Positions 1 to 64,000 of a stretch of 64,000 nucleotides of DNA are shown here, in pieces. Source of the DNA: an uncultured bacterium (GTDB taxonomy: Bacteria; Verrucomicrobiota; Verrucomicrobiia; Verrucomicrobiales; V1-33). The notes under the pieces are model-generated. The model ran no database searches and was not told the DNA's origin. It saw nothing but the letters and a program-made list of their open reading frames with translations. Position numbers and translations under genes: made by a program. The stretch covers positions 7,952 through 71,951 of the forward strand of contig CAIZWU010000118.1 of NCBI GenBank assembly GCA_903936775.1, given 5' to 3'. Every line of letters begins with the position of its first letter. Within the stretch, counting starts at the first letter, position 1.

Positions 1-18
1 CTGAACCGGGCGCCAACT

Positions 19-891
19 TTGGACACGGTGCATCATTGGGCCCGACTCGCCCGTGAGGTGGCCTTTCCGATGGAGGACGCAGGGGATAAAGATGACATTC
101 CGGAAGCCATCGTGGTGCCCCGCAGGGAGAAACCCCCTGTCCTTGGCGGATATGTGCCTCCCGCCCAGCGCGCCCGGCTCGCCGCGGCCGGGTCACCGCC
201 GCCCGCCGCGCCCATCGCTCCGCCGCCCGGCGAAATCCTGCAAGGTATCCCACTGCCGGGCTTCCGGACGGAGGCGCCTGCGGCAATGGTGTCAACTTCT
301 GACAAGGAGGAATTGGTGTCATCGCGCTTCAATACTTTTGAGGACTATCAAACCGGAGCGATGCGGGTAGCCCCGTTGAGCCGGCACTCCATTGATGCTC
401 CTCCCGAGCCGGTCGATCCTGCGGAAATGGAGCGGGTGGCGGCCAATGAGGAGATCCCCCGCACGACGCGGCGTGGGGTGGTGTATCCGGACCCGGTGCT
501 GTTGGTGGTGGGGGCGCTGGTCTCCCTGCTGTGGCGGGTCGCGGTGGTGGCCGCCGTGGTGGCGGTGCCCTGGCTGTTCTGGGCCGTGCCGCAGCCCAGC
601 GATTATGCGAAGGAAATTTATGTGGCGGCGGCCGTCCTCGCCGTGCTGGGGATCGCGCAGTTGGTGGTATTGGGCAAGGCCCGCTGCCGGATCTGCAGCT
701 GTCATCTCTTCTATTCGAGGAATTGTGCAAAAAATCGCAAAGCACATTCCATCCCGGGTCTTGGGAAGACCGCCAGTCTCGCGTTGCATCTGCTGCTGTT
801 CCAATGGTTCCGCTGCATGTATTGCGGCACTGCGATCAAATTGTGGTCCAACAAGAGTGAGCGGGGAGCAAAAACCCCGCCATTGATATGA
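19..891 (+). CDS. membrane protein with Pro/Ala-rich N-terminus and a C-terminal Cys-rich zinc-ribbon-like tail
   Basis: Track ORF starts at TTG 19. The frame is open back to position 1, so the true start may be upstream of the window or at ATG 70. Hydrophobic helices VLLVVGALVSLLWRVAVVAAVVAVPWLFWAV and IYVAAAVLAVLGIAQLVVLG. Cys motif CRICSCH...CMYCG. Its stop overlaps the next start (ATGA at 888-891). No family recognised. Confidence 0.45.
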   Translation: MDTVHHWARLAREVAFPMEDAGDKDDIPEAIVVPRREKPPVLGGYVPPAQRARLAAAGSPPPAAPIAPPPGEILQGIPLPGFRTEAPAAMVSTSDKEELVSSRFNTFEDYQTGAMRVAPLSRHSIDAPPEPVDPAEMERVAANEEIPRTTRRGVVYPDPVLLVVGALVSLLWRVAVVAAVVAVPWLFWAVPQPSDYAKEIYVAAAVLAVLGIAQLVVLGKARCRICSCHLFYSRNCAKNRKAHSIPGLGKTASLALHLLLFQWFRCMYCGTAIKLWSNKSERGAKTPPLI

Positions 892-1973
892 TCTGCCCCC
901 CGTTGTTTGCCGCCTTGGTCCTGCATGCTTCCTGTGCCCTGGTGCTGGCGGCGCCGGTCCGCACCGTGGCGGGTACCGGCGAAAAAGGCTATAGCGGTGA
1001 TGGCGGTCCGGCGCTGAAGGCCACCATGAACAATCCTTTCGGCATCACCCGGGGACCGGATGGTCTGCTTTATTTTTGTGAATTCGAGGGTCATCTGGTG
1101 CGGCGGATTGATCACAACGGCATCATCACCACGGTCGCGGGCACCGGCAGGGCCGGCTTCGGGGGCGATGGCGGTCCAGCCTTGAAGGCGCAGCTGAATA
1201 AACCGCATGAGATCCAATTCGGTCCCGACGGCCGGCTTTACATCTCTGACATGTCCAATCATGCCATCCGTGCTCTGGACCTGAAAACCGGCATCCTTTC
1301 CACGCCCATCGGCACTGGGAAACCTGGTTTTGGCGGTGATGGCGGCCTGGGCGGCCAGGCGCAGTTCCAAGATCCGATCAGTCAGACCTTCGGGCCGGAC
1401 GGTCTGCTCTACATATGTGATCTGGGCAATCAGCGGGTCCGCACCTGGGACCCGAAAACTGGAATCGTGCAGACGGTTTGCGGCTCCGGGCAAAAAGCCG
1501 CTCCGGCCGATGGCGCGCCGTTTTCCGCCGCCACGCCGCTCAGCGGTCCGCGCACCATCGCTTTTGATGGCGCCGGCCAACTCTGGCTCGCCCTGCGCGA
1601 TGCGAATTCCCTCTACCGCGTGGATTTAAAAGAGCGCGTGCTGCACCACATTGCTGGCACCGGCAAATCCGGGTTTGGAGGCAATGGCGGTGCCGCGAAG
1701 GAAGCACAACTGGCAGGTCCAAAAGGTCTGGCGATTTCCGCCAGCGGCAAGGTCTACATCGCCGACACCGAAAGCCATAGCATCCGCGTGGTAAACCCGA
1801 GGACCGGCAGGATTGAGGTGGTGGTGGGTGACGGCAAAAAAGGCGATGGCCCGGATGGCATGGCCAGCCGGTGCCAACTGGCCCGCCCCCACGGGGTGTT
1901 CATCGACAAGGATGGCACGCTCTATATTGGCGACAGCGAAAACCACCGGCTGCGCACGGTGGAGGTGGATTGA
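888..1973 (+). CDS. secreted NHL-repeat beta-propeller protein
   Basis: N-terminal signal-like MICPPLFAALVLHASCALVLAAP. Six or more repeats of the type G(T/S)G..G(F/Y)(S/G)GDGGPA..A.L..P.G, each followed by a short ...Y(I/F)(A/C)D... element, typical of NHL repeats. Confidence 0.7.
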   Translation: MICPPLFAALVLHASCALVLAAPVRTVAGTGEKGYSGDGGPALKATMNNPFGITRGPDGLLYFCEFEGHLVRRIDHNGIITTVAGTGRAGFGGDGGPALKAQLNKPHEIQFGPDGRLYISDMSNHAIRALDLKTGILSTPIGTGKPGFGGDGGLGGQAQFQDPISQTFGPDGLLYICDLGNQRVRTWDPKTGIVQTVCGSGQKAAPADGAPFSAATPLSGPRTIAFDGAGQLWLALRDANSLYRVDLKERVLHHIAGTGKSGFGGNGGAAKEAQLAGPKGLAISASGKVYIADTESHSIRVVNPRTGRIEVVVGDGKKGDGPDGMASRCQLARPHGVFIDKDGTLYIGDSENHRLRTVEVD

Positions 1974-2049
1974 GGCCCCAGTTGCCTTGAAAGCGCAGCA
2001 CCGACTGCAAGCCCCTGCGCCAGTGCTTGGGTCCGGGAGACTCCTGACA

Positions 2050-2088
2050 AAAAATCCCCGGAAGCCTTGCGGCCTCCGGGGATTTTGC
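2050..2088. terminator. putative bidirectional rho-independent terminator
   Basis: Imperfect inverted repeat aatccccggaagcc / ggcctccggggatt with loop ttgc. An A-run lies upstream and a T-run downstream. It sits in the gap between the convergent NHL gene (stop 1973) and metK (stop 2126). Confidence 0.5.
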
Positions 2089-2125
2089 TGCAGGAAAGGA
2101 TGGTTCCTGAAATCGTGGGGAATAT

Positions 2126-3298
<1,173 letters not shown>

Positions 3299-3483
3299 GA
3301 GCGGCAGTGGGTTCGTTGAAGGGTGGGAGACGCGCCCGGGTTCCACTGGAGAACGGAACATATGAACGCATCAGGATATGTTGATGTATGGCAATTTGAC
3401 GGGATTGGTCAATGGGGAAATGGGGGTGGGCTATCGTCAAAATTTCCGGGTTCGCACCGGGCGGTGATGTGCTTCGATGGAGG

Positions 3484-5283
3484 ATGCGCTATCTTCTTTG
3501 CTTCATCTCGATCCTGCTGCCGATGGTGAGCGGCCAGGCGGTGGATTTGCCGCCGGGAGGGCGCGAAATGCTGCCGTCCCCGGACGTGAAAACCTATGTC
3601 GGCCGGGCAGCCGAACAGGGGGCGGCGGCGGAAACGGTGCCGGTGACGGGACGGTCGTTTACCACGGCCCAGCGGGTGATTCTGCCACAGAATCCTACCA
3701 ATCCATGGGATGCTGGAGCCCGTTCGGTATTAGATGGCAGCCTTGGGGCGGGTGATATCGGATTGGTGACATTTGAAGCCCGGGCTTTGCCCTTATCGGG
3801 CCAGGACCCCGAAGAAGCCTCCGCCAGTGGGACGGCCTATCTGGAGGAAGCGGTCCCCCCGAAGTATCTGAAAGCCGCCCAAATGACCTTCCGCTGCGGC
3901 CCGCAGTGGCAGATTTATTACCTGTCCTTCAAAGCGGAACAGGCCATTCCGGAGGGCAAGGGAGCGCTGGTTTTCCATCTGGGCCAGCGGGCCCAGGCAT
4001 TTGAGATCGGCCCGGTGCGGGTCTTGAATTATGGAACCGCGATCGCCCTCAAGGACCTGCCCCGCACTCCGGTGACCTATCGTGGACGCGCTGCCGATGC
4101 GGGATGGCGCAAGGAGGCCGCCGCCCGGATTGGCCAACACCGCATGGCGCCCCTCGTGGTCAAGGTGGTGGATGCCACCGGACAACCGGTGCCTTCCGCA
4201 GAGGTCTCGGTGCGCCAGGTGCGCAGTGCTTTTGGCTTTGGCACCGCGATCACGGCAAACTGGCTGACCCAACCGGGTCCGGATGGCGACGCCTACCGGA
4301 AGATTGTCGACGAGTGCTTCAGCCGGGTGGTTTTTGAAAACGACCTCAAGATGGGGATGTGGGAACAGTCCCTCAAAAATGCCCCGGAGAGTTCCTTCCG
4401 GTGGGAGAACACCCTGAAAGCCATGGATTGGCTCAAGGAGCGGGGCCTTCCGGTCCGCGGCCACTATCTTTGCTGGGCGCCCTGGGAGGAGTGGTCGGAA
4501 GCCTTGAGAGCGGAGCCTGACAAGATCAGAGAACGCATCCTCGCCCACATTCCGCGCGTGGCGGCCGAAGTGGGGGAGCGAGTGATGGAATGGGATGCCA
4601 TCAATCACCTCGCCGGGTGGACCAAGAATATCGATGAAGTGACGGGACTGGATTTTTACACCGAAGTCATGAAGGCCTCCCGCATGGCCACCAAACTGCC
4701 GATCTGGGTAAATGAGGATCAGGTTTTCCGCCCTGGGCGCCAGCAGGAGGATTATTACACCCGGATCCAAAAGCTCATCGCGGATGGCCACAAGCCCGAT
4801 GGGATCGGAAATCAGGCGCATTTTGACGACAGCTTCCTGCCCAGTCCGCAGGAGATGCTGGCCAACAGCGACCGCTTTGCCGCGCTGGTGCCGGTGCTGC
4901 AGATCACGGAATTCGACGTGATGACCAACGGGGATGAGCAACTCGAGGCTGATTACCTGCGGGACATCCTGACGGTTTGTTACAGCCATCCCGCCTACAC
5001 CGGTTTCATCACCTGGGGATTCTGGGAAGGATCCCACTGGAAACCGCCGACCGCGCTGTGGCGGAAGGATTGGTCGGAAAAACCATCCGCCACCGTCTGG
5101 CGCGATCTCGTCAACAAACAATGGGCCACGCACGCCGCAGGCCAGACCGCGCCGGGTGGGGAATACACTGTCAATGCCCACCTCGGAACCTATGAAATCA
5201 CCGTCACCGCGGCCGGGAAAACGGCGGTGGTCCGCGCCCCGCTGGTCAAGGACAGCGGTCCCGTTGTGGTGAAGCTGCCTTGA
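3484..5283 (+). CDS. GH10-like (clan GH-A) glycoside hydrolase with an N-terminal carbohydrate-binding-like domain, secreted
   Basis: Trimmed to ATG 3484, giving signal peptide MRYLLCFISILLPMVSGQA. The C-terminal half carries GH10-like blocks FGFGTAI, ENDLKMGMWE, RGHYLCW, GIGNQAHF and ITEFDV (nucleophile block). The usual WDVVNE block reads WDAINH (see findings). Confidence 0.7.
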   Translation: MRYLLCFISILLPMVSGQAVDLPPGGREMLPSPDVKTYVGRAAEQGAAAETVPVTGRSFTTAQRVILPQNPTNPWDAGARSVLDGSLGAGDIGLVTFEARALPLSGQDPEEASASGTAYLEEAVPPKYLKAAQMTFRCGPQWQIYYLSFKAEQAIPEGKGALVFHLGQRAQAFEIGPVRVLNYGTAIALKDLPRTPVTYRGRAADAGWRKEAAARIGQHRMAPLVVKVVDATGQPVPSAEVSVRQVRSAFGFGTAITANWLTQPGPDGDAYRKIVDECFSRVVFENDLKMGMWEQSLKNAPESSFRWENTLKAMDWLKERGLPVRGHYLCWAPWEEWSEALRAEPDKIRERILAHIPRVAAEVGERVMEWDAINHLAGWTKNIDEVTGLDFYTEVMKASRMATKLPIWVNEDQVFRPGRQQEDYYTRIQKLIADGHKPDGIGNQAHFDDSFLPSPQEMLANSDRFAALVPVLQITEFDVMTNGDEQLEADYLRDILTVCYSHPAYTGFITWGFWEGSHWKPPTALWRKDWSEKPSATVWRDLVNKQWATHAAGQTAPGGEYTVNAHLGTYEITVTAAGKTAVVRAPLVKDSGPVVVKLP

Positions 5284-5406
5284 GATCCGCAGGTTGCGGG
5301 TCCCGCATGATCTCTTGCAAACGGCAGGCGCCAGGCTAAGGAAGCGGCCCCCCGGAAATGGCCTTGCAGGGCCGTTTCCTTTCCTAACTCCTCCCCCTCT
5401 TTCCCG

Positions 5407-5826
5407 ATGTCCACCGAAACCACCCTGATCCTGTTCAAACCCGACTGCGTCCAAAAAGGCCTGATTGGCACCGTGCTCGGCCGTTTTGAGTCTGCCGGTT
5501 TCCGCGTGCAGGGCCTCAAGATGATGCACCTCAGCCAGGACATCCTGAAGGAACACTACGCCCATGTGGCCGACCGTCCCTTCTTCCCGGAAATCGTCAG
5601 CTTCATGCAGAGCAGCCCAGTGGTGGCGCTCGCCCTCAGCGGGGAAAACGCCATTAGCCGGGTGCGCGATCTGCTCGGTCCGACCGACTCCAAGAAGGCG
5701 CCTGCCGGCACCATCCGTGGGGATTTCGGTACCGACATGATGGTCAATATGTGTCATGCCTCCGACAGCCCGGAAGCTGCCGACGCCGAGGTGAAGCGCT
5801 TCTTTGCCCCCGGCGAAGTCTTTTAA
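5407..5826 (+). CDS. ndk: nucleoside diphosphate kinase
   Basis: 139 aa. Contains TLILFKPD, the GTIRGDFG block, the NMCHASDS active-site His context and the typical length. Confidence 0.95.
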   Translation: MSTETTLILFKPDCVQKGLIGTVLGRFESAGFRVQGLKMMHLSQDILKEHYAHVADRPFFPEIVSFMQSSPVVALALSGENAISRVRDLLGPTDSKKAPAGTIRGDFGTDMMVNMCHASDSPEAADAEVKRFFAPGEVF

Positions 5827-5925
5827 TCTGATCCGGTGGGAAACCACGGATTTCACAGATGACCCGGAGGGTTCCGGAGAGGATGTGGGATTCATGAACT
5901 CCGTGCCGTCTTTGGTTTTTCCTCC

Positions 5926-6510
5926 ATGAAACCCTCCCGTCCCGCCCGTGCCCAGGACCCGCGTCAGGCGGTGCGCCGTCATCAGCACACCGACTACGCC
6001 AAGGCCCCCGAGATCGGGGACGAAGATGATCTCTATCAAATCGTCCGGAATCAGAAATCGCCGCTCCTGCTGATCCTCGACGGCATCACCGACCCTCACA
6101 ATCTGGGGGCCTGCCTGCGCACCGCCGATGCGGCCGGAGTCCACGCCGTAGTGGTGCCGAAGGACCGGGCCGCCACCCTGACAGACACCGTGCGGCACAT
6201 TGCCTGCGGGGCGGCGGAGAGCGTGCCCTTCATCCAGGTCACCAATCTGGCCCGCACCATGGAGAAACTGCAGTCCCTCGGGGTTTGGCTGGTCGGTCTG
6301 GCGGAGGAAGGCGGGCAGTTGTTATACGATATCGATCTCAAAGGCCCCATCGGCGTGGTGATGGGCGCCGAAGGCCCCGGGATGCGGCGCCTTACCGGTG
6401 AAAAATGCGATTTCCTCGCCCGCATCCCCATGGCCGGCAAAGTCGAGTGCCTCAACGTCTCTGTCGCCACCGGCGTGTGCCTATACGAGTGTGTCCGCCA
6501 GCGGCGGTAG
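5926..6510 (+). CDS. SpoU/TrmH-family RNA 2'-O-methyltransferase (RlmB-like, catalytic domain only)
   Basis: Motifs [34 protein letters not shown] and LNVSVATGV. At 194 aa it lacks the N-terminal substrate-binding domain of full-length RlmB. Confidence 0.8.
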
Positions 6511-6606
6511 ACACCCGCTGACTTCGGCAGGGACGGAGCCCGCTGGGAAATGAGGGCTGGAACTGAAAGCTGCTTTTCCCCGGCAAAGGTCGAAGCCGGA
6601 TCAGGA

Positions 6607-7677
6607 TTATCTTCTCCGGACGGTGGAGTGGGAGGGCTCGGGAACCGTTTTGATGGCCTTCAGTTCGGCGAAGATGAGACGTCCCGCGCTGGTTTGGAGG
6701 GAGGAGCTGACCGTGGCCAAGGCGGTGGAGCCGAGTTTTTCCCGGGCGTGATTGACCACGATCATGGTGCCGTCCGGCAGATAACCGACGGCCTGGTGCT
6801 CGTCCTTGCCTTCCTTGACGAGGACCAGTTCGATGTCGTCGCCCACATTGAGAATGGGGCGCATGGAGTGCGCGAGTTGGTTGAGGTTGAGCACCATCAA
6901 ACCTTGGAGCTGGGCGACCCGGCCGAGATTGCTGTCGTTGGTGAGGAGCCGGGCATCCAGTGACTTGGCGAGCTGGATGAGTTTGGTGTCCACCAGCTTT
7001 TCCTGAGGTTGATAGTCATCATGGATCGTGACGCTGAGGGACGGGGTGCGTTTCAGCTGTTCGAGGCACTCCAGGCCGCGGCGGCCGCGGTCGCGTTTGA
7101 TGGGATCGCTGGAGTCGGCGAGGACGTGCAGTTCATCCAGCACAAAGCGCGGAATGATGAGGGTGCCGCCGAGGAATCCGGTAGCGCAGATCCCGGGGAG
7201 GCGGCCATCGATGATGATGTTGGTATCAACGAGCAGCGGCTGCTGGATCACGCCTTCGTTGCGGAAGCGGACGTAGGGGATGATGAGGGAGAATTCCTGA
7301 CGGTTGCTGCGCAGGGCCAGCACGATGCCGAGATAGCCCAGGGTGAGGTAGATCACGAGAGTGAAGACGCGGTCGAATTCATCGGCATTGCCCCACTGCG
7401 GCGGGAAAAGGCTTTGCGCCCAGGGCACGCGGGTGAGCAGCCAGGCGCAGAAGACGCCGGTCATGAGGCCGAAGGTACCCGAGCCGAAGCTGCGGATGGT
7501 CATGTCCTTCAGCAGCAGGTCTGCGCCGACCACCAGTCCGCCGAACAGCGCGCCGAGCAGGCCGCCGGTGACCAGGCTCATGCCGCGCATCCCCGCCATG
7601 CCAAAGAAGACTCCCAGCAGAGTGCAGCAGATCAGAAAGATAATTCGGACGATGGGAATGGCGGAACGGGCGGGCAT
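6607..7677 (-). CDS. PIN/TRAM domain membrane protein (YacL-like)
   Basis: Track ORF 6607..8139 trimmed to ATG 7677 (MPARSAIPIVRIIFLICCTLLGVFFG). It has four hydrophobic helices, then a PIN block LLVDTNIIIDGRL, then a TRAM-like C-terminus IELVLVKEGKDEHQAVGYLPDGTMIVV. Confidence 0.75.
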   Translation of the reverse strand: MPARSAIPIVRIIFLICCTLLGVFFGMAGMRGMSLVTGGLLGALFGGLVVGADLLLKDMTIRSFGSGTFGLMTGVFCAWLLTRVPWAQSLFPPQWGNADEFDRVFTLVIYLTLGYLGIVLALRSNRQEFSLIIPYVRFRNEGVIQQPLLVDTNIIIDGRLPGICATGFLGGTLIIPRFVLDELHVLADSSDPIKRDRGRRGLECLEQLKRTPSLSVTIHDDYQPQEKLVDTKLIQLAKSLDARLLTNDSNLGRVAQLQGLMVLNLNQLAHSMRPILNVGDDIELVLVKEGKDEHQAVGYLPDGTMIVVNHAREKLGSTALATVSSSLQTSAGRLIFAELKAIKTVPEPSHSTVRRR

Positions 7678-7812
7678 GGAAACCCCATTATGCACCGCAA
7701 AACGCTGGCTGTCAGGTGCGGAGTGCGCGGAGTCTGGGCTGGCACGCCTCGAGGGCGGGGGGGATTCTTTTTGCGGTCGCATCCGCAGCATGCCTGCCCC
7801 TTGATCAGGGTG

Positions 7813-8580
7813 ATGCCTGACGTCGCCCTGCAGACCCTGTCCGACCACATTGCCACCCGATTGCGCATCGGGGAACTGCCCGACTACCCTGGGGCCATGA
7901 ATGGCCTGCAATTGCAGAACCGGGGCGGCAGGATTGTGCGCCTGCTGGCCGCGGTGGATGCCAGTCTGCCGGTGATCCGGAAGGCTGCGGAGTTCCCTGG
8001 GCCCTCCCTGCTGATCGTGCATCACGGCCTGTTTTGGAAAGGCGCCCAGATGATTACCGGTGCGGCCTTTGAAAAACTGCGGATCGCGCTCGACGCGGAT
8101 CTGGCCCTCTACAGCGCGCACCTGCCGTTGGATGTCCATCCGGTGTTAGGGAACAACGCCTGCCTCGCTGCCGCTCTCGGCTTCCGGAAGACCACTGCCT
8201 TTTTTGACTGGAAAGGCATGCCGCTAGGGCTCCGGGCCACCGTGAATCTCACCCGGGATGCCCTGACAGCCCGTCTCGCCAAGGCCGTGGGCGGTCCGGT
8301 CCACGTCTGTCCCGGCGGCCCGGAGCGCATCCGTCAGGTGGGCCTCATTACGGGCGGGGCTGGGTCGGAAGTCAGTGCCATCGCCGCCACCGGGGTGGAC
8401 ACGTTCATCACCGGGGAAGGCCCGCACTGGAGCTATCCGGCCGCCGAGGAGGCGGGGATCAACGTGCTTTACGGGGGGCATTACGCCACGGAAACCTTCG
8501 GGGTCAAAGCCCTCGCGGCGCACCTCGCCGCGGCCTTCAAACTGCCGTGGGAATTCATCGATCACCCCACCGGCCTCTGA
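7813..8580 (+). CDS. Nif3-like dinuclear metal centre protein (YbgI / GTP cyclohydrolase 1 type 2 homologue)
   Basis: Track ORF 7009..8580 trimmed to ATG 7813. Motifs IVHHGLFW, LYSAHLPLDVH, FITGEGPHW and YGGHYATE. About 255 aa. Confidence 0.85.
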   Translation: MPDVALQTLSDHIATRLRIGELPDYPGAMNGLQLQNRGGRIVRLLAAVDASLPVIRKAAEFPGPSLLIVHHGLFWKGAQMITGAAFEKLRIALDADLALYSAHLPLDVHPVLGNNACLAAALGFRKTTAFFDWKGMPLGLRATVNLTRDALTARLAKAVGGPVHVCPGGPERIRQVGLITGGAGSEVSAIAATGVDTFITGEGPHWSYPAAEEAGINVLYGGHYATETFGVKALAAHLAAAFKLPWEFIDHPTGL

Positions 8581-8644
8581 CCCGTAGCTCCGGCGCGTTT
8601 CCGCCGGAGGAAACCTGCCCGGCCGCTGCCGCGTATCTGCCCCG

Positions 8645-9781
8645 ATGTTCCGCTGCTCCTGTCTTCTCTCATGGATCCCCGCCGTGTTGGTTTCCATGGG
8701 GTCCCTCATGGCGGGCGCTTCCGCGCAGGACACCTGGCAACAGGCCCTGCCGGGCTGGAACTGGCAATTCCCCCGCGACCACTTCACCCACGATGCCTTC
8801 CGCACCGAGTGGTGGTATGCCACCGGCCAGGTGCATACCGCCGCCGGAAGACGGTTTGGTTATCAATTCACCCTCTTCCGCCGTGGGGTGCGGCCCCCCG
8901 GCGACCGGGCCCCGGTGGCGTCGCGCTGGGTGGTTGATCACCTGCCGCTGGGGCATTTTGCCCTGACGGATATCAGCGGGAAGCGGTTTTACTTCGATCA
9001 GCGGCTGGAGCGCGGCGCTTTCGGGCGCGCTGGATTTGCAGGCCCGGACAGCCAGGAAAACCGCCTCGCGTGGGTCGGCGATTGGGCCATTGCGCTCCAG
9101 CCCGGGGAAACCTTTACCCTCCGCGCCACCCAACCCGGGGTCCTGCTTGACCTGGCCCTGGTGCCGACGCGCCCACCCCTCCTGAACGGGCAGCATGGTC
9201 TCAGTCAAAAGTCCGCCGGCGCGGGCAATGCTTCACATTATTATTCCCTGACCCGGATGAAAACCTCCGGCACCGTCACGGTGGATGGCACCTCGCATGC
9301 CGTCACCGGACTGAGCTGGCTGGACCGCGAGTGGGCCACCAACCAGCTGGGGCCGGACCAGGTGGGGTGGGATTGGCTGGCGCTGCATCTGAGTGACGGC
9401 AGCGACCTCATGCTCTATCAACTCCGGCGGAAGGATGGCACGGTGGACCCTTATTCCAGTGGCACTTGGCGTGCGGCCGATGGCACGTCGCGGCACCTGA
9501 AGCAGGGCGATTTTACCCTGACCCCGGTGCCGGGCCGCACATGGAGCAGCCGCAAATCCGGCGGCATTTATCCGATTGTCTGGCAGATCCGCATCCCGGC
9601 GGAATCCCTCACCTTGGAAGTTGCCGCGGTCCTGCCGGATCAGGAACTCGCGCTCGATCCGATCGCTTACTGGGAAGGGGCGGTGGATGTCACCGGCACC
9701 CGCCTGGGCCAGCCCCTGACTGCGGAGGGTTATCTGGAAATGACCGGCTACAGCGGTCCGCTGAAGGCGCTGAAGCAATGA
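8645..9781 (+). CDS. AttH/CrtC-like lipocalin-fold protein, secreted
   Basis: Signal-like N-terminus ending AGASAQ. The blocks TEWWYATGQV..G..FGYQFTLFR and WLDREW are characteristic of the AttH / hydroxyneurosporene-synthase-like family. Confidence 0.65.
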   Translation: MFRCSCLLSWIPAVLVSMGSLMAGASAQDTWQQALPGWNWQFPRDHFTHDAFRTEWWYATGQVHTAAGRRFGYQFTLFRRGVRPPGDRAPVASRWVVDHLPLGHFALTDISGKRFYFDQRLERGAFGRAGFAGPDSQENRLAWVGDWAIALQPGETFTLRATQPGVLLDLALVPTRPPLLNGQHGLSQKSAGAGNASHYYSLTRMKTSGTVTVDGTSHAVTGLSWLDREWATNQLGPDQVGWDWLALHLSDGSDLMLYQLRRKDGTVDPYSSGTWRAADGTSRHLKQGDFTLTPVPGRTWSSRKSGGIYPIVWQIRIPAESLTLEVAAVLPDQELALDPIAYWEGAVDVTGTRLGQPLTAEGYLEMTGYSGPLKALKQ

Positions 9782-9808
9782 ATTTCCCGGCGGCTTACTG
9801 GCCGTCCT

Positions 9809-10051
9809 TTAGCGGGATGACGCCATCCTGACGGTCCAGTTCGATCTCAATGATCTGGAAATTGGGTTTTCGCCGTCAAATTCACCCTCCGATTTGCCGT
9901 GGATTCCACTGCCAACTTTGACGGCATCCTCGAACGGGGAAGCGCCGGCCATGGTGGTCTCGATTTCCAGCTGCTCACGGTGCTCCTCATTCAAATAGAC
10001 CCCCATGATCATGTGACCGGGCACCGTGACCAGATAGGGATCGAGTTCCAT
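9809..10051 (-). CDS. hypothetical small protein, possibly a gene fragment
   Basis: Supported only by an 80-aa ORF in a gap between convergent genes. No motif recognised. Confidence 0.2.
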   Translation of the reverse strand: MELDPYLVTVPGHMIMGVYLNEEHREQLEIETTMAGASPFEDAVKVGSGIHGKSEGEFDGENPISRSLRSNWTVRMASSR

Positions 10052-10192
10052 CTCAGAGTGAAAAAAGGGCGCAACGGGTCAACATAATGGAGGAATTGAT
10101 AGGGAAAAGGATTCGGTGGAGTTGATGTAGAGTGTAATGCAGGCCGATGGATAGGTGTTTTTTTCCGGCGTGAAGCGGTGTAGAAGGGCTTC

Positions 10193-10870
10193 ATGCAGAC
10201 TCACGGATTGAATGCCGGGCTCCGGGCCATGCCGCCCGCCATCCGGCACGATGGAAAATTTATTACTCTGGTTCCGCAGGAAGCGGCCCGCGAGGCGGAG
10301 GAGCTGTTCCACATCTCCCATGGCTTCCCGGAAGCGGAGGCGCTCTGGCGTTATCTGCCAGTGGGACCGTTTCCGGACGCGGGCGCGCTGGAGGATTTTC
10401 TGCGGTCGTGGGGGAACACCCCGGATGTGGTGGCTTTTACCGTCCGGTCGGCGGCCCATGACGCGGCGGTGGGGAGCATTTCGCTGATGAGTCTGCGTCC
10501 CGTCCATGGGGTGGGGGAGCTGGGCAATATCTGGTTTACCCCCGCGGCCCAGCGCACCCGGGCCAACACCGAGGCCAATTACCTGCTGCTGCGGCATTGT
10601 TTTGAGGATCTCGGCTACCGCCGCATGGAGTGGAAATGCCACGCCCTCAACGAGCCCAGCCGCCGGGCCGCCCTGCGATTGGGATTTTCCTACGAGGGCA
10701 CTTTCCGCCAGCACATGATCGTGAAGGGTGAAAATCGCGACACCGCATGGTTCGCCATGCTGGATCACGAATGGCCCGAGGTCAAAGCGGCCTTGGAAAG
10801 CTGGCTCTACGCGGGGAATCCGGGGCCACTCCGCTCCCAAGCACGACGCTTGGACAAAGAGGGGGCCTGA
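10193..10870 (+). CDS. GNAT-family N-acetyltransferase (RimJ/RimL-like)
   Basis: Contains GNIWFTPAAQRTRANTEANYLLLRHCFEDLGYRRMEWKCHALNEPSRRAALRLGFSYEGTFRQH, the typical Acetyltransf_3 core. Confidence 0.85.
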   Translation: MQTHGLNAGLRAMPPAIRHDGKFITLVPQEAAREAEELFHISHGFPEAEALWRYLPVGPFPDAGALEDFLRSWGNTPDVVAFTVRSAAHDAAVGSISLMSLRPVHGVGELGNIWFTPAAQRTRANTEANYLLLRHCFEDLGYRRMEWKCHALNEPSRRAALRLGFSYEGTFRQHMIVKGENRDTAWFAMLDHEWPEVKAALESWLYAGNPGPLRSQARRLDKEGA

Positions 10871-11118
10871 GTGTTTAAGAACGAGCCCGCGAACGAGGAT
10901 TGGCACCGTTTTGATTATGAAATGCGTAAATAAGCACAAGCATTACAGTTTACCCTTGTGAAATTCAATAATTTTGATACATGCAAGGAATTACATAAAA
11001 TTTCATGGAGAGAGCCCGGGTGATTCAGTGGCTAAATCCAGACCCTGGTTCTGCCAACGTGCGGTTCTGAAGAAAACAATCCCCACATCATTTTCAAACC
11101 AACCCACCACTCAACCCC

Positions 11119-11913
11119 ATGGAAATGGAAGCCAATCTTGTCGAACGCGTGGCCCGTGAGCACGAAGCCCACACCGAGCGCGATGTCCTCGCCGAAAGCA
11201 TCCGGCTGAAAAACAAATTTCCCCATCTCGGGGTCTATCCCTCCAAACAGCGGCTTTATGCCACCATGGACCGCCATACCGCGGATCTCCGGGGCAAAAC
11301 GATCCTCGACTACGGCTGCGGCCGGGGCGAAATGGCGATGAAGTATCTCCGGAATGGAGCGGACAAGGTAGCCGCCATCGATATTTCCGAAGTGTATGTG
11401 GAGGATCTCCGGCAGCAGGCGGAAGCGGCAGGCATTTCCAAAGCGCGCTGCGACTTCCGGGCGATGGATGCCCATCGCTTGGATTTTCCCGATGCCTCCT
11501 TTGATCTCATTGTCGGCTACGGCATTCTGCATCACCTCGACCCCCGGATTGCCTTCCAGGAGATCTACCGGGTGTTGAAGCCCCAGGGTCGGGTATTGCT
11601 CCAGGAGCCTTTGGCGGATAACCCGCTGCTCAAACTCTTCCGCAAGTCCACTCCCCATGCCCGCACCGAGGACGAGGCACCCTTCACGGCGGCACAGGTC
11701 CGGTCATTTGAGAGCCAACTCGCCTGGCGCACGGAGTCGGTCTACTGCGGGGTGGTGGAAATGCCGGTTTCGCTCGTGACCTCCAAACTGATGCCCTCCC
11801 ACCCGGAAAATCTGTTCCTGCGCATGGCGGACAAGGTGGAGAGCTGGCTGCACCGCCACCGGCTCCTCCTCGGTTGGAATCAATACATCGTCTTCAATCT
11901 GGTCCGGGCGTAA
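11119..11913 (+). CDS. class I SAM-dependent methyltransferase
   Basis: Motif I ILDYGCGRGE, post-I AIDIS, and the Methyltransf_11-like block FDLIVGYGILHHL..RVLKPQGRVLL. Confidence 0.8.
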   Translation: MEMEANLVERVAREHEAHTERDVLAESIRLKNKFPHLGVYPSKQRLYATMDRHTADLRGKTILDYGCGRGEMAMKYLRNGADKVAAIDISEVYVEDLRQQAEAAGISKARCDFRAMDAHRLDFPDASFDLIVGYGILHHLDPRIAFQEIYRVLKPQGRVLLQEPLADNPLLKLFRKSTPHARTEDEAPFTAAQVRSFESQLAWRTESVYCGVVEMPVSLVTSKLMPSHPENLFLRMADKVESWLHRHRLLLGWNQYIVFNLVRA

Positions 11914-12022
11914 CCAGGGACCCGCGGGCAAAATGGCCGCATACCAGCTCTATCGGTGAGACGAAACCAGTGGAGTTTACGGCAAAGCGTGATCGATTAT
12001 CACCACTTTAGTAATTTCTAGA

Positions 12023-13411
12023 ATGACTCACGCTGCCGCTGCCCAGTCCCGCACTCGTGCCATGGGCTTGGCCGTGGTGAGCTCCCTGGTGTCGAAAGGG
12101 GGGACGGCACTGCTCATGCTGGTGTCGATTCCCTTGGCCTTCAAGGTGTTGGGGGAAGAACGCTTTGGGGTTTATGGGGTCGTGCAGACCATGATGTGGT
12201 TCATCACCATGTCGGATTTGGGGATGGGGCCCGGGATCACCCGGCGCATCGCCGGAGCGGTCGCCCGGGGGGATCGGGAGGAAGAAACGGCGGCGGTGGC
12301 GTGCGGGTTTTTCATCACCCTCGGCTTCGCGCTGGTGTCGGCGGGGCTTTTTGCCACCCTGATGCTGACGGTGCCGGTGACGACTTTGTTCGGGGACGGT
12401 TTTGCACCGGTGGCGGATGAATTGACGCGGAATTTGTGGCTGTCGGGCCTGATGTTCCTTGCGATGCTGGTAGTGAACATGCTGGAGCGGAGCCGGGAAG
12501 GGTATCAGGAAATCCACATCGGGAATGCCTTTGGGGCGGCCCAGAATCTGATCGCGGCCGCGCTATTGTTTTTCGGGGTGCAGCACTGGCCGACCGTCAC
12601 GTTTTTGCTTTTGTCAATCTATGGGGTGCAAGCGGTGATGATGACCGCGAATGCCGGTTTTCTGATCTGGCAGCGCCCGTGGCTCTGGCCCCGCTGGGGC
12701 CGGATGCAGGGCGGACTGGCCAGGCAAATGATCGTCGAGGGTTTGGCGCTCTTTGTCGCGGGCAGTGTGGCTCCAATTTTTCAACGGGAGGGCACCAAGT
12801 GGTTGCTGGGGCAGATGGAGGGCCCGGGAGCCGTAGGGCGTTATACCATCATGATCCAGCTCGGGTTTTTCCTGTATGGATTCGTTTTCATGCTGAGCCG
12901 TCCCCTCTGGCCGGCGGTGGCGGATGCGGTGGCGCGGGGGGATCTGGACTGGGTGCGGGCGGCGCGGACGCGGATGCGGGCGTGGTTTCTGCCGCTGGCG
13001 GGGTTGACGGTGGGGGGATTCACGGTGCTGGGACCTTGGGTGACCGACCATTGGCTGGGGAAACATGTGGAGCTGGGGCGGAGTGATTTTGCCCTCTTCA
13101 GTCTGTCCTTTGTGCTGATGGTGTGGTCCCACCTCCACTATGTCCTGTTGGCAGGCAGCGGGGTGATCCGGCGTCCGGCTCTGGTGTTGGCACTGGAAAC
13201 CGTGGCAGTGCTGTTGCTGGCCTCCTTTGGGATTCATCACTACGGACTGTCCGGCGCCCTTGCGGGGAATGCGGTGGGAGTGCTGTTGTTTTCGGCCTGG
13301 CTGCTGCCGGGCATGTTGAGGAAATCCCTGCGTCCCACCGGTCCCGGGGGGCAGCGGGAAACCGGGGACTTTCCTGGGGTGGGAGGCGTGGCCCCGCAGA
13401 CACCGGGATGA
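12023..13411 (+). CDS. polysaccharide/oligosaccharide flippase (Wzx-like, MOP superfamily)
   Basis: 462 aa and roughly 12-14 hydrophobic segments. It sits in a glycan-gene context, and its stop overlaps the next start (ATGA at 13408-13411). Confidence 0.65.
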   Translation: MTHAAAAQSRTRAMGLAVVSSLVSKGGTALLMLVSIPLAFKVLGEERFGVYGVVQTMMWFITMSDLGMGPGITRRIAGAVARGDREEETAAVACGFFITLGFALVSAGLFATLMLTVPVTTLFGDGFAPVADELTRNLWLSGLMFLAMLVVNMLERSREGYQEIHIGNAFGAAQNLIAAALLFFGVQHWPTVTFLLLSIYGVQAVMMTANAGFLIWQRPWLWPRWGRMQGGLARQMIVEGLALFVAGSVAPIFQREGTKWLLGQMEGPGAVGRYTIMIQLGFFLYGFVFMLSRPLWPAVADAVARGDLDWVRAARTRMRAWFLPLAGLTVGGFTVLGPWVTDHWLGKHVELGRSDFALFSLSFVLMVWSHLHYVLLAGSGVIRRPALVLALETVAVLLLASFGIHHYGLSGALAGNAVGVLLFSAWLLPGMLRKSLRPTGPGGQRETGDFPGVGGVAPQTPG

Positions 13412-14730
13412 ATGTCCGCCTGCCATTGCAGATTGCGGTTTGGGTCTATGGTCTTTCCTGGGCCTTCGACTACCGTGCGGCGGCGGATTCCGGCGGGTCC
13501 CCGGTCCAGTATGTTTTTTTCGCCATCACCCTGGCGAGCGCCGCGGTGGTGGTGATGTTGGGTTTCCGCCGGCTCTTTGCGCTCCCCATGGGGTGGGTCA
13601 CCCTCGGCTGGATGGCTTATATGGCTTCCACTCTGGTGGTGGCGTTATTGAACCACGTGGAGTTCACCTGGTATTTCCGGAATGCCATCCCGCCGCTGCT
13701 GCTGCTCACCAGCCTGTGCGTCACCCAAGTCGCGGCAGCCAGCGGATTGTCCTGGCGGGATGTGTTGTGGCCCCTGCTCATTGCCAGCGTGGTGAATGTC
13801 CTCTGGCGGATTTTCTACGCGCTCTTTGTGGCGGGCATCCCGATTGAACTCGTCCGGGTGGAATTACTGAGCCCCTGCCTGCCCTTCCTGATGGGGTATC
13901 TTTTTTGTGCCCTCATGCTGAGCCGGCGGATGCCATGGCTGGCGATTTTTATCGGGGCGGTGGGGACGATGTCCTACGTGCTCAGTGTCACGCGGTCAGC
14001 CGTGCTGATTCTGGGGGCGGCGGGATTCGGGGCGCTGGTGGCCTTGTGGCTGGCGAGGCGCGAGGGTGTTTTGCCCCGGGGGTTCGGCAATGTAAAACTG
14101 GCGCACTTCCTCGTGATGATCGGATTGCTGACCGGCACCGCCGGAGTGACGGCGGTGGCTTTTCCCCTGGTGGTCGAGCGGTGGGCGGAGCGGCTTTTCA
14201 ATGCAGCGGGTGCCGAGTCCTCTTCGGCCGATCCCAGCGCGCTGACCCGTTATGCCGAGACCAGGGCTTTTTACGATTTGCTCAGCGAGGAACCGATGAC
14301 CTGGATCTACGGGCGCGGGCTCGGCGCGCCGTATTATTGGGACGAAAGCTACGCGGTGGAATTGGCACAATACACCTACGGCAATGAGGATCTCTTCCGG
14401 GCCGAAAGCCGCGATATCCGGTTCCCCGGGCACTCTATCTGGACCTACGCCGTCTTCTCGGGCGGAGTGATTGGGGGCCTGTTTTATGTGGGATTGTTTG
14501 CCGTGGCGGTCGGGATGTCCCTGCACTCGACCCAACTGTTGCGCCAGGTCAGGGATTATCCGGTGGAGGTGGCTTTTTTGCCGTTCATCGTGCTGATGGC
14601 TTTCCTGAGCCAGAGCCTGACGTTCAATCCCTTCATCGAGCGTTGTGGCGGACTGGTGCTGGGAATAGTGATCGGATTTCCCCAATTTTTGTATCATCAC
14701 GCCTGGTGCCAGACCCGGCACCGCCCGTGA
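13408..14730 (+). CDS. O-antigen ligase / polymerase-like integral membrane protein
   Basis: Track ORF 13123..14730 trimmed to ATG 13408 (MNVRLPLQIAVWVYGLSW). Polytopic, with a Wzy_C-like segment SYVLSVTRSAVLILGAAGFGAL and a large periplasmic loop. Confidence 0.55.
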   Translation: MNVRLPLQIAVWVYGLSWAFDYRAAADSGGSPVQYVFFAITLASAAVVVMLGFRRLFALPMGWVTLGWMAYMASTLVVALLNHVEFTWYFRNAIPPLLLLTSLCVTQVAAASGLSWRDVLWPLLIASVVNVLWRIFYALFVAGIPIELVRVELLSPCLPFLMGYLFCALMLSRRMPWLAIFIGAVGTMSYVLSVTRSAVLILGAAGFGALVALWLARREGVLPRGFGNVKLAHFLVMIGLLTGTAGVTAVAFPLVVERWAERLFNAAGAESSSADPSALTRYAETRAFYDLLSEEPMTWIYGRGLGAPYYWDESYAVELAQYTYGNEDLFRAESRDIRFPGHSIWTYAVFSGGVIGGLFYVGLFAVAVGMSLHSTQLLRQVRDYPVEVAFLPFIVLMAFLSQSLTFNPFIERCGGLVLGIVIGFPQFLYHHAWCQTRHRP

Positions 14731-14737
14731 CCGGGGT

Positions 14738-17700
14738 TCAGCGTACCACGTAACCTGCTTCATCTGCGATCCAGCCGGGGGGCAAGGCATCTGTCAGCAG
14801 TCCAGGCAAGAGCCGCCCCGGGCTGTCATGGCGATGGCCGGTCTGGGGCTCTGCGGTGCGGGTCGCCAAGGGAGGATCGGGGAGGCTCACGGCCACCAGC
14901 AGGCCCGCCGCCTCATGTGTCAGACCCTCACAGGTCAGGGCGCCGGTAGCAGCGGCAAGGGCCGTCGCGGTGGAGTCCGCCATGGCCTCGCCGGAAGCCG
15001 TCCAGTGCAGGAAAATGCGGAGGGAAGTCCCCGGGACGGTCAACGCGGCCGCAAGGGCCGGTCCTCCGAGGGCGAGGGTGGGTTTATACTCCGCCAGCCA
15101 CGCGGCACCGGCGCGGGGGTCCTTGGTTTCCGGAGTCATGATCAGCGTCAGGCCACGTCCGAGACACGACCATAGCAGCGCCTGTCCGCCGGCGGAAGCG
15201 AGGGGGTAGCAGCTCAAAATCACGTCGGATTGCCGCAGGAGATCCGTGGCCCGCAGCATCTCTGTCTGCGCCAGCACAGTGTGATCGGTGAGTTGGGTCA
15301 ACGTCAGCGATCCGTCAGGACCGCAGGAAATCCATCCCAGTCCGTCCTCTCCGGCCCGCCACTCCACTCTGAGGCGGCGGACGCTTTCTGTGGCGAGGGC
15401 GGCAAAGCCGAAGTCTCCCAGCACCCGGAGATCATCCAATTCCTCCATCTCCGCCTGCAGGTCGAGAAAGTGATCCGGCCAGGGCGCGTCCGCATGGGCG
15501 GCCCGCAGCGAGGTGTGGGACACCGCACTGCCAATTTTTTCCCGGATCAGAAACGCCGCCAGCTCCGGTGTGCCCAGCAGGCCAGGCGGCAACAACACCG
15601 GCACTTTGCCGGCCAGCTTGAGGGCCAGCATTACCAGCACCGCGGCGGCTCCGTCCGGCAGGACCACCAGCACCCGGCCGAGGGTAAAGGGTTCCCAGCG
15701 CCGCGCGAGGTGCATCGCCTGGGCAAACAGCGTGCCGCGGCTCAACCGGCGGCCGGGGTCACCCCGCACCTCCGCATCCGCCAGCGCGAGGCGCCAGGGG
15801 GCCTGACACAACCCTTCGGCCATGGCCAGACGCAGCGTGCGGTTTACTTCCGGGCGTGCGTGCAGGCCCTCCGCTGCGAGCCGCCGGAACGCATCCCGGG
15901 CGTGGTCGGCACTGACTTCAGCCGGAAGCATCGGCTCGCCCCATACTGCCGTCAGATGCGCCGGAAAATGGTGCGGCCATTTGGAGAAAAACCGCCCGCC
16001 TTCAAACGAGAAAATGGACCCCCATAACGCATCCAGGTAAACCGGCACCACCGGCGCCCCGGCCCGCCGGGCAATCAATACGAAGCCTTTCCTGACTTCA
16101 TTCATGAACCCCGTCCTGGTGACCTGGCCCTCTGCGAAAATGCACACCAGGTTCCCCGCCTTGATCGTCTCCGCCATGGTCAGGATCGCATCCTTGGCCC
16201 GCTTTTCCGAAATCGGCACTACCCCAAACAACCTCATGAACCGCGCGAGGAACGGGTTCTTGAAAAATTCGTCGAACACCGTGAACACCACCTCGCGGTC
16301 ACAGGTGGCTGACAGGACGAGGGCATCCACATAACTGACGTGATTGCAGATCAGCAGCGCCCCGCCGGTTTCCGGCAACCGTCCGGCATGCAGGCTCCGC
16401 GTCCGGTAAAGCACCCGGATCAATCCCAGTACCGTAAAACGCAAAAAGCTCTGCGGGATGATCCGCAGCACATAAACTGAAGTCGCGAGGCAGAGCACTC
16501 CGAGCATGGCAAACTGCCACAAGACCGGCACCCCCAGCTTCATCCAGATCCATTGCAGGGTGATCGCGATCATCATCGCCAGCGCATCCAGCAAGCCCGC
16601 CGCCGACAGCATCCGGCCGCGCACCCGGGGCACCAACAGGTCCTGCAAATACGCATTCAACGGCACCAGGAACACCGCGCTGGCTCCTCCCACCCAGAAC
16701 ATCAGACCCCGGAACATCAGGCCCGCCGGGTCCACTGCCAGCGTCGCCACCGCGCCCGCCGCCATGCCCAGCCCGCCCAGCGGCACCAGGCCCAGCTCGA
16801 TCTTTTCCGCCGACAGCCACGCCGTCAGCATACAGCCCGCGGCCACCCCGGCTCCGACGAACGCAAACAACATCCCGCTCCGCTCCGCCTGGGACGCTTC
16901 ATTCGGTTCGATCTGCGTCGCCAGCTGGATCAGCATCAGCGTCAGCATCACCGAGGAAAACCAGAAGTAGGAAACTCCCAGCGCCGTCAGCCGCAGCTTC
17001 TTCACCCGCAGCAGTTCCCCGAGGTGGTGGAAATGTTCCACCATCATCCCGCGGCGGAACGGCTCATCGGTATGCGAATTCGTTTCCTTCATCTGCAGCG
17101 ATAGGATGACCATCAGCAGCGAGAACAGCGCCATCACCAGCACCGTCCAGCAGGCGGCCATCCCCGCATCCGGCGGCTGGCCGGTTTCATAAAAATGCTC
17201 AAAAATCTTCCCCCCGACCCACTGCCCGCTGACAAACGCCAGGATGGCCGACATCTGCACCCATCCCGAAGCCATCCCGATAAAACGTTCCCCTACATAC
17301 TCCTTCACGATCCCGCCTTTGGCCGGCTGCAGCACCGCCGCCTGCAGCGCCAGCAGGAAAAAGAGCGCCGTCGCCGTCCAGAACCAATCCAAGGCAAATG
17401 CCCCGGCACACAACAGCAGCAACACCACCTGCGCCACGCTGGACCAGAGCACCACCTGACTCTTCCGGTAACGGTCCGAGACCCACCCCGCCACCGGCGC
17501 AAAAAACAACAGCGGCACCACCAGCAGCGCCGAGACAATGTGCGGATACCGTTCGCTGGCCGCCTTGTCCAAAAACACCTTGGCCATGCCCAGCAGGGTG
17601 AACTGGGCCACCTTGTCATTGAAGGCATTCTGCGTCTGCACCACCAGCAGCCGCCAGAGCGAGCCCCAATCCGGCCGCTGCACCGCGGCACCAGGGCCGG

Positions 17701-17746
17701 ACATATTCCCGGAAGCGGGCAAAGTGGAAATCGCGGAGTCAGGCAT
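14738..17746 (-). CDS. tri-domain fusion: LplT-like MFS transporter, PlsC-type acyltransferase and a degenerate, truncated AMP-binding (Aas-like) domain
   Basis: 1002 aa. The N-terminal ~420 aa are polytopic MFS. The middle carries the HX4D acyltransferase motif (LICNHVSYVDALVL) and FAEGQVTRTG. The C-terminal ~400 aa align by eye to the N-terminal subdomain of acyl-ACP synthetases, but the P-loop reads SCGPDGSLT and the protein ends at DEAGYVVR. Confidence 0.7.
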   Translation of the reverse strand: MPDSAISTLPASGNMSGPGAAVQRPDWGSLWRLLVVQTQNAFNDKVAQFTLLGMAKVFLDKAASERYPHIVSALLVVPLLFFAPVAGWVSDRYRKSQVVLWSSVAQVVLLLLCAGAFALDWFWTATALFFLLALQAAVLQPAKGGIVKEYVGERFIGMASGWVQMSAILAFVSGQWVGGKIFEHFYETGQPPDAGMAACWTVLVMALFSLLMVILSLQMKETNSHTDEPFRRGMMVEHFHHLGELLRVKKLRLTALGVSYFWFSSVMLTLMLIQLATQIEPNEASQAERSGMLFAFVGAGVAAGCMLTAWLSAEKIELGLVPLGGLGMAAGAVATLAVDPAGLMFRGLMFWVGGASAVFLVPLNAYLQDLLVPRVRGRMLSAAGLLDALAMMIAITLQWIWMKLGVPVLWQFAMLGVLCLATSVYVLRIIPQSFLRFTVLGLIRVLYRTRSLHAGRLPETGGALLICNHVSYVDALVLSATCDREVVFTVFDEFFKNPFLARFMRLFGVVPISEKRAKDAILTMAETIKAGNLVCIFAEGQVTRTGFMNEVRKGFVLIARRAGAPVVPVYLDALWGSIFSFEGGRFFSKWPHHFPAHLTAVWGEPMLPAEVSADHARDAFRRLAAEGLHARPEVNRTLRLAMAEGLCQAPWRLALADAEVRGDPGRRLSRGTLFAQAMHLARRWEPFTLGRVLVVLPDGAAAVLVMLALKLAGKVPVLLPPGLLGTPELAAFLIREKIGSAVSHTSLRAAHADAPWPDHFLDLQAEMEELDDLRVLGDFGFAALATESVRRLRVEWRAGEDGLGWISCGPDGSLTLTQLTDHTVLAQTEMLRATDLLRQSDVILSCYPLASAGGQALLWSCLGRGLTLIMTPETKDPRAGAAWLAEYKPTLALGGPALAAALTVPGTSLRIFLHWTASGEAMADSTATALAAATGALTCEGLTHEAAGLLVAVSLPDPPLATRTAEPQTGHRHDSPGRLLPGLLTDALPPGWIADEAGYVVR

Positions 17747-17839
17747 GCAGAAGAATAGGGCTGCATTTTCACCCCGCGCCGCCAGGGAAGCAAGAGCCGG
17801 AAGCAGGGCCTTGTGCCGAGTGCGGCATCCCTTTCATGC

Positions 17840-19213
17840 TTACGGAAGCCGGGCTCCGGGACTGGTTTTCAGGGGAGATACAAAGCGGCCGTCTGGCATG
17901 ACCGGCACGTCGTCCACACCATCTTCCCCGATCACAAAAACCGTCCCGCTGGGGGCGTCCCAACGAACTGGCTTCGCTTCGTAAGGATCAAGGGGCACGC
18001 CGGGTAGATAGTCCGGCACCAACTCCTGCAGGCTGCCGGGCCGGTGGCCTTGATGGGCGAGCGACCAGCGTTTTGCCGCCACGGCAGTCAGGCAACAGCG
18101 CCGGACCGCTTCGAAGGCGAAAAACCAGGATTCATCGTCCAGCAATCGAAGGGCAGCCGTACTGGCCAGCACCCGTCCGGTGCGGTTGGGCTCCACGCTG
18201 ATGAATGAAAGTTTGCTCTCGAGTTTGAGGACCGTATACAAATCCGCCACCTTTTGCCGGCCTTTCGGGCCTTCCAGAAAAATCACCTCTCCCAGCTGCG
18301 AGTAAATGTCAGTGAAGAGATTCTGCTCGGCTCCCTGCTTGTAGCGCATTCTGATCCACCAGGCGGGAGGCATGGGATCGTCGCAGCACGCCGAAAAAAA
18401 GGCCATGGGATCAGCTTGCCTGCCTGAGTGAAACAAAGGCTGTGCACGGTCTTCCATCTGCTGCCAGTAATCGCGCGCCACCAACTGAAGGAACTCTTTC
18501 TGATGGAAACCAGAACCCGTGAATATGGCTTGCGCCTCCGCCAAATCCTCAGCGGAGGCGGGGTATATGGCCAGTAGATGAAAGACGAGGAAATCCGTTT
18601 GCGCCAAAAAATACATCGCGAGTTTGGAGCGGTCAGGGGTGCCTGCTACGGCCCAATACCGTAGGGCCATGTTCCTTGCTTCCGTAATCCAACGCCGCGC
18701 GTCCATGGCCTTGTTTTGGCGGGCAAGATCCATAGCTTTTGCGAGGAAAATGTTGGTTACCGCCTTAAAATCGTCTCCACCATACCACAGGGAAAAATCT
18801 TCCTCTGGAGACCATGGGGATGGGCGGTCAGCCCGCGGAGAGGCAGGCCCTGTAGGTTTTTGCAGGGATTGCTGCACCATCTGTCTTGCGGCGGGCGCGG
18901 CATCCACCAAGGGCTGCATGATTTCCTGATCCCATGCAGCCCGGAGTCCGAGGATTTCCTTCTGCTGTTTTTGATGGGTCCAGTCACCCCGAGGTCGGCG
19001 CATGGACGCAACGCCTTCCAAGAGAAGCTCCAATCCGTTTTCCTCTGGCTGGTAAACTACCGTTTCCGTCCTCGCTAAAAACCCTTCCGGCGCCCGGACG
19101 GTTTCATCCCTGATGAGCTGCACCCAGCCCAGCCACCCCAAAAACAAAGCCAATCCGGTCCAGAATGAAACCTTGACCCAGCGGGGCAGGGGAGACGGTC
19201 TGTCTGACGGCAT
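17840..19213 (-). CDS. hypothetical membrane-anchored protein
   Basis: 457-aa ORF with one N-terminal hydrophobic helix (VSFWTGLALFLGWLGWVQLI). No family recognised. Confidence 0.4.
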   Translation of the reverse strand: MPSDRPSPLPRWVKVSFWTGLALFLGWLGWVQLIRDETVRAPEGFLARTETVVYQPEENGLELLLEGVASMRRPRGDWTHQKQQKEILGLRAAWDQEIMQPLVDAAPAARQMVQQSLQKPTGPASPRADRPSPWSPEEDFSLWYGGDDFKAVTNIFLAKAMDLARQNKAMDARRWITEARNMALRYWAVAGTPDRSKLAMYFLAQTDFLVFHLLAIYPASAEDLAEAQAIFTGSGFHQKEFLQLVARDYWQQMEDRAQPLFHSGRQADPMAFFSACCDDPMPPAWWIRMRYKQGAEQNLFTDIYSQLGEVIFLEGPKGRQKVADLYTVLKLESKLSFISVEPNRTGRVLASTAALRLLDDESWFFAFEAVRRCCLTAVAAKRWSLAHQGHRPGSLQELVPDYLPGVPLDPYEAKPVRWDAPSGTVFVIGEDGVDDVPVMPDGRFVSPLKTSPGARLP

Positions 19214-19310
19214 GTCGCCACGCTAACCACCAGGCGGGCCGCAGGCGAGAAAAAAGCGGCCGGGAAATTTCTTTGAGCCCCGGGCGCGGAGCGATGCGAG
19301 TGCCGGTCGC

Positions 19311-19769
19311 TTACGCCGCCGTGACCTGCCAAGTGTGGATGACGGGATTGACGATGTCCTTCACAAACCGGTCGGCGTGGACGGCGGCACCGGATTCCCC
19401 GAAGAGATAGACCCGGTGGTTGATCTTCAGGCTGGTGATGGCGAAGGCCGCGCCGGGGGTGCTGTGATGGTGCGCAAGGATGGTTTCCTTCTCGTGGTCG
19501 AGGGCGCCGGCTTTCATGCCGTAGTCGAGGAAAAAGGCGTAGCCGTCGAGGGCAGGGGCATCGCCGGTGCGCAGCTCGTGGCTGACGGGGTCGGCGAGGA
19601 CTTTGGTGAGGAAGGCCACGAGGGCGGCTTCATCGCCGGTGTAGTCCACCGTGTAGCGCCGGGTGTGGCGCGCGGTGAGCTGGGCCGCGAGCGGCGTGTA
19701 GAGCAGGGCGTTGGCGTCCCCGGCGTGGTCGAAGCGACCGATGACTTCAGCTTGCAAGCGCATGTTCAA
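19311..19769 (-). CDS. tandem PurS-like protein (FGAM synthase PurS subunit-like)
   Basis: 152 aa, immediately downstream of and overlapping purC. Each half ends in a PurS-like C-terminal block (LVAFLTKVLADPVSHE and ADRFVKDIVNPVIHTWQV; compare LLANxVIEDY in PurS). Confidence 0.45.
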   Translation of the reverse strand: MNMRLQAEVIGRFDHAGDANALLYTPLAAQLTARHTRRYTVDYTGDEAALVAFLTKVLADPVSHELRTGDAPALDGYAFFLDYGMKAGALDHEKETILAHHHSTPGAAFAITSLKINHRVYLFGESGAAVHADRFVKDIVNPVIHTWQVTAA

Positions 19770-20463
19770 CCCGGGTGAGAACTTCGTTATAACCTTCGAC
19801 GAGATCGCCGAGATCCTGACGGAAACGATCCTTGTCCAGCTTCTTGCCGGTCTCGCTGTCCCAGAGACGGCAGGTGTCCGGGCTGATTTCGTCGGCGAGG
19901 ACGATGTTGTGTTTGTTTGGATAGAGGCGGCCGAATTCGAGTTTGAAATCCACGAGGGTCAGGTTGGCCTTGGCGAAGAAATTGGTGAGGGTCCGGTTGA
20001 TCTTGAGGGCGGAGCGTTTGATTTTTTCCATCTCATCGCCGCGGGCGAGGGCCAGCTCGCGGATGTGCTCGTCGTTGATCATGGGATCGCCCAGTTCGTC
20101 GCTCTTGTAGTAGCACTCGATGATGGGCTGGCGCAGTTTGTGGCCTTCCTTCAGGCCGGTGCGTTTGATGAGGGAGCCGGCGACCACGTTCCGGATCACC
20201 ACCTCGATGGGGATGATCTCCACGCGCTTCACAATCAGGGTGTTCTCGGTGTCATCGCGGACGAAGTGGGTGGCCACGCTGTCGCGTTCCAGCAGTTCGT
20301 AGAGGTGGAGGGAGAGGCGTTTATTGAGGGCTCCCTTTTTGGCGAAGCTCTCTTTTTTCGCGCCATTGAAGGCGGTCGCGTCGTCCTTGAACTCCATCAG
20401 AAGTTCGTTCGGGTCCTCGGTGGTGAAGAGCCGTTTTGCCTTGCCTTCGTAGATGAGTGACAT
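19747..20463 (-). CDS. purC: phosphoribosylaminoimidazole-succinocarboxamide (SAICAR) synthase
   Basis: Trimmed to ATG 20463 (MSLIYEGKAKRLF). Also has IPIEVVIRN, LADEISPDTCRLWD and the typical ~238 aa length. Confidence 0.95.
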   Translation of the reverse strand: MSLIYEGKAKRLFTTEDPNELLMEFKDDATAFNGAKKESFAKKGALNKRLSLHLYELLERDSVATHFVRDDTENTLIVKRVEIIPIEVVIRNVVAGSLIKRTGLKEGHKLRQPIIECYYKSDELGDPMINDEHIRELALARGDEMEKIKRSALKINRTLTNFFAKANLTLVDFKLEFGRLYPNKHNIVLADEISPDTCRLWDSETGKKLDKDRFRQDLGDLVEGYNEVLTRVEHALAS

Positions 20464-20599
20464 GCCGGGGAGGGGGAGGGTGGGAGGTGGAAAATCGAGC
20501 GGAAAGGCTTGCACTAGGCCCCGGCTTGGCATGAGTCAAGGCGAGATGCCTTCGCCCACTCCGACCCCATCCTGCCTGTCGTCGCTCGCCCGCACCGCC

Positions 20600-21646
20600 A
20601 TGGAAGCGTCATGGCCCCTGCTCAAGGCGGGCCTGTTCCAACTGGATGCCGAGACCGCCCACCACGTCACCCTGCGCGGCCTGAAGCTCGCGGAAAAGGC
20701 CGGATTGCTGCGCCTGCTGCCGCCACTTGCCGAGGCCGCGCCGGTCACGGTGGCCGGGCTGCGATTTCCGAACCGGGTGGGGCTTGCCGCGGGTTTGGAC
20801 AAGGCCGGACAATGCGTGAACGGCTTTGGGGCGATGGGTTTTGGCCATGTGGAAATCGGCACCCTGACGCCCCGTCCGCAGCCCGGCAATCCCCAGCCGC
20901 GCCTCTTCCGGATCGTGGAGCGCGAAGCCATCGTGAACCGGATGGGCTTCAACAATCCTGGCATCGCCCAAGGGCAGGCCAACGCCGCGGACCGCACCTT
21001 TAAAGGAATTCTCGGGGTGAATATCGGCAAAAATTTCGACACCCCCAATGAGCGCGCGGCGGAGGATTACCTGTTGGGTTTGCGTGGCGCTTGGACCTGG
21101 GCGGATTACGTCACGGTAAATCTCAGTTCCCCCAACACCAAAGGGCTGCGGGACCTCCAGCAGGACGACGCCTGCCGGGCGCTCATCCGCACCCTCCAAG
21201 CCGAGCAAAAGCGGCTCGCCCAGCAGCACCAGCGTCACGTCCCGGTCTTCATCAAAATTGCCCCGGACCTCGAGAAGGAGCACCGCCGCAGCCTCGCCCG
21301 GTTGTTTGTGGAGGAGAAATTGGAGGGCGTCATCGCCACCAACACCACCCTCAGCCGCACCCATACCGAAGGCCTGCGCTACAGCAGTGAGAGCGGCGGT
21401 CTCAGCGGCGCTCCCCTGACGGCCCGCGCCACCGCCTTTATCGCGGGGCTGGCGCAGGATATTGATGGCGCGCTGCCGATTATCGGGGCGGGTGGTATCA
21501 TGTCGGGGGCCGATGCCGTGGAGAAACTCCACGCCGGGGCCACCTTGGTGCAGCTTTACTCCGGCCTGATATACCGGGGCCCTGGGCTGGTCCGCGAGTG
21601 TGTGGAATCCTGCTCGTCAGGGCTGGCGGATGCCGCGCGCCGCTGA
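20600..21646 (+). CDS. pyrD: dihydroorotate dehydrogenase (quinone), class 2
   Basis: Trimmed to ATG 20600 (MEASWPLLKAGLFQLDAETAHH; compare the E. coli PyrD N-terminus). Also has GLAAGLDK, GFVEIGT-like GHVEIGTLTP, NLSSPNT, ATNTT and GAGGI. Confidence 0.9.
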   Translation: MEASWPLLKAGLFQLDAETAHHVTLRGLKLAEKAGLLRLLPPLAEAAPVTVAGLRFPNRVGLAAGLDKAGQCVNGFGAMGFGHVEIGTLTPRPQPGNPQPRLFRIVEREAIVNRMGFNNPGIAQGQANAADRTFKGILGVNIGKNFDTPNERAAEDYLLGLRGAWTWADYVTVNLSSPNTKGLRDLQQDDACRALIRTLQAEQKRLAQQHQRHVPVFIKIAPDLEKEHRRSLARLFVEEKLEGVIATNTTLSRTHTEGLRYSSESGGLSGAPLTARATAFIAGLAQDIDGALPIIGAGGIMSGADAVEKLHAGATLVQLYSGLIYRGPGLVRECVESCSSGLADAARR

Positions 21647-22101
21647 GCCGCGGGAAGAGGGCTCAAAGGATCGGTTGGTCCGCCAAGGCGGTTTTCCTGT
21701 TCCAGCCACTTGAGGGCCGCCCCGACGGAACGGAAGACCGCGGCGCTGAGGCCGGCCGTGTCCAGATTCATCTGCACTACCCGGCACAGGCCAAACAGGA
21801 GATCTCCCGGAGCAATCAGGACGTGGCAAGGCAGCATGGGGTTGAAGATGGCCTGCCGGGCCAGTTGGCGGCCGAAGGAAGACGCATCATCAAGCGACGT
21901 CTGGCAATGCGTGACGCCGCTGAAATCCAGCACCCGGGTCCGGCCGGGGAGCTGACTGCAAGCCTCGCAAATGACCTGCCATCCCTCTCCGCCCAAGGCA
22001 CCTCCGACCGCGAGAATGGGCACCCCGTGCTGATCTGCCTCCATGAGCGTTACGGTCAGTTGGTTTTGCATGAGTGAAGGGTCGATAAAGATGGTATCCA
22101 T
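21556..22101 (-). CDS. hypothetical protein, divergent from the TetR gene
   Basis: Track ORF trimmed to ATG 22101 (MDTIFIDPS). No motif recognised. The 3' 90 nt overlap the end of the convergent pyrD. Confidence 0.3.
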   Translation of the reverse strand: MDTIFIDPSLMQNQLTVTLMEADQHGVPILAVGGALGGEGWQVICEACSQLPGRTRVLDFSGVTHCQTSLDDASSFGRQLARQAIFNPMLPCHVLIAPGDLLFGLCRVVQMNLDTAGLSAAVFRSVGAALKWLEQENRLGGPTDPLSPLPAAQRRAASASPDEQDSTHSRTSPGPRYIRPE

Positions 22102-22211
22102 ACAAACGTTGAAACAGGAACGCCCGTATAGTAACTTTACATGACTGTAAAAGCAAATTATTATCAAAGAAAACATTTTGACGAGCATTACAAATTAGTT
22201 TACAAATTGGA

Positions 22212-23006
22212 ATGAGTAAAAAAGACCGGCTGGAAAAGGTGGCGCGCCATGTCTTGACCCGTGAAGGCCTTTCCGGCTTTACCATGGAACGGTTGGCGGA
22301 AGCTGCCGAAGTCTCACGTCCAACGGTTTACCAATATTTTGGATCCCGGGAAGGAGCGCTCGCGGCGACGGCTTTGAGCACCATTGCGGTATGCAGCAAG
22401 TTGTTTGAATCGGCCCAGCGTTTCCAAGGCGCCCCCCGTGAACAAGCCATGGCACTCATGACGGGCTTCGAAGTGTTGGCCCGTTTCGAGCCGGACCACC
22501 TTGAAACGTTGGAATTTCTGGGGATGCCCTGGATCAAAAGAGCTCTTCCCTCGCCGCCATTGGATGCCCTGCAGGCGCTCGTCACGGGCTTCGGGGCCCG
22601 CTTGACGGGGCTGATGCAGCTTTCGGTGGAACAAGGCCAATTGGCGCTCCCCTCAGGCTATCCCATGGCGGCAGCCGCCTTCCATACGCAAAATTTCTAT
22701 TACGGCATCTTTTTTGCCGTCGCCCGCCGCCGCATTTCTTACGATTTATATGCCAGTGATAGCCCGTGGGAGTCCTCCCGGCGCGGACTGCATGTCTACT
22801 GGGATGGGATCGGCTGGTCCCCGAAAGCGGGCGACTCGGACATGGAAGCCTTGCATGACCGCATCCTCCGGCAGTGTTTTCCCGACTACTGGCTACGCAT
22901 CAAAACGGATGAATTGAAGCGCGGACTGGATACCCCGCTGGCGGAGCCCCTTTCCCATTCCATTCCAGAGCCGCGGAGCCGCGCCCGGGCCCTCAAGCCT
23001 TCCTGA
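22212..23006 (+). CDS. TetR-family transcriptional regulator
   Basis: N-terminal HTH: FTMERLAEAAEVSRPTVYQYFGSREGAL. Confidence 0.85.
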   Translation: MSKKDRLEKVARHVLTREGLSGFTMERLAEAAEVSRPTVYQYFGSREGALAATALSTIAVCSKLFESAQRFQGAPREQAMALMTGFEVLARFEPDHLETLEFLGMPWIKRALPSPPLDALQALVTGFGARLTGLMQLSVEQGQLALPSGYPMAAAAFHTQNFYYGIFFAVARRRISYDLYASDSPWESSRRGLHVYWDGIGWSPKAGDSDMEALHDRILRQCFPDYWLRIKTDELKRGLDTPLAEPLSHSIPEPRSRARALKPS

Positions 23007-23248
23007 AGCCGGACGGATTCGATCCACTTTGACCTGGCGGCCGGCTAAGCTGGCATTTTGCCAGACGGGAGCCGGGGACCTCTGGCAGGCTGCCAATCAG
23101 GTAGCGGGCCCGGAACGGGCCGGGCTTTGATAACCGGTTGATGATAAGCGGTCAAAGCAGCGGATGGGCCCGGGGCACGCTTCATGCAGAAGAGCTGGGT
23201 GGAAGCTGGAGATTTCCTCCACTCCTAGTCCTCAATTAAAAAACAGCC

Positions 23249-23413
23249 ATGAAACCGACCACCCGCTCCTCTTCCCTCCGTCCCCGCTTTGGCCTGCTGG
23301 GTTTGGCTCTTGCCGCCGTGGCCGTCAGTTCCTGCCGCACTACCGAAGGCCTTGGACGGGACATGCAGCATCTTGGCAACAAGATCGAGCACTCTGCCGA
23401 GCGCCATCTGTAG
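23249..23413 (+). CDS. entericidin A/B-family small lipoprotein
   Basis: Absent from the ORF track because it is only 54 aa. Hand translation: MKPTTRSSSLRPRFGLLGLALAAVAVSSCRTTEGLGRDMQHLGNKIEHSAERHL. It has a lipobox-like A-V-S-S-C followed by the entericidin core T.EG.G.D...LG..IE. Confidence 0.7.
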   Translation: MKPTTRSSSLRPRFGLLGLALAAVAVSSCRTTEGLGRDMQHLGNKIEHSAERHL

Positions 23414-23463
23414 ATGGCCTTGGGAACTGCCCATCACTGATGCTTTTCCAACCAAACCCTTCT

Positions 23464-23787
23464 ATGAACGAAACACCCTTTGCCCGCGATGAAGCCATGA
23501 ACTACTTAGAGCCGTTGGTGGAAATCGGCCGAGATGCCAATATTGACTTCGTCCATTCCGCCCATCAGGCGACAGATCTTGGATTGAAAATGCTGCCAAA
23601 CCAACAAGCCATGGCACGGGCCGCCAGAGTGGATGAATTCCAGCAACTCCAGGCCGGGCATGGCCAAGCCGGGATTGATAACTCCGGCAGTGTGACCGGC
23701 ACCCTGCACCGGGCATGGATCAACCTGCGCCCGGCGATATCCAATCCATCACGACCTCGTCATTTTGGAGGAAGTGGAGCGCGGTGA
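23464..23787 (+). CDS. hypothetical protein
   Basis: Internal ATG of track ORF 23164..23787, in a lower-GC stretch. No motif recognised. It overlaps a competing minus-strand ORF. Confidence 0.25.
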   Translation: MNETPFARDEAMNYLEPLVEIGRDANIDFVHSAHQATDLGLKMLPNQQAMARAARVDEFQQLQAGHGQAGIDNSGSVTGTLHRAWINLRPAISNPSRPRHFGGSGAR

Positions 23788-24045
23788 GGATGCCGCAGGA
23801 GCGGCTGATGGTGAGGCCCTCGAACCCCGGGAAATTCCGCTGCCGCGATCCATTGCAGCCGTGCTGGAACAGCAGTTCCTCAAAATAACGGCGGGCCACG
23901 GTGAGTTGCGGCAACGCCGCGAGGAGGCCCGCACCACTGCCGCTGCCGTGTCGGCTTGATGGCGGAAAGACTCAGTCCGCTCCACCGGGCCTCCATTCAT
24001 GGGGGGCGGTGGAGCGGGGTCCCTCCAGTGCCAGGGGCCTTGGGG

Positions 24046-25107
24046 TCAGTCGGTTGGCTCCCCGGCCGGTTCCGGCACTTCCCCGGCGGGTTCGTAAAGA
24101 GCCAATGGCCGCACCGGATTTCCCGGGAGGGGCCGCCGCCGCTCGAAGACATTCGGCGCCAGCAGCGGGGAAACTTGGTAGGTTTCCGCCATCATTTCCA
24201 GTTTGGCATCGATGTTGTCCACGTGATGCAGGAGAATCGCCTCGGGTGTCCGGGGTAGCACGGGGGACCCGAATTGATGCTCGCCGTGGTGCGCCCCGAT
24301 CAGATGCAGCAGATGCAGCCTGACGCTTTCACTGGCGGGGGTGAGGCTGGTCCAGCTGGTGGGGGCGGCCTCCATCAACTTGCGCCAGAGGCGGTTCACC
24401 ACCTCAATGCCCATGGGAATGTGGCCCATCAGTTCGCCCACTTCGGTGTAGGGCATGGTGAATCCCTCGCGGTCATAACAATTTTCCCAGAGCTTTCCGC
24501 AATCGTGAAAGAGCACCCCGGTCACGAGGAGATCCCGGTTGGTGTCCGGATAAACCGCCGCCAGGGCCACTGCCGCCCGCATCATCTGGGCCACATGCTC
24601 CACCAGCCCGCCACGCCGGGCGTGGTGATATTCCCTCGCGGCCCCGGTGCGGCGGAAGCGCTCACCATATTCCTCCAGAAAAATCCGGCATAGTCCAGCC
24701 AACCGGGGATCGCGGAGGGCTTCAGTCAGGGCCCCTATCTCCGCGTAATCCCGCGCCTGTTTTTCCCGCAGTTCCGGAGGCCCGCCCAGCAGGGCAATCC
24801 GTTCCTCTTCCTCCAGCAGCCGCAGCGTCCACTGTTTCGGTTCCAGACCGTAGGTGCCGCTGGACCACTCGCCCGCGATGGCGATGAAAGCCCCGTTGGC
24901 CAAAGCGCGGGCCGCGGGAAAACCTGGGGCATCCCCCCAGACCCGCATCACCAGATGATCCTCCGCGTCCGCCAGTTTGAGTTCCAGGTATTCCGACCCG
25001 CTTTTGGTTGGCTTCACCTGCACCCGCTCCACTTGCAGCTGTACGGCAGCCTGACAGGGGGAATCAACGGTGGCTTGTCTGACTTGGCGGAGGCTCAGGA
25101 GGTCCAT
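24046..25107 (-). CDS. OB-fold plus HD-domain phosphohydrolase (YhaM / Cbf1-like 3'-5' exoribonuclease family)
   Basis: N-terminal OB-like segment (VQVKPTKSGSEYLELKLADAEDHLVMRVW). HD domain with HHARRGGLVEH and VLFHDCGK. Confidence 0.7.
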   Translation of the reverse strand: MDLLSLRQVRQATVDSPCQAAVQLQVERVQVKPTKSGSEYLELKLADAEDHLVMRVWGDAPGFPAARALANGAFIAIAGEWSSGTYGLEPKQWTLRLLEEEERIALLGGPPELREKQARDYAEIGALTEALRDPRLAGLCRIFLEEYGERFRRTGAAREYHHARRGGLVEHVAQMMRAAVALAAVYPDTNRDLLVTGVLFHDCGKLWENCYDREGFTMPYTEVGELMGHIPMGIEVVNRLWRKLMEAAPTSWTSLTPASESVRLHLLHLIGAHHGEHQFGSPVLPRTPEAILLHHVDNIDAKLEMMAETYQVSPLLAPNVFERRRPLPGNPVRPLALYEPAGEVPEPAGEPTD

Positions 25108-25138
25108 CCTGCCTTTATGACTGCATTTGCCCTTGGGA

Positions 25139-25423
25139 TCAATCCCTCGCTATCGAAAACCCGATGATTCCGATGGGGGCCGGCGACACCGGATGTTCCT
25201 CCACTTCCTTGATGTAATGGGCCACCGCCGAGTTGTCCCGCAGCTCCGTCAAAAAGGCCTGGAGTTCCTCCGGGTCCCGCGAGAGGGCCAGCAGTTGCAC
25301 CCGTCCGTCCGGCAGGTTCTTCACCCAGCCTGACACCTCGTAACCGGAAGCCAATTGCTTTACGGTATAACGGAATCCAACTCCCTGCACCCGTCCCGTG
25401 TAAAAAACCTGTCTGGCGATCAT
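25139..25423 (-). CDS. acyP: acylphosphatase
   Basis: Trimmed to ATG 25423. Signature [16 protein letters not shown]...[13 protein letters not shown]. Confidence 0.85.
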
Positions 25424-25564
25424 GCCGCATGCTGCGCAGTCTGCCGGCCTTGGCAAGCCGGGGTATGCGGCCGTTGTAACGGGAGGTCAGGCTGACCAAA
25501 CCCTGGTTCCTCCCGATTTTGCCCATGCATGCGGCGTTCCTCCAGAGCAGAATGATGCCTCCCC

Positions 25565-26779
25565 ATGAATAACCCGATCGAACGCGAACGCGCTACTTTC
25601 CGCCTCGAGCGGGTGAGGGCGCTGGCGGGCGGCGTGTTGGAGACCGCTCAGGTGACCTTTCTGCTGCTGATTGCCACCCGGTGGTTTCAAGCCAGTCCGG
25701 GTGAAAAAGGACTGCTGCAGGGAGCTTCCAGCGCGGGATTGCTCCTGACACCCCTGCTGGTCTCGTGGGCCGCCGCTCTCGGAATGCATGCGGAGCGGGC
25801 GGCCGCCTGGTTGTTTGCCATGGGCGCGGCCGGCGTGCTGATGGCGGCGCTGGTGCCTGCCTTGCCGGTTTTTCTGGGCGGGGCGGGCCTGGGGTTCCTC
25901 TGTGTGGCGGCCACGGCTCCTTTTGTCGCTTCCATCTACAGCCAGAACTACCGGGCCGGGCGCCGGGGGGATCTTTTCTCGCGCAACATCGTGGTGCGCA
26001 TTGTCGCCAGTGTCGCCTTTGCCTGGATTGCCGGGCGAGTGCTGGAAGCCGATCCCGCGAACTTCCGCTGGATCCTCGGCGTTTATGCCGCCGCCTTGAT
26101 CCTGAATGCCTGGTGCGCCTGGCATTTGCCGCCGGTGCCGCTGGTGCGCACGGAAGGCCGCAATCCGCTGCGGGCGTTCCGCTGGGTGCGGGAGGACCGG
26201 CTCTTCCGGCTGACCCTGATCAGTTGGATGCTGATGGGCTTCGGGAATCTGGTGATGTTCCCCCTCCGGGTGGAATACCTCGCCAACGAGCGTTATGGCC
26301 TGCACCTCGCGGCCACCGACATCGCCCTTTTTACCACCATCATTCCCAACGCCGCCCGGCTCCTCTTCACCCGCGTCTGGGGCCGGCTGTTTGACCGGAT
26401 GAATTTCTTCACCCTGCGCATCCTGCTCAACACCGGATTCATGTTGGGAATCCTTTCTTTTTTCACGGGTGGCGGGTCGGCAGGCCTATGGGCCGGTGCT
26501 TTGTTATTCGGAGTGGCCAATGCCGGGGCTGACCTCGCGTGGAGCCTGTGGGTCACCAAGGTTGCCCCGCCGGAGCGCGTCACCGATTACATGGCGGTGC
26601 ACACTTTCCTCACCGGAGCCCGCGGCCTCGTAGCGCCCTTTGCGGCGTTTTATTGTGCGGCCCATTTCGGGGTGGGGCCGACGGCGGGCGGGGCAGCCCT
26701 GCTGATCCTCGCGGCTTCCCTGATGTTGATCCGGGAGCGCGGGCCCGCCGCGGCCCAAGGCGTGAAAGCAGGGGGATAA
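25565..26779 (+). CDS. MFS transporter
   Basis: 404 aa with about 12 hydrophobic segments, and Arg-rich loops between TM2/3 and TM8/9. Confidence 0.7.
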   Translation: MNNPIERERATFRLERVRALAGGVLETAQVTFLLLIATRWFQASPGEKGLLQGASSAGLLLTPLLVSWAAALGMHAERAAAWLFAMGAAGVLMAALVPALPVFLGGAGLGFLCVAATAPFVASIYSQNYRAGRRGDLFSRNIVVRIVASVAFAWIAGRVLEADPANFRWILGVYAAALILNAWCAWHLPPVPLVRTEGRNPLRAFRWVREDRLFRLTLISWMLMGFGNLVMFPLRVEYLANERYGLHLAATDIALFTTIIPNAARLLFTRVWGRLFDRMNFFTLRILLNTGFMLGILSFFTGGGSAGLWAGALLFGVANAGADLAWSLWVTKVAPPERVTDYMAVHTFLTGARGLVAPFAAFYCAAHFGVGPTAGGAALLILAASLMLIRERGPAAAQGVKAGG

Positions 26780-26798
26780 AACGGATGGGGCCGCCGGT

Positions 26799-27482
26799 TT
26801 AAAGCACCGGCCAGGTGCCCTGAAAATGCCAGACCTGCCAACCCGCCGCCCGGGCCGGTTCAATATCGTTGTCCAGCCGGTCACCGATCATCAGGGTCTC
26901 CTCCGGCAGAATCCCCCGCGCCGCCAGCCTTGCCGTCAGCCAGGAAAAGACTGCCGGGTCCGGTTTGCTGAAGCCCTGTTCGAAAGACCAGAAACACAGA
27001 TCGGGTTCAAATTGATCCACTGGAAGTCCCGCCGCCGCCAATTCATCAAACGTGTAGCGCTGGGCATTCGAGGCGATTCCGGTCAGGATTCCCTGTGGCC
27101 TGAGACCGGCGAGAAAAGGCAGCCCGCCGGGCATGGCCTGCGTGGTCCGCTGCAACTGCGCATGGCGGAACAGGAAATCATCCAGCGCTCCGGGAGCCAG
27201 CCCTGACAATCCGCCCGCCGCCCGGCAAGCCACCTTCCGCCAGTCCACTTCCGGCCACCGGTCGCCCGCGGACTTCCGGGGGGCATGGTCCGAGGCGACC
27301 ACGGTCCGGCAGGCCTCATCGAATTCCGTGAGGAGCATTCCCGGCGGCGCGCCAACATACCCGCCCCACAGCTCCTGCCACCGGTCGTCAGCCGCCGCCG
27401 GTCCCCCGGCCACCGCCAGCAGCGTGTGATAGACATCAAAAATCACCGCCTTCACTGGTTTCATAACATCCGTGCCCTCCAT
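26799..27482 (-). CDS. HAD-superfamily hydrolase
   Basis: Motif I VIFDVYHTLL, and motif IV MIGDRLDNDIEPARAAG. An alternative start lies at ATG 27464. Confidence 0.8.
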   Translation of the reverse strand: MEGTDVMKPVKAVIFDVYHTLLAVAGGPAAADDRWQELWGGYVGAPPGMLLTEFDEACRTVVASDHAPRKSAGDRWPEVDWRKVACRAAGGLSGLAPGALDDFLFRHAQLQRTTQAMPGGLPFLAGLRPQGILTGIASNAQRYTFDELAAAGLPVDQFEPDLCFWSFEQGFSKPDPAVFSWLTARLAARGILPEETLMIGDRLDNDIEPARAAGWQVWHFQGTWPVL

Positions 27483-27503
27483 GAAGTCCGTGGTTTCCTT
27501 TCC

Positions 27504-28259
27504 TCACGGGTCGCGCCGCCGGAAGACATACGTCCCATCCTTCTGCCCCACCAGCGGCGGGACTTTGGTCTGCTCGAACAGGTCGTAACCCTGCTTCAGA
27601 TTCCGCCAGAAGCCGGCCCACTCCTGACCTGCTGTTTCCGCCCGGGCCAGCCGGGCCTCCGTCATGCGGAAGGGAAAACAATGCACCGACACTTCATCCT
27701 GACGTTTTCCGCGCAGGGCGGCATCTACCAGCAGGTAGATAACCTCGATCACCGGGTCCGTCATGGCATAACAACCAATCGAGACATTGCTGCCGTGGAC
27801 CATCAGGGCCGAGCCGGTCCATCCGTGCGCCTGATCATAGGCATTGGGAAATCCCAGGTTGAACGCGAGGTGGAATTTTGACGAGGGGTTCAATTGGCGG
27901 GCCGCCACATGATAGAATCCTTCCGGGGCCTTTAGGTCGCCGGTCTTCAATTTCGGCCCCAGGCCCGCTCCCCCGTCGGCAGCAATGGGCCACTTTTTAA
28001 AGAGGGTGTAACGCCCGCCCATCTCATCGCGCATCCAGAGTTCCAGTTCGCCTTCCTCCTTGAAGATGCGGATGAACACGGGAGCGCCGGCTTTGAGGTG
28101 GGACCGCTTCAGTTCCTCGTTCAGGGGGCGGGCCACCCGGCGGCGGACTTCATCCAGCCGGTCGTTGTCGGCGGAAGGCGCCCCCATCACCCGGCGCAGG
28201 AAGAGGAACGCAAAAATGCCCAGCAACAGCAGGGCCAGTAGTGAAAAACGCAGGAGCAT
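27504..28259 (-). CDS. L,D-transpeptidase family protein (YafK-like)
   Basis: Signal anchor MLLRFSLLALLLLGIFAFLF. YkuD catalytic block LMVHGSNVSIGCYAMTD (His...Cys). Confidence 0.8.
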   Translation of the reverse strand: MLLRFSLLALLLLGIFAFLFLRRVMGAPSADNDRLDEVRRRVARPLNEELKRSHLKAGAPVFIRIFKEEGELELWMRDEMGGRYTLFKKWPIAADGGAGLGPKLKTGDLKAPEGFYHVAARQLNPSSKFHLAFNLGFPNAYDQAHGWTGSALMVHGSNVSIGCYAMTDPVIEVIYLLVDAALRGKRQDEVSVHCFPFRMTEARLARAETAGQEWAGFWRNLKQGYDLFEQTKVPPLVGQKDGTYVFRRRDP

Positions 28260-28316
28260 GGGCAGTCAGCAGAAGAGGTTTCCGGAAGCAGCCGCCGGTC
28301 CGGAGCAGGCGGAAAT

Positions 28317-28880
28317 TCAGAATCCTTCCAGCTTGCCGGTCGCGGCCGGAGTGGCAGGCGCCGGCGTCCCTGGCACCACCGTGCCGTCCGGAGCGGCCGG
28401 CCGCGGTTTGATGGCGAACTGCACCGCCTGCTGGGCCTTCATGGCTTTGGCCCAGGCATCGGAAGCGAGGTCGAGATAATTGGTTTCCACCGCTTGATAG
28501 GCCGAGGCGTGGCGCGCTTCCTCCTGGGCATTCCCCGCGGCTGTCCAGCACATCCGGCCGAGGAATTCCCCGGGGGGATTCCACACCAGGGGCCCCGCAT
28601 TCAATTCCAGCAGGGTCTGGCGCTCCTCCGCCCGCAGCCCGCGCCGGGAGAAGCTGATGAAAGCCGCCTTGCCGTCCAGAAATTCGATGCGGATGCGGAT
28701 GTCGCCTTTTTGATAGGCCGTCCCGGTGGCCGATTCCAGCAGGGCCGGCACTTCCGCGACCGCCTGGCCATAACGCACGGCACATTGTTCCCGCGTTTCC
28801 CCCAGCCGCGCCGGGGCGGAATCCGTGAAGGCCACGGCACACAGGGCAGCGGCAAGGAAGGGGAGGCGGGATGGCAGCAT
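28317..28880 (-). CDS. secreted hypothetical protein
   Basis: Trimmed to ATG 28880 (signal [19 protein letters not shown]). No family recognised. Confidence 0.4.
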
Positions 28881-29023
28881 ACGGCATTGTGCCAGTGCCC
28901 GGCGCCCACTCAATCAAAAACTCACCGTTCCGCCGGCTGGGTGAAATCCACTCCGCCGTCCCTCGCGGAGCTGGCGGCGCACACTCCTCTTGCCGTCCGT
29001 TGTCATCCGGGCAAAGTCCCCGC

Positions 29024-30082
29024 ATGCCCGCCCGCCGCCGCGACCCTGCCACGCCCCACCTGCTCCCGACCCCCGAAAGCCGGGGGCAGCGTGACCAGCC
29101 GCGGTTCATCGATCTTTTCTGCGGCATCGGCGGATTCCGGCTCGCCTTTGAGCAGGCCGGAGCCGGCTGTGTCTTCTCCTCGGACTGGGATAAATATTCC
29201 CAGCAAACCTATGCCGCCAACTTCGGCGAGCGCCCGCACGGCGACCTGCGCATCGTGGCCGACACCGACGTGCCTGCCCACGACATCCTCTGCGGGGGCT
29301 TCCCCTGCCAGCCCTTCAGCCTCGCCGGCGTTTCCAAGAAAAACAGCCTCGGGCGCGCCCATGGCTTTGACGATGAACGCCAGGGCAACCTCTTCTTCGA
29401 AATCGCCCGCCTGCTGCACCATCACCGCCCTGCGGCTTTCGTGTTGGAAAATGTCAAAAACCTGGCCAGCCACGACAAAGGAAATACCTTCAAGGTCATT
29501 TACAACACCCTGACGGAAGACCTCGGCTACACCGTCCACCACAAAATCATCGACGCCAAACCCTGGCTCCCCCAGCACCGGGAGCGCATTTTCCTCGTCG
29601 GTTTCCGCGATCCCACGCCCTTCGAGTTCCCCCGGCCCCCCGCCACCGGCCCCCGCCTCGCCACCATTCTGGAGGAGGCCGCTCCTGACAAATACACCCT
29701 GTCCGACAAGCTCTGGCAATACTTGCAGGACTACGCCGCCAAACACGCTGCTCTGGGCAATGGTTTCGGCTGCAGCGTCTTTGATGGCACCGGGGTGGCC
29801 CGCACCCTGAGCGCCCGCTACCACAAGGACGGCAGCGAAATCCTCATCAGCCGCGGCGAAGGCCGCAATCCCCGCCGCCTCACTCCCCGTGAGTGCGCCC
29901 GGCTCATGGGTTACCCCGACACCTTCAAAATCGAAGTCAGCGACACCCAGGCTTACCGCCAATTCGGCAACAGTGTCGCCGTCCCCGTTGTCACCGCGCT
30001 GGCCAAACAGGTCATGGCGGCGCTGCAGCATCCCGGCAGCACGGGTTCCGGGACCGCCCGGCCTGCCTTGCCTGCCTGTTGA
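29024..30082 (+). CDS. dcm: DNA (cytosine-5)-methyltransferase
   Basis: Trimmed to ATG 29024. Motif [12 protein letters not shown], motif [11 protein letters not shown], motif VI ENVKNL, motif [14 protein letters not shown], motif [17 protein letters not shown], motif X QFGNSV. Confidence 0.9.
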
Positions 30083-30182
30083 ACAGGTCCGGCGTTCCGT
30101 GATCAAAAGCCAGGAGGAATCCATCCCGGCCCTGTTTTCCCTCTCGACGCCGCCCTCAGGAAAGGTTCATCATGTCTGAGCT

Positions 30183-31016
30183 ATGATTAAACTTTTCCGG
30201 ACTTCCGATGCGGTGCTCGCGGTGCGCGGGGACGAGGCCTTCGCGCTGAATGATTTTTCCTTCGATGCCCTGTTCCGCTCCCCGGAGCCTGACATTCTGG
30301 TGGAGGAGGCGCTGCGCACCGCCCATTCCATCTCCCTGCCGGATCCCGCGCAAGCCTGGCTGGCCCCGTTGGAGTCGCAGGAAGTCTGGGCCGCGGGCGT
30401 CACCTACCTGCGCAGCCGGGCCGCCCGCATGGAGGAATCGGAGAGCGCCGGGGCCGACCGGTTTTACGACAAAGTGTACGCCGCGGACCGTCCGGAGCTG
30501 TTTTTCAAAGCCACCGCTCCCCGGGTGCGGGGCCATCTCGGTTTGGTCGGCATCCGCCACGACAGCACTTGGAGTGTGCCGGAGCCGGAACTCACCCTCG
30601 CGCTCAATGCCGCCGGTCAGGTTTTCGGGTTCACCATCGGCAATGACATGAGTGCCCGCGACATCGAAGGGGAAAACCCCCTCTACCTGCCGCAGGCCAA
30701 GATGTATCGCGGTTCCTGCGCGCTGGGTCCCTGCCTCCTGATGGGCTCCCGCCTGCCTGCGGCCGACGCCGCGGTGGATCTGATCATTGAACGGGCCGGA
30801 GCCACCGCTTTCGAAGGCCACACCGCCCTCGATCAATTGAAACGGAGTTTCACCGAACTCGCGGGCTGGCTGTTCAAGGAGGAGGATTTCCCCAATGGCT
30901 GTCTGCTCATGACCGGCACCGGCATCGTGCCGGACAGCAACTTCACCCTCCAGTCCGGCGACCGCATCCGTATTGCGATTGCTGGCATTGGCGAATTGAT
31001 CAACACCGTCGCTTAG
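30183..31016 (+). CDS. fumarylacetoacetate hydrolase (FAH)-family protein
   Basis: 277 aa. FAH-like blocks VWAAGVTY, ELTLALN, GFTIGNDMSARD and LMTGTGIVP. Confidence 0.75.
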   Translation: MIKLFRTSDAVLAVRGDEAFALNDFSFDALFRSPEPDILVEEALRTAHSISLPDPAQAWLAPLESQEVWAAGVTYLRSRAARMEESESAGADRFYDKVYAADRPELFFKATAPRVRGHLGLVGIRHDSTWSVPEPELTLALNAAGQVFGFTIGNDMSARDIEGENPLYLPQAKMYRGSCALGPCLLMGSRLPAADAAVDLIIERAGATAFEGHTALDQLKRSFTELAGWLFKEEDFPNGCLLMTGTGIVPDSNFTLQSGDRIRIAIAGIGELINTVA

Positions 31017-31040
31017 CGGCAGTCGGACCCGGACAGAACC

Positions 31041-31709
31041 ATGGAAGACCCCTCCCTCCTCACCCCCGTGGAAGCCCGCGTGCTGGGCTGCCTGCTCGAA
31101 AAAGAGATCACCACGCCGGACTACTATCCGATGTCTTTGAATGCTGTGGTGGTGGCCTGCAACCAGCGCAGCAACCGCGACCCGGTGACCGAGTGGGAGG
31201 AGGCCACCGTCGAGGCGGGTCTCGACGGGCTGCGGCGCAAGCGGCTGGCGGTCATGATCCATCTCGCCGGCGCCCGCGTGCCCAAATACAAACACGCCTT
31301 CGATGCCGTCTACGGCAACCTCGACCAGGCCATGACCGACATCCTCTGCGAGTTGTTGGTGAGGAATTTTCAAACGCCCGGCGAACTCCGCACCCGCACC
31401 GAACGGCTGCACCTGATCCCTGATCTCGCCGTGCTGGAGGATGCGCTGCAACGCCTCGTCAACTATGGCAGTGGCCCCCTGGTGACGATCCTTCCCCCCG
31501 GCGGCGGCCGCCGGGTCCGCACCGTGGCGCACCTGATGTGCGGACCCGTGGACGAAGCCGCCGCGGCGCTGCCTTCCCCGGCCATTCCTTCCATCGTGGC
31601 TCCGCCCGCCGATTGGAAAGCGGACATGGAACAGGAGGTCGCGGCCTTGAAACAGGAAGTGGCCTCCCTCCGTGAAACCGTGGACCGTCTGAAGGTGCTG
31701 CTGGATTGA
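31041..31709 (+). CDS. YceH / DUF480 (UPF0502) family protein
   Basis: N-terminus LTPVEARVLGCLLEKEITTPDYYPMSLNAVVVACNQRSNRDPV is the family signature. The C-terminus is a coiled coil. Confidence 0.8.
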   Translation: MEDPSLLTPVEARVLGCLLEKEITTPDYYPMSLNAVVVACNQRSNRDPVTEWEEATVEAGLDGLRRKRLAVMIHLAGARVPKYKHAFDAVYGNLDQAMTDILCELLVRNFQTPGELRTRTERLHLIPDLAVLEDALQRLVNYGSGPLVTILPPGGGRRVRTVAHLMCGPVDEAAAALPSPAIPSIVAPPADWKADMEQEVAALKQEVASLRETVDRLKVLLD

Positions 31710-31866
31710 GCGCCTGGAGTCCCGCTCCGTCATGGAAGAGCCGGGGGCGACCGGTGATGGCTGGTTTGGTAAAAGGAGAAGCCATGGCGCGCCGAAATCA
31801 CAGAGGGAAAGGTGATCCTGCTGGACTCTCCAGGATACCCTGTTAGATTTTCCAGATCATCCTCTC

Positions 31867-34257
31867 ATGTGGCCCCAACCGCTGATTCTGCCGATGGCCG
31901 CCCTCGTCTCCGGGGCCGGCTTGATGGCAAGCCGTGTTCAGGCCGGACAGCCGCAAGCCATGCCGGAGGTGCTGATTCCGATCCGCATGCCGGGCGATCC
32001 TGCGATTCTTTTGCCCACCCAAGCGAGGGAAAGCGGGCTGCCGCTGACCTGGGAGGTCGCGACCGGACCCGCAACGGTGTCAGGGAACATTGTGACCCTG
32101 ACCGGGGAGTTGGGACCGGTGACCTTGAAGGCCAGTCAGCCTGGCGATGCGGGGTGGGATCCGCTGGTGGGGCAGGTGTGTTTTTCCGTGACGGAGGACG
32201 GCGGTTACACACAGGTTTCCCTGACCGATCAATACTCATCGATTCGTTCCTATGCCGTATCGCGTTCGGGTAGGATCACCGGTTGGGGAGTTAATGGTGC
32301 AGCCAAGCCACTAACTACCAAGAAAGGCAGGCGCTGGAAGTGGGTAAGTGGTGGTGGGTGGTCCAGGCCTTATGCTATCGCTGAAGATGGGGGTCTCTGG
32401 GCCTGGGGGGATGGATTCTTGGGCAAGCCGCCACAACCGGATGGAAGCGCTGCTGAACCGTTCAGAATCGGGGTGGAAAATAATTGGCGGGCCGTGTCTG
32501 CTGGCAGAAGCCTGCGGGCGGCCATCAAGACCGATGGGACTTTGTGGGCATGGACCAATCCAGAGGGATTCCCGATCAATAACCTACCCGTTTTGAAAGA
32601 TGCCCGCACTGATTGGGCGGATGTCTGGGTTTCGCGTGATGATGGCAGTTTCTTTAGGCGATCCGATGGCACAACCTATCAACTAAAAGGTTCAAATGGT
32701 GGAAGTTCACTCTATACGGGGCAAAATGGCAGTGGACAATGGGCTGCTGCTTCCGTTAGTATCGGTGGGCTCACCGCCATTAGGGCAGATGGAACCCTGT
32801 GGCTCCATTATGGACAAGACTTTGGACTTAGCATGGATACCGACTGGATGGCGGTGGCTTCACTGAAAGAATTTTACATGGCACTGCGGTCGGAAGGAAC
32901 GTTGTGGGGAGGTCCGATGACCCGGGGTTCGCCGCCGCAGTTACCTGCGCACTATGTCACGAAAACGCGATGGTCGAAAATCTTTCCTGGAGACGACAGA
33001 TTGGAACTCATCAGTCTGGATGGGGCGCTGTGGATCAGGAACACTTTTGTTTATCCACCTTCGACAGGAGCGAATTCTGACGGAGGTTTTACCCGGGTAG
33101 CCCCAGCCTTTTTCCCGCAAACCCTCGACTTCATGGCCGCACGGGAGCAGCCGTTTCCCGTGGTGGCCGGTTCCATCCTCGCGGTGCCGGAGGCGGCGTT
33201 GAATAGCAGGTTGCCCGTGGAATTGACCGTGGTCAGCGGTCCGGCGGAGATCGTGGGGCAGGGGATTTTTTTCACGGGTCCGGGGCTTGTTGAGGTCAGC
33301 TTCAAACAGGCGGGCAATGCCACGTGGGGATTTTTCGAGGAGCGCCGCACCTTCCTGTCAGGAGCCCCGGGTCCGGAGATTGCGGTGCATGACGGCAAGT
33401 CCGCCACCCATCCGGCGCGCCAGGAGGGTGGGGCGGTGATCCTGCTCGGCAAGAAAACGCGGTCCGCCATGGCGGCAGGCTTGCCGCGTTCCTTTGTGAT
33501 TGAGAACACCGGGACCGACCCGTTGCAGCTGTCGGCGGTCACCGCGGAAACGGCGGGCCCCCTGACATTTACCACGCCCTTCGTCCCCGTGACGGTGGCG
33601 CCAGGGGGTTCGGTGCTGCTGGAGTTGACGCTGCGGGCAACGGAATACGGAAGCCATGCCCTGACGGTGCTGCTGCACAGCGATGACACCGATGAACCGG
33701 CCTACCGCATTCCGTTCCAGATCGTGCTGGCCAACACCCCGCCGGAGGCCCGCACCGGACCGGACCGGCAGATCCATGCCGGCCAGCCGATGCGGCTGGA
33801 TGGAGCATTTTTCAGCCGGGATCTGGAGCAGGCCGCGGTGGCCCTGACTTATGAATGGGATCTGGATGGGAATGGATATGCCTCCATCGGAGCCGTGCAG
33901 GAAATCACCCTGGCCAGTCCCGGCCAGCGCCTGACCGCGAAGCTGCGTGTGACGGATGCCGACGGAGCGGTGGCCTATTCGCAGTGTGCCATCAGCGCGG
34001 TGGCCCCGGGAATGGAAATCCCCACGGCCATCCGTCTGGCGGCGGACGGGGCATATGAGTTGGTGTTCCACGGAGAGCCCGGAAAAAAATACCGGACATT
34101 CGTGTCCTGGGATCTGACCCGATGGGAGCGGGAGGATTCCGGCACTTCTCAAAAATTTCCGGTGATGATCGCTGGGCCAGATGGGTTTTTCCCGGCGCGA
34201 TCGTGGTCCAAATACGAGGGGCGCACCTTCTATCGGGCCCAGGAAGTGGATGAATGA
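31867..34257 (+). CDS. secreted multidomain protein: RCC1-like beta-propeller repeats, Ig-like domains and a PKD-like domain
   Basis: Signal-like N-terminus. About 7 repeats carry DG(T/G)LW(A/L)(W/H) (DGGLWAWGDG, DGTLWAWTNP, DGTLWLHYG, EGTLWGG, DGALWIRN). The C-terminus has LTYEWDLDGNG, a PKD-type block. Confidence 0.5.
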   Translation: MWPQPLILPMAALVSGAGLMASRVQAGQPQAMPEVLIPIRMPGDPAILLPTQARESGLPLTWEVATGPATVSGNIVTLTGELGPVTLKASQPGDAGWDPLVGQVCFSVTEDGGYTQVSLTDQYSSIRSYAVSRSGRITGWGVNGAAKPLTTKKGRRWKWVSGGGWSRPYAIAEDGGLWAWGDGFLGKPPQPDGSAAEPFRIGVENNWRAVSAGRSLRAAIKTDGTLWAWTNPEGFPINNLPVLKDARTDWADVWVSRDDGSFFRRSDGTTYQLKGSNGGSSLYTGQNGSGQWAAASVSIGGLTAIRADGTLWLHYGQDFGLSMDTDWMAVASLKEFYMALRSEGTLWGGPMTRGSPPQLPAHYVTKTRWSKIFPGDDRLELISLDGALWIRNTFVYPPSTGANSDGGFTRVAPAFFPQTLDFMAAREQPFPVVAGSILAVPEAALNSRLPVELTVVSGPAEIVGQGIFFTGPGLVEVSFKQAGNATWGFFEERRTFLSGAPGPEIAVHDGKSATHPARQEGGAVILLGKKTRSAMAAGLPRSFVIENTGTDPLQLSAVTAETAGPLTFTTPFVPVTVAPGGSVLLELTLRATEYGSHALTVLLHSDDTDEPAYRIPFQIVLANTPPEARTGPDRQIHAGQPMRLDGAFFSRDLEQAAVALTYEWDLDGNGYASIGAVQEITLASPGQRLTAKLRVTDADGAVAYSQCAISAVAPGMEIPTAIRLAADGAYELVFHGEPGKKYRTFVSWDLTRWEREDSGTSQKFPVMIAGPDGFFPARSWSKYEGRTFYRAQEVDE

Positions 34258-34311
34258 GAAATAGACGACCCTTTGGAGATTCCCACCCAGACTTGATGCT
34301 GGGATTCGGAA

Positions 34312-34974
34312 TCAGGACCCAGGCAAATGGACCGTCGCCAGGATGGTGGAGCCAGGGCCGGGGCGGGTGGAGACGGGATGCGTTTCTCCGGTCTCCAGAT
34401 TGGTTACGCTGGCGGGCTGGCCGTCCCTGATGGTGACATGGATTTTGTCGGGAGGAAGGGACATGCCGCGGCCGGTGGCTTTCATGAGGGCTTCCTTGGC
34501 GGTCCAGAGGTGGAAAAAGCGGTCCACCGGGCCTTCCGCGATCCAGTCGCGTTCTGTGGGCAGGAAAAATTCCGCCGCGATCTCCAGGGCGGGAAAGGTG
34601 GGATCGATGGTTTCCAGATCCACCCCGAGGCGGCCACCCTGACAGATGCCGAGAGCGATCCATCCGCCGGTGTGGGACAGGTTGAAATCCAAGGCTGCCC
34701 CCGGCACATAAAGCCGCCCGCCGGGTTCGGCGGCGATTTCCACCGCTTCCGGACTCAGGCCGAGCACGGACCCCAGCTGCTGTCTGACCCACGCCCGGCC
34801 GCGGACCCAGCGCTGCCGGTCGCGTTCGAAGTGAAACCGTGCCGCACGGAGATGCTCGGAAGCTGACAGGATGGACCAGGCCGCCTCCCCATCGGAAGTG
34901 CCGTCGCCCTCCGTCGGCTGGACGGCGAGCAAAAGCGTTCCCGGGAGCAAGGATGAGCCTGGGAAAAGATCCAT
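34312..34974 (-). CDS. 4'-phosphopantetheinyl transferase, Sfp type
   Basis: Track ORF trimmed to ATG 34974. Motifs FNLSHTGGWIALG, GVDLE and LWTAKEALMKATG. It starts 13 nt downstream of the megasynthase stop. Confidence 0.85.
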   Translation of the reverse strand: MDLFPGSSLLPGTLLLAVQPTEGDGTSDGEAAWSILSASEHLRAARFHFERDRQRWVRGRAWVRQQLGSVLGLSPEAVEIAAEPGGRLYVPGAALDFNLSHTGGWIALGICQGGRLGVDLETIDPTFPALEIAAEFFLPTERDWIAEGPVDRFFHLWTAKEALMKATGRGMSLPPDKIHVTIRDGQPASVTNLETGETHPVSTRPGPGSTILATVHLPGS

Positions 34975-34987
34975 GGACGGGTGAAGG

Positions 34988-37900
34988 CTAGTGGAGTTGG
35001 AAGGGCCGGGCGGGCACCTTGCCTTCAAGGGCCTGGCGCAGTTGGGTGGCCAGGACGCCGGCGTTCTCCGGATCGAAGAGTTCAAGGTGATTGCCGCGGA
35101 CATCGCGGATTTGCAGCGACGCGACCGCCGTGCCCCACCCGTAGTCCGGCAGCCGTTCATACTTGTCGTTCTCGGCGGTCGAGCGCAGCAGCACCATGGA
35201 ACCGGGATACGGCCGGACTTTATAGTCCTGGATGGCATCAATGTGGGTCAGACGGACCTGGATGATCCGCAGATGGCCGGACGCGGCCGTGCCGGAATCC
35301 AACAGGGTGCGGGCTTCCGCTGCCTCGGCATCGCGGTTCAGCTTGCCTTTGAGGCCGGTGCCGATCCGCCCGCCCAGACCTTTGACCTTGCCGCTGAAAT
35401 CCTGTCCGCCCTGACGCCAGCCCGCCGCGAGTCGTTCCGTCAGGGTCAGCATGCGCACGCCCACCCCGGGATTCTCGGTGTCGAAGAGGATCAGATGTTC
35501 CGTGCTCTGGCCGGTGGCCCGGAGTTGCTGCGCCATTTCATAGGCCACCAGTCCGCCGAAGGAGTATCCGCCAATGCGATAGGGGCCCTCGGCCTGGACG
35601 GTTTGCATCAAGGTGATGAAGTGGTGGGCGGTGGCTTCCACGTTCTTCCGTGCCAGCAGCCAGTCATCATCGGTGAGGGCGGGGGACTCGAGGATGTAGA
35701 CCGGGGTTTCCGGCCCCAATCCAGGCAGCAGGGCGCGGTAAAACAGGGCCCCGCCATCGCCGCCATGGAGGAGGAAAAGCGGGGGTGCATCAAGGCCCCG
35801 TTGCAGGCAGGCGAGGGCATCGCCGGCGGGACGCAGCAGGGGATTGGCGCTGGCGTGGTCGATGGCCTCGGACAAACGGCTCAAGGTCGGCGATTTGAAA
35901 AGGGCTCCGAGCGGCAGGGTCACCGAAAAGTCCTGACGGATTTTCTGGATCAGCCGCAGGCCATTGAGCGAGGTGCCCCCGGTATCAAAGAAGTCGGTGT
36001 CGGGGCCGATATGATTGGTGCCCAGCACCTGCTGCCAGAGGCTGGCAAGGCGGATTTCGGTCGCCGTCTGTGGAGGCGTCCATTTCTTGTCAGGCGTGGC
36101 CGAAGCCTCCGGCAGAGGCAGGGCGCGGTAGTCGATCTTGCCGTTGGCGGTGACCGGGAGGGAATCCACCAGCAGGATCACGGAAGGGACCATGTATTCG
36201 GGGAGTTGCTGGCGCACCGCTTCCCGCAGGGTTTTGGGAGTGGCGGGCAGTTCCGGGCGGACCACCACCCACGCCACCAGCCTTTTGCCGGCGGCGGTTT
36301 CCCCTACGGCGGCCACACAGCATTTTTCGACCGAGAGGTGGCGGCCGAGGATGTTTTCCACCTCGCCGGGTTCGATGCGGAATCCGCGTATTTTCACCTG
36401 GGTGTCGATGCGGCCGAGGAATTCCAGCACTCCGTCCACCCGCCAGCGGACCAGGTCGCCGGTGCGATAGAGTGTCGCCTCAGGGTCTGCCGAGAAAGGA
36501 TTCCTCACAAAGGTTTTTGCGGTCAGCTCCGGACGGTTCCAGTAGCCTGGGGCCAGCCCCTCGCCCCCGGTCCACAATTCCCCCGGGACCCCGGGGGGCG
36601 CCGGCTGCCCCTCCGCATCCAGCACGTAAACCGTGGTGTGGGCGACCGGTTTGCCGATCGGAATGATGCCGCTGGCGGCGTCCTCCGGAGTCAGGGTATG
36701 GCAGCAGGTGAAGGTGGTGTTTTCGGTAGGGCCATAGCCGTTGATGATCCGGGTCTCCGGCAGGGCCGCCATGGCTTTGCGGACATGGGCGGGCGAGAGC
36801 ACATCGCCCCCGGCGAGCAGTTGCCGGAGGGACTTCAGGTCGTCCAGCCGCTCATCGACCATCATGGAAAAAAGGCCGGAAGTGAGCCAGAGGGTGGTGA
36901 CGCCATGACGCCGGATGGCGTCACCGATGGCTTCGAGGGACATTTGTCCATCAGGTAGCAGGGCGAGGCGGCCGCCATTGAGCAGCGGGCCCCACAGTTC
37001 CAAGGTGCTGGCATCGAAAGACAGGGCGGCCGCGAGCAGGAAGGTCTGCTGGTCGTCGAGCACGGCATAGTTGGTGTTCCGGACCAGCCGGACGATGCCG
37101 CGGTGGGGCACGGGATTGCCTTTGGGCAGGCCGGTGGAGCCCGAGGTATAGATCAGATAGGCGATGTCTTCCGGCCCGGTCCCCGGATTGGGGTTGCCGC
37201 GGTCCTCCCCCTGGATGGCCTCCTCCAGCAGCAGCGTCTGGATGCCGCCGGGAACGGCCGGAGCATGCCATGAATCCGTCAGGACAAGGCGGATGCCGGC
37301 GTCGCGCAGGAGGAATTCCACGCGTTCCTTTGGATAGGAAGGGTCGACCGGCACGTAGGCGGCCCCGGCTTTGAGGATTCCCAGCAGGCCGGCCACGAGC
37401 TCGAAGGATTTGCCGGCATAGACCGCAATCCGGTCTCCGCGGGCGACTCCGTTGGCAGTGAGAATGCTGGCGATCCGGTTGGCGGTGGTATTCAGGTGGC
37501 GATAAGTCCAGACGCGGTCTTCCTGGAGAATCGCGGGCTGGTCAGGGCGGACGGCGGCGATTTCCTCAAAAAGCGCCGCCGCCGTCCGGGGGGGAGGCGG
37601 AGGGCATCCTGTGTCGTTGAAAGTGGTGAGGATTTCCTCCCGCTGGGCGGCGGAAAGCAGGGGCAATTGCCGCACGGGGGTGGCCGGGGCCGCGATCATG
37701 CCTTCCAGCAAAACCTGATAGTACTGCATCCAGCGCGCCACGGTGGACGGGTGGAAAAGATGGTTCCGGTAGACGCAGAGCAGGCGGAACCCTTCGTTGG
37801 TCTGGAAGGCAAACAGGCTCAGATCAAAGCCGAGCCGGCGTTTGGCATTGAGTTGGAATTCGCCATGCAACCCTCCGCCCAGATCGAGGGGGCCGGCGGC

Positions 37901-40900
37901 GGGTTCCAGGGTGAAGGTGGTCCTGACAAAGCCTGATCTGCCGGCGGCCGTGAGGCCCGGCAACAGGTCCAGGACCTCGCCCAGGGTGCAGTCGAGGTGC
38001 TCCTGGGCGGCGAGGAACTGCTGACGGGTCAAGGCCAGCAGGGAAGTGGCGGTACTGCCTTCCGGGAGGGTGAGGCGGAGAGGCAGGAACTGCACACAAT
38101 GACCCACCAGACCAGGGTTTCCGCTGGCCGGTTGATTGGCCAGCGGCGTGCCGATCACCACATCATCCTGGCCGGTCAGGCGGCCGAGCAGACATTGCCA
38201 CGCAGTCAGGAAGGCCACGTAAGGAGTGACTTTGTTTGCCCGGCAGAAATTCCGCAGCCGTGCAGTGAGGGCGGCCGGCAGCGGTATTTCCAGGGAATCG
38301 GCATCGAGAGGAGTATCGGCCCGGCGCGGCAGATCGGCGGGCAATTCCAACGGCTGGGGCAGCGTGGCGAACTGACCGCGCCACCAGGCCCGGGCTTCTT
38401 CGAACTCACCACGGCTGGCCGCGTCCGTGCGGGTTTCGGCATACGCCGCATAGGACGGGGCCGGAGCCAATGCGGGCAGGGATTCGCCGCAGGCCGACCG
38501 GTAGAACAGGGGCAGCTCGTGCATCAGCACTCCGTAAGACCAGCCATCGCAGATGATATGGTGTGCCGTGAGGGTCAGACGGTGGCGGTCCGGGCCCAGC
38601 TTCAGCAGCAGGGCCCGCATCAAAGGGGGGCGGGCCAGATCGAAGGGAGTGAGGAACTCCCGGCGGCCGGCCTCCTCCCCCCGCCGCGAGGCCTCTTCCT
38701 CCGGGAGGCTGGAGAGATCTTCCTGCACCAGGGGCAGCGCGCCGCCGGGGCTGATCATCATTTGTCCGCCAGCGGCATCAAATCCGGTCCGCAGGGACTC
38801 ATGGCGGCGGGCCAGTTGCTGCAAGGCCGCTTCCAGGGCGGCGGGCTGCAACGGGCCGGAAAAATCCACCGTCAGCGACTCATGACACGCCAGGGAGGCC
38901 CCGGGACTCATGCGGGAAGCGAGGAACATTTCCTGCTGCGCGGGAATCAGCGGAGCGGTGACCGCTTCGGGATGCGGGAAAAAGCCACCCCGTTGGAGGG
39001 CGGAGATGCTGTCCGCGAAAGCCGTCAGGATTTCCTCCACGTCCTGCGCGGTGTGGGCGACGCTGAGGAAGCCGGGGCGTCCTTCCCAGAGGTGGATGCC
39101 GCGCAGGCGGAGGTGATAGTAGAGCAGGCCGGAGTATTTCAGGCCGGGGTCGGCATTCAGCATCCACATGCTGCTGAAGCGGGTCGATTTGAGGGGGACG
39201 CCGGTGGATTCGAAGAGGGCGTTGAGGCGGTCCACGAAGTCCCTCGTCTTGAGTTCCACCGCCTGCTGCAGGGTAGGCCCGATTTCCTTGAGTTTGAGGA
39301 GGACGGCACGGGCCGCGGCGAGGGTCAGGGGATGGCGGATGAAGGTGCCGGCGAAAAAGGTGACGCCCACTTCGGGCATGGAATCGTCGCCGTATTGCCA
39401 CGCTCCGCCATCGAGGGCATCCATGTATTTCCGCTGGCCGCAGATCACGCCCAGGGGCATGCCGCCGCCAATGATTTTGCCGTAGGCGACGAGGTCGGCC
39501 TGGATGCCGAAGTGAGCCTGCGCCCCGCCGGGGCCGGTGCGGAAACCCAGCACCACTTCATCGAAAACGAGGGCGGTGCCGGTGTCGCGGGTGATGGCGC
39601 GGAGCTTTTGGACAAAGTCGATCGGGACCACGTCCGGACGGCGGGACATCACGGGTTCCACCAGCACGCAGGCGATATCGTGGCCGTAGCGCTGCAGGAT
39701 TTCGAGGGATTCGGGATTGTCGTATTCGAGGACGAGGATACTGGCTTGCGCGAGGTCCGGAATGCCGGGCGCAATCGGGATGGAACGCAACTCGCCATTG
39801 ATGACGAGGGGACGGGCAAGGACTTCGTCGAAGATGCCGTGATACCCACCGGCGAACATGGCGATGATGTTGCGGCCGGAGATGGTGCGGCTGGTGCGGA
39901 TGGCGGCCATGAGGGCTTCCGATCCGGTATTGCAGAAGGCGACGCGTTCCTGGCCGCTGAACCCGCGGATGAGGTGGGCGACTTCGCCGGCCAGCGGTGA
40001 GGTGGGCCCGATCTCGAAGCCCAGATCGATCTGGGCGTGGAGGGCATCGGTGACGAATTTCGGACGGTGGCCGAAGAAGCCGAGGCCGAAGCCGTGGACG
40101 ACGTCGATCCAGCGGTGGCCGTCGGTGTCCCAGAGGTAGGCGCCTTCGCTGCGGTCGGTGACGGCGGGGAAGACCATGTCCTTCCACAGGAGATTGAATC
40201 CGGCGACGGCGCGGGGGTCGGCCAGGACGTCGCGGTGGTCGGCGGTGAAGGCTTTGGCTTTAGGGTATTTTGCGGTGTAAGCGGCGATGAGACCGGTGAG
40301 ATGCGCCTGCTGGAGGGGCGTGAGGCTGCCGTCCTTGGCGCGCTCAATGGGCTTGAAGGGGCCGAAGGCGATCTTCCTGCCGTCGCTGCCTTTGAGTGTT
40401 TTGACGGGGACGGTGTAGGCAGAGGCGGTGGGGCTGGAAGAAAAGGCACCGGGCTGGAGGCTGGTGCGGAGGGCGCTGATTTGTTGTTCAATAACAGCGA
40501 GGCGATCGGCGGTGGAGCCGGTGGCCGGGGTGGCGGAAAGCCCGGCCGCAGGGGGGCTGTTTTGAAGTGCTGGGGCAGGAGTGGCAGGCGGAAATTTGTC
40601 AGAGGGAAGTTGGGCGTCCAGCCAGGTGGCAAGATCGGCGATGCTGGCCTGGTCTTCCATCAGTTGGCGGAAGGTGATCTTGAGACCAAAGTGTTTTTTG
40701 AGGGAGTTGGAGGCGGAAGTCAGGAACAGGGAGTCGAAACCGAGGTCGAGGAAGGGCGTGGCGGGGTCGGCGGTGGCGGTGTCGATGCCGGAAATTTGGT
40801 GGAGTTGGGTGCGGAGTTCTTCAACAAGATGGGCATGGCGTGAAACGGCTGCGCTGATGGGAGCTTCCGAAACCAGGACCTCGGGAATTCCGGCGGCAGT

Positions 40901-43642
40901 GGCGCCTGGTGTGGGGACACTTGGCGGCGCGGCGGTGGTGCCGGTGGGGAGTTGGATCCACGCTTCGCCTTCGCGGGTGGTGCCGGCGGGCAGGATGGTG
41001 TCAGGGCAATAACGTTGGCGCTCGAAGGGGTAGCCGGGGAGGGGAAGGCGGCGGCGGCGGGTGTGGTGGTGGAAGGCGGGCCAGTCGAGCGTCAGGCCGT
41101 CGGTCCAGGCTTTGCCGAGGGATTGCAGGAAGGTGGGGTATTCGTTGGCTCCGGCATTCCTGGCGGGAGGGAGCAGCGGGAGCGAAGCCGTGCTGGCGGC
41201 GGCGGGATGTTGTTTGGCGAGGGGCGCGAGGGCGGTGCCGGGACCCACTTCAAGCAAAAGGGACGGGCCGGCCTGACAGAGTGTGGCAATACCATCGGCG
41301 AAGCGGACGGTGTGGCGGATGTGGCGGACGTAGTAGGCGGGATCGGTGGCCTCGGCTCCGGTGATGAATTCCCCCGTGAGATTTGAAATGTAAGGAAGCT
41401 GCGGCGGATGGAGCGTGATGGTGTCAACGGCCGCGCGGAAGGCTTCCAGCATGGGGTCCATCATGGCGCTGTGGAAGGCGTGGCTGGTGTGGAGCTTGCG
41501 GGCAGAGTGTCCGGCGGCTTCGAGCGTCAGGGCGAAGGCCTCGATGGCTTCGGCGGGTCCGGAGACGACGCTGAGACCCGGGGCATTGAGCGCGGCAACG
41601 TCCAACGTGGAAGGTAACAGGGGCAGGAGTCCGGCCTCAGGCAGACGGATGGCCAGCATGGAACCGGGGGCCATGGAGGCCATCAGGCGGCCACGGAGCG
41701 CGACCAGTTTGGTGGCGTCTTCGAGGGACATGACACCGGCGAGGGTGGCGGCAACGTATTCCCCGATGCTGTGGCCCAGCATGGCCGATGGTGTCAGACC
41801 GAAGGAGAGGAGCAGCTTGCCGAGGGCGTATTCGACCGCGAAAAGCGCGGGCTGGGTGAAACGGGTATCGTCGAGATCCGGGATGTTATGGAGATCGAGG
41901 TCCGCTTTGGCAAAACAAACGGCGCAGGCTTCGAAGGCCTCGCGGTAAGCGGGTTCGTGGGCGTAGAGTTCCTCGCCCATGCCAGGGTGTTGCGAGCCCT
42001 GGCCCGGGAAGAGGAAGACCACGGGGGGGGGCGGCGTGTCGGTGTGCGTTGACGGCGCGGGAGTGCGCAGTTGGGCGATGGCGTCCGGGATCGAGGCGAC
42101 CGCGAGGGCCCGGCGGTGGGGGAAGGCCTGCCGGCCGGTTTGCAGGGTCCAGGCAGTGTCCGCCAGGAGGGAATTCGGGATTTCAGATTTGAAATTTGAG
42201 AGGAGGGATTCGAGGTGGGTGGCGAGGTTGTCGCAGGCGGCAGTGAGGGCGGACGGGGTTTTGGCGGAGAGGACGAGGAGTTGGTGGGACCGGGTGGGGG
42301 TTTCGGAAGGAGCGGTGGCAGGGGCTTCCTCCAGCACGACGTGGGCATTGGTGCCGCCGACGCCAAAACTGCTGACGCCGGCGCGGAGGGGGGGGGCGCT
42401 GGTCCATGCCTGGAGTTTGTCGACAATGTAGAAGGGGCTGTCTTCCAGGTTCAGCGCGGGATTGGGACGCTTGAAGTGGAGAGTAGGGGGAAGTTGGCGG
42501 TGGTGGAGGGCCAGGGTGGTTTTGATGAGGCCTCCGATACCGGCGGCGGCGTCCATGTGGCCGGTGTTGGATTTGAGGGAGCCCAGGCCACAGAAGTTTT
42601 TGCGTCCGGTGCTCAGGCGGAAGGCCTGGGTAAGGCCGGCGACTTCGATAGGATCGCCGATGGGGGTGGCGGTGCCGTGGCCTTCGACGTAGGAAATGGT
42701 GTCAGGATCGATGTTGGCGAGCGCTTGGGCGAGGGCGATGACTTCGGCGTGGCCGTCGACGCTGGGGGCAGTGAAGCTGGCTTTTCCGCCGCCGTCATTG
42801 TTGAGGGCGGCGCCCTTGATGACAGCCCAGACGTGGTCGCCCTCCCGGACGGCGTCTTCGAGGCGCTTGAGGAGAACGACGCCGAGTCCATTGGAGAAGA
42901 CGGTGCCGCGGGAGTCGGCATCGTAGGGGCGGCAGTGGCCGTCCGGAGAGTAAAGACTGCCTTCCTGGGCGGTGTAGCCGCGGTGCTGCGGCCACTTGAC
43001 GCTGACGCCTCCGGCGAGGGCGGCGTCGCAGGCGTAGGATTGCAGGGCCTGGACGGCCTGGCAGACCGCCACGAGCGAGGTGGAGCACGCGGTGTAGATA
43101 TTCAGAGCCGGGCCGCGGAGGTTGAGTTTATAAGCCGTGCGGGTGGCGAGGTAGTCCTTTTCATTGGCGATCATGGTGCCCTCATAACCAAACTGGGCGC
43201 GGAGTTCCGCATTGGGCAGGATCTGGTGCTGGACCCACGAACTGTTGGACATGCCGGCGTAGACGCCGATGGCGCCGGGGTAACGGGAGGGGTCGCAGCC
43301 GGCGTCTTCGAGGGCGTGCTGGCAGGACTCGAGGAAGAGGCGCTGCTGGGGGTCGATGACTTCGGCTTCGCGCGGATTGATATTGAAGAAAGCGGCATCA
43401 AACCATTCAGGTTTTTCCAGGACCCCGCGGCGGGGGACGTAGTCAGGGTCGAGTTTGTTTTCCTCGGTGGGGATCTCTTCGACAGGGATGGTGGAGATGG
43501 TTTCGCGGCCGGCGGTGAGGTTTTCCCAGAAGGCGCTGAGGGTTTCCGCTCCGGGAAAACGCCCGGCCATGCCGACGATGGCGATGCCTTCGAGGGAGGG
43601 GGCGGCAGCTGGAGGGGACTGGGAGTCGGAGAAGCTGCTCAT
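34988..43642 (-). CDS. hybrid PKS-NRPS megasynthase: KS-AT-ACP-aminotransferase-C-A-T-TE
   Basis: 2884 aa from ATG 43642 (the track ORF extends to 43894 as Pro-rich read-through). Approximate domains follow. KS 42323-43594 (TACSTS, EGHGTAT, SNTGH). AT 41123-42022 (GHSIGE, HAFH). ACP 40613-40840 (LGFDS). Class-III PLP aminotransferase 38978-40345 (AFCNTGSEA, YGKIIGGGMP). C 37658-38959 (HHIICDGWS). A 36113-37585 (LIYTSGSTGLPKG, NGYGPTE, ANGKID; hand-read code DALWLGGTFK). T 35849-36070 (FFDTGGTS). TE 35018-35800 (GYSFGG, plus downstream Asp and His). Confidence 0.95.
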   Translation of the reverse strand: MSSFSDSQSPPAAAPSLEGIAIVGMAGRFPGAETLSAFWENLTAGRETISTIPVEEIPTEENKLDPDYVPRRGVLEKPEWFDAAFFNINPREAEVIDPQQRLFLESCQHALEDAGCDPSRYPGAIGVYAGMSNSSWVQHQILPNAELRAQFGYEGTMIANEKDYLATRTAYKLNLRGPALNIYTACSTSLVAVCQAVQALQSYACDAALAGGVSVKWPQHRGYTAQEGSLYSPDGHCRPYDADSRGTVFSNGLGVVLLKRLEDAVREGDHVWAVIKGAALNNDGGGKASFTAPSVDGHAEVIALAQALANIDPDTISYVEGHGTATPIGDPIEVAGLTQAFRLSTGRKNFCGLGSLKSNTGHMDAAAGIGGLIKTTLALHHRQLPPTLHFKRPNPALNLEDSPFYIVDKLQAWTSAPPLRAGVSSFGVGGTNAHVVLEEAPATAPSETPTRSHQLLVLSAKTPSALTAACDNLATHLESLLSNFKSEIPNSLLADTAWTLQTGRQAFPHRRALAVASIPDAIAQLRTPAPSTHTDTPPPPVVFLFPGQGSQHPGMGEELYAHEPAYREAFEACAVCFAKADLDLHNIPDLDDTRFTQPALFAVEYALGKLLLSFGLTPSAMLGHSIGEYVAATLAGVMSLEDATKLVALRGRLMASMAPGSMLAIRLPEAGLLPLLPSTLDVAALNAPGLSVVSGPAEAIEAFALTLEAAGHSARKLHTSHAFHSAMMDPMLEAFRAAVDTITLHPPQLPYISNLTGEFITGAEATDPAYYVRHIRHTVRFADGIATLCQAGPSLLLEVGPGTALAPLAKQHPAAASTASLPLLPPARNAGANEYPTFLQSLGKAWTDGLTLDWPAFHHHTRRRRLPLPGYPFERQRYCPDTILPAGTTREGEAWIQLPTGTTAAPPSVPTPGATAAGIPEVLVSEAPISAAVSRHAHLVEELRTQLHQISGIDTATADPATPFLDLGFDSLFLTSASNSLKKHFGLKITFRQLMEDQASIADLATWLDAQLPSDKFPPATPAPALQNSPPAAGLSATPATGSTADRLAVIEQQISALRTSLQPGAFSSSPTASAYTVPVKTLKGSDGRKIAFGPFKPIERAKDGSLTPLQQAHLTGLIAAYTAKYPKAKAFTADHRDVLADPRAVAGFNLLWKDMVFPAVTDRSEGAYLWDTDGHRWIDVVHGFGLGFFGHRPKFVTDALHAQIDLGFEIGPTSPLAGEVAHLIRGFSGQERVAFCNTGSEALMAAIRTSRTISGRNIIAMFAGGYHGIFDEVLARPLVINGELRSIPIAPGIPDLAQASILVLEYDNPESLEILQRYGHDIACVLVEPVMSRRPDVVPIDFVQKLRAITRDTGTALVFDEVVLGFRTGPGGAQAHFGIQADLVAYGKIIGGGMPLGVICGQRKYMDALDGGAWQYGDDSMPEVGVTFFAGTFIRHPLTLAAARAVLLKLKEIGPTLQQAVELKTRDFVDRLNALFESTGVPLKSTRFSSMWMLNADPGLKYSGLLYYHLRLRGIHLWEGRPGFLSVAHTAQDVEEILTAFADSISALQRGGFFPHPEAVTAPLIPAQQEMFLASRMSPGASLACHESLTVDFSGPLQPAALEAALQQLARRHESLRTGFDAAGGQMMISPGGALPLVQEDLSSLPEEEASRRGEEAGRREFLTPFDLARPPLMRALLLKLGPDRHRLTLTAHHIICDGWSYGVLMHELPLFYRSACGESLPALAPAPSYAAYAETRTDAASRGEFEEARAWWRGQFATLPQPLELPADLPRRADTPLDADSLEIPLPAALTARLRNFCRANKVTPYVAFLTAWQCLLGRLTGQDDVVIGTPLANQPASGNPGLVGHCVQFLPLRLTLPEGSTATSLLALTRQQFLAAQEHLDCTLGEVLDLLPGLTAAGRSGFVRTTFTLEPAAGPLDLGGGLHGEFQLNAKRRLGFDLSLFAFQTNEGFRLLCVYRNHLFHPSTVARWMQYYQVLLEGMIAAPATPVRQLPLLSAAQREEILTTFNDTGCPPPPPRTAAALFEEIAAVRPDQPAILQEDRVWTYRHLNTTANRIASILTANGVARGDRIAVYAGKSFELVAGLLGILKAGAAYVPVDPSYPKERVEFLLRDAGIRLVLTDSWHAPAVPGGIQTLLLEEAIQGEDRGNPNPGTGPEDIAYLIYTSGSTGLPKGNPVPHRGIVRLVRNTNYAVLDDQQTFLLAAALSFDASTLELWGPLLNGGRLALLPDGQMSLEAIGDAIRRHGVTTLWLTSGLFSMMVDERLDDLKSLRQLLAGGDVLSPAHVRKAMAALPETRIINGYGPTENTTFTCCHTLTPEDAASGIIPIGKPVAHTTVYVLDAEGQPAPPGVPGELWTGGEGLAPGYWNRPELTAKTFVRNPFSADPEATLYRTGDLVRWRVDGVLEFLGRIDTQVKIRGFRIEPGEVENILGRHLSVEKCCVAAVGETAAGKRLVAWVVVRPELPATPKTLREAVRQQLPEYMVPSVILLVDSLPVTANGKIDYRALPLPEASATPDKKWTPPQTATEIRLASLWQQVLGTNHIGPDTDFFDTGGTSLNGLRLIQKIRQDFSVTLPLGALFKSPTLSRLSEAIDHASANPLLRPAGDALACLQRGLDAPPLFLLHGGDGGALFYRALLPGLGPETPVYILESPALTDDDWLLARKNVEATAHHFITLMQTVQAEGPYRIGGYSFGGLVAYEMAQQLRATGQSTEHLILFDTENPGVGVRMLTLTERLAAGWRQGGQDFSGKVKGLGGRIGTGLKGKLNRDAEAAEARTLLDSGTAASGHLRIIQVRLTHIDAIQDYKVRPYPGSMVLLRSTAENDKYERLPDYGWGTAVASLQIRDVRGNHLELFDPENAGVLATQLRQALEGKVPARPFQLH
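42176..42204. repeat. AT-rich tandem-heptamer tract, copy 4 (ATTTCAG ATTTGAA ATTTGAG), in the KS-AT linker of the hybrid gene
   Basis: Plus strand cgggATTTCAGATTTGAAATTTGAGagga. It matches copy 1 at 28 of 29 nt but is translated in a different frame (LLSNFKSEIP). Confidence 0.8.
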
Positions 43643-43700
43643 GGGGAAAAGGACAAGATGGGCGGAAAGGCCGGAAGGGCTGAGGGGCTGAGGGGCGTGG

Positions 43701-46700
43701 TTAACGGCGGGCGGCGGCGGCCCGTTGGGCAGCGGCGCGGGCGGCGGCAGCGCGGGATGGGATGTCGTGGGCGGGCGGGGTGCCGGCCGGGGAGGGTGCC
43801 GGGGAAAGCCAGGCCGCAAGGGTGGCGATAGTGGGGTATTGGAAGAGGGCGGTGATGGGAAGGGGGCGGGCAAGTTCCTGACTGGTGGCGGCATGGACGC
43901 GGAGCATCAGAAGGGAGTGGCCGCCGAGGTCGAAGAAGTTGTCCATGGTGCTGATGCTGGTCAGGCCGAAGGCGCGCTGCCAGATGGCGGCGAGGCGTTG
44001 CTCCATGGGGGTGGACGGGGATTTGAAATTTGAAGTTTCAAGTTTGGGAGCGGCCGCGGGGGGAGAACACTGGGGGGGAAGCGGCAAGGCGGCGAGGTGT
44101 TGTGAGAGCGGTGCCCCGGGGTGGGTGGCGAAAGATTGAAGGAGGGTGGTGAAGGAAGCCACGATCTGCCGGGCGCGGGGGGCGGAGCAGGCGGCTTCCT
44201 GATAAACGAGGAGAAGATCCCAGGAGGCAGCGGAAGGGGTGACAACCACGGTGAGGGGGAAGTTGGTGTGGATGGGGCCGTCGAAATCTGAGAGGGTGGT
44301 CCGGGAGCCGAGTTGGGTGAGGGTCCCGTCGATTTGATAGTTCTGGAAGACGAGGAGGCTCTCAAAGAGGCGGAACCGCCACGGGACCGCGGAGCAGTCC
44401 TGGATGCGCGGGAGCGGGGTGGACTGGTGGGCGGCGAGATCGGTGAGGTGGTGGTGGACGCTGCGGAGGAAGTCGCTGGCGGGGAGGGCAGGATCGATTT
44501 TCGAGCGGACGGGGAGGTTATTGACGAAAGGTCCGGGGATGCGGTCGGCCCCGGGGAGGTCAGCCGGACGGCCGGAGAACGCCGAGCCGTGGACGACATC
44601 CTGGCTGCCGGCGGCGTGGGAGAGCAGGGCGGCCCAGGCGGCCTGGACGAGGACGCCGGGCGTGAGGCCGAGGCCGCGCGCGGCAGCCGTCAGGGAGGCG
44701 GAGGTTTCCGGGGAAAGGGTGGCGCGGGCTTCGGCCGTGCGCCGGGAAGTGCGGGGTCCGGGGAGGGCCTCGACCGGAATGGGGGTAGGAGCTTCAATCC
44801 CGGCCAGGGTGGCTTGCCAGAAGGGGTCGGAGCTGGCTTCGGGTTGGCGCTCCAGCCAAGCGAGGTAGTCACGGTAGGGCTGCGGGGACGGGAGGCCGGG
44901 GTTCCCTCCGGAGGTTAGCGCACGGTAGGTGGCAGCGGCTTCCGCGAAGACGACAGGCCAGGACCAGCCGTCAAGTTGGAGGCCGGGGACAGACCAGCAG
45001 AAGAAGTGATCCTCCGGGGAGAGGCGCATCAGGGTGAAACGGCCACAGGGCGCCTTGGTGAGGTCGTTGACGAGGGAGGCGTCCGAAGTGAGGAAATGAG
45101 TGATGCAGCCGGGACCACTGGATTCAAGGAAGTTGAATTCCGGGACCGCGGTGCGGTGCACCATCATGACGGCGTGCGGCAGGCCGGCACTGTGGAAGGT
45201 GGAGCGCAGGATGGTATGGCGTTGGACCACTTGGGCCCAGGCGGCCTGGAGCGCGGAGACGTCCAGCGGTCCGCCGATGCGGCAACACCATTGATCGAAG
45301 CCGGCGTTGGGTTTGGTGAGGGCGGCATGGTGGAACAGCCGCTGCATGGGGGAGAGGCGGCAGATGTCTTCCGGGCCCGGATGGGCGGCGAGGAGGGCAT
45401 CGAGGCTGGCCTGATCCAGGTGGGCGAGGGGAAAATCGGACGGCGTGCAGCGGGGAGTGGTGATGGTCAGGCAATGACCGATGACCTGATGGAGGGCGGT
45501 GAGGAAGGCTTCGGCGAAAGCCGTGAGGCTTTCCGGGGTGTGGGCCGGGGCAGCACTGGTGAAGGTAGTTTCCAGGCGGCTACCGATGACCATGGCGTTG
45601 ATTTCGGTGGCGTGGGCGCGGGTGGCGCGGGGGCTGTGCCAGGGGCCGGTGGATTCCGGGGCAAAGGAGAAGAGGGCACTGCCGGAAGTGAGGGCGTCGA
45701 ATTGCCCCAGGTAGTTGAAGACGAGGGTGGAGGAAGCGTTTTCAGTGGCTTGCCACTGATGGCTGGCGCCGTTGTCGGGGAGGGCGCGGAGGTGTTCTTT
45801 GATGAATGGAATAGCCTGGGCGGGGTCGGTTGACGGGACGGTGAGGTGGAGGGGGAAAAGGGCGGTGAACCAACCGATGGTGCGGTCCAACGGCAGGCCG
45901 GGCGCGAGGGTCTCTTCCCGGCCGTGACCTTCCAGATGCAGGGACAGGGTGGGGGCGGATGCCGTGGCCTGATGAGCCAGCGTCAGGGCTGTCAGCAGAA
46001 GGTCGTTGATGCGGGTGCGGTAGGCGGCGGGGGCGCGGTGGAGGAGGGCGGTGGTGTTGGCCTCGTCGAGGGCGACGGTGTGGGCAAAGGTGCCGGATTC
46101 GAGTGTTAGGTCAGCTTCCGGGACGGGCTGGATGGTGGACCAGTAATGGAGGCTTGGGCGGGCTTCCGGGGTGGTGGGCCAGTGGGCGAGTTGGCGGGCC
46201 CACTGCGGCCAGGTGGCGGTGGGGGCTGGGAGCGGCTGGCCGGTCAGGAGGGACTCGAGGTCTTCCAGAAGGATACGCCAGGACACGCCGTCGATGGCGA
46301 GGTGGTGGACGGCGAGGCAGAGGCGGCCGGGGCGGTCTTCGCCCGCGTCGAAGAGGGCGGCGCGGATGATCGGGCCGGTTTGGTGGTTGAGGGTGGTCTG
46401 CAGCTGGGCGCAGTGGGATTCCAAGCCGGTGAGATCCGGATAGGTGGTGAGGAGGTGGGCGGTTTCCTCCGGGGCGATGGAAGGCGTCCAAGTGTTGTTT
46501 TCCTGATGGAATCTCAGGCGCAGCGCGGGATGGCGGGCGGTGAGTTCACGGAGGACGCGGTGAAGGCATTCGGGATCGGGGCGGTCACTGAGGGTGAAGA
46601 GGAACGATTGGTTCCAGTGGTGGGAATCAGCTAGGTTTTGAGCGAAGAACCAGCGCTGGATGGGCGTGAGGGGGAAGGGGGCGGTGAGGTCGTCCGGGGA

Positions 46701-49700
46701 TGATTGAAGACTTGAGATATGAGATTGGAGCGGGGGCGCAACGCTGGCGAGAGAGGCGATCGTGGGGTGCTCGAAGAGTTGCCGCGGGGTGAGGGCGAGG
46801 CCGGCTTCGCGGGCCCGGGCGATGACTTGGATGGAAAGGATGGAATCGCCTCCGATCTCGAAAAAGTTGTCGGTGGTGCTGACGCGGTCGAGGCGGAGGA
46901 CCGCAGACCAGATGAGGGTCAGGACTGCCTCGGAGGGGGTGACGGGGGCTTGGAACGGGCGGGTGGTGGCGGGGCCGTCAGCGGCGGGCGCGGGGAGGGC
47001 CTTGCGGTCGAGTTTTCCGTTCGGAGTGATAGGAAACTTTTCCAGGAAGACGAAAGCGGCCGGGATCATGTAGTCCGGGACGCGGGTTTTGAGGAGGGCG
47101 CGGAGCTCATCCGGGGACGGTGGGTCGGCGGGGTCGGCAGGGACGAGGTAGGCGCAGAGGCGTTTGCCGCCGGGGCAGTCTTCGCGGGCGAGAACGGTGG
47201 CTTCCTCGACCGCGGGATGGGAAGTCAGGATATTTTCGATTTCACCCAGCTCGATGCGGAAGCCGCGGATTTTGACCTGGTGGTCGATGCGGCCGAGGTA
47301 TTCGATGTCGGGACTGGCGGCCCCGGGAATGAAGCGGGCTAGGTCGCCGGTTTTGTAGAGCCGCCCGTGGCCGGTCAGGTGGTTGGGGAGGAAACGGTCG
47401 GCGGTCAGTTCATCCCTCCGGAGGTAGCCGGTGGCGAGGCCAGCTCCGCCGACATACATCTCGCCGGGAACGCCGATGGGGACCGGTTGGCCATTGCCAG
47501 GATCGAGGATGTAGAGCTGGAGATCCGGGATGGGGATGCCGATGACGGAGCCACTCTCCAAATCCCGGGAGGACAGGGGGCGGTAGGTGACATGGACCGT
47601 CGTCTCCGTGATCCCATACATGTTGACGAGAACCGGGGCGGTGTCGCCGTGCCGGTCGAACCATGGTTTGAGGCTCTGCATTTCGAGGGCTTCGCCCCCG
47701 AAGATCACGTAGCGGAGGGACTGGGCCGGGAGGCCAGGATGGGTGGCGCGGGCGCGGGGTCCGGCCTGGATGAGTTGGCGGAAGGCGCTGGGGGTTTGGT
47801 TGAGGACGGTGACTTGTTCCTGACAGAGGAGGGCAAAGAACTCGTCAGGGCTGCGGCTGGTGAGCCAGGGGACGACGACAAGGCGGCCTCCGAAGAGGAG
47901 GGCGCCCCAGAGTTCCCAGACGCTGAAATCGAAGGCGGTGGAGTGGAAAAGGGTCCAAACGTCGTTTTCGTTGAAGCCATACCAGGGGTCGGTGGCTTTC
48001 ATGAGGCGGACCACGTTGCGGTGGGTGATCTGGCAGCCTTTGGGGAGGCCGGTGGAGCCGCTGGTGTATATGATGTAGGCCAGCGAGTCCGGGTCGGTGG
48101 GGATCCGGGATTTGAGATTTGAAATTTGAGAGGAAGCCGCGAAACCGATGTCTTCGATGAAGAGGGTAGTGGCGGGGTTTCCGGGGATTTTGGAGGCGAG
48201 GGGGCGCTCGGTCAGGAGGACGGGGGCCCGGGCGTCCTCCAGCATGAAGGCGAGGCGCGCGGGCGGGTAGGCGAGGTCGATCGGAAGGTAGGCGGCGCCG
48301 GCTTTGAGGATGCCGAGCAGTGACGCGATGAGCGGGGCGCGGCGGTCCATGCAGAGGCCGACGAAGTCACCAGGCTTGACGCCGGCGGTGATGAGAGCCT
48401 GGGCGACGAGGGTGGAGCGGCGGTCGAGTTCCGCGTAGGTCCAGGTGGCGTCTTCGGCGGTGACGGCGGTGCGGTTGGGATATTGCGCGGCGGTTTGGCT
48501 GAACCAGCCGTGGAGGGTGGTGTCCGAGTCAACCTGGGGGTCGGTGGGTTGCCAGTCCTGGAGGAGGAATTGGCGTTCGGCCGGAGTGATGAGGTGGAAC
48601 TTGGAAAGCGCGGTGGTCAGAGGGAGGGTGGCGAATTGCTCAAGGAGCTGGGCCATGTGGCCGAGGAGGCGTTGGATGGTTTCGTGGTCGAAGGTGGCGG
48701 GCTGATAGGCGCAATGGAGGCGGAGGGCGTGGGAGCCGTAAACGGCCAGGGTGAGGGGGACGCTGGTGAGTTCGTGGAGCTCGAAGGTGCGGTGGGCAAA
48801 GGCCGGTCCGCCGGTGGCGCGGAGCGTGTTGGTGTAGTCGTCGTTTTCGAAGACTAGGAGGTGGTTGAATGGAACCTGGGTGGCGCTGAGGCCGCAACTG
48901 CGGCGGATGAAGGAAAGCGGGGTCTGCTCGTGGGGACGGAGGTCGAGCCAGTGCTGGCGGAGCGACTGGAGGAGCGTGAGGAGGGGTTGGTTGGAGGGAA
49001 GATCGGCTTTGAGGGGGAGGGTGTTGATGAGGAGGCCGATGGTATTTTCCGAGTCCGGCACGGGAGTGTGGCGGCAGGCGCGGGTGGCTCCGAAAATGAT
49101 ACGGTCTTCCCCGGCGTAACGGCCCAGCAGGAGCGCGAAGGCCGCTTGGACAAAAGTATTTAACGTGAAGCCATGGGTGGCGGCGAGGTGGCGCAGGGTG
49201 GCAGTCAGGGAAGCGGGAAAGTGGAGATCGGCTTCTGCCTGGGGGGAGCGGGAGGAAACAGAATCAGCCGCGCCTGCAGGACTGGGACGGTGATTGGCGA
49301 TGGGCCTGATGACGTGATCGACGATCAGGGGGGTGGGGCCGGTGATGCCGCTGAGGTGGGACTGCCAGAAAGGAATGGAGGGCGTGTGGTCGAGCGAGGC
49401 TTGCCAGCGATTGTGGGATTGGAAGGACGGGCGGGATGGAGGGGGTTCCTGTGAGGGAATGTCGTAGCGGGAGAAGACTTCCTGGAGCAGGGCGGTGATG
49501 GCCCTGCCGTCGATCAGAATGTGATGGAACGTCCAGATGAGATGGTAATGCTCTGGCGACTGGCGGATAAGGGTGAGGCGTTGCAGGGGGCCTGCGGTCA
49601 GGTGAAGAGGGGTGGTGCGGTCATTTTCGAGGAAAGCGGCGACATCTGAGGAGTCCAGTTCTTGCCAGGGAACGGGGAGGGTATCGTGGACGGTGGCGGC

Positions 49701-49916
49701 TTCGGCGGTGAAGGTGGTGCGGAGAATGGGGTGGGCCGCGGCGAGGGCTTCCCATGCGGCGCGGAGGCGGGGGGCCTCAATGCTTTCCGGGAGGGTGCAG
49801 ACCATTTGCTCGACGTCGATCCCTGCGGCCGGGTCCTGGAGCCACGTAAAGTACATGCCCTGCTGCAGCGGGGTCAGCGGCAGGGGTGTTTCAGGCGCAG
49901 GCAGGGGGGCGCTCAT
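43701..49916 (-). CDS. non-ribosomal peptide synthetase: C-A(Thr)-T-E-C*-T
   Basis: 2071 aa. Approximate domains follow. C 48582-49889 (HHILIDG). A 46992-48524 (AYIIYTSGSTGLPKG, FDFSVWE, NMYGITETTVH, PNGKLD; hand-read code DFWNIGMVHK). T 46737-46949 (FFEIGGDS). E 45417-46685 (PLTPIQRWFF, HHLAIDG). C* 44082-45374 (all core motifs present except that HHxxxDG reads PGLQLDG at 44967-44987). T 43797-44015 (FFDLGGHS). Confidence 0.95.
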   Translation of the reverse strand: MSAPLPAPETPLPLTPLQQGMYFTWLQDPAAGIDVEQMVCTLPESIEAPRLRAAWEALAAAHPILRTTFTAEAATVHDTLPVPWQELDSSDVAAFLENDRTTPLHLTAGPLQRLTLIRQSPEHYHLIWTFHHILIDGRAITALLQEVFSRYDIPSQEPPPSRPSFQSHNRWQASLDHTPSIPFWQSHLSGITGPTPLIVDHVIRPIANHRPSPAGAADSVSSRSPQAEADLHFPASLTATLRHLAATHGFTLNTFVQAAFALLLGRYAGEDRIIFGATRACRHTPVPDSENTIGLLINTLPLKADLPSNQPLLTLLQSLRQHWLDLRPHEQTPLSFIRRSCGLSATQVPFNHLLVFENDDYTNTLRATGGPAFAHRTFELHELTSVPLTLAVYGSHALRLHCAYQPATFDHETIQRLLGHMAQLLEQFATLPLTTALSKFHLITPAERQFLLQDWQPTDPQVDSDTTLHGWFSQTAAQYPNRTAVTAEDATWTYAELDRRSTLVAQALITAGVKPGDFVGLCMDRRAPLIASLLGILKAGAAYLPIDLAYPPARLAFMLEDARAPVLLTERPLASKIPGNPATTLFIEDIGFAASSQISNLKSRIPTDPDSLAYIIYTSGSTGLPKGCQITHRNVVRLMKATDPWYGFNENDVWTLFHSTAFDFSVWELWGALLFGGRLVVVPWLTSRSPDEFFALLCQEQVTVLNQTPSAFRQLIQAGPRARATHPGLPAQSLRYVIFGGEALEMQSLKPWFDRHGDTAPVLVNMYGITETTVHVTYRPLSSRDLESGSVIGIPIPDLQLYILDPGNGQPVPIGVPGEMYVGGAGLATGYLRRDELTADRFLPNHLTGHGRLYKTGDLARFIPGAASPDIEYLGRIDHQVKIRGFRIELGEIENILTSHPAVEEATVLAREDCPGGKRLCAYLVPADPADPPSPDELRALLKTRVPDYMIPAAFVFLEKFPITPNGKLDRKALPAPAADGPATTRPFQAPVTPSEAVLTLIWSAVLRLDRVSTTDNFFEIGGDSILSIQVIARAREAGLALTPRQLFEHPTIASLASVAPPLQSHISSLQSSPDDLTAPFPLTPIQRWFFAQNLADSHHWNQSFLFTLSDRPDPECLHRVLRELTARHPALRLRFHQENNTWTPSIAPEETAHLLTTYPDLTGLESHCAQLQTTLNHQTGPIIRAALFDAGEDRPGRLCLAVHHLAIDGVSWRILLEDLESLLTGQPLPAPTATWPQWARQLAHWPTTPEARPSLHYWSTIQPVPEADLTLESGTFAHTVALDEANTTALLHRAPAAYRTRINDLLLTALTLAHQATASAPTLSLHLEGHGREETLAPGLPLDRTIGWFTALFPLHLTVPSTDPAQAIPFIKEHLRALPDNGASHQWQATENASSTLVFNYLGQFDALTSGSALFSFAPESTGPWHSPRATRAHATEINAMVIGSRLETTFTSAAPAHTPESLTAFAEAFLTALHQVIGHCLTITTPRCTPSDFPLAHLDQASLDALLAAHPGPEDICRLSPMQRLFHHAALTKPNAGFDQWCCRIGGPLDVSALQAAWAQVVQRHTILRSTFHSAGLPHAVMMVHRTAVPEFNFLESSGPGCITHFLTSDASLVNDLTKAPCGRFTLMRLSPEDHFFCWSVPGLQLDGWSWPVVFAEAAATYRALTSGGNPGLPSPQPYRDYLAWLERQPEASSDPFWQATLAGIEAPTPIPVEALPGPRTSRRTAEARATLSPETSASLTAAARGLGLTPGVLVQAAWAALLSHAAGSQDVVHGSAFSGRPADLPGADRIPGPFVNNLPVRSKIDPALPASDFLRSVHHHLTDLAAHQSTPLPRIQDCSAVPWRFRLFESLLVFQNYQIDGTLTQLGSRTTLSDFDGPIHTNFPLTVVVTPSAASWDLLLVYQEAACSAPRARQIVASFTTLLQSFATHPGAPLSQHLAALPLPPQCSPPAAAPKLETSNFKSPSTPMEQRLAAIWQRAFGLTSISTMDNFFDLGGHSLLMLRVHAATSQELARPLPITALFQYPTIATLAAWLSPAPSPAGTPPAHDIPSRAAAARAAAQRAAAARR
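44017..44049. repeat. tandem-heptamer tract, copy 3 (ATTTGAA ATTTGAA GTTTCAA GTTTGGG), in the C*-T linker
   Basis: Plus strand ggggATTTGAAATTTGAAGTTTCAAGTTTGGGa. It encodes PKLETSNFKSP. Confidence 0.7.
46703..46730. repeat. degenerate tandem-heptamer tract, copy 2 (ATTGAAG ACTTGAG ATATGAG ATTGGAG), in the T-E linker
   Basis: It is preceded by gggg, like the other copies, and encodes LQSHISSLQS. Confidence 0.55.
48106..48134. repeat. AT-rich tandem-heptamer tract, copy 1 (ATTTGAG ATTTGAA ATTTGAG), inside the NRPS A domain
   Basis: Plus strand cgggATTTGAGATTTGAAATTTGAGagga. It encodes SSQISNLKSR in the variable loop before the AYIIYTSGSTG core motif. Confidence 0.8.
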
Positions 49917-50698
49917 GCGGGGAAGAGATCGGTGCGGCGGTCGCGCAAGGCAGGGAATTGAGCGCGCCAGGCAGCGGTGGTTTCGGCGGAAATGGTGGTG
50001 CGGAGGAGGGTGGGGGCGGAACCCGCTTCGGTGACGACTTCACCGTGGGGATCGATGATGGCGCTGGCTCCGGCGTAGTGGAAATGGGGGTCGGAACCGC
50101 AGCGGTTGAGGCCGAGCACGAAGGCTTGGTTCTCGATGGCGCGGGCGCGGAGCAGGATGGTTTTATGCTGCTGGCGGCGGTCGGGCCAGTTGGCGATGAC
50201 GCAGAAGAGGTCGGCCCCGGCGCCGGTGGCGGCGCGGAAAAGTTCCGGGAAGCGGAGGTCGTAGCAGATGACGGGAGCGACCGTGAAGCCGTTCCACGGG
50301 AAGGTGACGATTTCCGAGCCCGCAGTGAAGGCCTGGGCTTCGCCAGCCGGGGAGAAGGAGTGGATCTTCCGGTAGCGGGCGAGGAGGGAGCCGTCGGGGG
50401 AGAAGGCGAGGGCCTCGTTGGCTCCGGTCCCGTCAGGAAGCTGCCGGGACAGGCCACCCAGGACGTAAATCCGGTGCTGGCGGGCGAGGCTGGCGAGGAA
50501 GCTTTCCGTCTCGGCGGCGGGAGTGTCGGCGGCTTGCGACACGTTCATGCTGAAGCCACTGGAGAACATTTCGGGCAGTACCAAGAGCGAGCCGGGGGCA
50601 AGGGCAGGGCGGGCGGAGTCCAGAGCCTGCGAGACGGTGGTAAAGTTCGCCGAACGGTCCTCCCAAGCGATGTCGAATTGAAGGGCACAAAGTTCCAT
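49913..50698 (-). CDS. carbon-nitrogen hydrolase, omega-amidase (YafV/Nit2)-like
   Basis: Trimmed to ATG 50698 (MELCALQFDIAWED). Nitrilase-superfamily Glu-Lys-Cys triad contexts: LVLPEMF, YRKIHSF and APVICYDLRFPE. Also ANWP and RARAIENQAFV. By eye it is collinear with E. coli YafV. Its stop overlaps the NRPS start (ATGA at 49913-49916). Confidence 0.8.
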   Translation of the reverse strand: MELCALQFDIAWEDRSANFTTVSQALDSARPALAPGSLLVLPEMFSSGFSMNVSQAADTPAAETESFLASLARQHRIYVLGGLSRQLPDGTGANEALAFSPDGSLLARYRKIHSFSPAGEAQAFTAGSEIVTFPWNGFTVAPVICYDLRFPELFRAATGAGADLFCVIANWPDRRQQHKTILLRARAIENQAFVLGLNRCGSDPHFHYAGASAIIDPHGEVVTEAGSAPTLLRTTISAETTAAWRAQFPALRDRRTDLFPA

Positions 50699-50982
50699 GG
50701 GACAAAAGGCAGTAAATTCTAAAAAATATACTGAATACAGTAAATCCAAAACACTCCATTTGCAAGAAATATTACAAACCTTAATAACCAATCAAAATTG
50801 ATCTAAACGGTTGGGCGGCCCTGCGGTTCGCGTCGGGTTCAGGGAGAAGAATGTGTCCGCGGTGAGAAAATATGGGCAGGTATAAAAAAGACGGAAAGAT
50901 TGATTATAATTCTAAAAATACTGGAAAAAACCAAAGGATCGTTTATACTTTACGGCAATTACCCGATTTATTTGCAATTTCC
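50699..50982. promoter_or_regulatory. AT-rich divergent intergenic (promoter) region between the NRPS/PKS operon and the polysaccharide-export operon
   Basis: This is the lowest-GC stretch in the neighbourhood. It lies between divergent starts at 50698 (minus) and 50983 (plus; the track allows 50872). It contains a direct repeat AATTCTAAAAA(TA)TACTG at 50715-50733 and 50908-50923. Confidence 0.45.
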
Positions 50983-52602
50983 ATGCTGTTTTATGAGCCC
51001 GAAAGCCTCCCCATCCGGAGCCTCCTGCACAAAGTCCTGTTGGGGGCGCTTTCGGCTGGGTTGATGCTGCTACGGTTGCCAGCCCAAAGTGTGCTGGTGG
51101 AGGACGATCGGGCGCCGCTGATAGTCGGTGATGATCCCGCTCCCGTGGCAGCCCCAGCCCCGGTAAATCCCCCGACCGACCCGGGCATCGGAGTCGAAGA
51201 GACTAAAAAGGCGATTCTGGGCGAGTCGGTGTTATGGGATCAAACCATTCCAACGGAGGAGTTGCGGGTGGCCAGCATCCCCGGGGAACCTGAAATCGGC
51301 GCGCTGCTCCCCTCAGGGAGTGTTGATCGCCCGGCAGGAACTCCTCCCTTGGTGGATGCGGGGGTGGGGGAGAAAAAGGCACTCCGGCCGCCGATCACGG
51401 GAAGTGCCCCTTTTGCCTCTGAGACGAAGAGTGGGAGTGGACCGGTGGTGATGGGCACGGATCTGGAGCCCAACGTGGCGGTGACAGCCCTTGCTCCGGA
51501 ACAGACGCCCCCGGAAATGCTGGACGCCCCCTTGGTGGAGTCAGCGGATCCGTGGGTTTTCCGGGTGGAGCAGATTTCGGTTTATGACGACAATATTGAG
51601 CTGAGCAACCGGGGGAAACAGGCCGATTTTGTGTTCATGCTGCGGGCCTCGGTGGCTTGGCAGCGGGGCGATCTGGAGCGCCGGCGCGGCTCGTGGGCGA
51701 GAGTCTTTTACGAAGCCACCGGTTCCGTTTTTGTGGACCGGAGCGATGAGAACAGCCTCGACCACGACCTTCAAGCCGGCGGACAGCGGCGCTGGGGGGA
51801 TCTGGCGACCGCCTTGGAAGGACGCTACCGCTACCTGAGCGGAGCCACGCCGGACCTTGGGGACCGGGTGCAGCGCCAGGAATATGAAGCCAAGCTGAGT
51901 GCCGCCTACGATCTGAGCGGGCGTACTTTTGTGGAGGCCGGGGCCGGGTGGAATGGGATCGACTACCAGGACGCCGTCTATGCTGATTTTGAGGAATGGA
52001 CGGTCGAAGGCTTTGCCGGGTATGAATTGTCAGGCCGCACGAAGCTCGCAGCGGGAGCTGCGGTTGGCCAGCTCAAGGTGAAGGGAACGGCCCCACAGGA
52101 CTACCAGCAGGCCCTCGTGAAAGTGACCCGGGCCACTACCGGGGCGCTGGGGCTGACCGGCCGGGCCGGGGCCGAGTTCCGTCAGATGGAGCGGGGAGAT
52201 GAGGTCACTCCGGTTTTTGCCCTGACAGCAGATTGGGAACCGATTGCGGATGGCACCCGGGTCACGGCAGAAGGTTTCCGCGAAACGGTCGCGTCGGGGT
52301 CGCTGGGCGGGGAAACCTATCTGCGGACCGGGGGCGCGCTGCGTATTCTACAGCAGCTGGGCAACCGGTTGGCGGTTGGGTTCGAGACGGGTTATGAACA
52401 GTTGGCCTACACGGAAATTTCCGATGGGGCGGGGGCGGGACGCACTGACGATTATTTCTTTGCCCGGCCCAGTTTGAAATATGAATTCAATGCCCGCCGC
52501 CGGGCGGAGCTGTTCTATCATTTCCGTGAGGACGAATCCACCTCGGATGACTTTAGTTTTACGGCCAACCAGTGGGGCCTGTCCTTCGGCCTCGATTTCT
52601 GA
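50983..52602 (+). CDS. outer-membrane beta-barrel protein associated with the polysaccharide export locus
   Basis: Start uncertain: 50872 in the track; ATG 50983 gives signal-like LLHKVLLGALSAGLMLLRLPAQS. The C-terminal half has alternating-hydrophobic beta-strand patterning, and the terminus FGLDF ends in Phe, as in OM beta-barrels. Confidence 0.5.
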   Translation: MLFYEPESLPIRSLLHKVLLGALSAGLMLLRLPAQSVLVEDDRAPLIVGDDPAPVAAPAPVNPPTDPGIGVEETKKAILGESVLWDQTIPTEELRVASIPGEPEIGALLPSGSVDRPAGTPPLVDAGVGEKKALRPPITGSAPFASETKSGSGPVVMGTDLEPNVAVTALAPEQTPPEMLDAPLVESADPWVFRVEQISVYDDNIELSNRGKQADFVFMLRASVAWQRGDLERRRGSWARVFYEATGSVFVDRSDENSLDHDLQAGGQRRWGDLATALEGRYRYLSGATPDLGDRVQRQEYEAKLSAAYDLSGRTFVEAGAGWNGIDYQDAVYADFEEWTVEGFAGYELSGRTKLAAGAAVGQLKVKGTAPQDYQQALVKVTRATTGALGLTGRAGAEFRQMERGDEVTPVFALTADWEPIADGTRVTAEGFRETVASGSLGGETYLRTGGALRILQQLGNRLAVGFETGYEQLAYTEISDGAGAGRTDDYFFARPSLKYEFNARRRAELFYHFREDESTSDDFSFTANQWGLSFGLDF

Positions 52603-52607
52603 AACCC

Positions 52608-53189
52608 ATGAGCCTGACGTTCCGCCAATTTCTCCTCACTGCTGCGTGGACCGCCGGGGTGCTCGGAACTGCCATGCCACGGGCGACCGCCCAGGCGGCT
52701 GCGTCCGGCGGGCGGCTGGGCCCAGGGGATGCGGTGGAAATCCGGGTCTTCCGGCACGATGATCTGGGCGGAAAATTCACCCTGGGATCCGACGGGGCGG
52801 TCGTGCTGCAGTTCATCGGCCGGGTGACTCTCGGCGGACTGAGCCCGGAGCAGGCGCGGCTGCGGATTGAGTCCCTTCTCGCCGATGGTTGGCTGCGCAA
52901 GCCGCAGGTGACCGTGAACGTGGCCGAATTCGCCAAAAATACCATCACCGTGACCGGGCAGGTGAACCGTGGCGGCGCCTTCAATGTCGCCCGGAACAAA
53001 CCTTTCACGGTTTCCCAGGCCATCGGGATGGCGGGTGGATTCAACACCCGGGCCAATCCCAAGGCGGTGATTCTGCAGAGGGACAACAAACCCTACACCA
53101 TCAACGTCAAGGCCATCCAGCAAGACCCTTCACGGGATATTCCGCTGAAGGACGGGGATGTGCTGGTGGTGAGGGAATCCCGGCTCTAA
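52608..53189 (+). CDS. polysaccharide export protein (Wza-like; Poly_export plus SLBB)
   Basis: Trimmed to ATG 52608. Has a signal peptide, the PGD motif (LGPGDAVEIRVF), GSDGAVVLQFIGRVTLGGLS and an SLBB-like C-terminus DGDVLVV. Confidence 0.85.
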   Translation: MSLTFRQFLLTAAWTAGVLGTAMPRATAQAAASGGRLGPGDAVEIRVFRHDDLGGKFTLGSDGAVVLQFIGRVTLGGLSPEQARLRIESLLADGWLRKPQVTVNVAEFAKNTITVTGQVNRGGAFNVARNKPFTVSQAIGMAGGFNTRANPKAVILQRDNKPYTINVKAIQQDPSRDIPLKDGDVLVVRESRL

Positions 53190-53203
53190 CTTTTTCACAA
53201 AAA

Positions 53204-55450
53204 ATGCCACCCGACTTTTCCCTGCTCCCCCCGCCGCCGCCGCCGGTTCCGGGATATGCTCCTGTGCCGGCGGGTCCGCTGGCACCGGTTCCGGGTCATT
53301 CCCCGTCCGGCGAAGGGTCCCCGGGGACATCGTTGCCGGTGGTGGATTTCGCCGGCATGGGGCAGGCGCTGAAACGCCGTTGGTGGGTGCCCCTGCTCAC
53401 CGGCGCCCTCCTCACCGGAGTGGTCGGCTGGTGGGCGTGGACCCAGCCCCGCTTTTATACGGCTACGGCGGTGCTTGCGGTGGAACAGACCAAGTCCGCG
53501 ATCCTGAGCGGCGGGGGCTCCGCCGTGCAGGATCTGAAATCCCTCGAAATCCTGCGCAGCATCGAGCAGGAAATCATCAGTCAGGGAGTGCTGCTGCGGG
53601 TGGCGGACCGGCATGGCCTGAGGAACGATCCCATTCTGGCCAAACCAAAAAAGAATGGCCTCCCCTATCAGGATGATGAGGTGGTCGATGAGTTCGGCAA
53701 AAGGGTGGTTGCAAAACTCGACCGCGGGACCCGTCTGATCAAAATAGAGGTGGACGATACGGATCCACAACGCGCCACGGATATTTGTGAGAGTATTCTC
53801 GGGGAGGCCACCCGCCAGAGCGCGGACGAGACGTCCCAGACCGCGATGCTGACCCGTCAGACCCTGGCTGAGGAAAGGGCCCGCACGGAAGCGAAGGTCG
53901 CCGCGAGCCAGCAGGCCGTGGATGATTTCCGGGCCCGTTTCCCCAGCCTGCCGCTTGATGAACACCAGAGCGACTTGAAGACCAATACCATCGAGGACGC
54001 TCTGCGGGCGACCGGCAGCGCCACCACGGCGGCCCGGGGCGAAGTGTCCCGGTTGGAAAACAATCTGAAGCAGATCGAGGCTGCCGGAGGGCAGATCGAT
54101 GCCCTGCTGCGGCTAACGGATATCGGGCAGCGGGAGGAGGTGGCCGCGCTCAAGCGCAGTCTCGGGGAGAAGGAGGCGGCCTTTGTGGTGATCGATGCCG
54201 AGTACGGACCGAAACACCCCCGCCATCAGCAGGCGGTCAAGGAAATCAGTGAAACCCGCTCCCAGCTCGCTGCCGCCGTCAGCCGCGCGGTTTCCATGAT
54301 GCGCAGCCGCCTCGAAAAAGCGCGGCAGGATGCCGCCGGGCTAACCACCGATCTCGCGGACCGCAAAGTGGACAGCCTCCAGTTTTCGAAAGTGGCCGGT
54401 GAATTTGCCACCCTGGTCAGCGAACTCAAAGCCGACCGCGCGAACCACGGGCGCGTGCTCGCGGGTCTCAAGGAAGCCGAGGTCAACAGCGCGGTCGGCA
54501 ACAGTGTGCTCCGCATTGTTGATGCACCCCTGAAGCCCAGTTATCCCTCGAAGCCGAGGCGCCTGCTCCTGACGGCGGCGGCCGGTGTTTTTGGCTTCGG
54601 AGCCGGCCTTGGGCTGGTGCTGGTGCTGCACTTCATGGACCGCACCCTGCGCAGCATTCAGGCAGGAGAAAACCTGCTGCACTTGCCAGGACTGGCCGCT
54701 CTGCCGGCTGACCCCGCCACCAGTCTCAAAGCAGGCCTGCTGCACGGGCGGCCGGATGCCACCGCGCAGATGGAGGCCTTCCGCTCCCTGCGCACCGCGC
54801 TCAGTATTCTTGGAAAAGGCACCGCCGCCAGAAGTTATCTTTTCACCAGTGCCCGCGAGGGCGAAGGCACCAGTTATACCGCGATGAATTTCGCAGTCAG
54901 TCTTGCCCAGCAGGGTTACCGCACGCTGCTGGTGGATGCCAATTTGCGGCGACCCACGCTTGACGGGGTGTTTCTCAAGGAACGTCCTGCGACCGGTCTC
55001 GCTGATCACTTGTCAGGGCAGGGCACCCGCGATGCTTCGGCTTGTCAACGCACGGAAATTTCCGGGCTTTATGTCTTCTCCGCCGGGGTCACGACCCGGC
55101 ATCCCAGCGAGGTGCTGAATGAACAGGCCTTTGCCATCCTGCTGCAGGATGCGGCCAAATGGTTTCATAAAATCGTCATCGATACCCCCCCCGTGGGACA
55201 GGTCACGGATGCCCTGCCCCTGGCGCGTCACGTCGATTCCGTCTGCCTCGTGGTCCGGGCCGCGGTCACGCCCCGTGCCGAAGTAAGGCGGGCCGCCAAC
55301 AAACTCAACATGGCCGGAGCCAAGCCAGCCGGATTCATTCTGAATGCCGCGCCCAAGGAGGCGCTCAGCGGGGGGTTTGTCGGTGACTTCGCGGCTGGGT
55401 TCGCACCCGCTCCCTCCTTCCGGGCGCTGGCCGCGCCGGGACCCTCCTGA
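53204..55450 (+). CDS. Wzc/GumC-like polysaccharide co-polymerase with a C-terminal BY-kinase-like ATPase domain that has an atypical P-loop
   Basis: Trimmed to ATG 53204. Has a Wzz-type TM1, a long coiled-coil periplasmic region and TM2. The C-terminal domain has Walker A' LLVDANLRRP and Walker B IVIDTPPV, but Walker A reads GEGTS (Thr codon at 54869-54871). Confidence 0.75.
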   Translation: MPPDFSLLPPPPPPVPGYAPVPAGPLAPVPGHSPSGEGSPGTSLPVVDFAGMGQALKRRWWVPLLTGALLTGVVGWWAWTQPRFYTATAVLAVEQTKSAILSGGGSAVQDLKSLEILRSIEQEIISQGVLLRVADRHGLRNDPILAKPKKNGLPYQDDEVVDEFGKRVVAKLDRGTRLIKIEVDDTDPQRATDICESILGEATRQSADETSQTAMLTRQTLAEERARTEAKVAASQQAVDDFRARFPSLPLDEHQSDLKTNTIEDALRATGSATTAARGEVSRLENNLKQIEAAGGQIDALLRLTDIGQREEVAALKRSLGEKEAAFVVIDAEYGPKHPRHQQAVKEISETRSQLAAAVSRAVSMMRSRLEKARQDAAGLTTDLADRKVDSLQFSKVAGEFATLVSELKADRANHGRVLAGLKEAEVNSAVGNSVLRIVDAPLKPSYPSKPRRLLLTAAAGVFGFGAGLGLVLVLHFMDRTLRSIQAGENLLHLPGLAALPADPATSLKAGLLHGRPDATAQMEAFRSLRTALSILGKGTAARSYLFTSAREGEGTSYTAMNFAVSLAQQGYRTLLVDANLRRPTLDGVFLKERPATGLADHLSGQGTRDASACQRTEISGLYVFSAGVTTRHPSEVLNEQAFAILLQDAAKWFHKIVIDTPPVGQVTDALPLARHVDSVCLVVRAAVTPRAEVRRAANKLNMAGAKPAGFILNAAPKEALSGGFVGDFAAGFAPAPSFRALAAPGPS

Positions 55451-55474
55451 CTCTTATCCCCCTGCCTCCCTGCT

Positions 55475-56971
55475 GTGCCTCCCGCTACCCCTGTGATGGT
55501 CTCTTTGAAGACGGCCGATTTACCTGCCGTCGTGCCTGCCCTCGGCCGGGAAACCCGCCGGGTGGACCGCCGTGCCTTTGGAGCCTACCTGATTGTGGTC
55601 AGTTTCATGGGGGACGCGGTGGTGGCGGTGGCCATGCTGTTTCTGGCGTTCTGGGTCCGGTTTGTCAGTCCTGTGAGCCAGTGGGTGCTGGCGGATGAGA
55701 TGGTGACCCTGCCTTCGTATCTGGGTCAGATCGCGCTCGGGGTCACCCTGATGATGGCGCTCCTGATCAATTTCCGCACCTATCATCCCGGACGTCTGCT
55801 CACGTTCTGCAGCCTCGCCGGCTCCATGGTCAAGGCCACCGCGACCTGGGTTATCGTCTTCATGGGCATCTCCCTCGTGCTCAAATTCCAACCGGGCATC
55901 TCCCGGCTCTACACGCTGGTTGGGTTTGGTCTGGCCACCATCGGTCTGTTGACATGGCGGGTCTATTTCAACCGGTATCTCTGGAATGAATCGGTGGCCC
56001 GCCGGCTGCGCGAGCGCGTCCTTATCATTGGCTGGACTAATGAATCAGAACGCATGGTCCAGCTTCTCAGCCGGGGTTCCCGCTGCCCTTATGAAATCGC
56101 CGGGGCCGTCGAGCCCCCCGATGGCTTCGGCGACCGGTCTCCGGGCAGCCATATTGCGATGCTGGGCTACTACCATGAAATCCGTGATCTGATCCAACAG
56201 CATGATATTGATGCCGTGCTGGTCTCGGATTTGAACCTGAGCCGGACCGAGCTGACCGATCTGGCCGTGATCTGTGAGAAGGAATTGGCCGATTTCAAGA
56301 TCGTGCCGAATTGTTTCCAGATTCTGCTGAGCGGGTTGCACCTCGAATCCATGAACGGGGTGCCCGTGCTGGGCGTGAGCCACCTGCCGCTCCACTCCGC
56401 GTTCAATCAATACTTGAAGCGGCTGGTGGATCTCATCGGAGGGGGATTCGGCCTGCTGATGGCCTTGCCGGTGATCGGCGTTTTTGGCCTGATGGTCCGG
56501 CTCGAAAGCAAAGGACCGGTCTTTTACCGGCAGGTCAGGGTAGGCCGGGACGGCAAGCTCTTCTACATCTGGAAAATCCGCTCCATGCGCCTCGATTCTG
56601 AAAAGAACGGCATTGGCTGGACTGTCAAAGGGGACCCCCGGCTGCTAAAAATTGGTGTGTTCATGCGGAAATGGAACATTGATGAAATCCCCCAATTCTG
56701 GAACGTGATGAAAGGCGAGATGAGTTTGGTAGGTCCGCGTCCGGAACGCCCGGAATTGATCCACGATTTCAAAGAGGAAATCCCCCACTACAACGCCCGC
56801 CACAGCGTCAAGCCGGGCATCACCGGCTGGGCCCAGGTCAACGGGCTGCGGGGCGATACCGATCTCGTGGAGCGCATCAAATGCGACCTCTACTACATTG
56901 AAAACTGGAAATTCCTCTGGGACTTCCAGATCATGGTCCTGACTTTCTTCAAGCGCGACAACGCGTGCTGA
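55475..56971 (+). CDS. polyprenyl-phosphate hexose-1-phosphate transferase (WbaP/EpsB-like priming sugar transferase)
   Basis: Starts at GTG 55475 (alternative ATG 55496). Has 4-5 N-terminal TM helices, a central linker and a C-terminal bacterial sugar transferase domain: DEIPQFWNVMKGEMSLVGPRPERPE, KPGITGWAQVNG. Confidence 0.85.
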   Translation: MPPATPVMVSLKTADLPAVVPALGRETRRVDRRAFGAYLIVVSFMGDAVVAVAMLFLAFWVRFVSPVSQWVLADEMVTLPSYLGQIALGVTLMMALLINFRTYHPGRLLTFCSLAGSMVKATATWVIVFMGISLVLKFQPGISRLYTLVGFGLATIGLLTWRVYFNRYLWNESVARRLRERVLIIGWTNESERMVQLLSRGSRCPYEIAGAVEPPDGFGDRSPGSHIAMLGYYHEIRDLIQQHDIDAVLVSDLNLSRTELTDLAVICEKELADFKIVPNCFQILLSGLHLESMNGVPVLGVSHLPLHSAFNQYLKRLVDLIGGGFGLLMALPVIGVFGLMVRLESKGPVFYRQVRVGRDGKLFYIWKIRSMRLDSEKNGIGWTVKGDPRLLKIGVFMRKWNIDEIPQFWNVMKGEMSLVGPRPERPELIHDFKEEIPHYNARHSVKPGITGWAQVNGLRGDTDLVERIKCDLYYIENWKFLWDFQIMVLTFFKRDNAC

Positions 56972-56986
56972 GGAACCGCGGCCGGG

Positions 56987-58297
56987 TTAGGCTATCTCCC
57001 CGGCTTTCTCATCCTCCGGCTCCGGCAGGAAGAAGATGGCGATGATGGCGGGAATCCACAACACGGCTGCCCAGAGCAGGGTCCGGCGGAAGTCGCCGCC
57101 GCCCGTGATCTGCACGGCGAAGACGGTGCCCGCCGCGGCGGCGAAACGGCCGATGTTATAGCAGAATCCGGCGCCGGTGGTGCGCAGCAGGCTGGGGAAG
57201 AGCGGCGGCAGATACATCGTGAACAACCCGTAAACCCCGGACCAGAATCCGACCGCGGGCAGCCAGAAAAAGCCCATGGCTTCCAGCGGATGCGGCCATC
57301 CGAAAGTGGCAAGCACCGTCACCACAAAGCCGCCGAACATCAGCGCAATCGCCCGCCGGTAACCCAACCGGGTGGCCAGCCAGCCCGCAAAAAAATTCCC
57401 CGGCACCGACACCAGAATCAGCACGCCGAAGCTGCGGGCCACGAAGCTGTTCACATCAGGCGCGGACCATTGGGCGGCTGCGGCCAGCGAGCGCATGTAT
57501 TGCGATTGCCAGAACAAAAACGCCCACCATGCCGTCAGGGAAAAGGCACAAACAATCACCGCCGGCACTGTGATCCGCACCAAACTCCCCCGGAACAAAT
57601 CCATCATGCCCGGTTTGACTTGAACGCCGGATTGCGCTCCCTCCCAGGCTTCGGGTTCCGGCACGTGTTTCCGAATCCAAAAGACGATCAGCGCAGGCAG
57701 CACGCCGACGAGGAAGATGTAATTTGGTGGCAGATCCTTCATCAGAAAACCAGCCAGACACGCCAGCAGGATGCCGATATTCACCGCTGTCTGCAGCACC
57801 GCCGCCAGCCACTTCCGCCAGGCTTTGGGCCACGTTTCCGAGAGCAGGGTGGAACCCACCGCCCATTCTCCGCCAATGCCGAGCGCGGCCAGGAAACGGA
57901 AGATCATCAGATGCCACCACTCGGTCGCGAAGAACGAAAACCCAGTGAAAACCGCATACGTCAAAATCGTCAGGCTCAGCGCCCGGCTGCGGCCAATCAG
58001 GTCGCCCAAGCGCCCGAAAAACGTCCCGCCGAGGGCCCAGCCAATCAGAAATGCCGCCTGAATCCACGCCGCTTTGGTTTGCACATCGGCCTTGGCCAGT
58101 TTGTCCAGGTCCCCCGTATAGCCGAGCAGGAGAGTCACGAAGGCCGTCGCGACCAAGGTGTAAAGATGCAGGTCCAGTCCATCAAACAACCACCCCAGCC
58201 ACGCCGCAATCCCCGATTTCCACTGGGAGGGCGAGAGGTCCTTCAGGGAGGTTTGCGGAGGGGTGGTGGATCGGCCTAAGGATGAATCACGGGTCAT
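56987..58297 (-). CDS. MFS transporter
   Basis: Trimmed to ATG 58297. Has 12 hydrophobic segments and the MFS loop motif GRLGDLIGRSR. Confidence 0.75.
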   Translation of the reverse strand: MTRDSSLGRSTTPPQTSLKDLSPSQWKSGIAAWLGWLFDGLDLHLYTLVATAFVTLLLGYTGDLDKLAKADVQTKAAWIQAAFLIGWALGGTFFGRLGDLIGRSRALSLTILTYAVFTGFSFFATEWWHLMIFRFLAALGIGGEWAVGSTLLSETWPKAWRKWLAAVLQTAVNIGILLACLAGFLMKDLPPNYIFLVGVLPALIVFWIRKHVPEPEAWEGAQSGVQVKPGMMDLFRGSLVRITVPAVIVCAFSLTAWWAFLFWQSQYMRSLAAAAQWSAPDVNSFVARSFGVLILVSVPGNFFAGWLATRLGYRRAIALMFGGFVVTVLATFGWPHPLEAMGFFWLPAVGFWSGVYGLFTMYLPPLFPSLLRTTGAGFCYNIGRFAAAAGTVFAVQITGGGDFRRTLLWAAVLWIPAIIAIFFLPEPEDEKAGEIA

Positions 58298-58377
58298 GGC
58301 CGGCAATCTATAGGGAGCGGCGGCGCCGCTGGCAAGAAACCGTTTTGCTCCTTTCCAGCGCCGTGCCATGGAGGAGG

Positions 58378-58989
58378 ATGGACCTCTTTGGTTATGATCC
58401 CGCCGTCAATCTGCTGCCCTGCGACGGAACCGTGAACTACCACGGCCCCGTGCTGGACCCCGGCGGGGCGCAGCGTTATTATGAGGCCCTGCTTCAGCAC
58501 GTTCCGTGGAAAAACGATGAGGTGATCCTCTTCGGCAAGCATCACGTCACCGCCCGCAAGGTGGCCTGGTATGGCGACGCCGGGTTCTCCTACAGCTACT
58601 CCGGCACCACCAAACAGGCGCTCCCCTGGACCGCGGAACTGCTGGAGCTCAAAACCCTCGTCGAGCAGCTCAGCGGCGCCCGCTTCAACTCCTGCCTGCT
58701 CAATCTCTATCACCACGGCGGCGAAGGCATGGGCTGGCACAGCGATGACGAAAAATCCCTCGGCCGCGACACTGCCATCGCCTCCCTCAGCTTCGGCGCG
58801 GAACGCGAGTTCCGCTTCAAACACAAGCTCCTCCCCGCCACCGCCCGGGTCCTTTTGGAACACGGCAGCCTGCTCGTCATGAAGGACGCCACTCAAACCC
58901 ACTGGCTCCACAGCATCCCCCAGTCCAGGAAAATCCTCACCTCCCGGATCAATCTGACGTTCCGGTGCATGGTAGGGAGTGGTGGGTGA
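58378..58989 (+). CDS. alkB: alpha-ketoglutarate/Fe(II)-dependent dioxygenase AlkB (alkylation repair)
   Basis: Track ORF trimmed to ATG 58378. Motifs NSCLLNLYHHGGEGMGWHSDDE (HxD), THWLHSIP (His) and RINLTFR. Confidence 0.9.
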   Translation: MDLFGYDPAVNLLPCDGTVNYHGPVLDPGGAQRYYEALLQHVPWKNDEVILFGKHHVTARKVAWYGDAGFSYSYSGTTKQALPWTAELLELKTLVEQLSGARFNSCLLNLYHHGGEGMGWHSDDEKSLGRDTAIASLSFGAEREFRFKHKLLPATARVLLEHGSLLVMKDATQTHWLHSIPQSRKILTSRINLTFRCMVGSGG

Positions 58990-59022
58990 CGCCGGGTTTG
59001 GTGACCCCAATTCCGGGCACCT

Positions 59023-59424
59023 TCAGCGCTCCGTCCAATCCACCACGGAAAGCTCCGGCACCCTCGAAAACTCCCGCAGATTTCCGGTAACCAGGGTGAG
59101 CTGATGTTCCAAAGCGTGTCCGGCAATGAGCAGATCCATTGGCCCGATCATCTGACCGGTGGAAGCCAGAGCCTGGCGAACCCGGGAGGAATGTTCCGCC
59201 GAGGATGGAGTGAAGGGCAAAATGGTCAGGGGAGCCGTGAAATCCTCCACCGCTTGCAGATGGCGCTGCACCGCGCCGGAGTGCAGGGCTCCATACCTTA
59301 ATTCATAATAGCTGATGGCTGACAGGAAGATGGTTTGCGGTCCCTGTCGGGCATAGTGGGCGCTGACTGCGGGGTTGCCCTTCATGAAGAAGATGCTGGT
59401 ATCGGAATCGAGCAGGAACATCAA
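59023..59424 (-). CDS. vapC: type II toxin VapC (PIN-domain ribonuclease)
   Basis: 133 aa. Acidic PIN residues are in context: LLDSDT, YYELRYG, PMDLLIAGHAL, TGNLREF. It overlaps the upstream antitoxin gene by 4 nt. Confidence 0.85.
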   Translation of the reverse strand: MMFLLDSDTSIFFMKGNPAVSAHYARQGPQTIFLSAISYYELRYGALHSGAVQRHLQAVEDFTAPLTILPFTPSSAEHSSRVRQALASTGQMIGPMDLLIAGHALEHQLTLVTGNLREFSRVPELSVVDWTER

Positions 59425-59654
59425 AAATGAATTTCACGGGATTCCCCCTGATCGGGCCGCACAAAAGTATCGTCGATTCTTCCGCCGGCGAAGGATTCGA
59501 GATAGCCTTCGGGCCACGTATTTTCATCAGGAATAGGGCGCAGGATCAGGGTCGCTCCTTTGCGCTCAATCTCGACCCGCTTGGCGTCAAAACGAAACTC
59601 CTTGGGAATCCGCACCGCCTGCGAGCCGCCGGACAGAAAAACCGTTGTTGTCAT
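59421..59654 (-). CDS. vapB: type II antitoxin VapB (AbrB/SpoVT-fold)
   Basis: 77 aa. MTTTVFLSGGSQAVRIPKEFRF is the swapped-hairpin AbrB-type N-terminus. It lies directly upstream of vapC. Confidence 0.8.
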   Translation of the reverse strand: MTTTVFLSGGSQAVRIPKEFRFDAKRVEIERKGATLILRPIPDENTWPEGYLESFAGGRIDDTFVRPDQGESREIHF

Positions 59655-59711
59655 GATGGATATACGTATATCCGGCGTCCCGGCTTACAAGGCTAAAATC
59701 CGAAATGGATC

Positions 59712-60626
59712 TCACTTTTGCTCCCAGGATTTCAGCAGGCTTTGGCGCTGGGTTTCGTCCTTGATGGTGTTTGCCCAGATCAAGGCCCCTTCCGGATCGA
59801 AAGCGTGGGCTTTGGCCGCGAAACCGGCTGCCGCGCCGTCATAGGCCGGGCTGTCGCGGTGGGCTTGCAGCCACGTGGCGACTTCGTCGGCGGTTTGCTC
59901 ATCGGTCCACTGGCCTACCGTGTTGGCGGAGGCATGGAACGTCCCCGCCGAGGCCGGGTGGGTTTCGATCCACGCCAGGACTTCTCCTGCTGGTTGGGAC
60001 TGCATCAGCGCGGAAGCAATATTGCCCATGGCTCCGCCAGGGAGGGCCGGACTACCAGCGAACGCATCAAACCAGGGTTTCAGCGTCACGGCGTAGGCGG
60101 GATCGTCATTGATGGCCATTTTCCCGCGGAGCATCTGCCGGAAAAATCCCTGCGCCAGCTGCTCTCCGCTGGCAGGGCCTTCATGATAAATGCCATCGAC
60201 CCAGCCTTTGGGCTGAGGATCCCATCGGGTTGGATCTGGGCGATCAGGATCTTTTTCCTTGGCAGGTTGCGCACTCAATTTCGCCAGCCAATCCCTCACT
60301 TTTCCCGGGTCGTGGGTCGCCATCCGGCCGGCGACCATGCTCCAAATAGTCCGGTCCTTGTCAGGATCGAGTTGGTCCAGGGCGGCCAGTGCCCGGTCCG
60401 GGTCCACTGCTGCCGCCGCTTCGAACCATCCGGCCATCAGCCCTTTCCGGTAATTTCCCTCCGGCTGTTTGGAAATCCAATCCCAGCTTCCCGCCACATC
60501 CTGGGTGGCCCAACCCACAATGCCGTGCCGGACGTTCCAGGTTTCCCAGCCATTCACCACATCGTCGGGCCGGCCTTTTTCGGCCAGCCGCTCGCGGCCG
60601 ACGCTGCCGAATTTCTGCATGAACAA
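59712..60626 (-). CDS. hypothetical Trp-rich helical-repeat protein (probably the C-terminal part of a split gene)
   Basis: 304-aa ORF starting at TTG. The same frame stays open upstream to about 60705. No family recognised. Confidence 0.4.
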   Translation of the reverse strand: MFMQKFGSVGRERLAEKGRPDDVVNGWETWNVRHGIVGWATQDVAGSWDWISKQPEGNYRKGLMAGWFEAAAAVDPDRALAALDQLDPDKDRTIWSMVAGRMATHDPGKVRDWLAKLSAQPAKEKDPDRPDPTRWDPQPKGWVDGIYHEGPASGEQLAQGFFRQMLRGKMAINDDPAYAVTLKPWFDAFAGSPALPGGAMGNIASALMQSQPAGEVLAWIETHPASAGTFHASANTVGQWTDEQTADEVATWLQAHRDSPAYDGAAAGFAAKAHAFDPEGALIWANTIKDETQRQSLLKSWEQK

Positions 60627-60666
60627 CTTCCATTCCTCATCACTGATCCGGCCATCCTTCCGGCTC

Positions 60667-61020
60667 TTACATCGGATCCCAGGCGCTTTCCCAATTCGAT
60701 TTGTTTATTCCGTCCAACGCTTCGGCCAACATCCGGTGCCGTTTCAGCGGATCGCGGCAGGTGCTGAAAATTTGGTAGGATTCCAGCCAGTCCCGGGAAA
60801 TGGCTACGTCCGCTCCGCTTGTGGTGGAGCCGGTGGAGCTGGCTTTTGGAGCACTGTCACGAGGCGCTGAATCCTTTGAACTTTCCCGCGCCGGAACGGC
60901 AGTGGTCATCCCCCCGCTGGAATCCCCATCCAGGCGGGACGTCCCCCAAGCCACACCCAGAGCCAGGCAAGCCGCACAGGCTGCCAGCCAATGCAAATCC
61001 CTGCGCGTCGGAAAAGTCAC
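60667..61020 (-). CDS. hypothetical signal-anchored protein (probably the N-terminal part of a split gene)
   Basis: 117-aa ORF with a signal/anchor LHWLAACAACLALGVAWG and a Ser-rich linker. It ends 40 nt upstream of the next ORF's listed start, in a different frame. Confidence 0.35.
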   Translation of the reverse strand: MTFPTRRDLHWLAACAACLALGVAWGTSRLDGDSSGGMTTAVPARESSKDSAPRDSAPKASSTGSTTSGADVAISRDWLESYQIFSTCRDPLKRHRMLAEALDGINKSNWESAWDPM

Positions 61021-61174
61021 GATCCCGTAAACATGTTAGATGGCGGCGGACCCGTAAAGTAAATTTGCGCCCCGGATGGAGGCGGATGGTCGTGGGCCGC
61101 CGGCCTTTGGACTGCACGCAGTCCAAGGGGGGGGCGTTCGGGTTTTCGGAGAAGCATCCGGTGAAGTCGTAGAG

Positions 61175-61468
61175 TCACAGAATGGGCGGACGGTTTTTGA
61201 CCAACGGCGTAAAGTCGCTCCAGTTTTCGATTCTGAATCCACGAATATCTCTCACGGATAAGGGGAACCATGGCAGCGCTTTTAGAGAGAGCAGGGCCGC
61301 AAACAAATTGGCCATGTCATCGCGGTGGGTCACTTAAAGGCTTCCCTGCACCCGCTCGAAAGCGAATTGGCGCAATGCTGCCGCGATATCCGCATAAGCG
61401 CCACTGACTCCTTTGGGATGGTGTTGCTCCGTATCGGCAACAGTAAGATCAAATGTGATGGCGAACAT
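61175..61468 (-). pseudogene. vapD: vapD (Cas2-like endoribonuclease VapD) interrupted by an in-frame TAA
   Basis: Hand translation from ATG 61468: MFAITFDLTVADTEQHHPKGVSGAYADIAAALRQFAFERVQGSL*VTHRDDMANLFAALLSLKALPWFPLSVRDIRGFRIENWSDFTPLVKNRPPIL*. It is collinear with VapD proteins (MYAIAFDL...YHPKG...GSLY...DMANLF...VRDIRAFRIE.WSDFT). The stop (plus-strand tta at 61334-61336) replaces the conserved Tyr. Confidence 0.75.
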
Positions 61469-61474
61469 GGCCGG

Positions 61475-61660
61475 TCACTCCGCTTCGGGATCCTGAAGTG
61501 CCTTTGAAGCGGGGTAATTTAAAGTCTCCCCGGTTTGCACGACTACGATGGAGAGCATCCTGGAATCCACTTTTTTCAGAACTTGATAAACCGGACCCTC
61601 ACGCCCGAACCGGCGGTAGGATCCCACCAGATCCCCGGAATTTGAAATCATGGTCTTCAT
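61475..61660 (-). CDS. small ORF immediately upstream of vapD (possible cognate partner)
   Basis: 61-aa ORF ending 6 nt before the vapD start, on the same strand. No motif recognised. The call rests only on its position. Confidence 0.3.
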   Translation of the reverse strand: MKTMISNSGDLVGSYRRFGREGPVYQVLKKVDSRMLSIVVVQTGETLNYPASKALQDPEAE

Positions 61661-61739
61661 GAAATTTCGTTGCCTCGAAACAGTGAAGGGGTCAAGAGGC
61701 CGCCGAAAAGAATACCAGCGAAAGAGCGGCAGGATATCT

Positions 61740-61985
61740 CTACACTTCCACCTTGTAAATTTGGAGCCGGCCCCACGGGGGCCAGATGCCGTTTTTGGGG
61801 GCGGGCTGGCCGTTGGCTCCGGCGAGGATCAGGGAATTTCCGTCGGCGGTGAAGCGGGCGTGGGTGATGCGCTTTTTGGTGTCGATGGAATGGACGGGCC
61901 TGCCGTCGCTGGAGGAGAAGAGGGCGGCATTCCAGGTGCCTTGGGCCTGGCGGCCGGCCATGATGAAGTGTTGGCCCTCGCGGAA
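61740..61985 (-). pseudogene. 3' remnant of a beta-propeller (WD40/PQQ-like) repeat gene
   Basis: The C-terminal ~75 aa of track ORF 61740..62408 read ...WNAALFSSSDGRPVHSIDTKKRITHARFTADGNSLILAGANGQPAPKNGIWPPWGRLQIYKVEV*. The upstream part of that ORF is merely antisense to the alkB fragment. Confidence 0.3.
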
Positions 61986-61988
61986 CGC

Positions 61989-62318
61989 CTCACCGGAGCC
62001 CGCTTCAACTCCTGCCTGCTGAACCTCTACCATCAGGGGAACGAAGGCATGGGCTGGCACAGCGATGACGAGAAATCGATCGTTCCGTATAGCGCCATCG
62101 CTTCGCTGAGTTTCGGAGCTGCGCGGGAATTCCGCTTCAATCACAAACACCTCCCCGTCACCGCCAAAGTTCTCCTTGGGCACGGCAGCCTGCTCATCAT
62201 GAAGGACCGCACCCAGACTCACTGGCTCCACAGCATCCCCAAATCCAAAAAAATCCAGACCCCCCGCATCAACCTGACGTTCCGCACCATGGAGGAGCCC
62301 GGAAATCGCCGGACCTAA
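61989..62318 (+). pseudogene. 5'-truncated alkB paralogue fragment (C-terminal ~110 aa only)
   Basis: LTGARFNSCLLNLYHQGNEGMGWHSDDEKS...THWLHSIPKSKKIQTPRINLTFR is collinear with residues ~98-200 of the intact alkB at 58378..58989. Identical nucleotide runs include cgcttcaactcctgcctgct, gaaggcatgggctggcacagcgatgacga and actggctccacagcatcccc. The N-terminal ~100 aa are missing. Confidence 0.75.
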
Positions 62319-62340
62319 CATAAATCCGGCGGGCGGCAGG

Positions 62341-63453
62341 CTATGCCGGAGGCAGGAACAGGGTGAATACTGCCCCGGACCGATCCTCCCGGTTGGTTGC
62401 CGTGACATGGCCGCTCATCCGTTCGGCCAGCATTTTCACAATCGCGAGGCCCATCCCGGTGGAATTCTCACCGGCGGTGGGACGGGCGCTGAGACGGCGG
62501 TATTTTTGGAACAAGCCGGCCTCATCTTCCGGGGTGAGACCGGGTCCCTCGTCCGTCACGAGGCAGGCGGGCATCCCGTCCGGTTGAAGCATGGCGGTCA
62601 CTGTCAGTTTGCTGCCACGGGGCGAAAATTTAATGGCGTTGGAAACAAGATTCTCCAGGAGATGCTTCAAGGCACTGGCGTCAGCCATGACCATCACCGG
62701 ATCAGCCGGAACCACCGTTTCGATCTGCGACTGCTTGTCCGCCGCTGCGCGGCTCAGCGAACCGATGGCAGCCTTGAGCGCGATTTCGAGATTGATCGGC
62801 TGAAAAGTCAGGGGGAACTCGGCAAACTCCTCGGCCTGCTGTGAAAGCAGGGATTCGATGCTGCCTGACATTTCCTTGACCGTGGATTCGATGCTATCAA
62901 TGATCCGCGTCTCGAAGCTGGCTTCCGGTGGCAACTTGTTGCGCAAGGTTTGAACAATCAGGTTGATGGCGAAGAGCGGGTTCTTCAAATCGTGGGCCAC
63001 CATCCCGAGGAGTTCATCCTTTTCCCGCAGCAGCCGGATCATCCTGTCCAGATTGGTCTTCAACGCGAGGTGGGTCCGCACCCGGGCAATCAGTTCGGGC
63101 TTGCGGAAGGGTTTGGTGATATAATCGACTCCGCCGCTTTCGAAGGCTTTGACAATAACCCCGGACTCCCCCGCCGCGGAGAGGAAAATTACCGGGACAT
63201 CGAGGCATTCCGGAATCAGGCGCACCCGTTCGTAGAAGGCGAACCCGTCCATTCCCGGCATCCGCACATCCAGCAGAATCAGATCAGGTCTCCTTGCCGC
63301 GATGTGTTCCAAAGCCAGCGGGCCGCTGTTGGCGGTATGGACCTCATAACCCTCCCTGCGCAAAAAACCGCTCACCAGTTGAAGATTGGCGTCCTGATCA
63401 TCCACTACGAGAATGGAAGGGATGCGAATAGTGACGGCGGGAATTCTGTTCAT
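62341..63453 (-). CDS. hybrid response regulator / histidine kinase (REC-HisKA-HATPase_c)
   Basis: REC domain: ILVVDDQDANLQL, DLILLDVRMPGMDGF, KPF. H-box MVAHDLKNPL. N-box LENLVSNAIKFS. G-boxes DEGPGL and GMGLAIV. Confidence 0.85.
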   Translation of the reverse strand: MNRIPAVTIRIPSILVVDDQDANLQLVSGFLRREGYEVHTANSGPLALEHIAARRPDLILLDVRMPGMDGFAFYERVRLIPECLDVPVIFLSAAGESGVIVKAFESGGVDYITKPFRKPELIARVRTHLALKTNLDRMIRLLREKDELLGMVAHDLKNPLFAINLIVQTLRNKLPPEASFETRIIDSIESTVKEMSGSIESLLSQQAEEFAEFPLTFQPINLEIALKAAIGSLSRAAADKQSQIETVVPADPVMVMADASALKHLLENLVSNAIKFSPRGSKLTVTAMLQPDGMPACLVTDEGPGLTPEDEAGLFQKYRRLSARPTAGENSTGMGLAIVKMLAERMSGHVTATNREDRSGAVFTLFLPPA

Positions 63454-63750
63454 AAAAGGGGAACCCGGAGTGGAAAGGCATCCTCCGGAAGGGGACGCGG
63501 TCTGATGCCGCTGACCCCCCCTGAATCCTTATTTGAAGTCAGGATATAGGCGGGTTCGGGCCACAATGCAATCCCGGTCTATCTCTTTATGGCATGTTGC
63601 CGGAAATCCATCCATTCAGGGCGCGTTGCCTATGGGGTGTATTACCCATGGTCTTCGTAAAAGAGCGGGGGTATCTTAAACGCTTTCAGATATTATGTTA
63701 GTAGCTTTTCCTTATTGCGGCATTTTCCAACCGGGAGCCTCTGGCTCAGG

Positions 63751-64000
63751 ATGCCACCCATTTTGAAAGTGCCTTTCAGAACCTGGGTATCGCTTGCGGC
63801 GGCCCTGCTGATCGTGGGGTTTGGCTCATGGGCCTGCTTCCGGGCCTATGGCCAGGTCCGGGATTCCGCCAGTTACCGGCTGCACCTTTCCGAAGTCTCC
63901 AGTCTCGCCAGCGAATTCGCTGCGGCCCTGACGGATGCCGAGACGGGGCAGCGCGGATTCGCGCTCACGGGCGATCCGGCCTTTCTGGAGCCATACGACG
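63751..64000 (+). CDS. CHASE3-type sensor protein, 5' partial (runs off the window)
   Basis: Hand translation from ATG 63751: MPPILKVPFRTWVSLAAALLIVGFGSWACFRAYGQVRDSASYRLHLSEVSSLASEFAAALTDAETGQRGFALTGDPAFLEPYD. A TM helix followed by E(T/S)GQRGF.LTGD..(F/Y)LEPY is the CHASE3 N-terminal signature. Confidence 0.6.
   Translation, partial: MPPILKVPFRTWVSLAAALLIVGFGSWACFRAYGQVRDSASYRLHLSEVSSLASEFAAALTDAETGQRGFALTGDPAFLEPYD

Follow-up and report, generated by a model that had tools for sequence, protein, structure and literature searches.

A YafV/Nit2-type amidase gene coupled to a verrucomicrobial NRPS-PKS operon: a possible helper for its aminotransferase domain

The NRPS-PKS operon described here lies in a 64,000-nucleotide stretch of DNA from an uncultured verrucomicrobial bacterium (contig CAIZWU010000118.1; hereafter the window). 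Its first gene encodes a carbon-nitrogen hydrolase, and this gene overlaps that of the synthetase which follows. We tentatively propose, with slightly less than even confidence, that the enzyme is an omega-amidase coupled to the assembly line, where it would clear 2-oxoglutaramate, the by-product of the aminotransferase (AMT) domain. It is plausible that the amidase recycles the by-product of this step because the AMT of the operon resembles the glutamine-using domain of MycA, although the pathway probably has no exclusive claim on the amidase, which may double as the general omega-amidase of the cell.

The amidase and its family

The amidase reading frame runs on the minus strand from an ATG at 50698 to a TGA at 49915-49913 (Table 1). 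Its product matches the Pfam CN_hydrolase family (PF00795) over residues 6-245 (E 3.5e-40; 138.4 bits, cut-off 23.2). An earlier sequence-only reading of this DNA had described an intact Glu/Lys/Cys triad, and this description holds: E43, K111 and C145 align with the triads of mouse Nit2, yeast Nit3, 3p8k and XC1258, and a second conserved glutamate, E120, is also retained. The AF2 model (pLDDT 96.2, pTM 0.93) adopts an alpha-beta-beta-alpha sandwich fold, and Foldseek comparison gives TM values of 0.85-0.94 to solved nitrilase-family members. By both sequence and fold, the best PDB matches are the same four proteins.

Table 1 Features of the amidase gene, its operon and the flanking DNA
Feature	Position	Strand	Details
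YafV/Nit2-type carbon-nitrogen hydrolase, 261 aa, first cistron	49913..50698	-	E43, K111, E120, C145
Catalytic codon E43	50570-50572	-	
Catalytic codon K111	50366-50368	-	
Catalytic codon C145	50264-50266	-	
ATGA stop/start overlap of amidase and NRPS genes	49913..49916	-	translational coupling
Intergenic spacer between amidase and divergent porin-like gene	50699..50871	.	40% G+C
One sigma-70-like site, TTTACT-17-TAGAAT	50744..50716	-	18 nt upstream of amidase ATG; consensus match only
NRPS, 2071 aa, C-A-T-E-C*-T	43701..49916	-	A code DFWNIGMVHK (Thr)
Hybrid PKS-NRPS, KS-AT-ACP-AMT-C-A-T-TE	34988..43642	-	A code DALWLGGTFK (Val-like)
AMT (Aminotran_3) domain	38975..40171	-	full-length homologue of MycA AMT (PDB 6kfm)
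Sfp-type 4'-phosphopantetheinyl transferase, last operon gene	34312..34974	-	
Convergent Ig/PKD gene beyond PPTase	31867..34257		

The best-scoring NCBIfam model is that of YafV (NF007757), which at 165.8 bits leads the next model by about 60 bits, although this score is below the equivalog cut-off of 249 bits. The earlier judgement by eye that the protein is collinear with YafV and Nit2-type omega-amidases is borne out by full-length alignment, with 35-38% identity to E. coli YafV and 31-34% to Nit2. A neighbour-joining tree places E. coli YafV and XC1258 within the set of homologous loci, and Nit2 and Nit3 form the outgroup. The models of other branches stay below their cut-offs, namely those for Nit1/YbeM deaminated-glutathione amidases (104.6 against 355 for NF033621 and 73.6 against 500 for NF043013), for aliphatic amidase and formamidase (56.3 against 427 for NF009802 and 68.1 against 406 for NF009803) and for Lnt (TIGR00546; 55.6 against 132.9, matching residues 114-219 only); the AguB and NadE models also score far lower than the YafV model. 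The protein is soluble core throughout its 261 residues and has no N-terminal membrane domain. A signal peptide is likewise absent, as the first beta strand of the core fold begins right at the N-terminus of the predicted model (residues 2-7). Judged by its sequence, the window amidase belongs to the YafV-type family. The branch test named in the sequence-only reading therefore comes out, on models and fold, for the YafV/Nit2 group and not for Lnt, aliphatic amidase, formamidase or Nit1, with a YafV score that is sub-equivalog.

The amidase is under purifying selection (dN/dS 0.12-0.16 against close relatives). Of the 53 columns with 90% conservation or more among 78 family members, it keeps 51, and its departures from family-invariant columns are S114 and K179. 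Lys179 replaces a tryptophan that is invariant elsewhere, Nit2 and Nit3 included. We rejected Trp179Lys as a sign of new function, since K, Q, M and W all occur at this position within the subclade and the change is also present in a cluster-free copy.

E. coli YafV (b0219), whose gene is named 2-oxoglutaramate amidase in RefSeq, and Xanthomonas XC1258 (PDB 2e11) belong to the same length class as the window amidase (256-266 aa), align along its whole length at 35-38% identity and carry the same triad. E. coli yafV, however, stands alone beside ivy and fadE, whereas the window gene is part of a biosynthetic operon. Nit2 and Nit3 (PDB 2w1v and 1f89; nitrilase branch 10) share the fold (TM 0.85-0.89) with catalytic residues aligned, although at about 30% identity and outside the bacterial YafV-type family, to which they are the outgroup. 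The established role of Nit2 and Nit3 is the hydrolysis of 2-oxoglutaramate made by glutamine transaminases.

A pairing with transaminases is also seen in the family at large. In 19 of 76 distant non-cluster members, a class-I aminotransferase gene lies directly upstream on the same strand, and one representative of these aminotransferases scores above the 'methionine aminotransferase' cut-off and has YbdL, glutamine transaminase K (GTK)/KAT and the Thermus glutamine aminotransferase among its matches. This association is a property of the amidase family and not of the window gene itself. Pairs of GTK, KAT, YbdL or MtnE with an omega-amidase (the 'glutaminase II' route, methionine salvage) resemble the logic proposed for the window, that of a transaminase with a by-product amidase. 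In contrast to the paired GTK-type transaminases, which are free class-I enzymes acting on 2-oxo acids, the partner in the window would be a fold-type-I class-III AMT that forms part of a megasynthase and works on a beta-keto acyl chain bound to a carrier.

The operon and its AMT domain

The operon reads nit, C-A(Thr)-T-E-C*-T, KS-AT-ACP-AMT-C-A(Val)-T-TE, PPTase. As had been read from the sequence alone, nit is the first gene of the operon; upstream of it is a spacer of 173 bp (40% G+C against 66% in the genes), followed by a divergently transcribed porin-like gene that begins at 50872. The plus strand at 49913-49916 reads tcat, that is, ATGA on the minus strand; the amidase stop therefore shares bases with the NRPS ATG (49916), which confirms the overlap described earlier. 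In the NRPS, the C* domain is without the HH of HHxxxDG (it reads SVPGLQLDGWS) and its module is without an A domain. The likely start of the PKS-NRPS is the ATG at 43642; the longest open reading frame, from 43894, overlaps the preceding gene.

The AMT sits after KS-AT-ACP and before a C domain, and it aligns with the MycA AMT over residues 2-406 of 407 (E 2.6e-125). In mycosubtilin synthetase, the MycA AMT (PDB 6kfm, 6kfr and 6kfu) is found in the same KS...ACP-AMT-C context, although the starter differs, being peptidyl in the window line and fatty acyl for MycA. PMC3870968 and PMC3547906, through secondary citations, give glutamine as the amine source of the MycA AMT, the one AMT for which glutamine use is known, in agreement with the sequence-only reading.

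In the mechanism proposed here, a soluble YafV/Nit2-type omega-amidase, acting as a thiol amidase with its Glu-Lys-Cys triad, would be co-transcribed and co-translated with the NRPS-PKS line. The MycA-type AMT would convert a beta-keto thioester into a beta-amino thioester and, if it takes its nitrogen from glutamine as MycA does, would release 2-oxoglutaramate at each turnover. The amidase would then hydrolyse 2-oxoglutaramate to 2-oxoglutarate and ammonia, so that a dead-end, lactam-forming by-product would be removed and its carbon and nitrogen returned to metabolism. The sequence-only reading had further suggested that the amidase pulls the transamination forward. Because 2-oxoglutaramate cyclises spontaneously, such a 'pull' is probably not required thermodynamically and would amount to salvage or clean-up.

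Conservation and distribution of the linkage

The nit-first layout is kept in 12 of 15 contexts of the verrucomicrobial clade, down to 56% identity, and is ancestral in this clade. Most nit-first contexts have a nit/NRPS junction that is an overlap or a gap of at most 5 nt, and the same or a near-identical ATGA-type junction is present in L001, L003, L168, L171 and the P0022 contig. The linkage of nit was kept while the adjacent C domain diverged to about 44% identity.

Copies of the amidase also occur without the cluster. Within the cluster-linked clade sit two of them, L083 (next to rplU) and L169 (next to yjeF), and in L082 an intact amidase copy follows a deleted megasynthase. The amidase is thus not cluster-exclusive, and the intact copies outside or after the cluster indicate that it has a use without the pathway; the description of the gene as a 'dedicated' scavenger is therefore not sustained. 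A cluster-specific paralogue clade was also considered and rejected, as 0 of 200 bootstrap trees recovered the cluster-linked copies as a monophyletic group. No second YafV-type paralogue was found in the 64-kb window, and four cluster-bearing genomes gave one amidase locus each in a pattern-based genome scan of low recall. Synteny searches of the window's flanking genes against 76 non-cluster loci, and of the neighbours of L083 and L169 against all loci and the window, returned no shared context, so that no ancestral 'housekeeping position' can be defined. The adjacency of amidase and synthetase genes could reflect promoter sharing alone.

A survey of AMT clusters for Nit2/YafV genes, as suggested in the sequence-only reading, gave a negative result: by tblastn and profile HMM, a CN-hydrolase gene was present within 10 kb of 0 of 80 other AMT-bearing PKS/NRPS loci. 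The survey covered 356 kb of non-synthase flank, with more than 1.5 kb beyond the synthase genes upstream in 33 of the 80 loci and downstream in 52. Since the window amidase is itself 9.7 kb upstream of the AMT, the 10-kb limit would only just take in clusters with the same layout. We know of no amidase gene in the mycosubtilin and iturin operons.

The sequence-only reading had considered a gene dedicated to scavenging a co-product inside an assembly-line operon unusual, but there is precedent for the arrangement. The zeamine and fabclavine/Xlt clusters carry a YafV-like gene (Zmn15, 'Nit') alongside an AMT domain (PMC3547906, PMC5811116, PMC5709968, PMC7214866). Deletion of zmn15 reduced all zeamines and gave no new intermediates (PMC5811116), and nit is apparently retained in a polyamine-only X. 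bovienii cluster, to judge from the legend of Fig. 2 in PMC9113149 and the BLAST-hit table in PMC3547906. Compared by gene table (PMC3547906), Zmn15/'Nit' is like the window amidase in length (about 259 and 261 aa), in the MycA-type AMT of its cluster and in its place directly upstream of an NRPS gene. The hosts, however, are Gammaproteobacteria whereas the window clade is verrucomicrobial, nit is mid-cluster and not the first cistron, and the AMT differs from that of the window in residing in a PfaD-like PUFA-synthase protein that performs five aminations per molecule. Only about two independent evolutionary events underlie the linkage of amidase and AMT cluster. In the literature searched, no published proposal of an omega-amidase helper role for an assembly-line AMT was found.

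Alternative roles and implications

It is possible, although rather unlikely in our assessment, that the gene is simply the ordinary housekeeping omega-amidase of the lineage, with no role in the pathway, and that the synthetase genes downstream merely use its promoter. The amidase tree resembles the species tree, with the non-cluster copies nested within the clade, and in L082, L083 and L169 the gene has remained intact although the cluster was lost. Moreover, dN/dS differs little between copies with and without the cluster, neither the window nor the loci retrieved showed a second copy, and AMT clusters in general are without such a gene (0/80). Less expected under this account is that same-strand, overlapping or nearly overlapping junctions were kept while neighbouring domains fell to 44-65% identity, and that in the unrelated zeamine/fabclavine family a YafV-like gene has come to accompany an AMT independently, with deletion cutting the yield (PMC5811116). 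The frequent co-transcription of the amidase family with a glutamine-type transaminase also argues against it. The helper role thus stands in part: the YafV/Nit2 grouping, the MycA-like AMT, the transaminase habit of the family and a coupling kept down to 56% identity speak for it, but the gene is not dedicated and the 80-locus survey is negative.

Two further activities were weighed. A tailoring, maturation or resistance amidase, acting on a non-peptide amide of the product or an intermediate (for example, taking an N-acyl group off an N-terminal D-Thr), appears improbable. The nitrilase superfamily does include N-carbamoyl-D-amino-acid amidohydrolases, and the first module, C-A-T-E, has the layout of N-acyl-D-amino-acid prodrug starts; however, known prodrug-cleaving enzymes are periplasmic whereas this amidase has no signal peptide, and the predicted building blocks, Thr and Val, offer no Asn/Gln side-chain amide. 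A shifted specificity would be compatible with Trp179Lys and with a YafV score under the threshold, although the 51 of 53 unchanged family-invariant positions, and a Lys179 that is not tied to cluster presence, argue otherwise. In addition, zmn15 deletion yielded no uncleaved or unmodified products (PMC5811116). Acyl transfer in the manner of Lnt is very improbable; a Cys-acyl would here be handed on to the assembly line, for instance at the A-less C*-T module or the starter C domain. With neither an A domain nor a catalytic His pair in its C domain, the second module must be loaded or bypassed by something, and nitrilase-superfamily enzymes do act via a thioester intermediate. In a specific form of this idea, to which we attach hardly any credence, the amidase would act directly in building the chain: an amide would give the Cys-acyl with no need for ATP, and the phosphopantetheine arm of this module's orphan T domain would take it up. 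If true, this would be carrier-protein loading without an adenylation step. The partial, low-scoring Lnt match and the lack of a membrane domain argue against acyl transfer, as does the near identity of synthetase-free family members at conserved sites. The A-less module is more simply accounted for if a single A domain serves both T domains, as happens in yersiniabactin HMWP2.

If the proposed helper role is not true, the operon would serve as a reminder that conserved operon membership can mirror promoter sharing. If it is true, omega-amidase co-expression might be a simple means of boosting the yield of AMT pathways in other hosts. The unexplained Zmn15 and the fabclavine 'Nit' would gain a function, and the drop of every zeamine on zmn15 deletion would be explained. 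On-line beta-amination in assembly lines would then have an accessory enzyme, met with repeatedly, that disposes of the by-product derived from glutamine.

The amidase gene and its operon

The amidase is followed on the minus strand by an NRPS (2071 aa), a hybrid PKS-NRPS and an Sfp-type phosphopantetheinyl transferase, making an operon of four consecutive genes. The nitrilase-superfamily membership and intact Glu/Lys/Cys triad described in the sequence-only reading were confirmed: the protein matches Pfam CN_hydrolase (E 3.5e-40), and alignment with mouse Nit2, yeast Nit3, S. aureus 3p8k and Xanthomonas XC1258 places E43, K111 and C145 at the triad positions and E120 at the second conserved Glu of the family. 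The overlap of its stop with the NRPS start was likewise found, since tcat on the plus strand (49913-49916) gives a minus-strand ATGA shared by TGA and ATG. The 173-bp spacer 5' of the amidase (40% G+C vs 66% in genes) contains one sigma-70-like site, and beyond it lie divergent polysaccharide-export genes, namely a porin-like gene, GNVR/Wzz and Bac_transf. The spacer, the site and the divergent porin-like gene thus make the amidase the first cistron, as that reading had it. Its dN/dS is 0.12-0.16 against close relatives.

Features of the operon and of loci carrying homologues of the amidase
Feature	Position	Strand or placement	Detail
Amidase ORF	window 50698..49913	minus	261 aa
C*, second condensation domain of the NRPS	window 43947-45329	minus	SVPGLQLDGWS in place of HHxxxDG; both histidines lost
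Aminotransferase next to amidase homologue	L076 8785-9996	same strand as amidase	YbdL/glutamine-transaminase-K-type
Deletion scar of whole megasynthase pair	L082 3943-4829	between intact amidase and intact PPTase	tblastn; 74% identity

The NRPS has the domain order C-A-T-E-C*-T, with an A-domain code (DFWNIGMVHK) for Thr. Its C*-T module is without an adenylation domain, and the PG/PD variant of the C* motif is kept in three related loci (L001, L003 and L004). The hybrid is ordered KS-AT-ACP-AMT-C-A-T-TE, with a Val-like code (DALWLGGTFK). The longest hybrid ORF (5' end, 43642-43894) opens with a Pro-rich, low-complexity stretch and reaches 194 nt into the preceding gene; translation more likely begins at the ATG at 43642 (MSSFSDSQ...). 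A convergent Ig/PKD gene closes the operon at its end.

Elsewhere in the window, two plus-strand ORFs of the AlkB-like 2OG-Fe(II) oxygenase family PF13532 (58051-58989 and 61650-62318) lie less than 4 kb apart, the former overlapping an opposite-strand MFS transporter ORF. Four consecutive long minus-strand ORFs (525, 373, 325 and 251 aa; 27504-31733) gave no Pfam match at E 0.001.

Nitrilase branch and neighbours of the family

The proposed kinship with YafV and Nit2 was upheld: a YafV/Nit2-type amidase is very probable. Of the NCBIfam models, NF007757 (YafV) fits best, at 165.8 bits, which is below its equivalog cut-off of 249 and about 60 bits above the next, the deaminated-glutathione amidase model; the models for nitrilase, formamidase, aliphatic amidase, Lnt, AguB and NadE trail well behind these two. 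In RefSeq, E. coli yafV is named '2-oxoglutaramate amidase'. Sequence comparison with solved structures puts 3p8k, XC1258, mouse Nit2 and yeast Nit3 closest, and the same four rank highest against the AlphaFold model (pLDDT 96; TM 0.85-0.94). Conservation of 90% or more across 78 family members (other phyla, with E. coli YafV and XC1258 added) marks out 53 alignment columns, and the amidase agrees at 51 of them. Lys179 (50162-50164) replaces a Trp that all 78 members, Nit2 and Nit3 have in common. It was rejected as a cluster signature because the closest sequences, those of the same subclade, alternate between K, Q, M and W here, and a copy without the cluster has Lys as well.

Neighbours were clustered for the 76 homologous loci without a synthetase. 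The commonest is a class-I aminotransferase, found in 19 of them (L076, L066, L055, L073, L067, L074, L080, L017, L019, L009, L041, L011, L020, L014, L024, L015, L038, L012 and L059), always as the next gene upstream in the same orientation and 3 to ~560 nt away, in Acidobacteriota, Planctomycetota, Armatimonadota and Gemmatimonadota. A representative scores above NCBI's threshold for the 'methionine aminotransferase' subfamily, and among solved structures it most resembles Rv0858c, E. coli YbdL, kynurenine aminotransferase/glutamine transaminase K and Thermus glutamine aminotransferase. This is the classic arrangement of glutamine transaminase with omega-amidase, and no other context evidence here speaks as strongly for handling of 2-oxoglutaramate by the family.

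Linkage to synthetase genes

In a scan of one genome per species, four verrucomicrobial assemblies alone (76-96% identity) have the amidase next to NRPS and KS-AT-AMT genes; the 76 other loci (identity at most 55%) have no synthetase within 10 kb. Looking up the contigs of metagenomic homologues added further contexts. The layout of divergent export genes, amidase, NRPS and, where the contig reaches that far, AMT-bearing hybrid is conserved at P0022 (74% identity), L170 (69%), L084 and L085 (59%), L167, L168 and L172 (57%) and L171 (56%), while the first C domain falls to 44-46% identity. The amidase-NRPS junction is ATGA in the window, L001, L003, L171 and P0022, TGATG in L168, 3-5 nt in L084 and L167, 17 nt in L172 and ~50 nt in L170. 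In L167, both synthetase genes are fused into one 4920-aa ORF (10779-20774; C-A-T-E-C-T-KS-AT-...-AMT...).

The amidase also occurs where the cluster is absent. The L082 scar retains tblastn-detectable remnants of the first C domain (35 + 17 aa), the KS (54 aa) and the TE C-terminus (66 + 18 aa); its sister lineage P0022 retains the downstream NRPS-sized gene. In L083 (68%) the amidase adjoins rplU-rpmA, and in L169 (74%) a HAD hydrolase and yjeF flank it. A 63-sequence clade holds all these contexts in 186/200 NJ bootstraps, and cluster-linked copies form a clade of their own, without L083 and L169, in 0/200. The simplest reading is that the amidase-first operon is ancestral to the clade and that the cluster was lost several times with the amidase kept. 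The amidase is a long-standing member of the operon and is probably not reserved for the pathway, contrary to the suggestion of a dedicated gene.

The co-occurrence of AMT domains with Nit2/YafV genes that had been proposed for survey did not emerge. With 25 aligned AMT homologues as query, 80 metagenomic loci were retrieved (50-62% identity), all of them among KS, AT, C or A domains, with 356 kb beyond the synthase genes. None of the 80 yielded a carbon-nitrogen hydrolase, whether searched by tblastn (14 diverse YafV/Nit2 queries) or with a profile HMM of the family (6252 ORFs, E up to 1); positive controls reached 364-412 bits. With flanks limited to 10 kb, the negative is weaker for clusters that have precisely the layout of the window's. 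The flank limit notwithstanding, AMT clusters in general are without the amidase gene.

Possible roles of the amidase

The AMT domain aligns with the solved AMT domain of the mycosubtilin synthase MycA over residues 2-406 of 407 (E 2.6e-125), and the MycA amine source is given as glutamine in the relevant statements of PMC3870968 and PMC3547906. In Serratia, a 'YafV' homologue of 259 aa, Zmn15, belongs to the zeamine cluster; its gene is the third after that of Zmn12, an AMT-bearing PfaD homologue, and immediately precedes the NRPS gene zmn16 (PMC3547906). As in the window, a YafV-like gene shares a cluster with an AMT and has an NRPS gene next downstream; this is a second, independent pairing with a MycA-type AMT. 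The same 'Nit' gene occurs in fabclavine and Xlt clusters (PMC5709968, PMC7214866), and a polyamine-only X. bovienii cluster apparently keeps it, judging from the legend to Fig. 2 in PMC9113149 and from BLAST hits tabulated in PMC3547906. Deletion of zmn15 lowered all zeamines and gave no new intermediates (PMC5811116), a phenotype that fits a helper better than a tailoring enzyme. No proposal of an omega-amidase role was found in the literature searched.

Because of the family context, the deep conservation of the coupling, the AMT homology to MycA and the zeamine precedent, help with a glutamine-dependent AMT step is favoured over every other single explanation, if tentatively. Its main rival, a housekeeping gene that merely shares a promoter with the synthetase genes, draws on the survival of the amidase without the cluster and on the negative survey of AMT loci, and we regard it as somewhat unlikely. 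A tailoring, prodrug or resistance role appears improbable, given Thr and Val as building blocks, unchanged conserved sites and a cytoplasmic enzyme.

2-Oxoglutaramate cyclises spontaneously, and as a helper the amidase would therefore serve its salvage and clean-up more than the thermodynamic pull on transamination originally envisaged. The finding would supply a cheap, testable function for an unexplained class of genes in AMT-bearing clusters.
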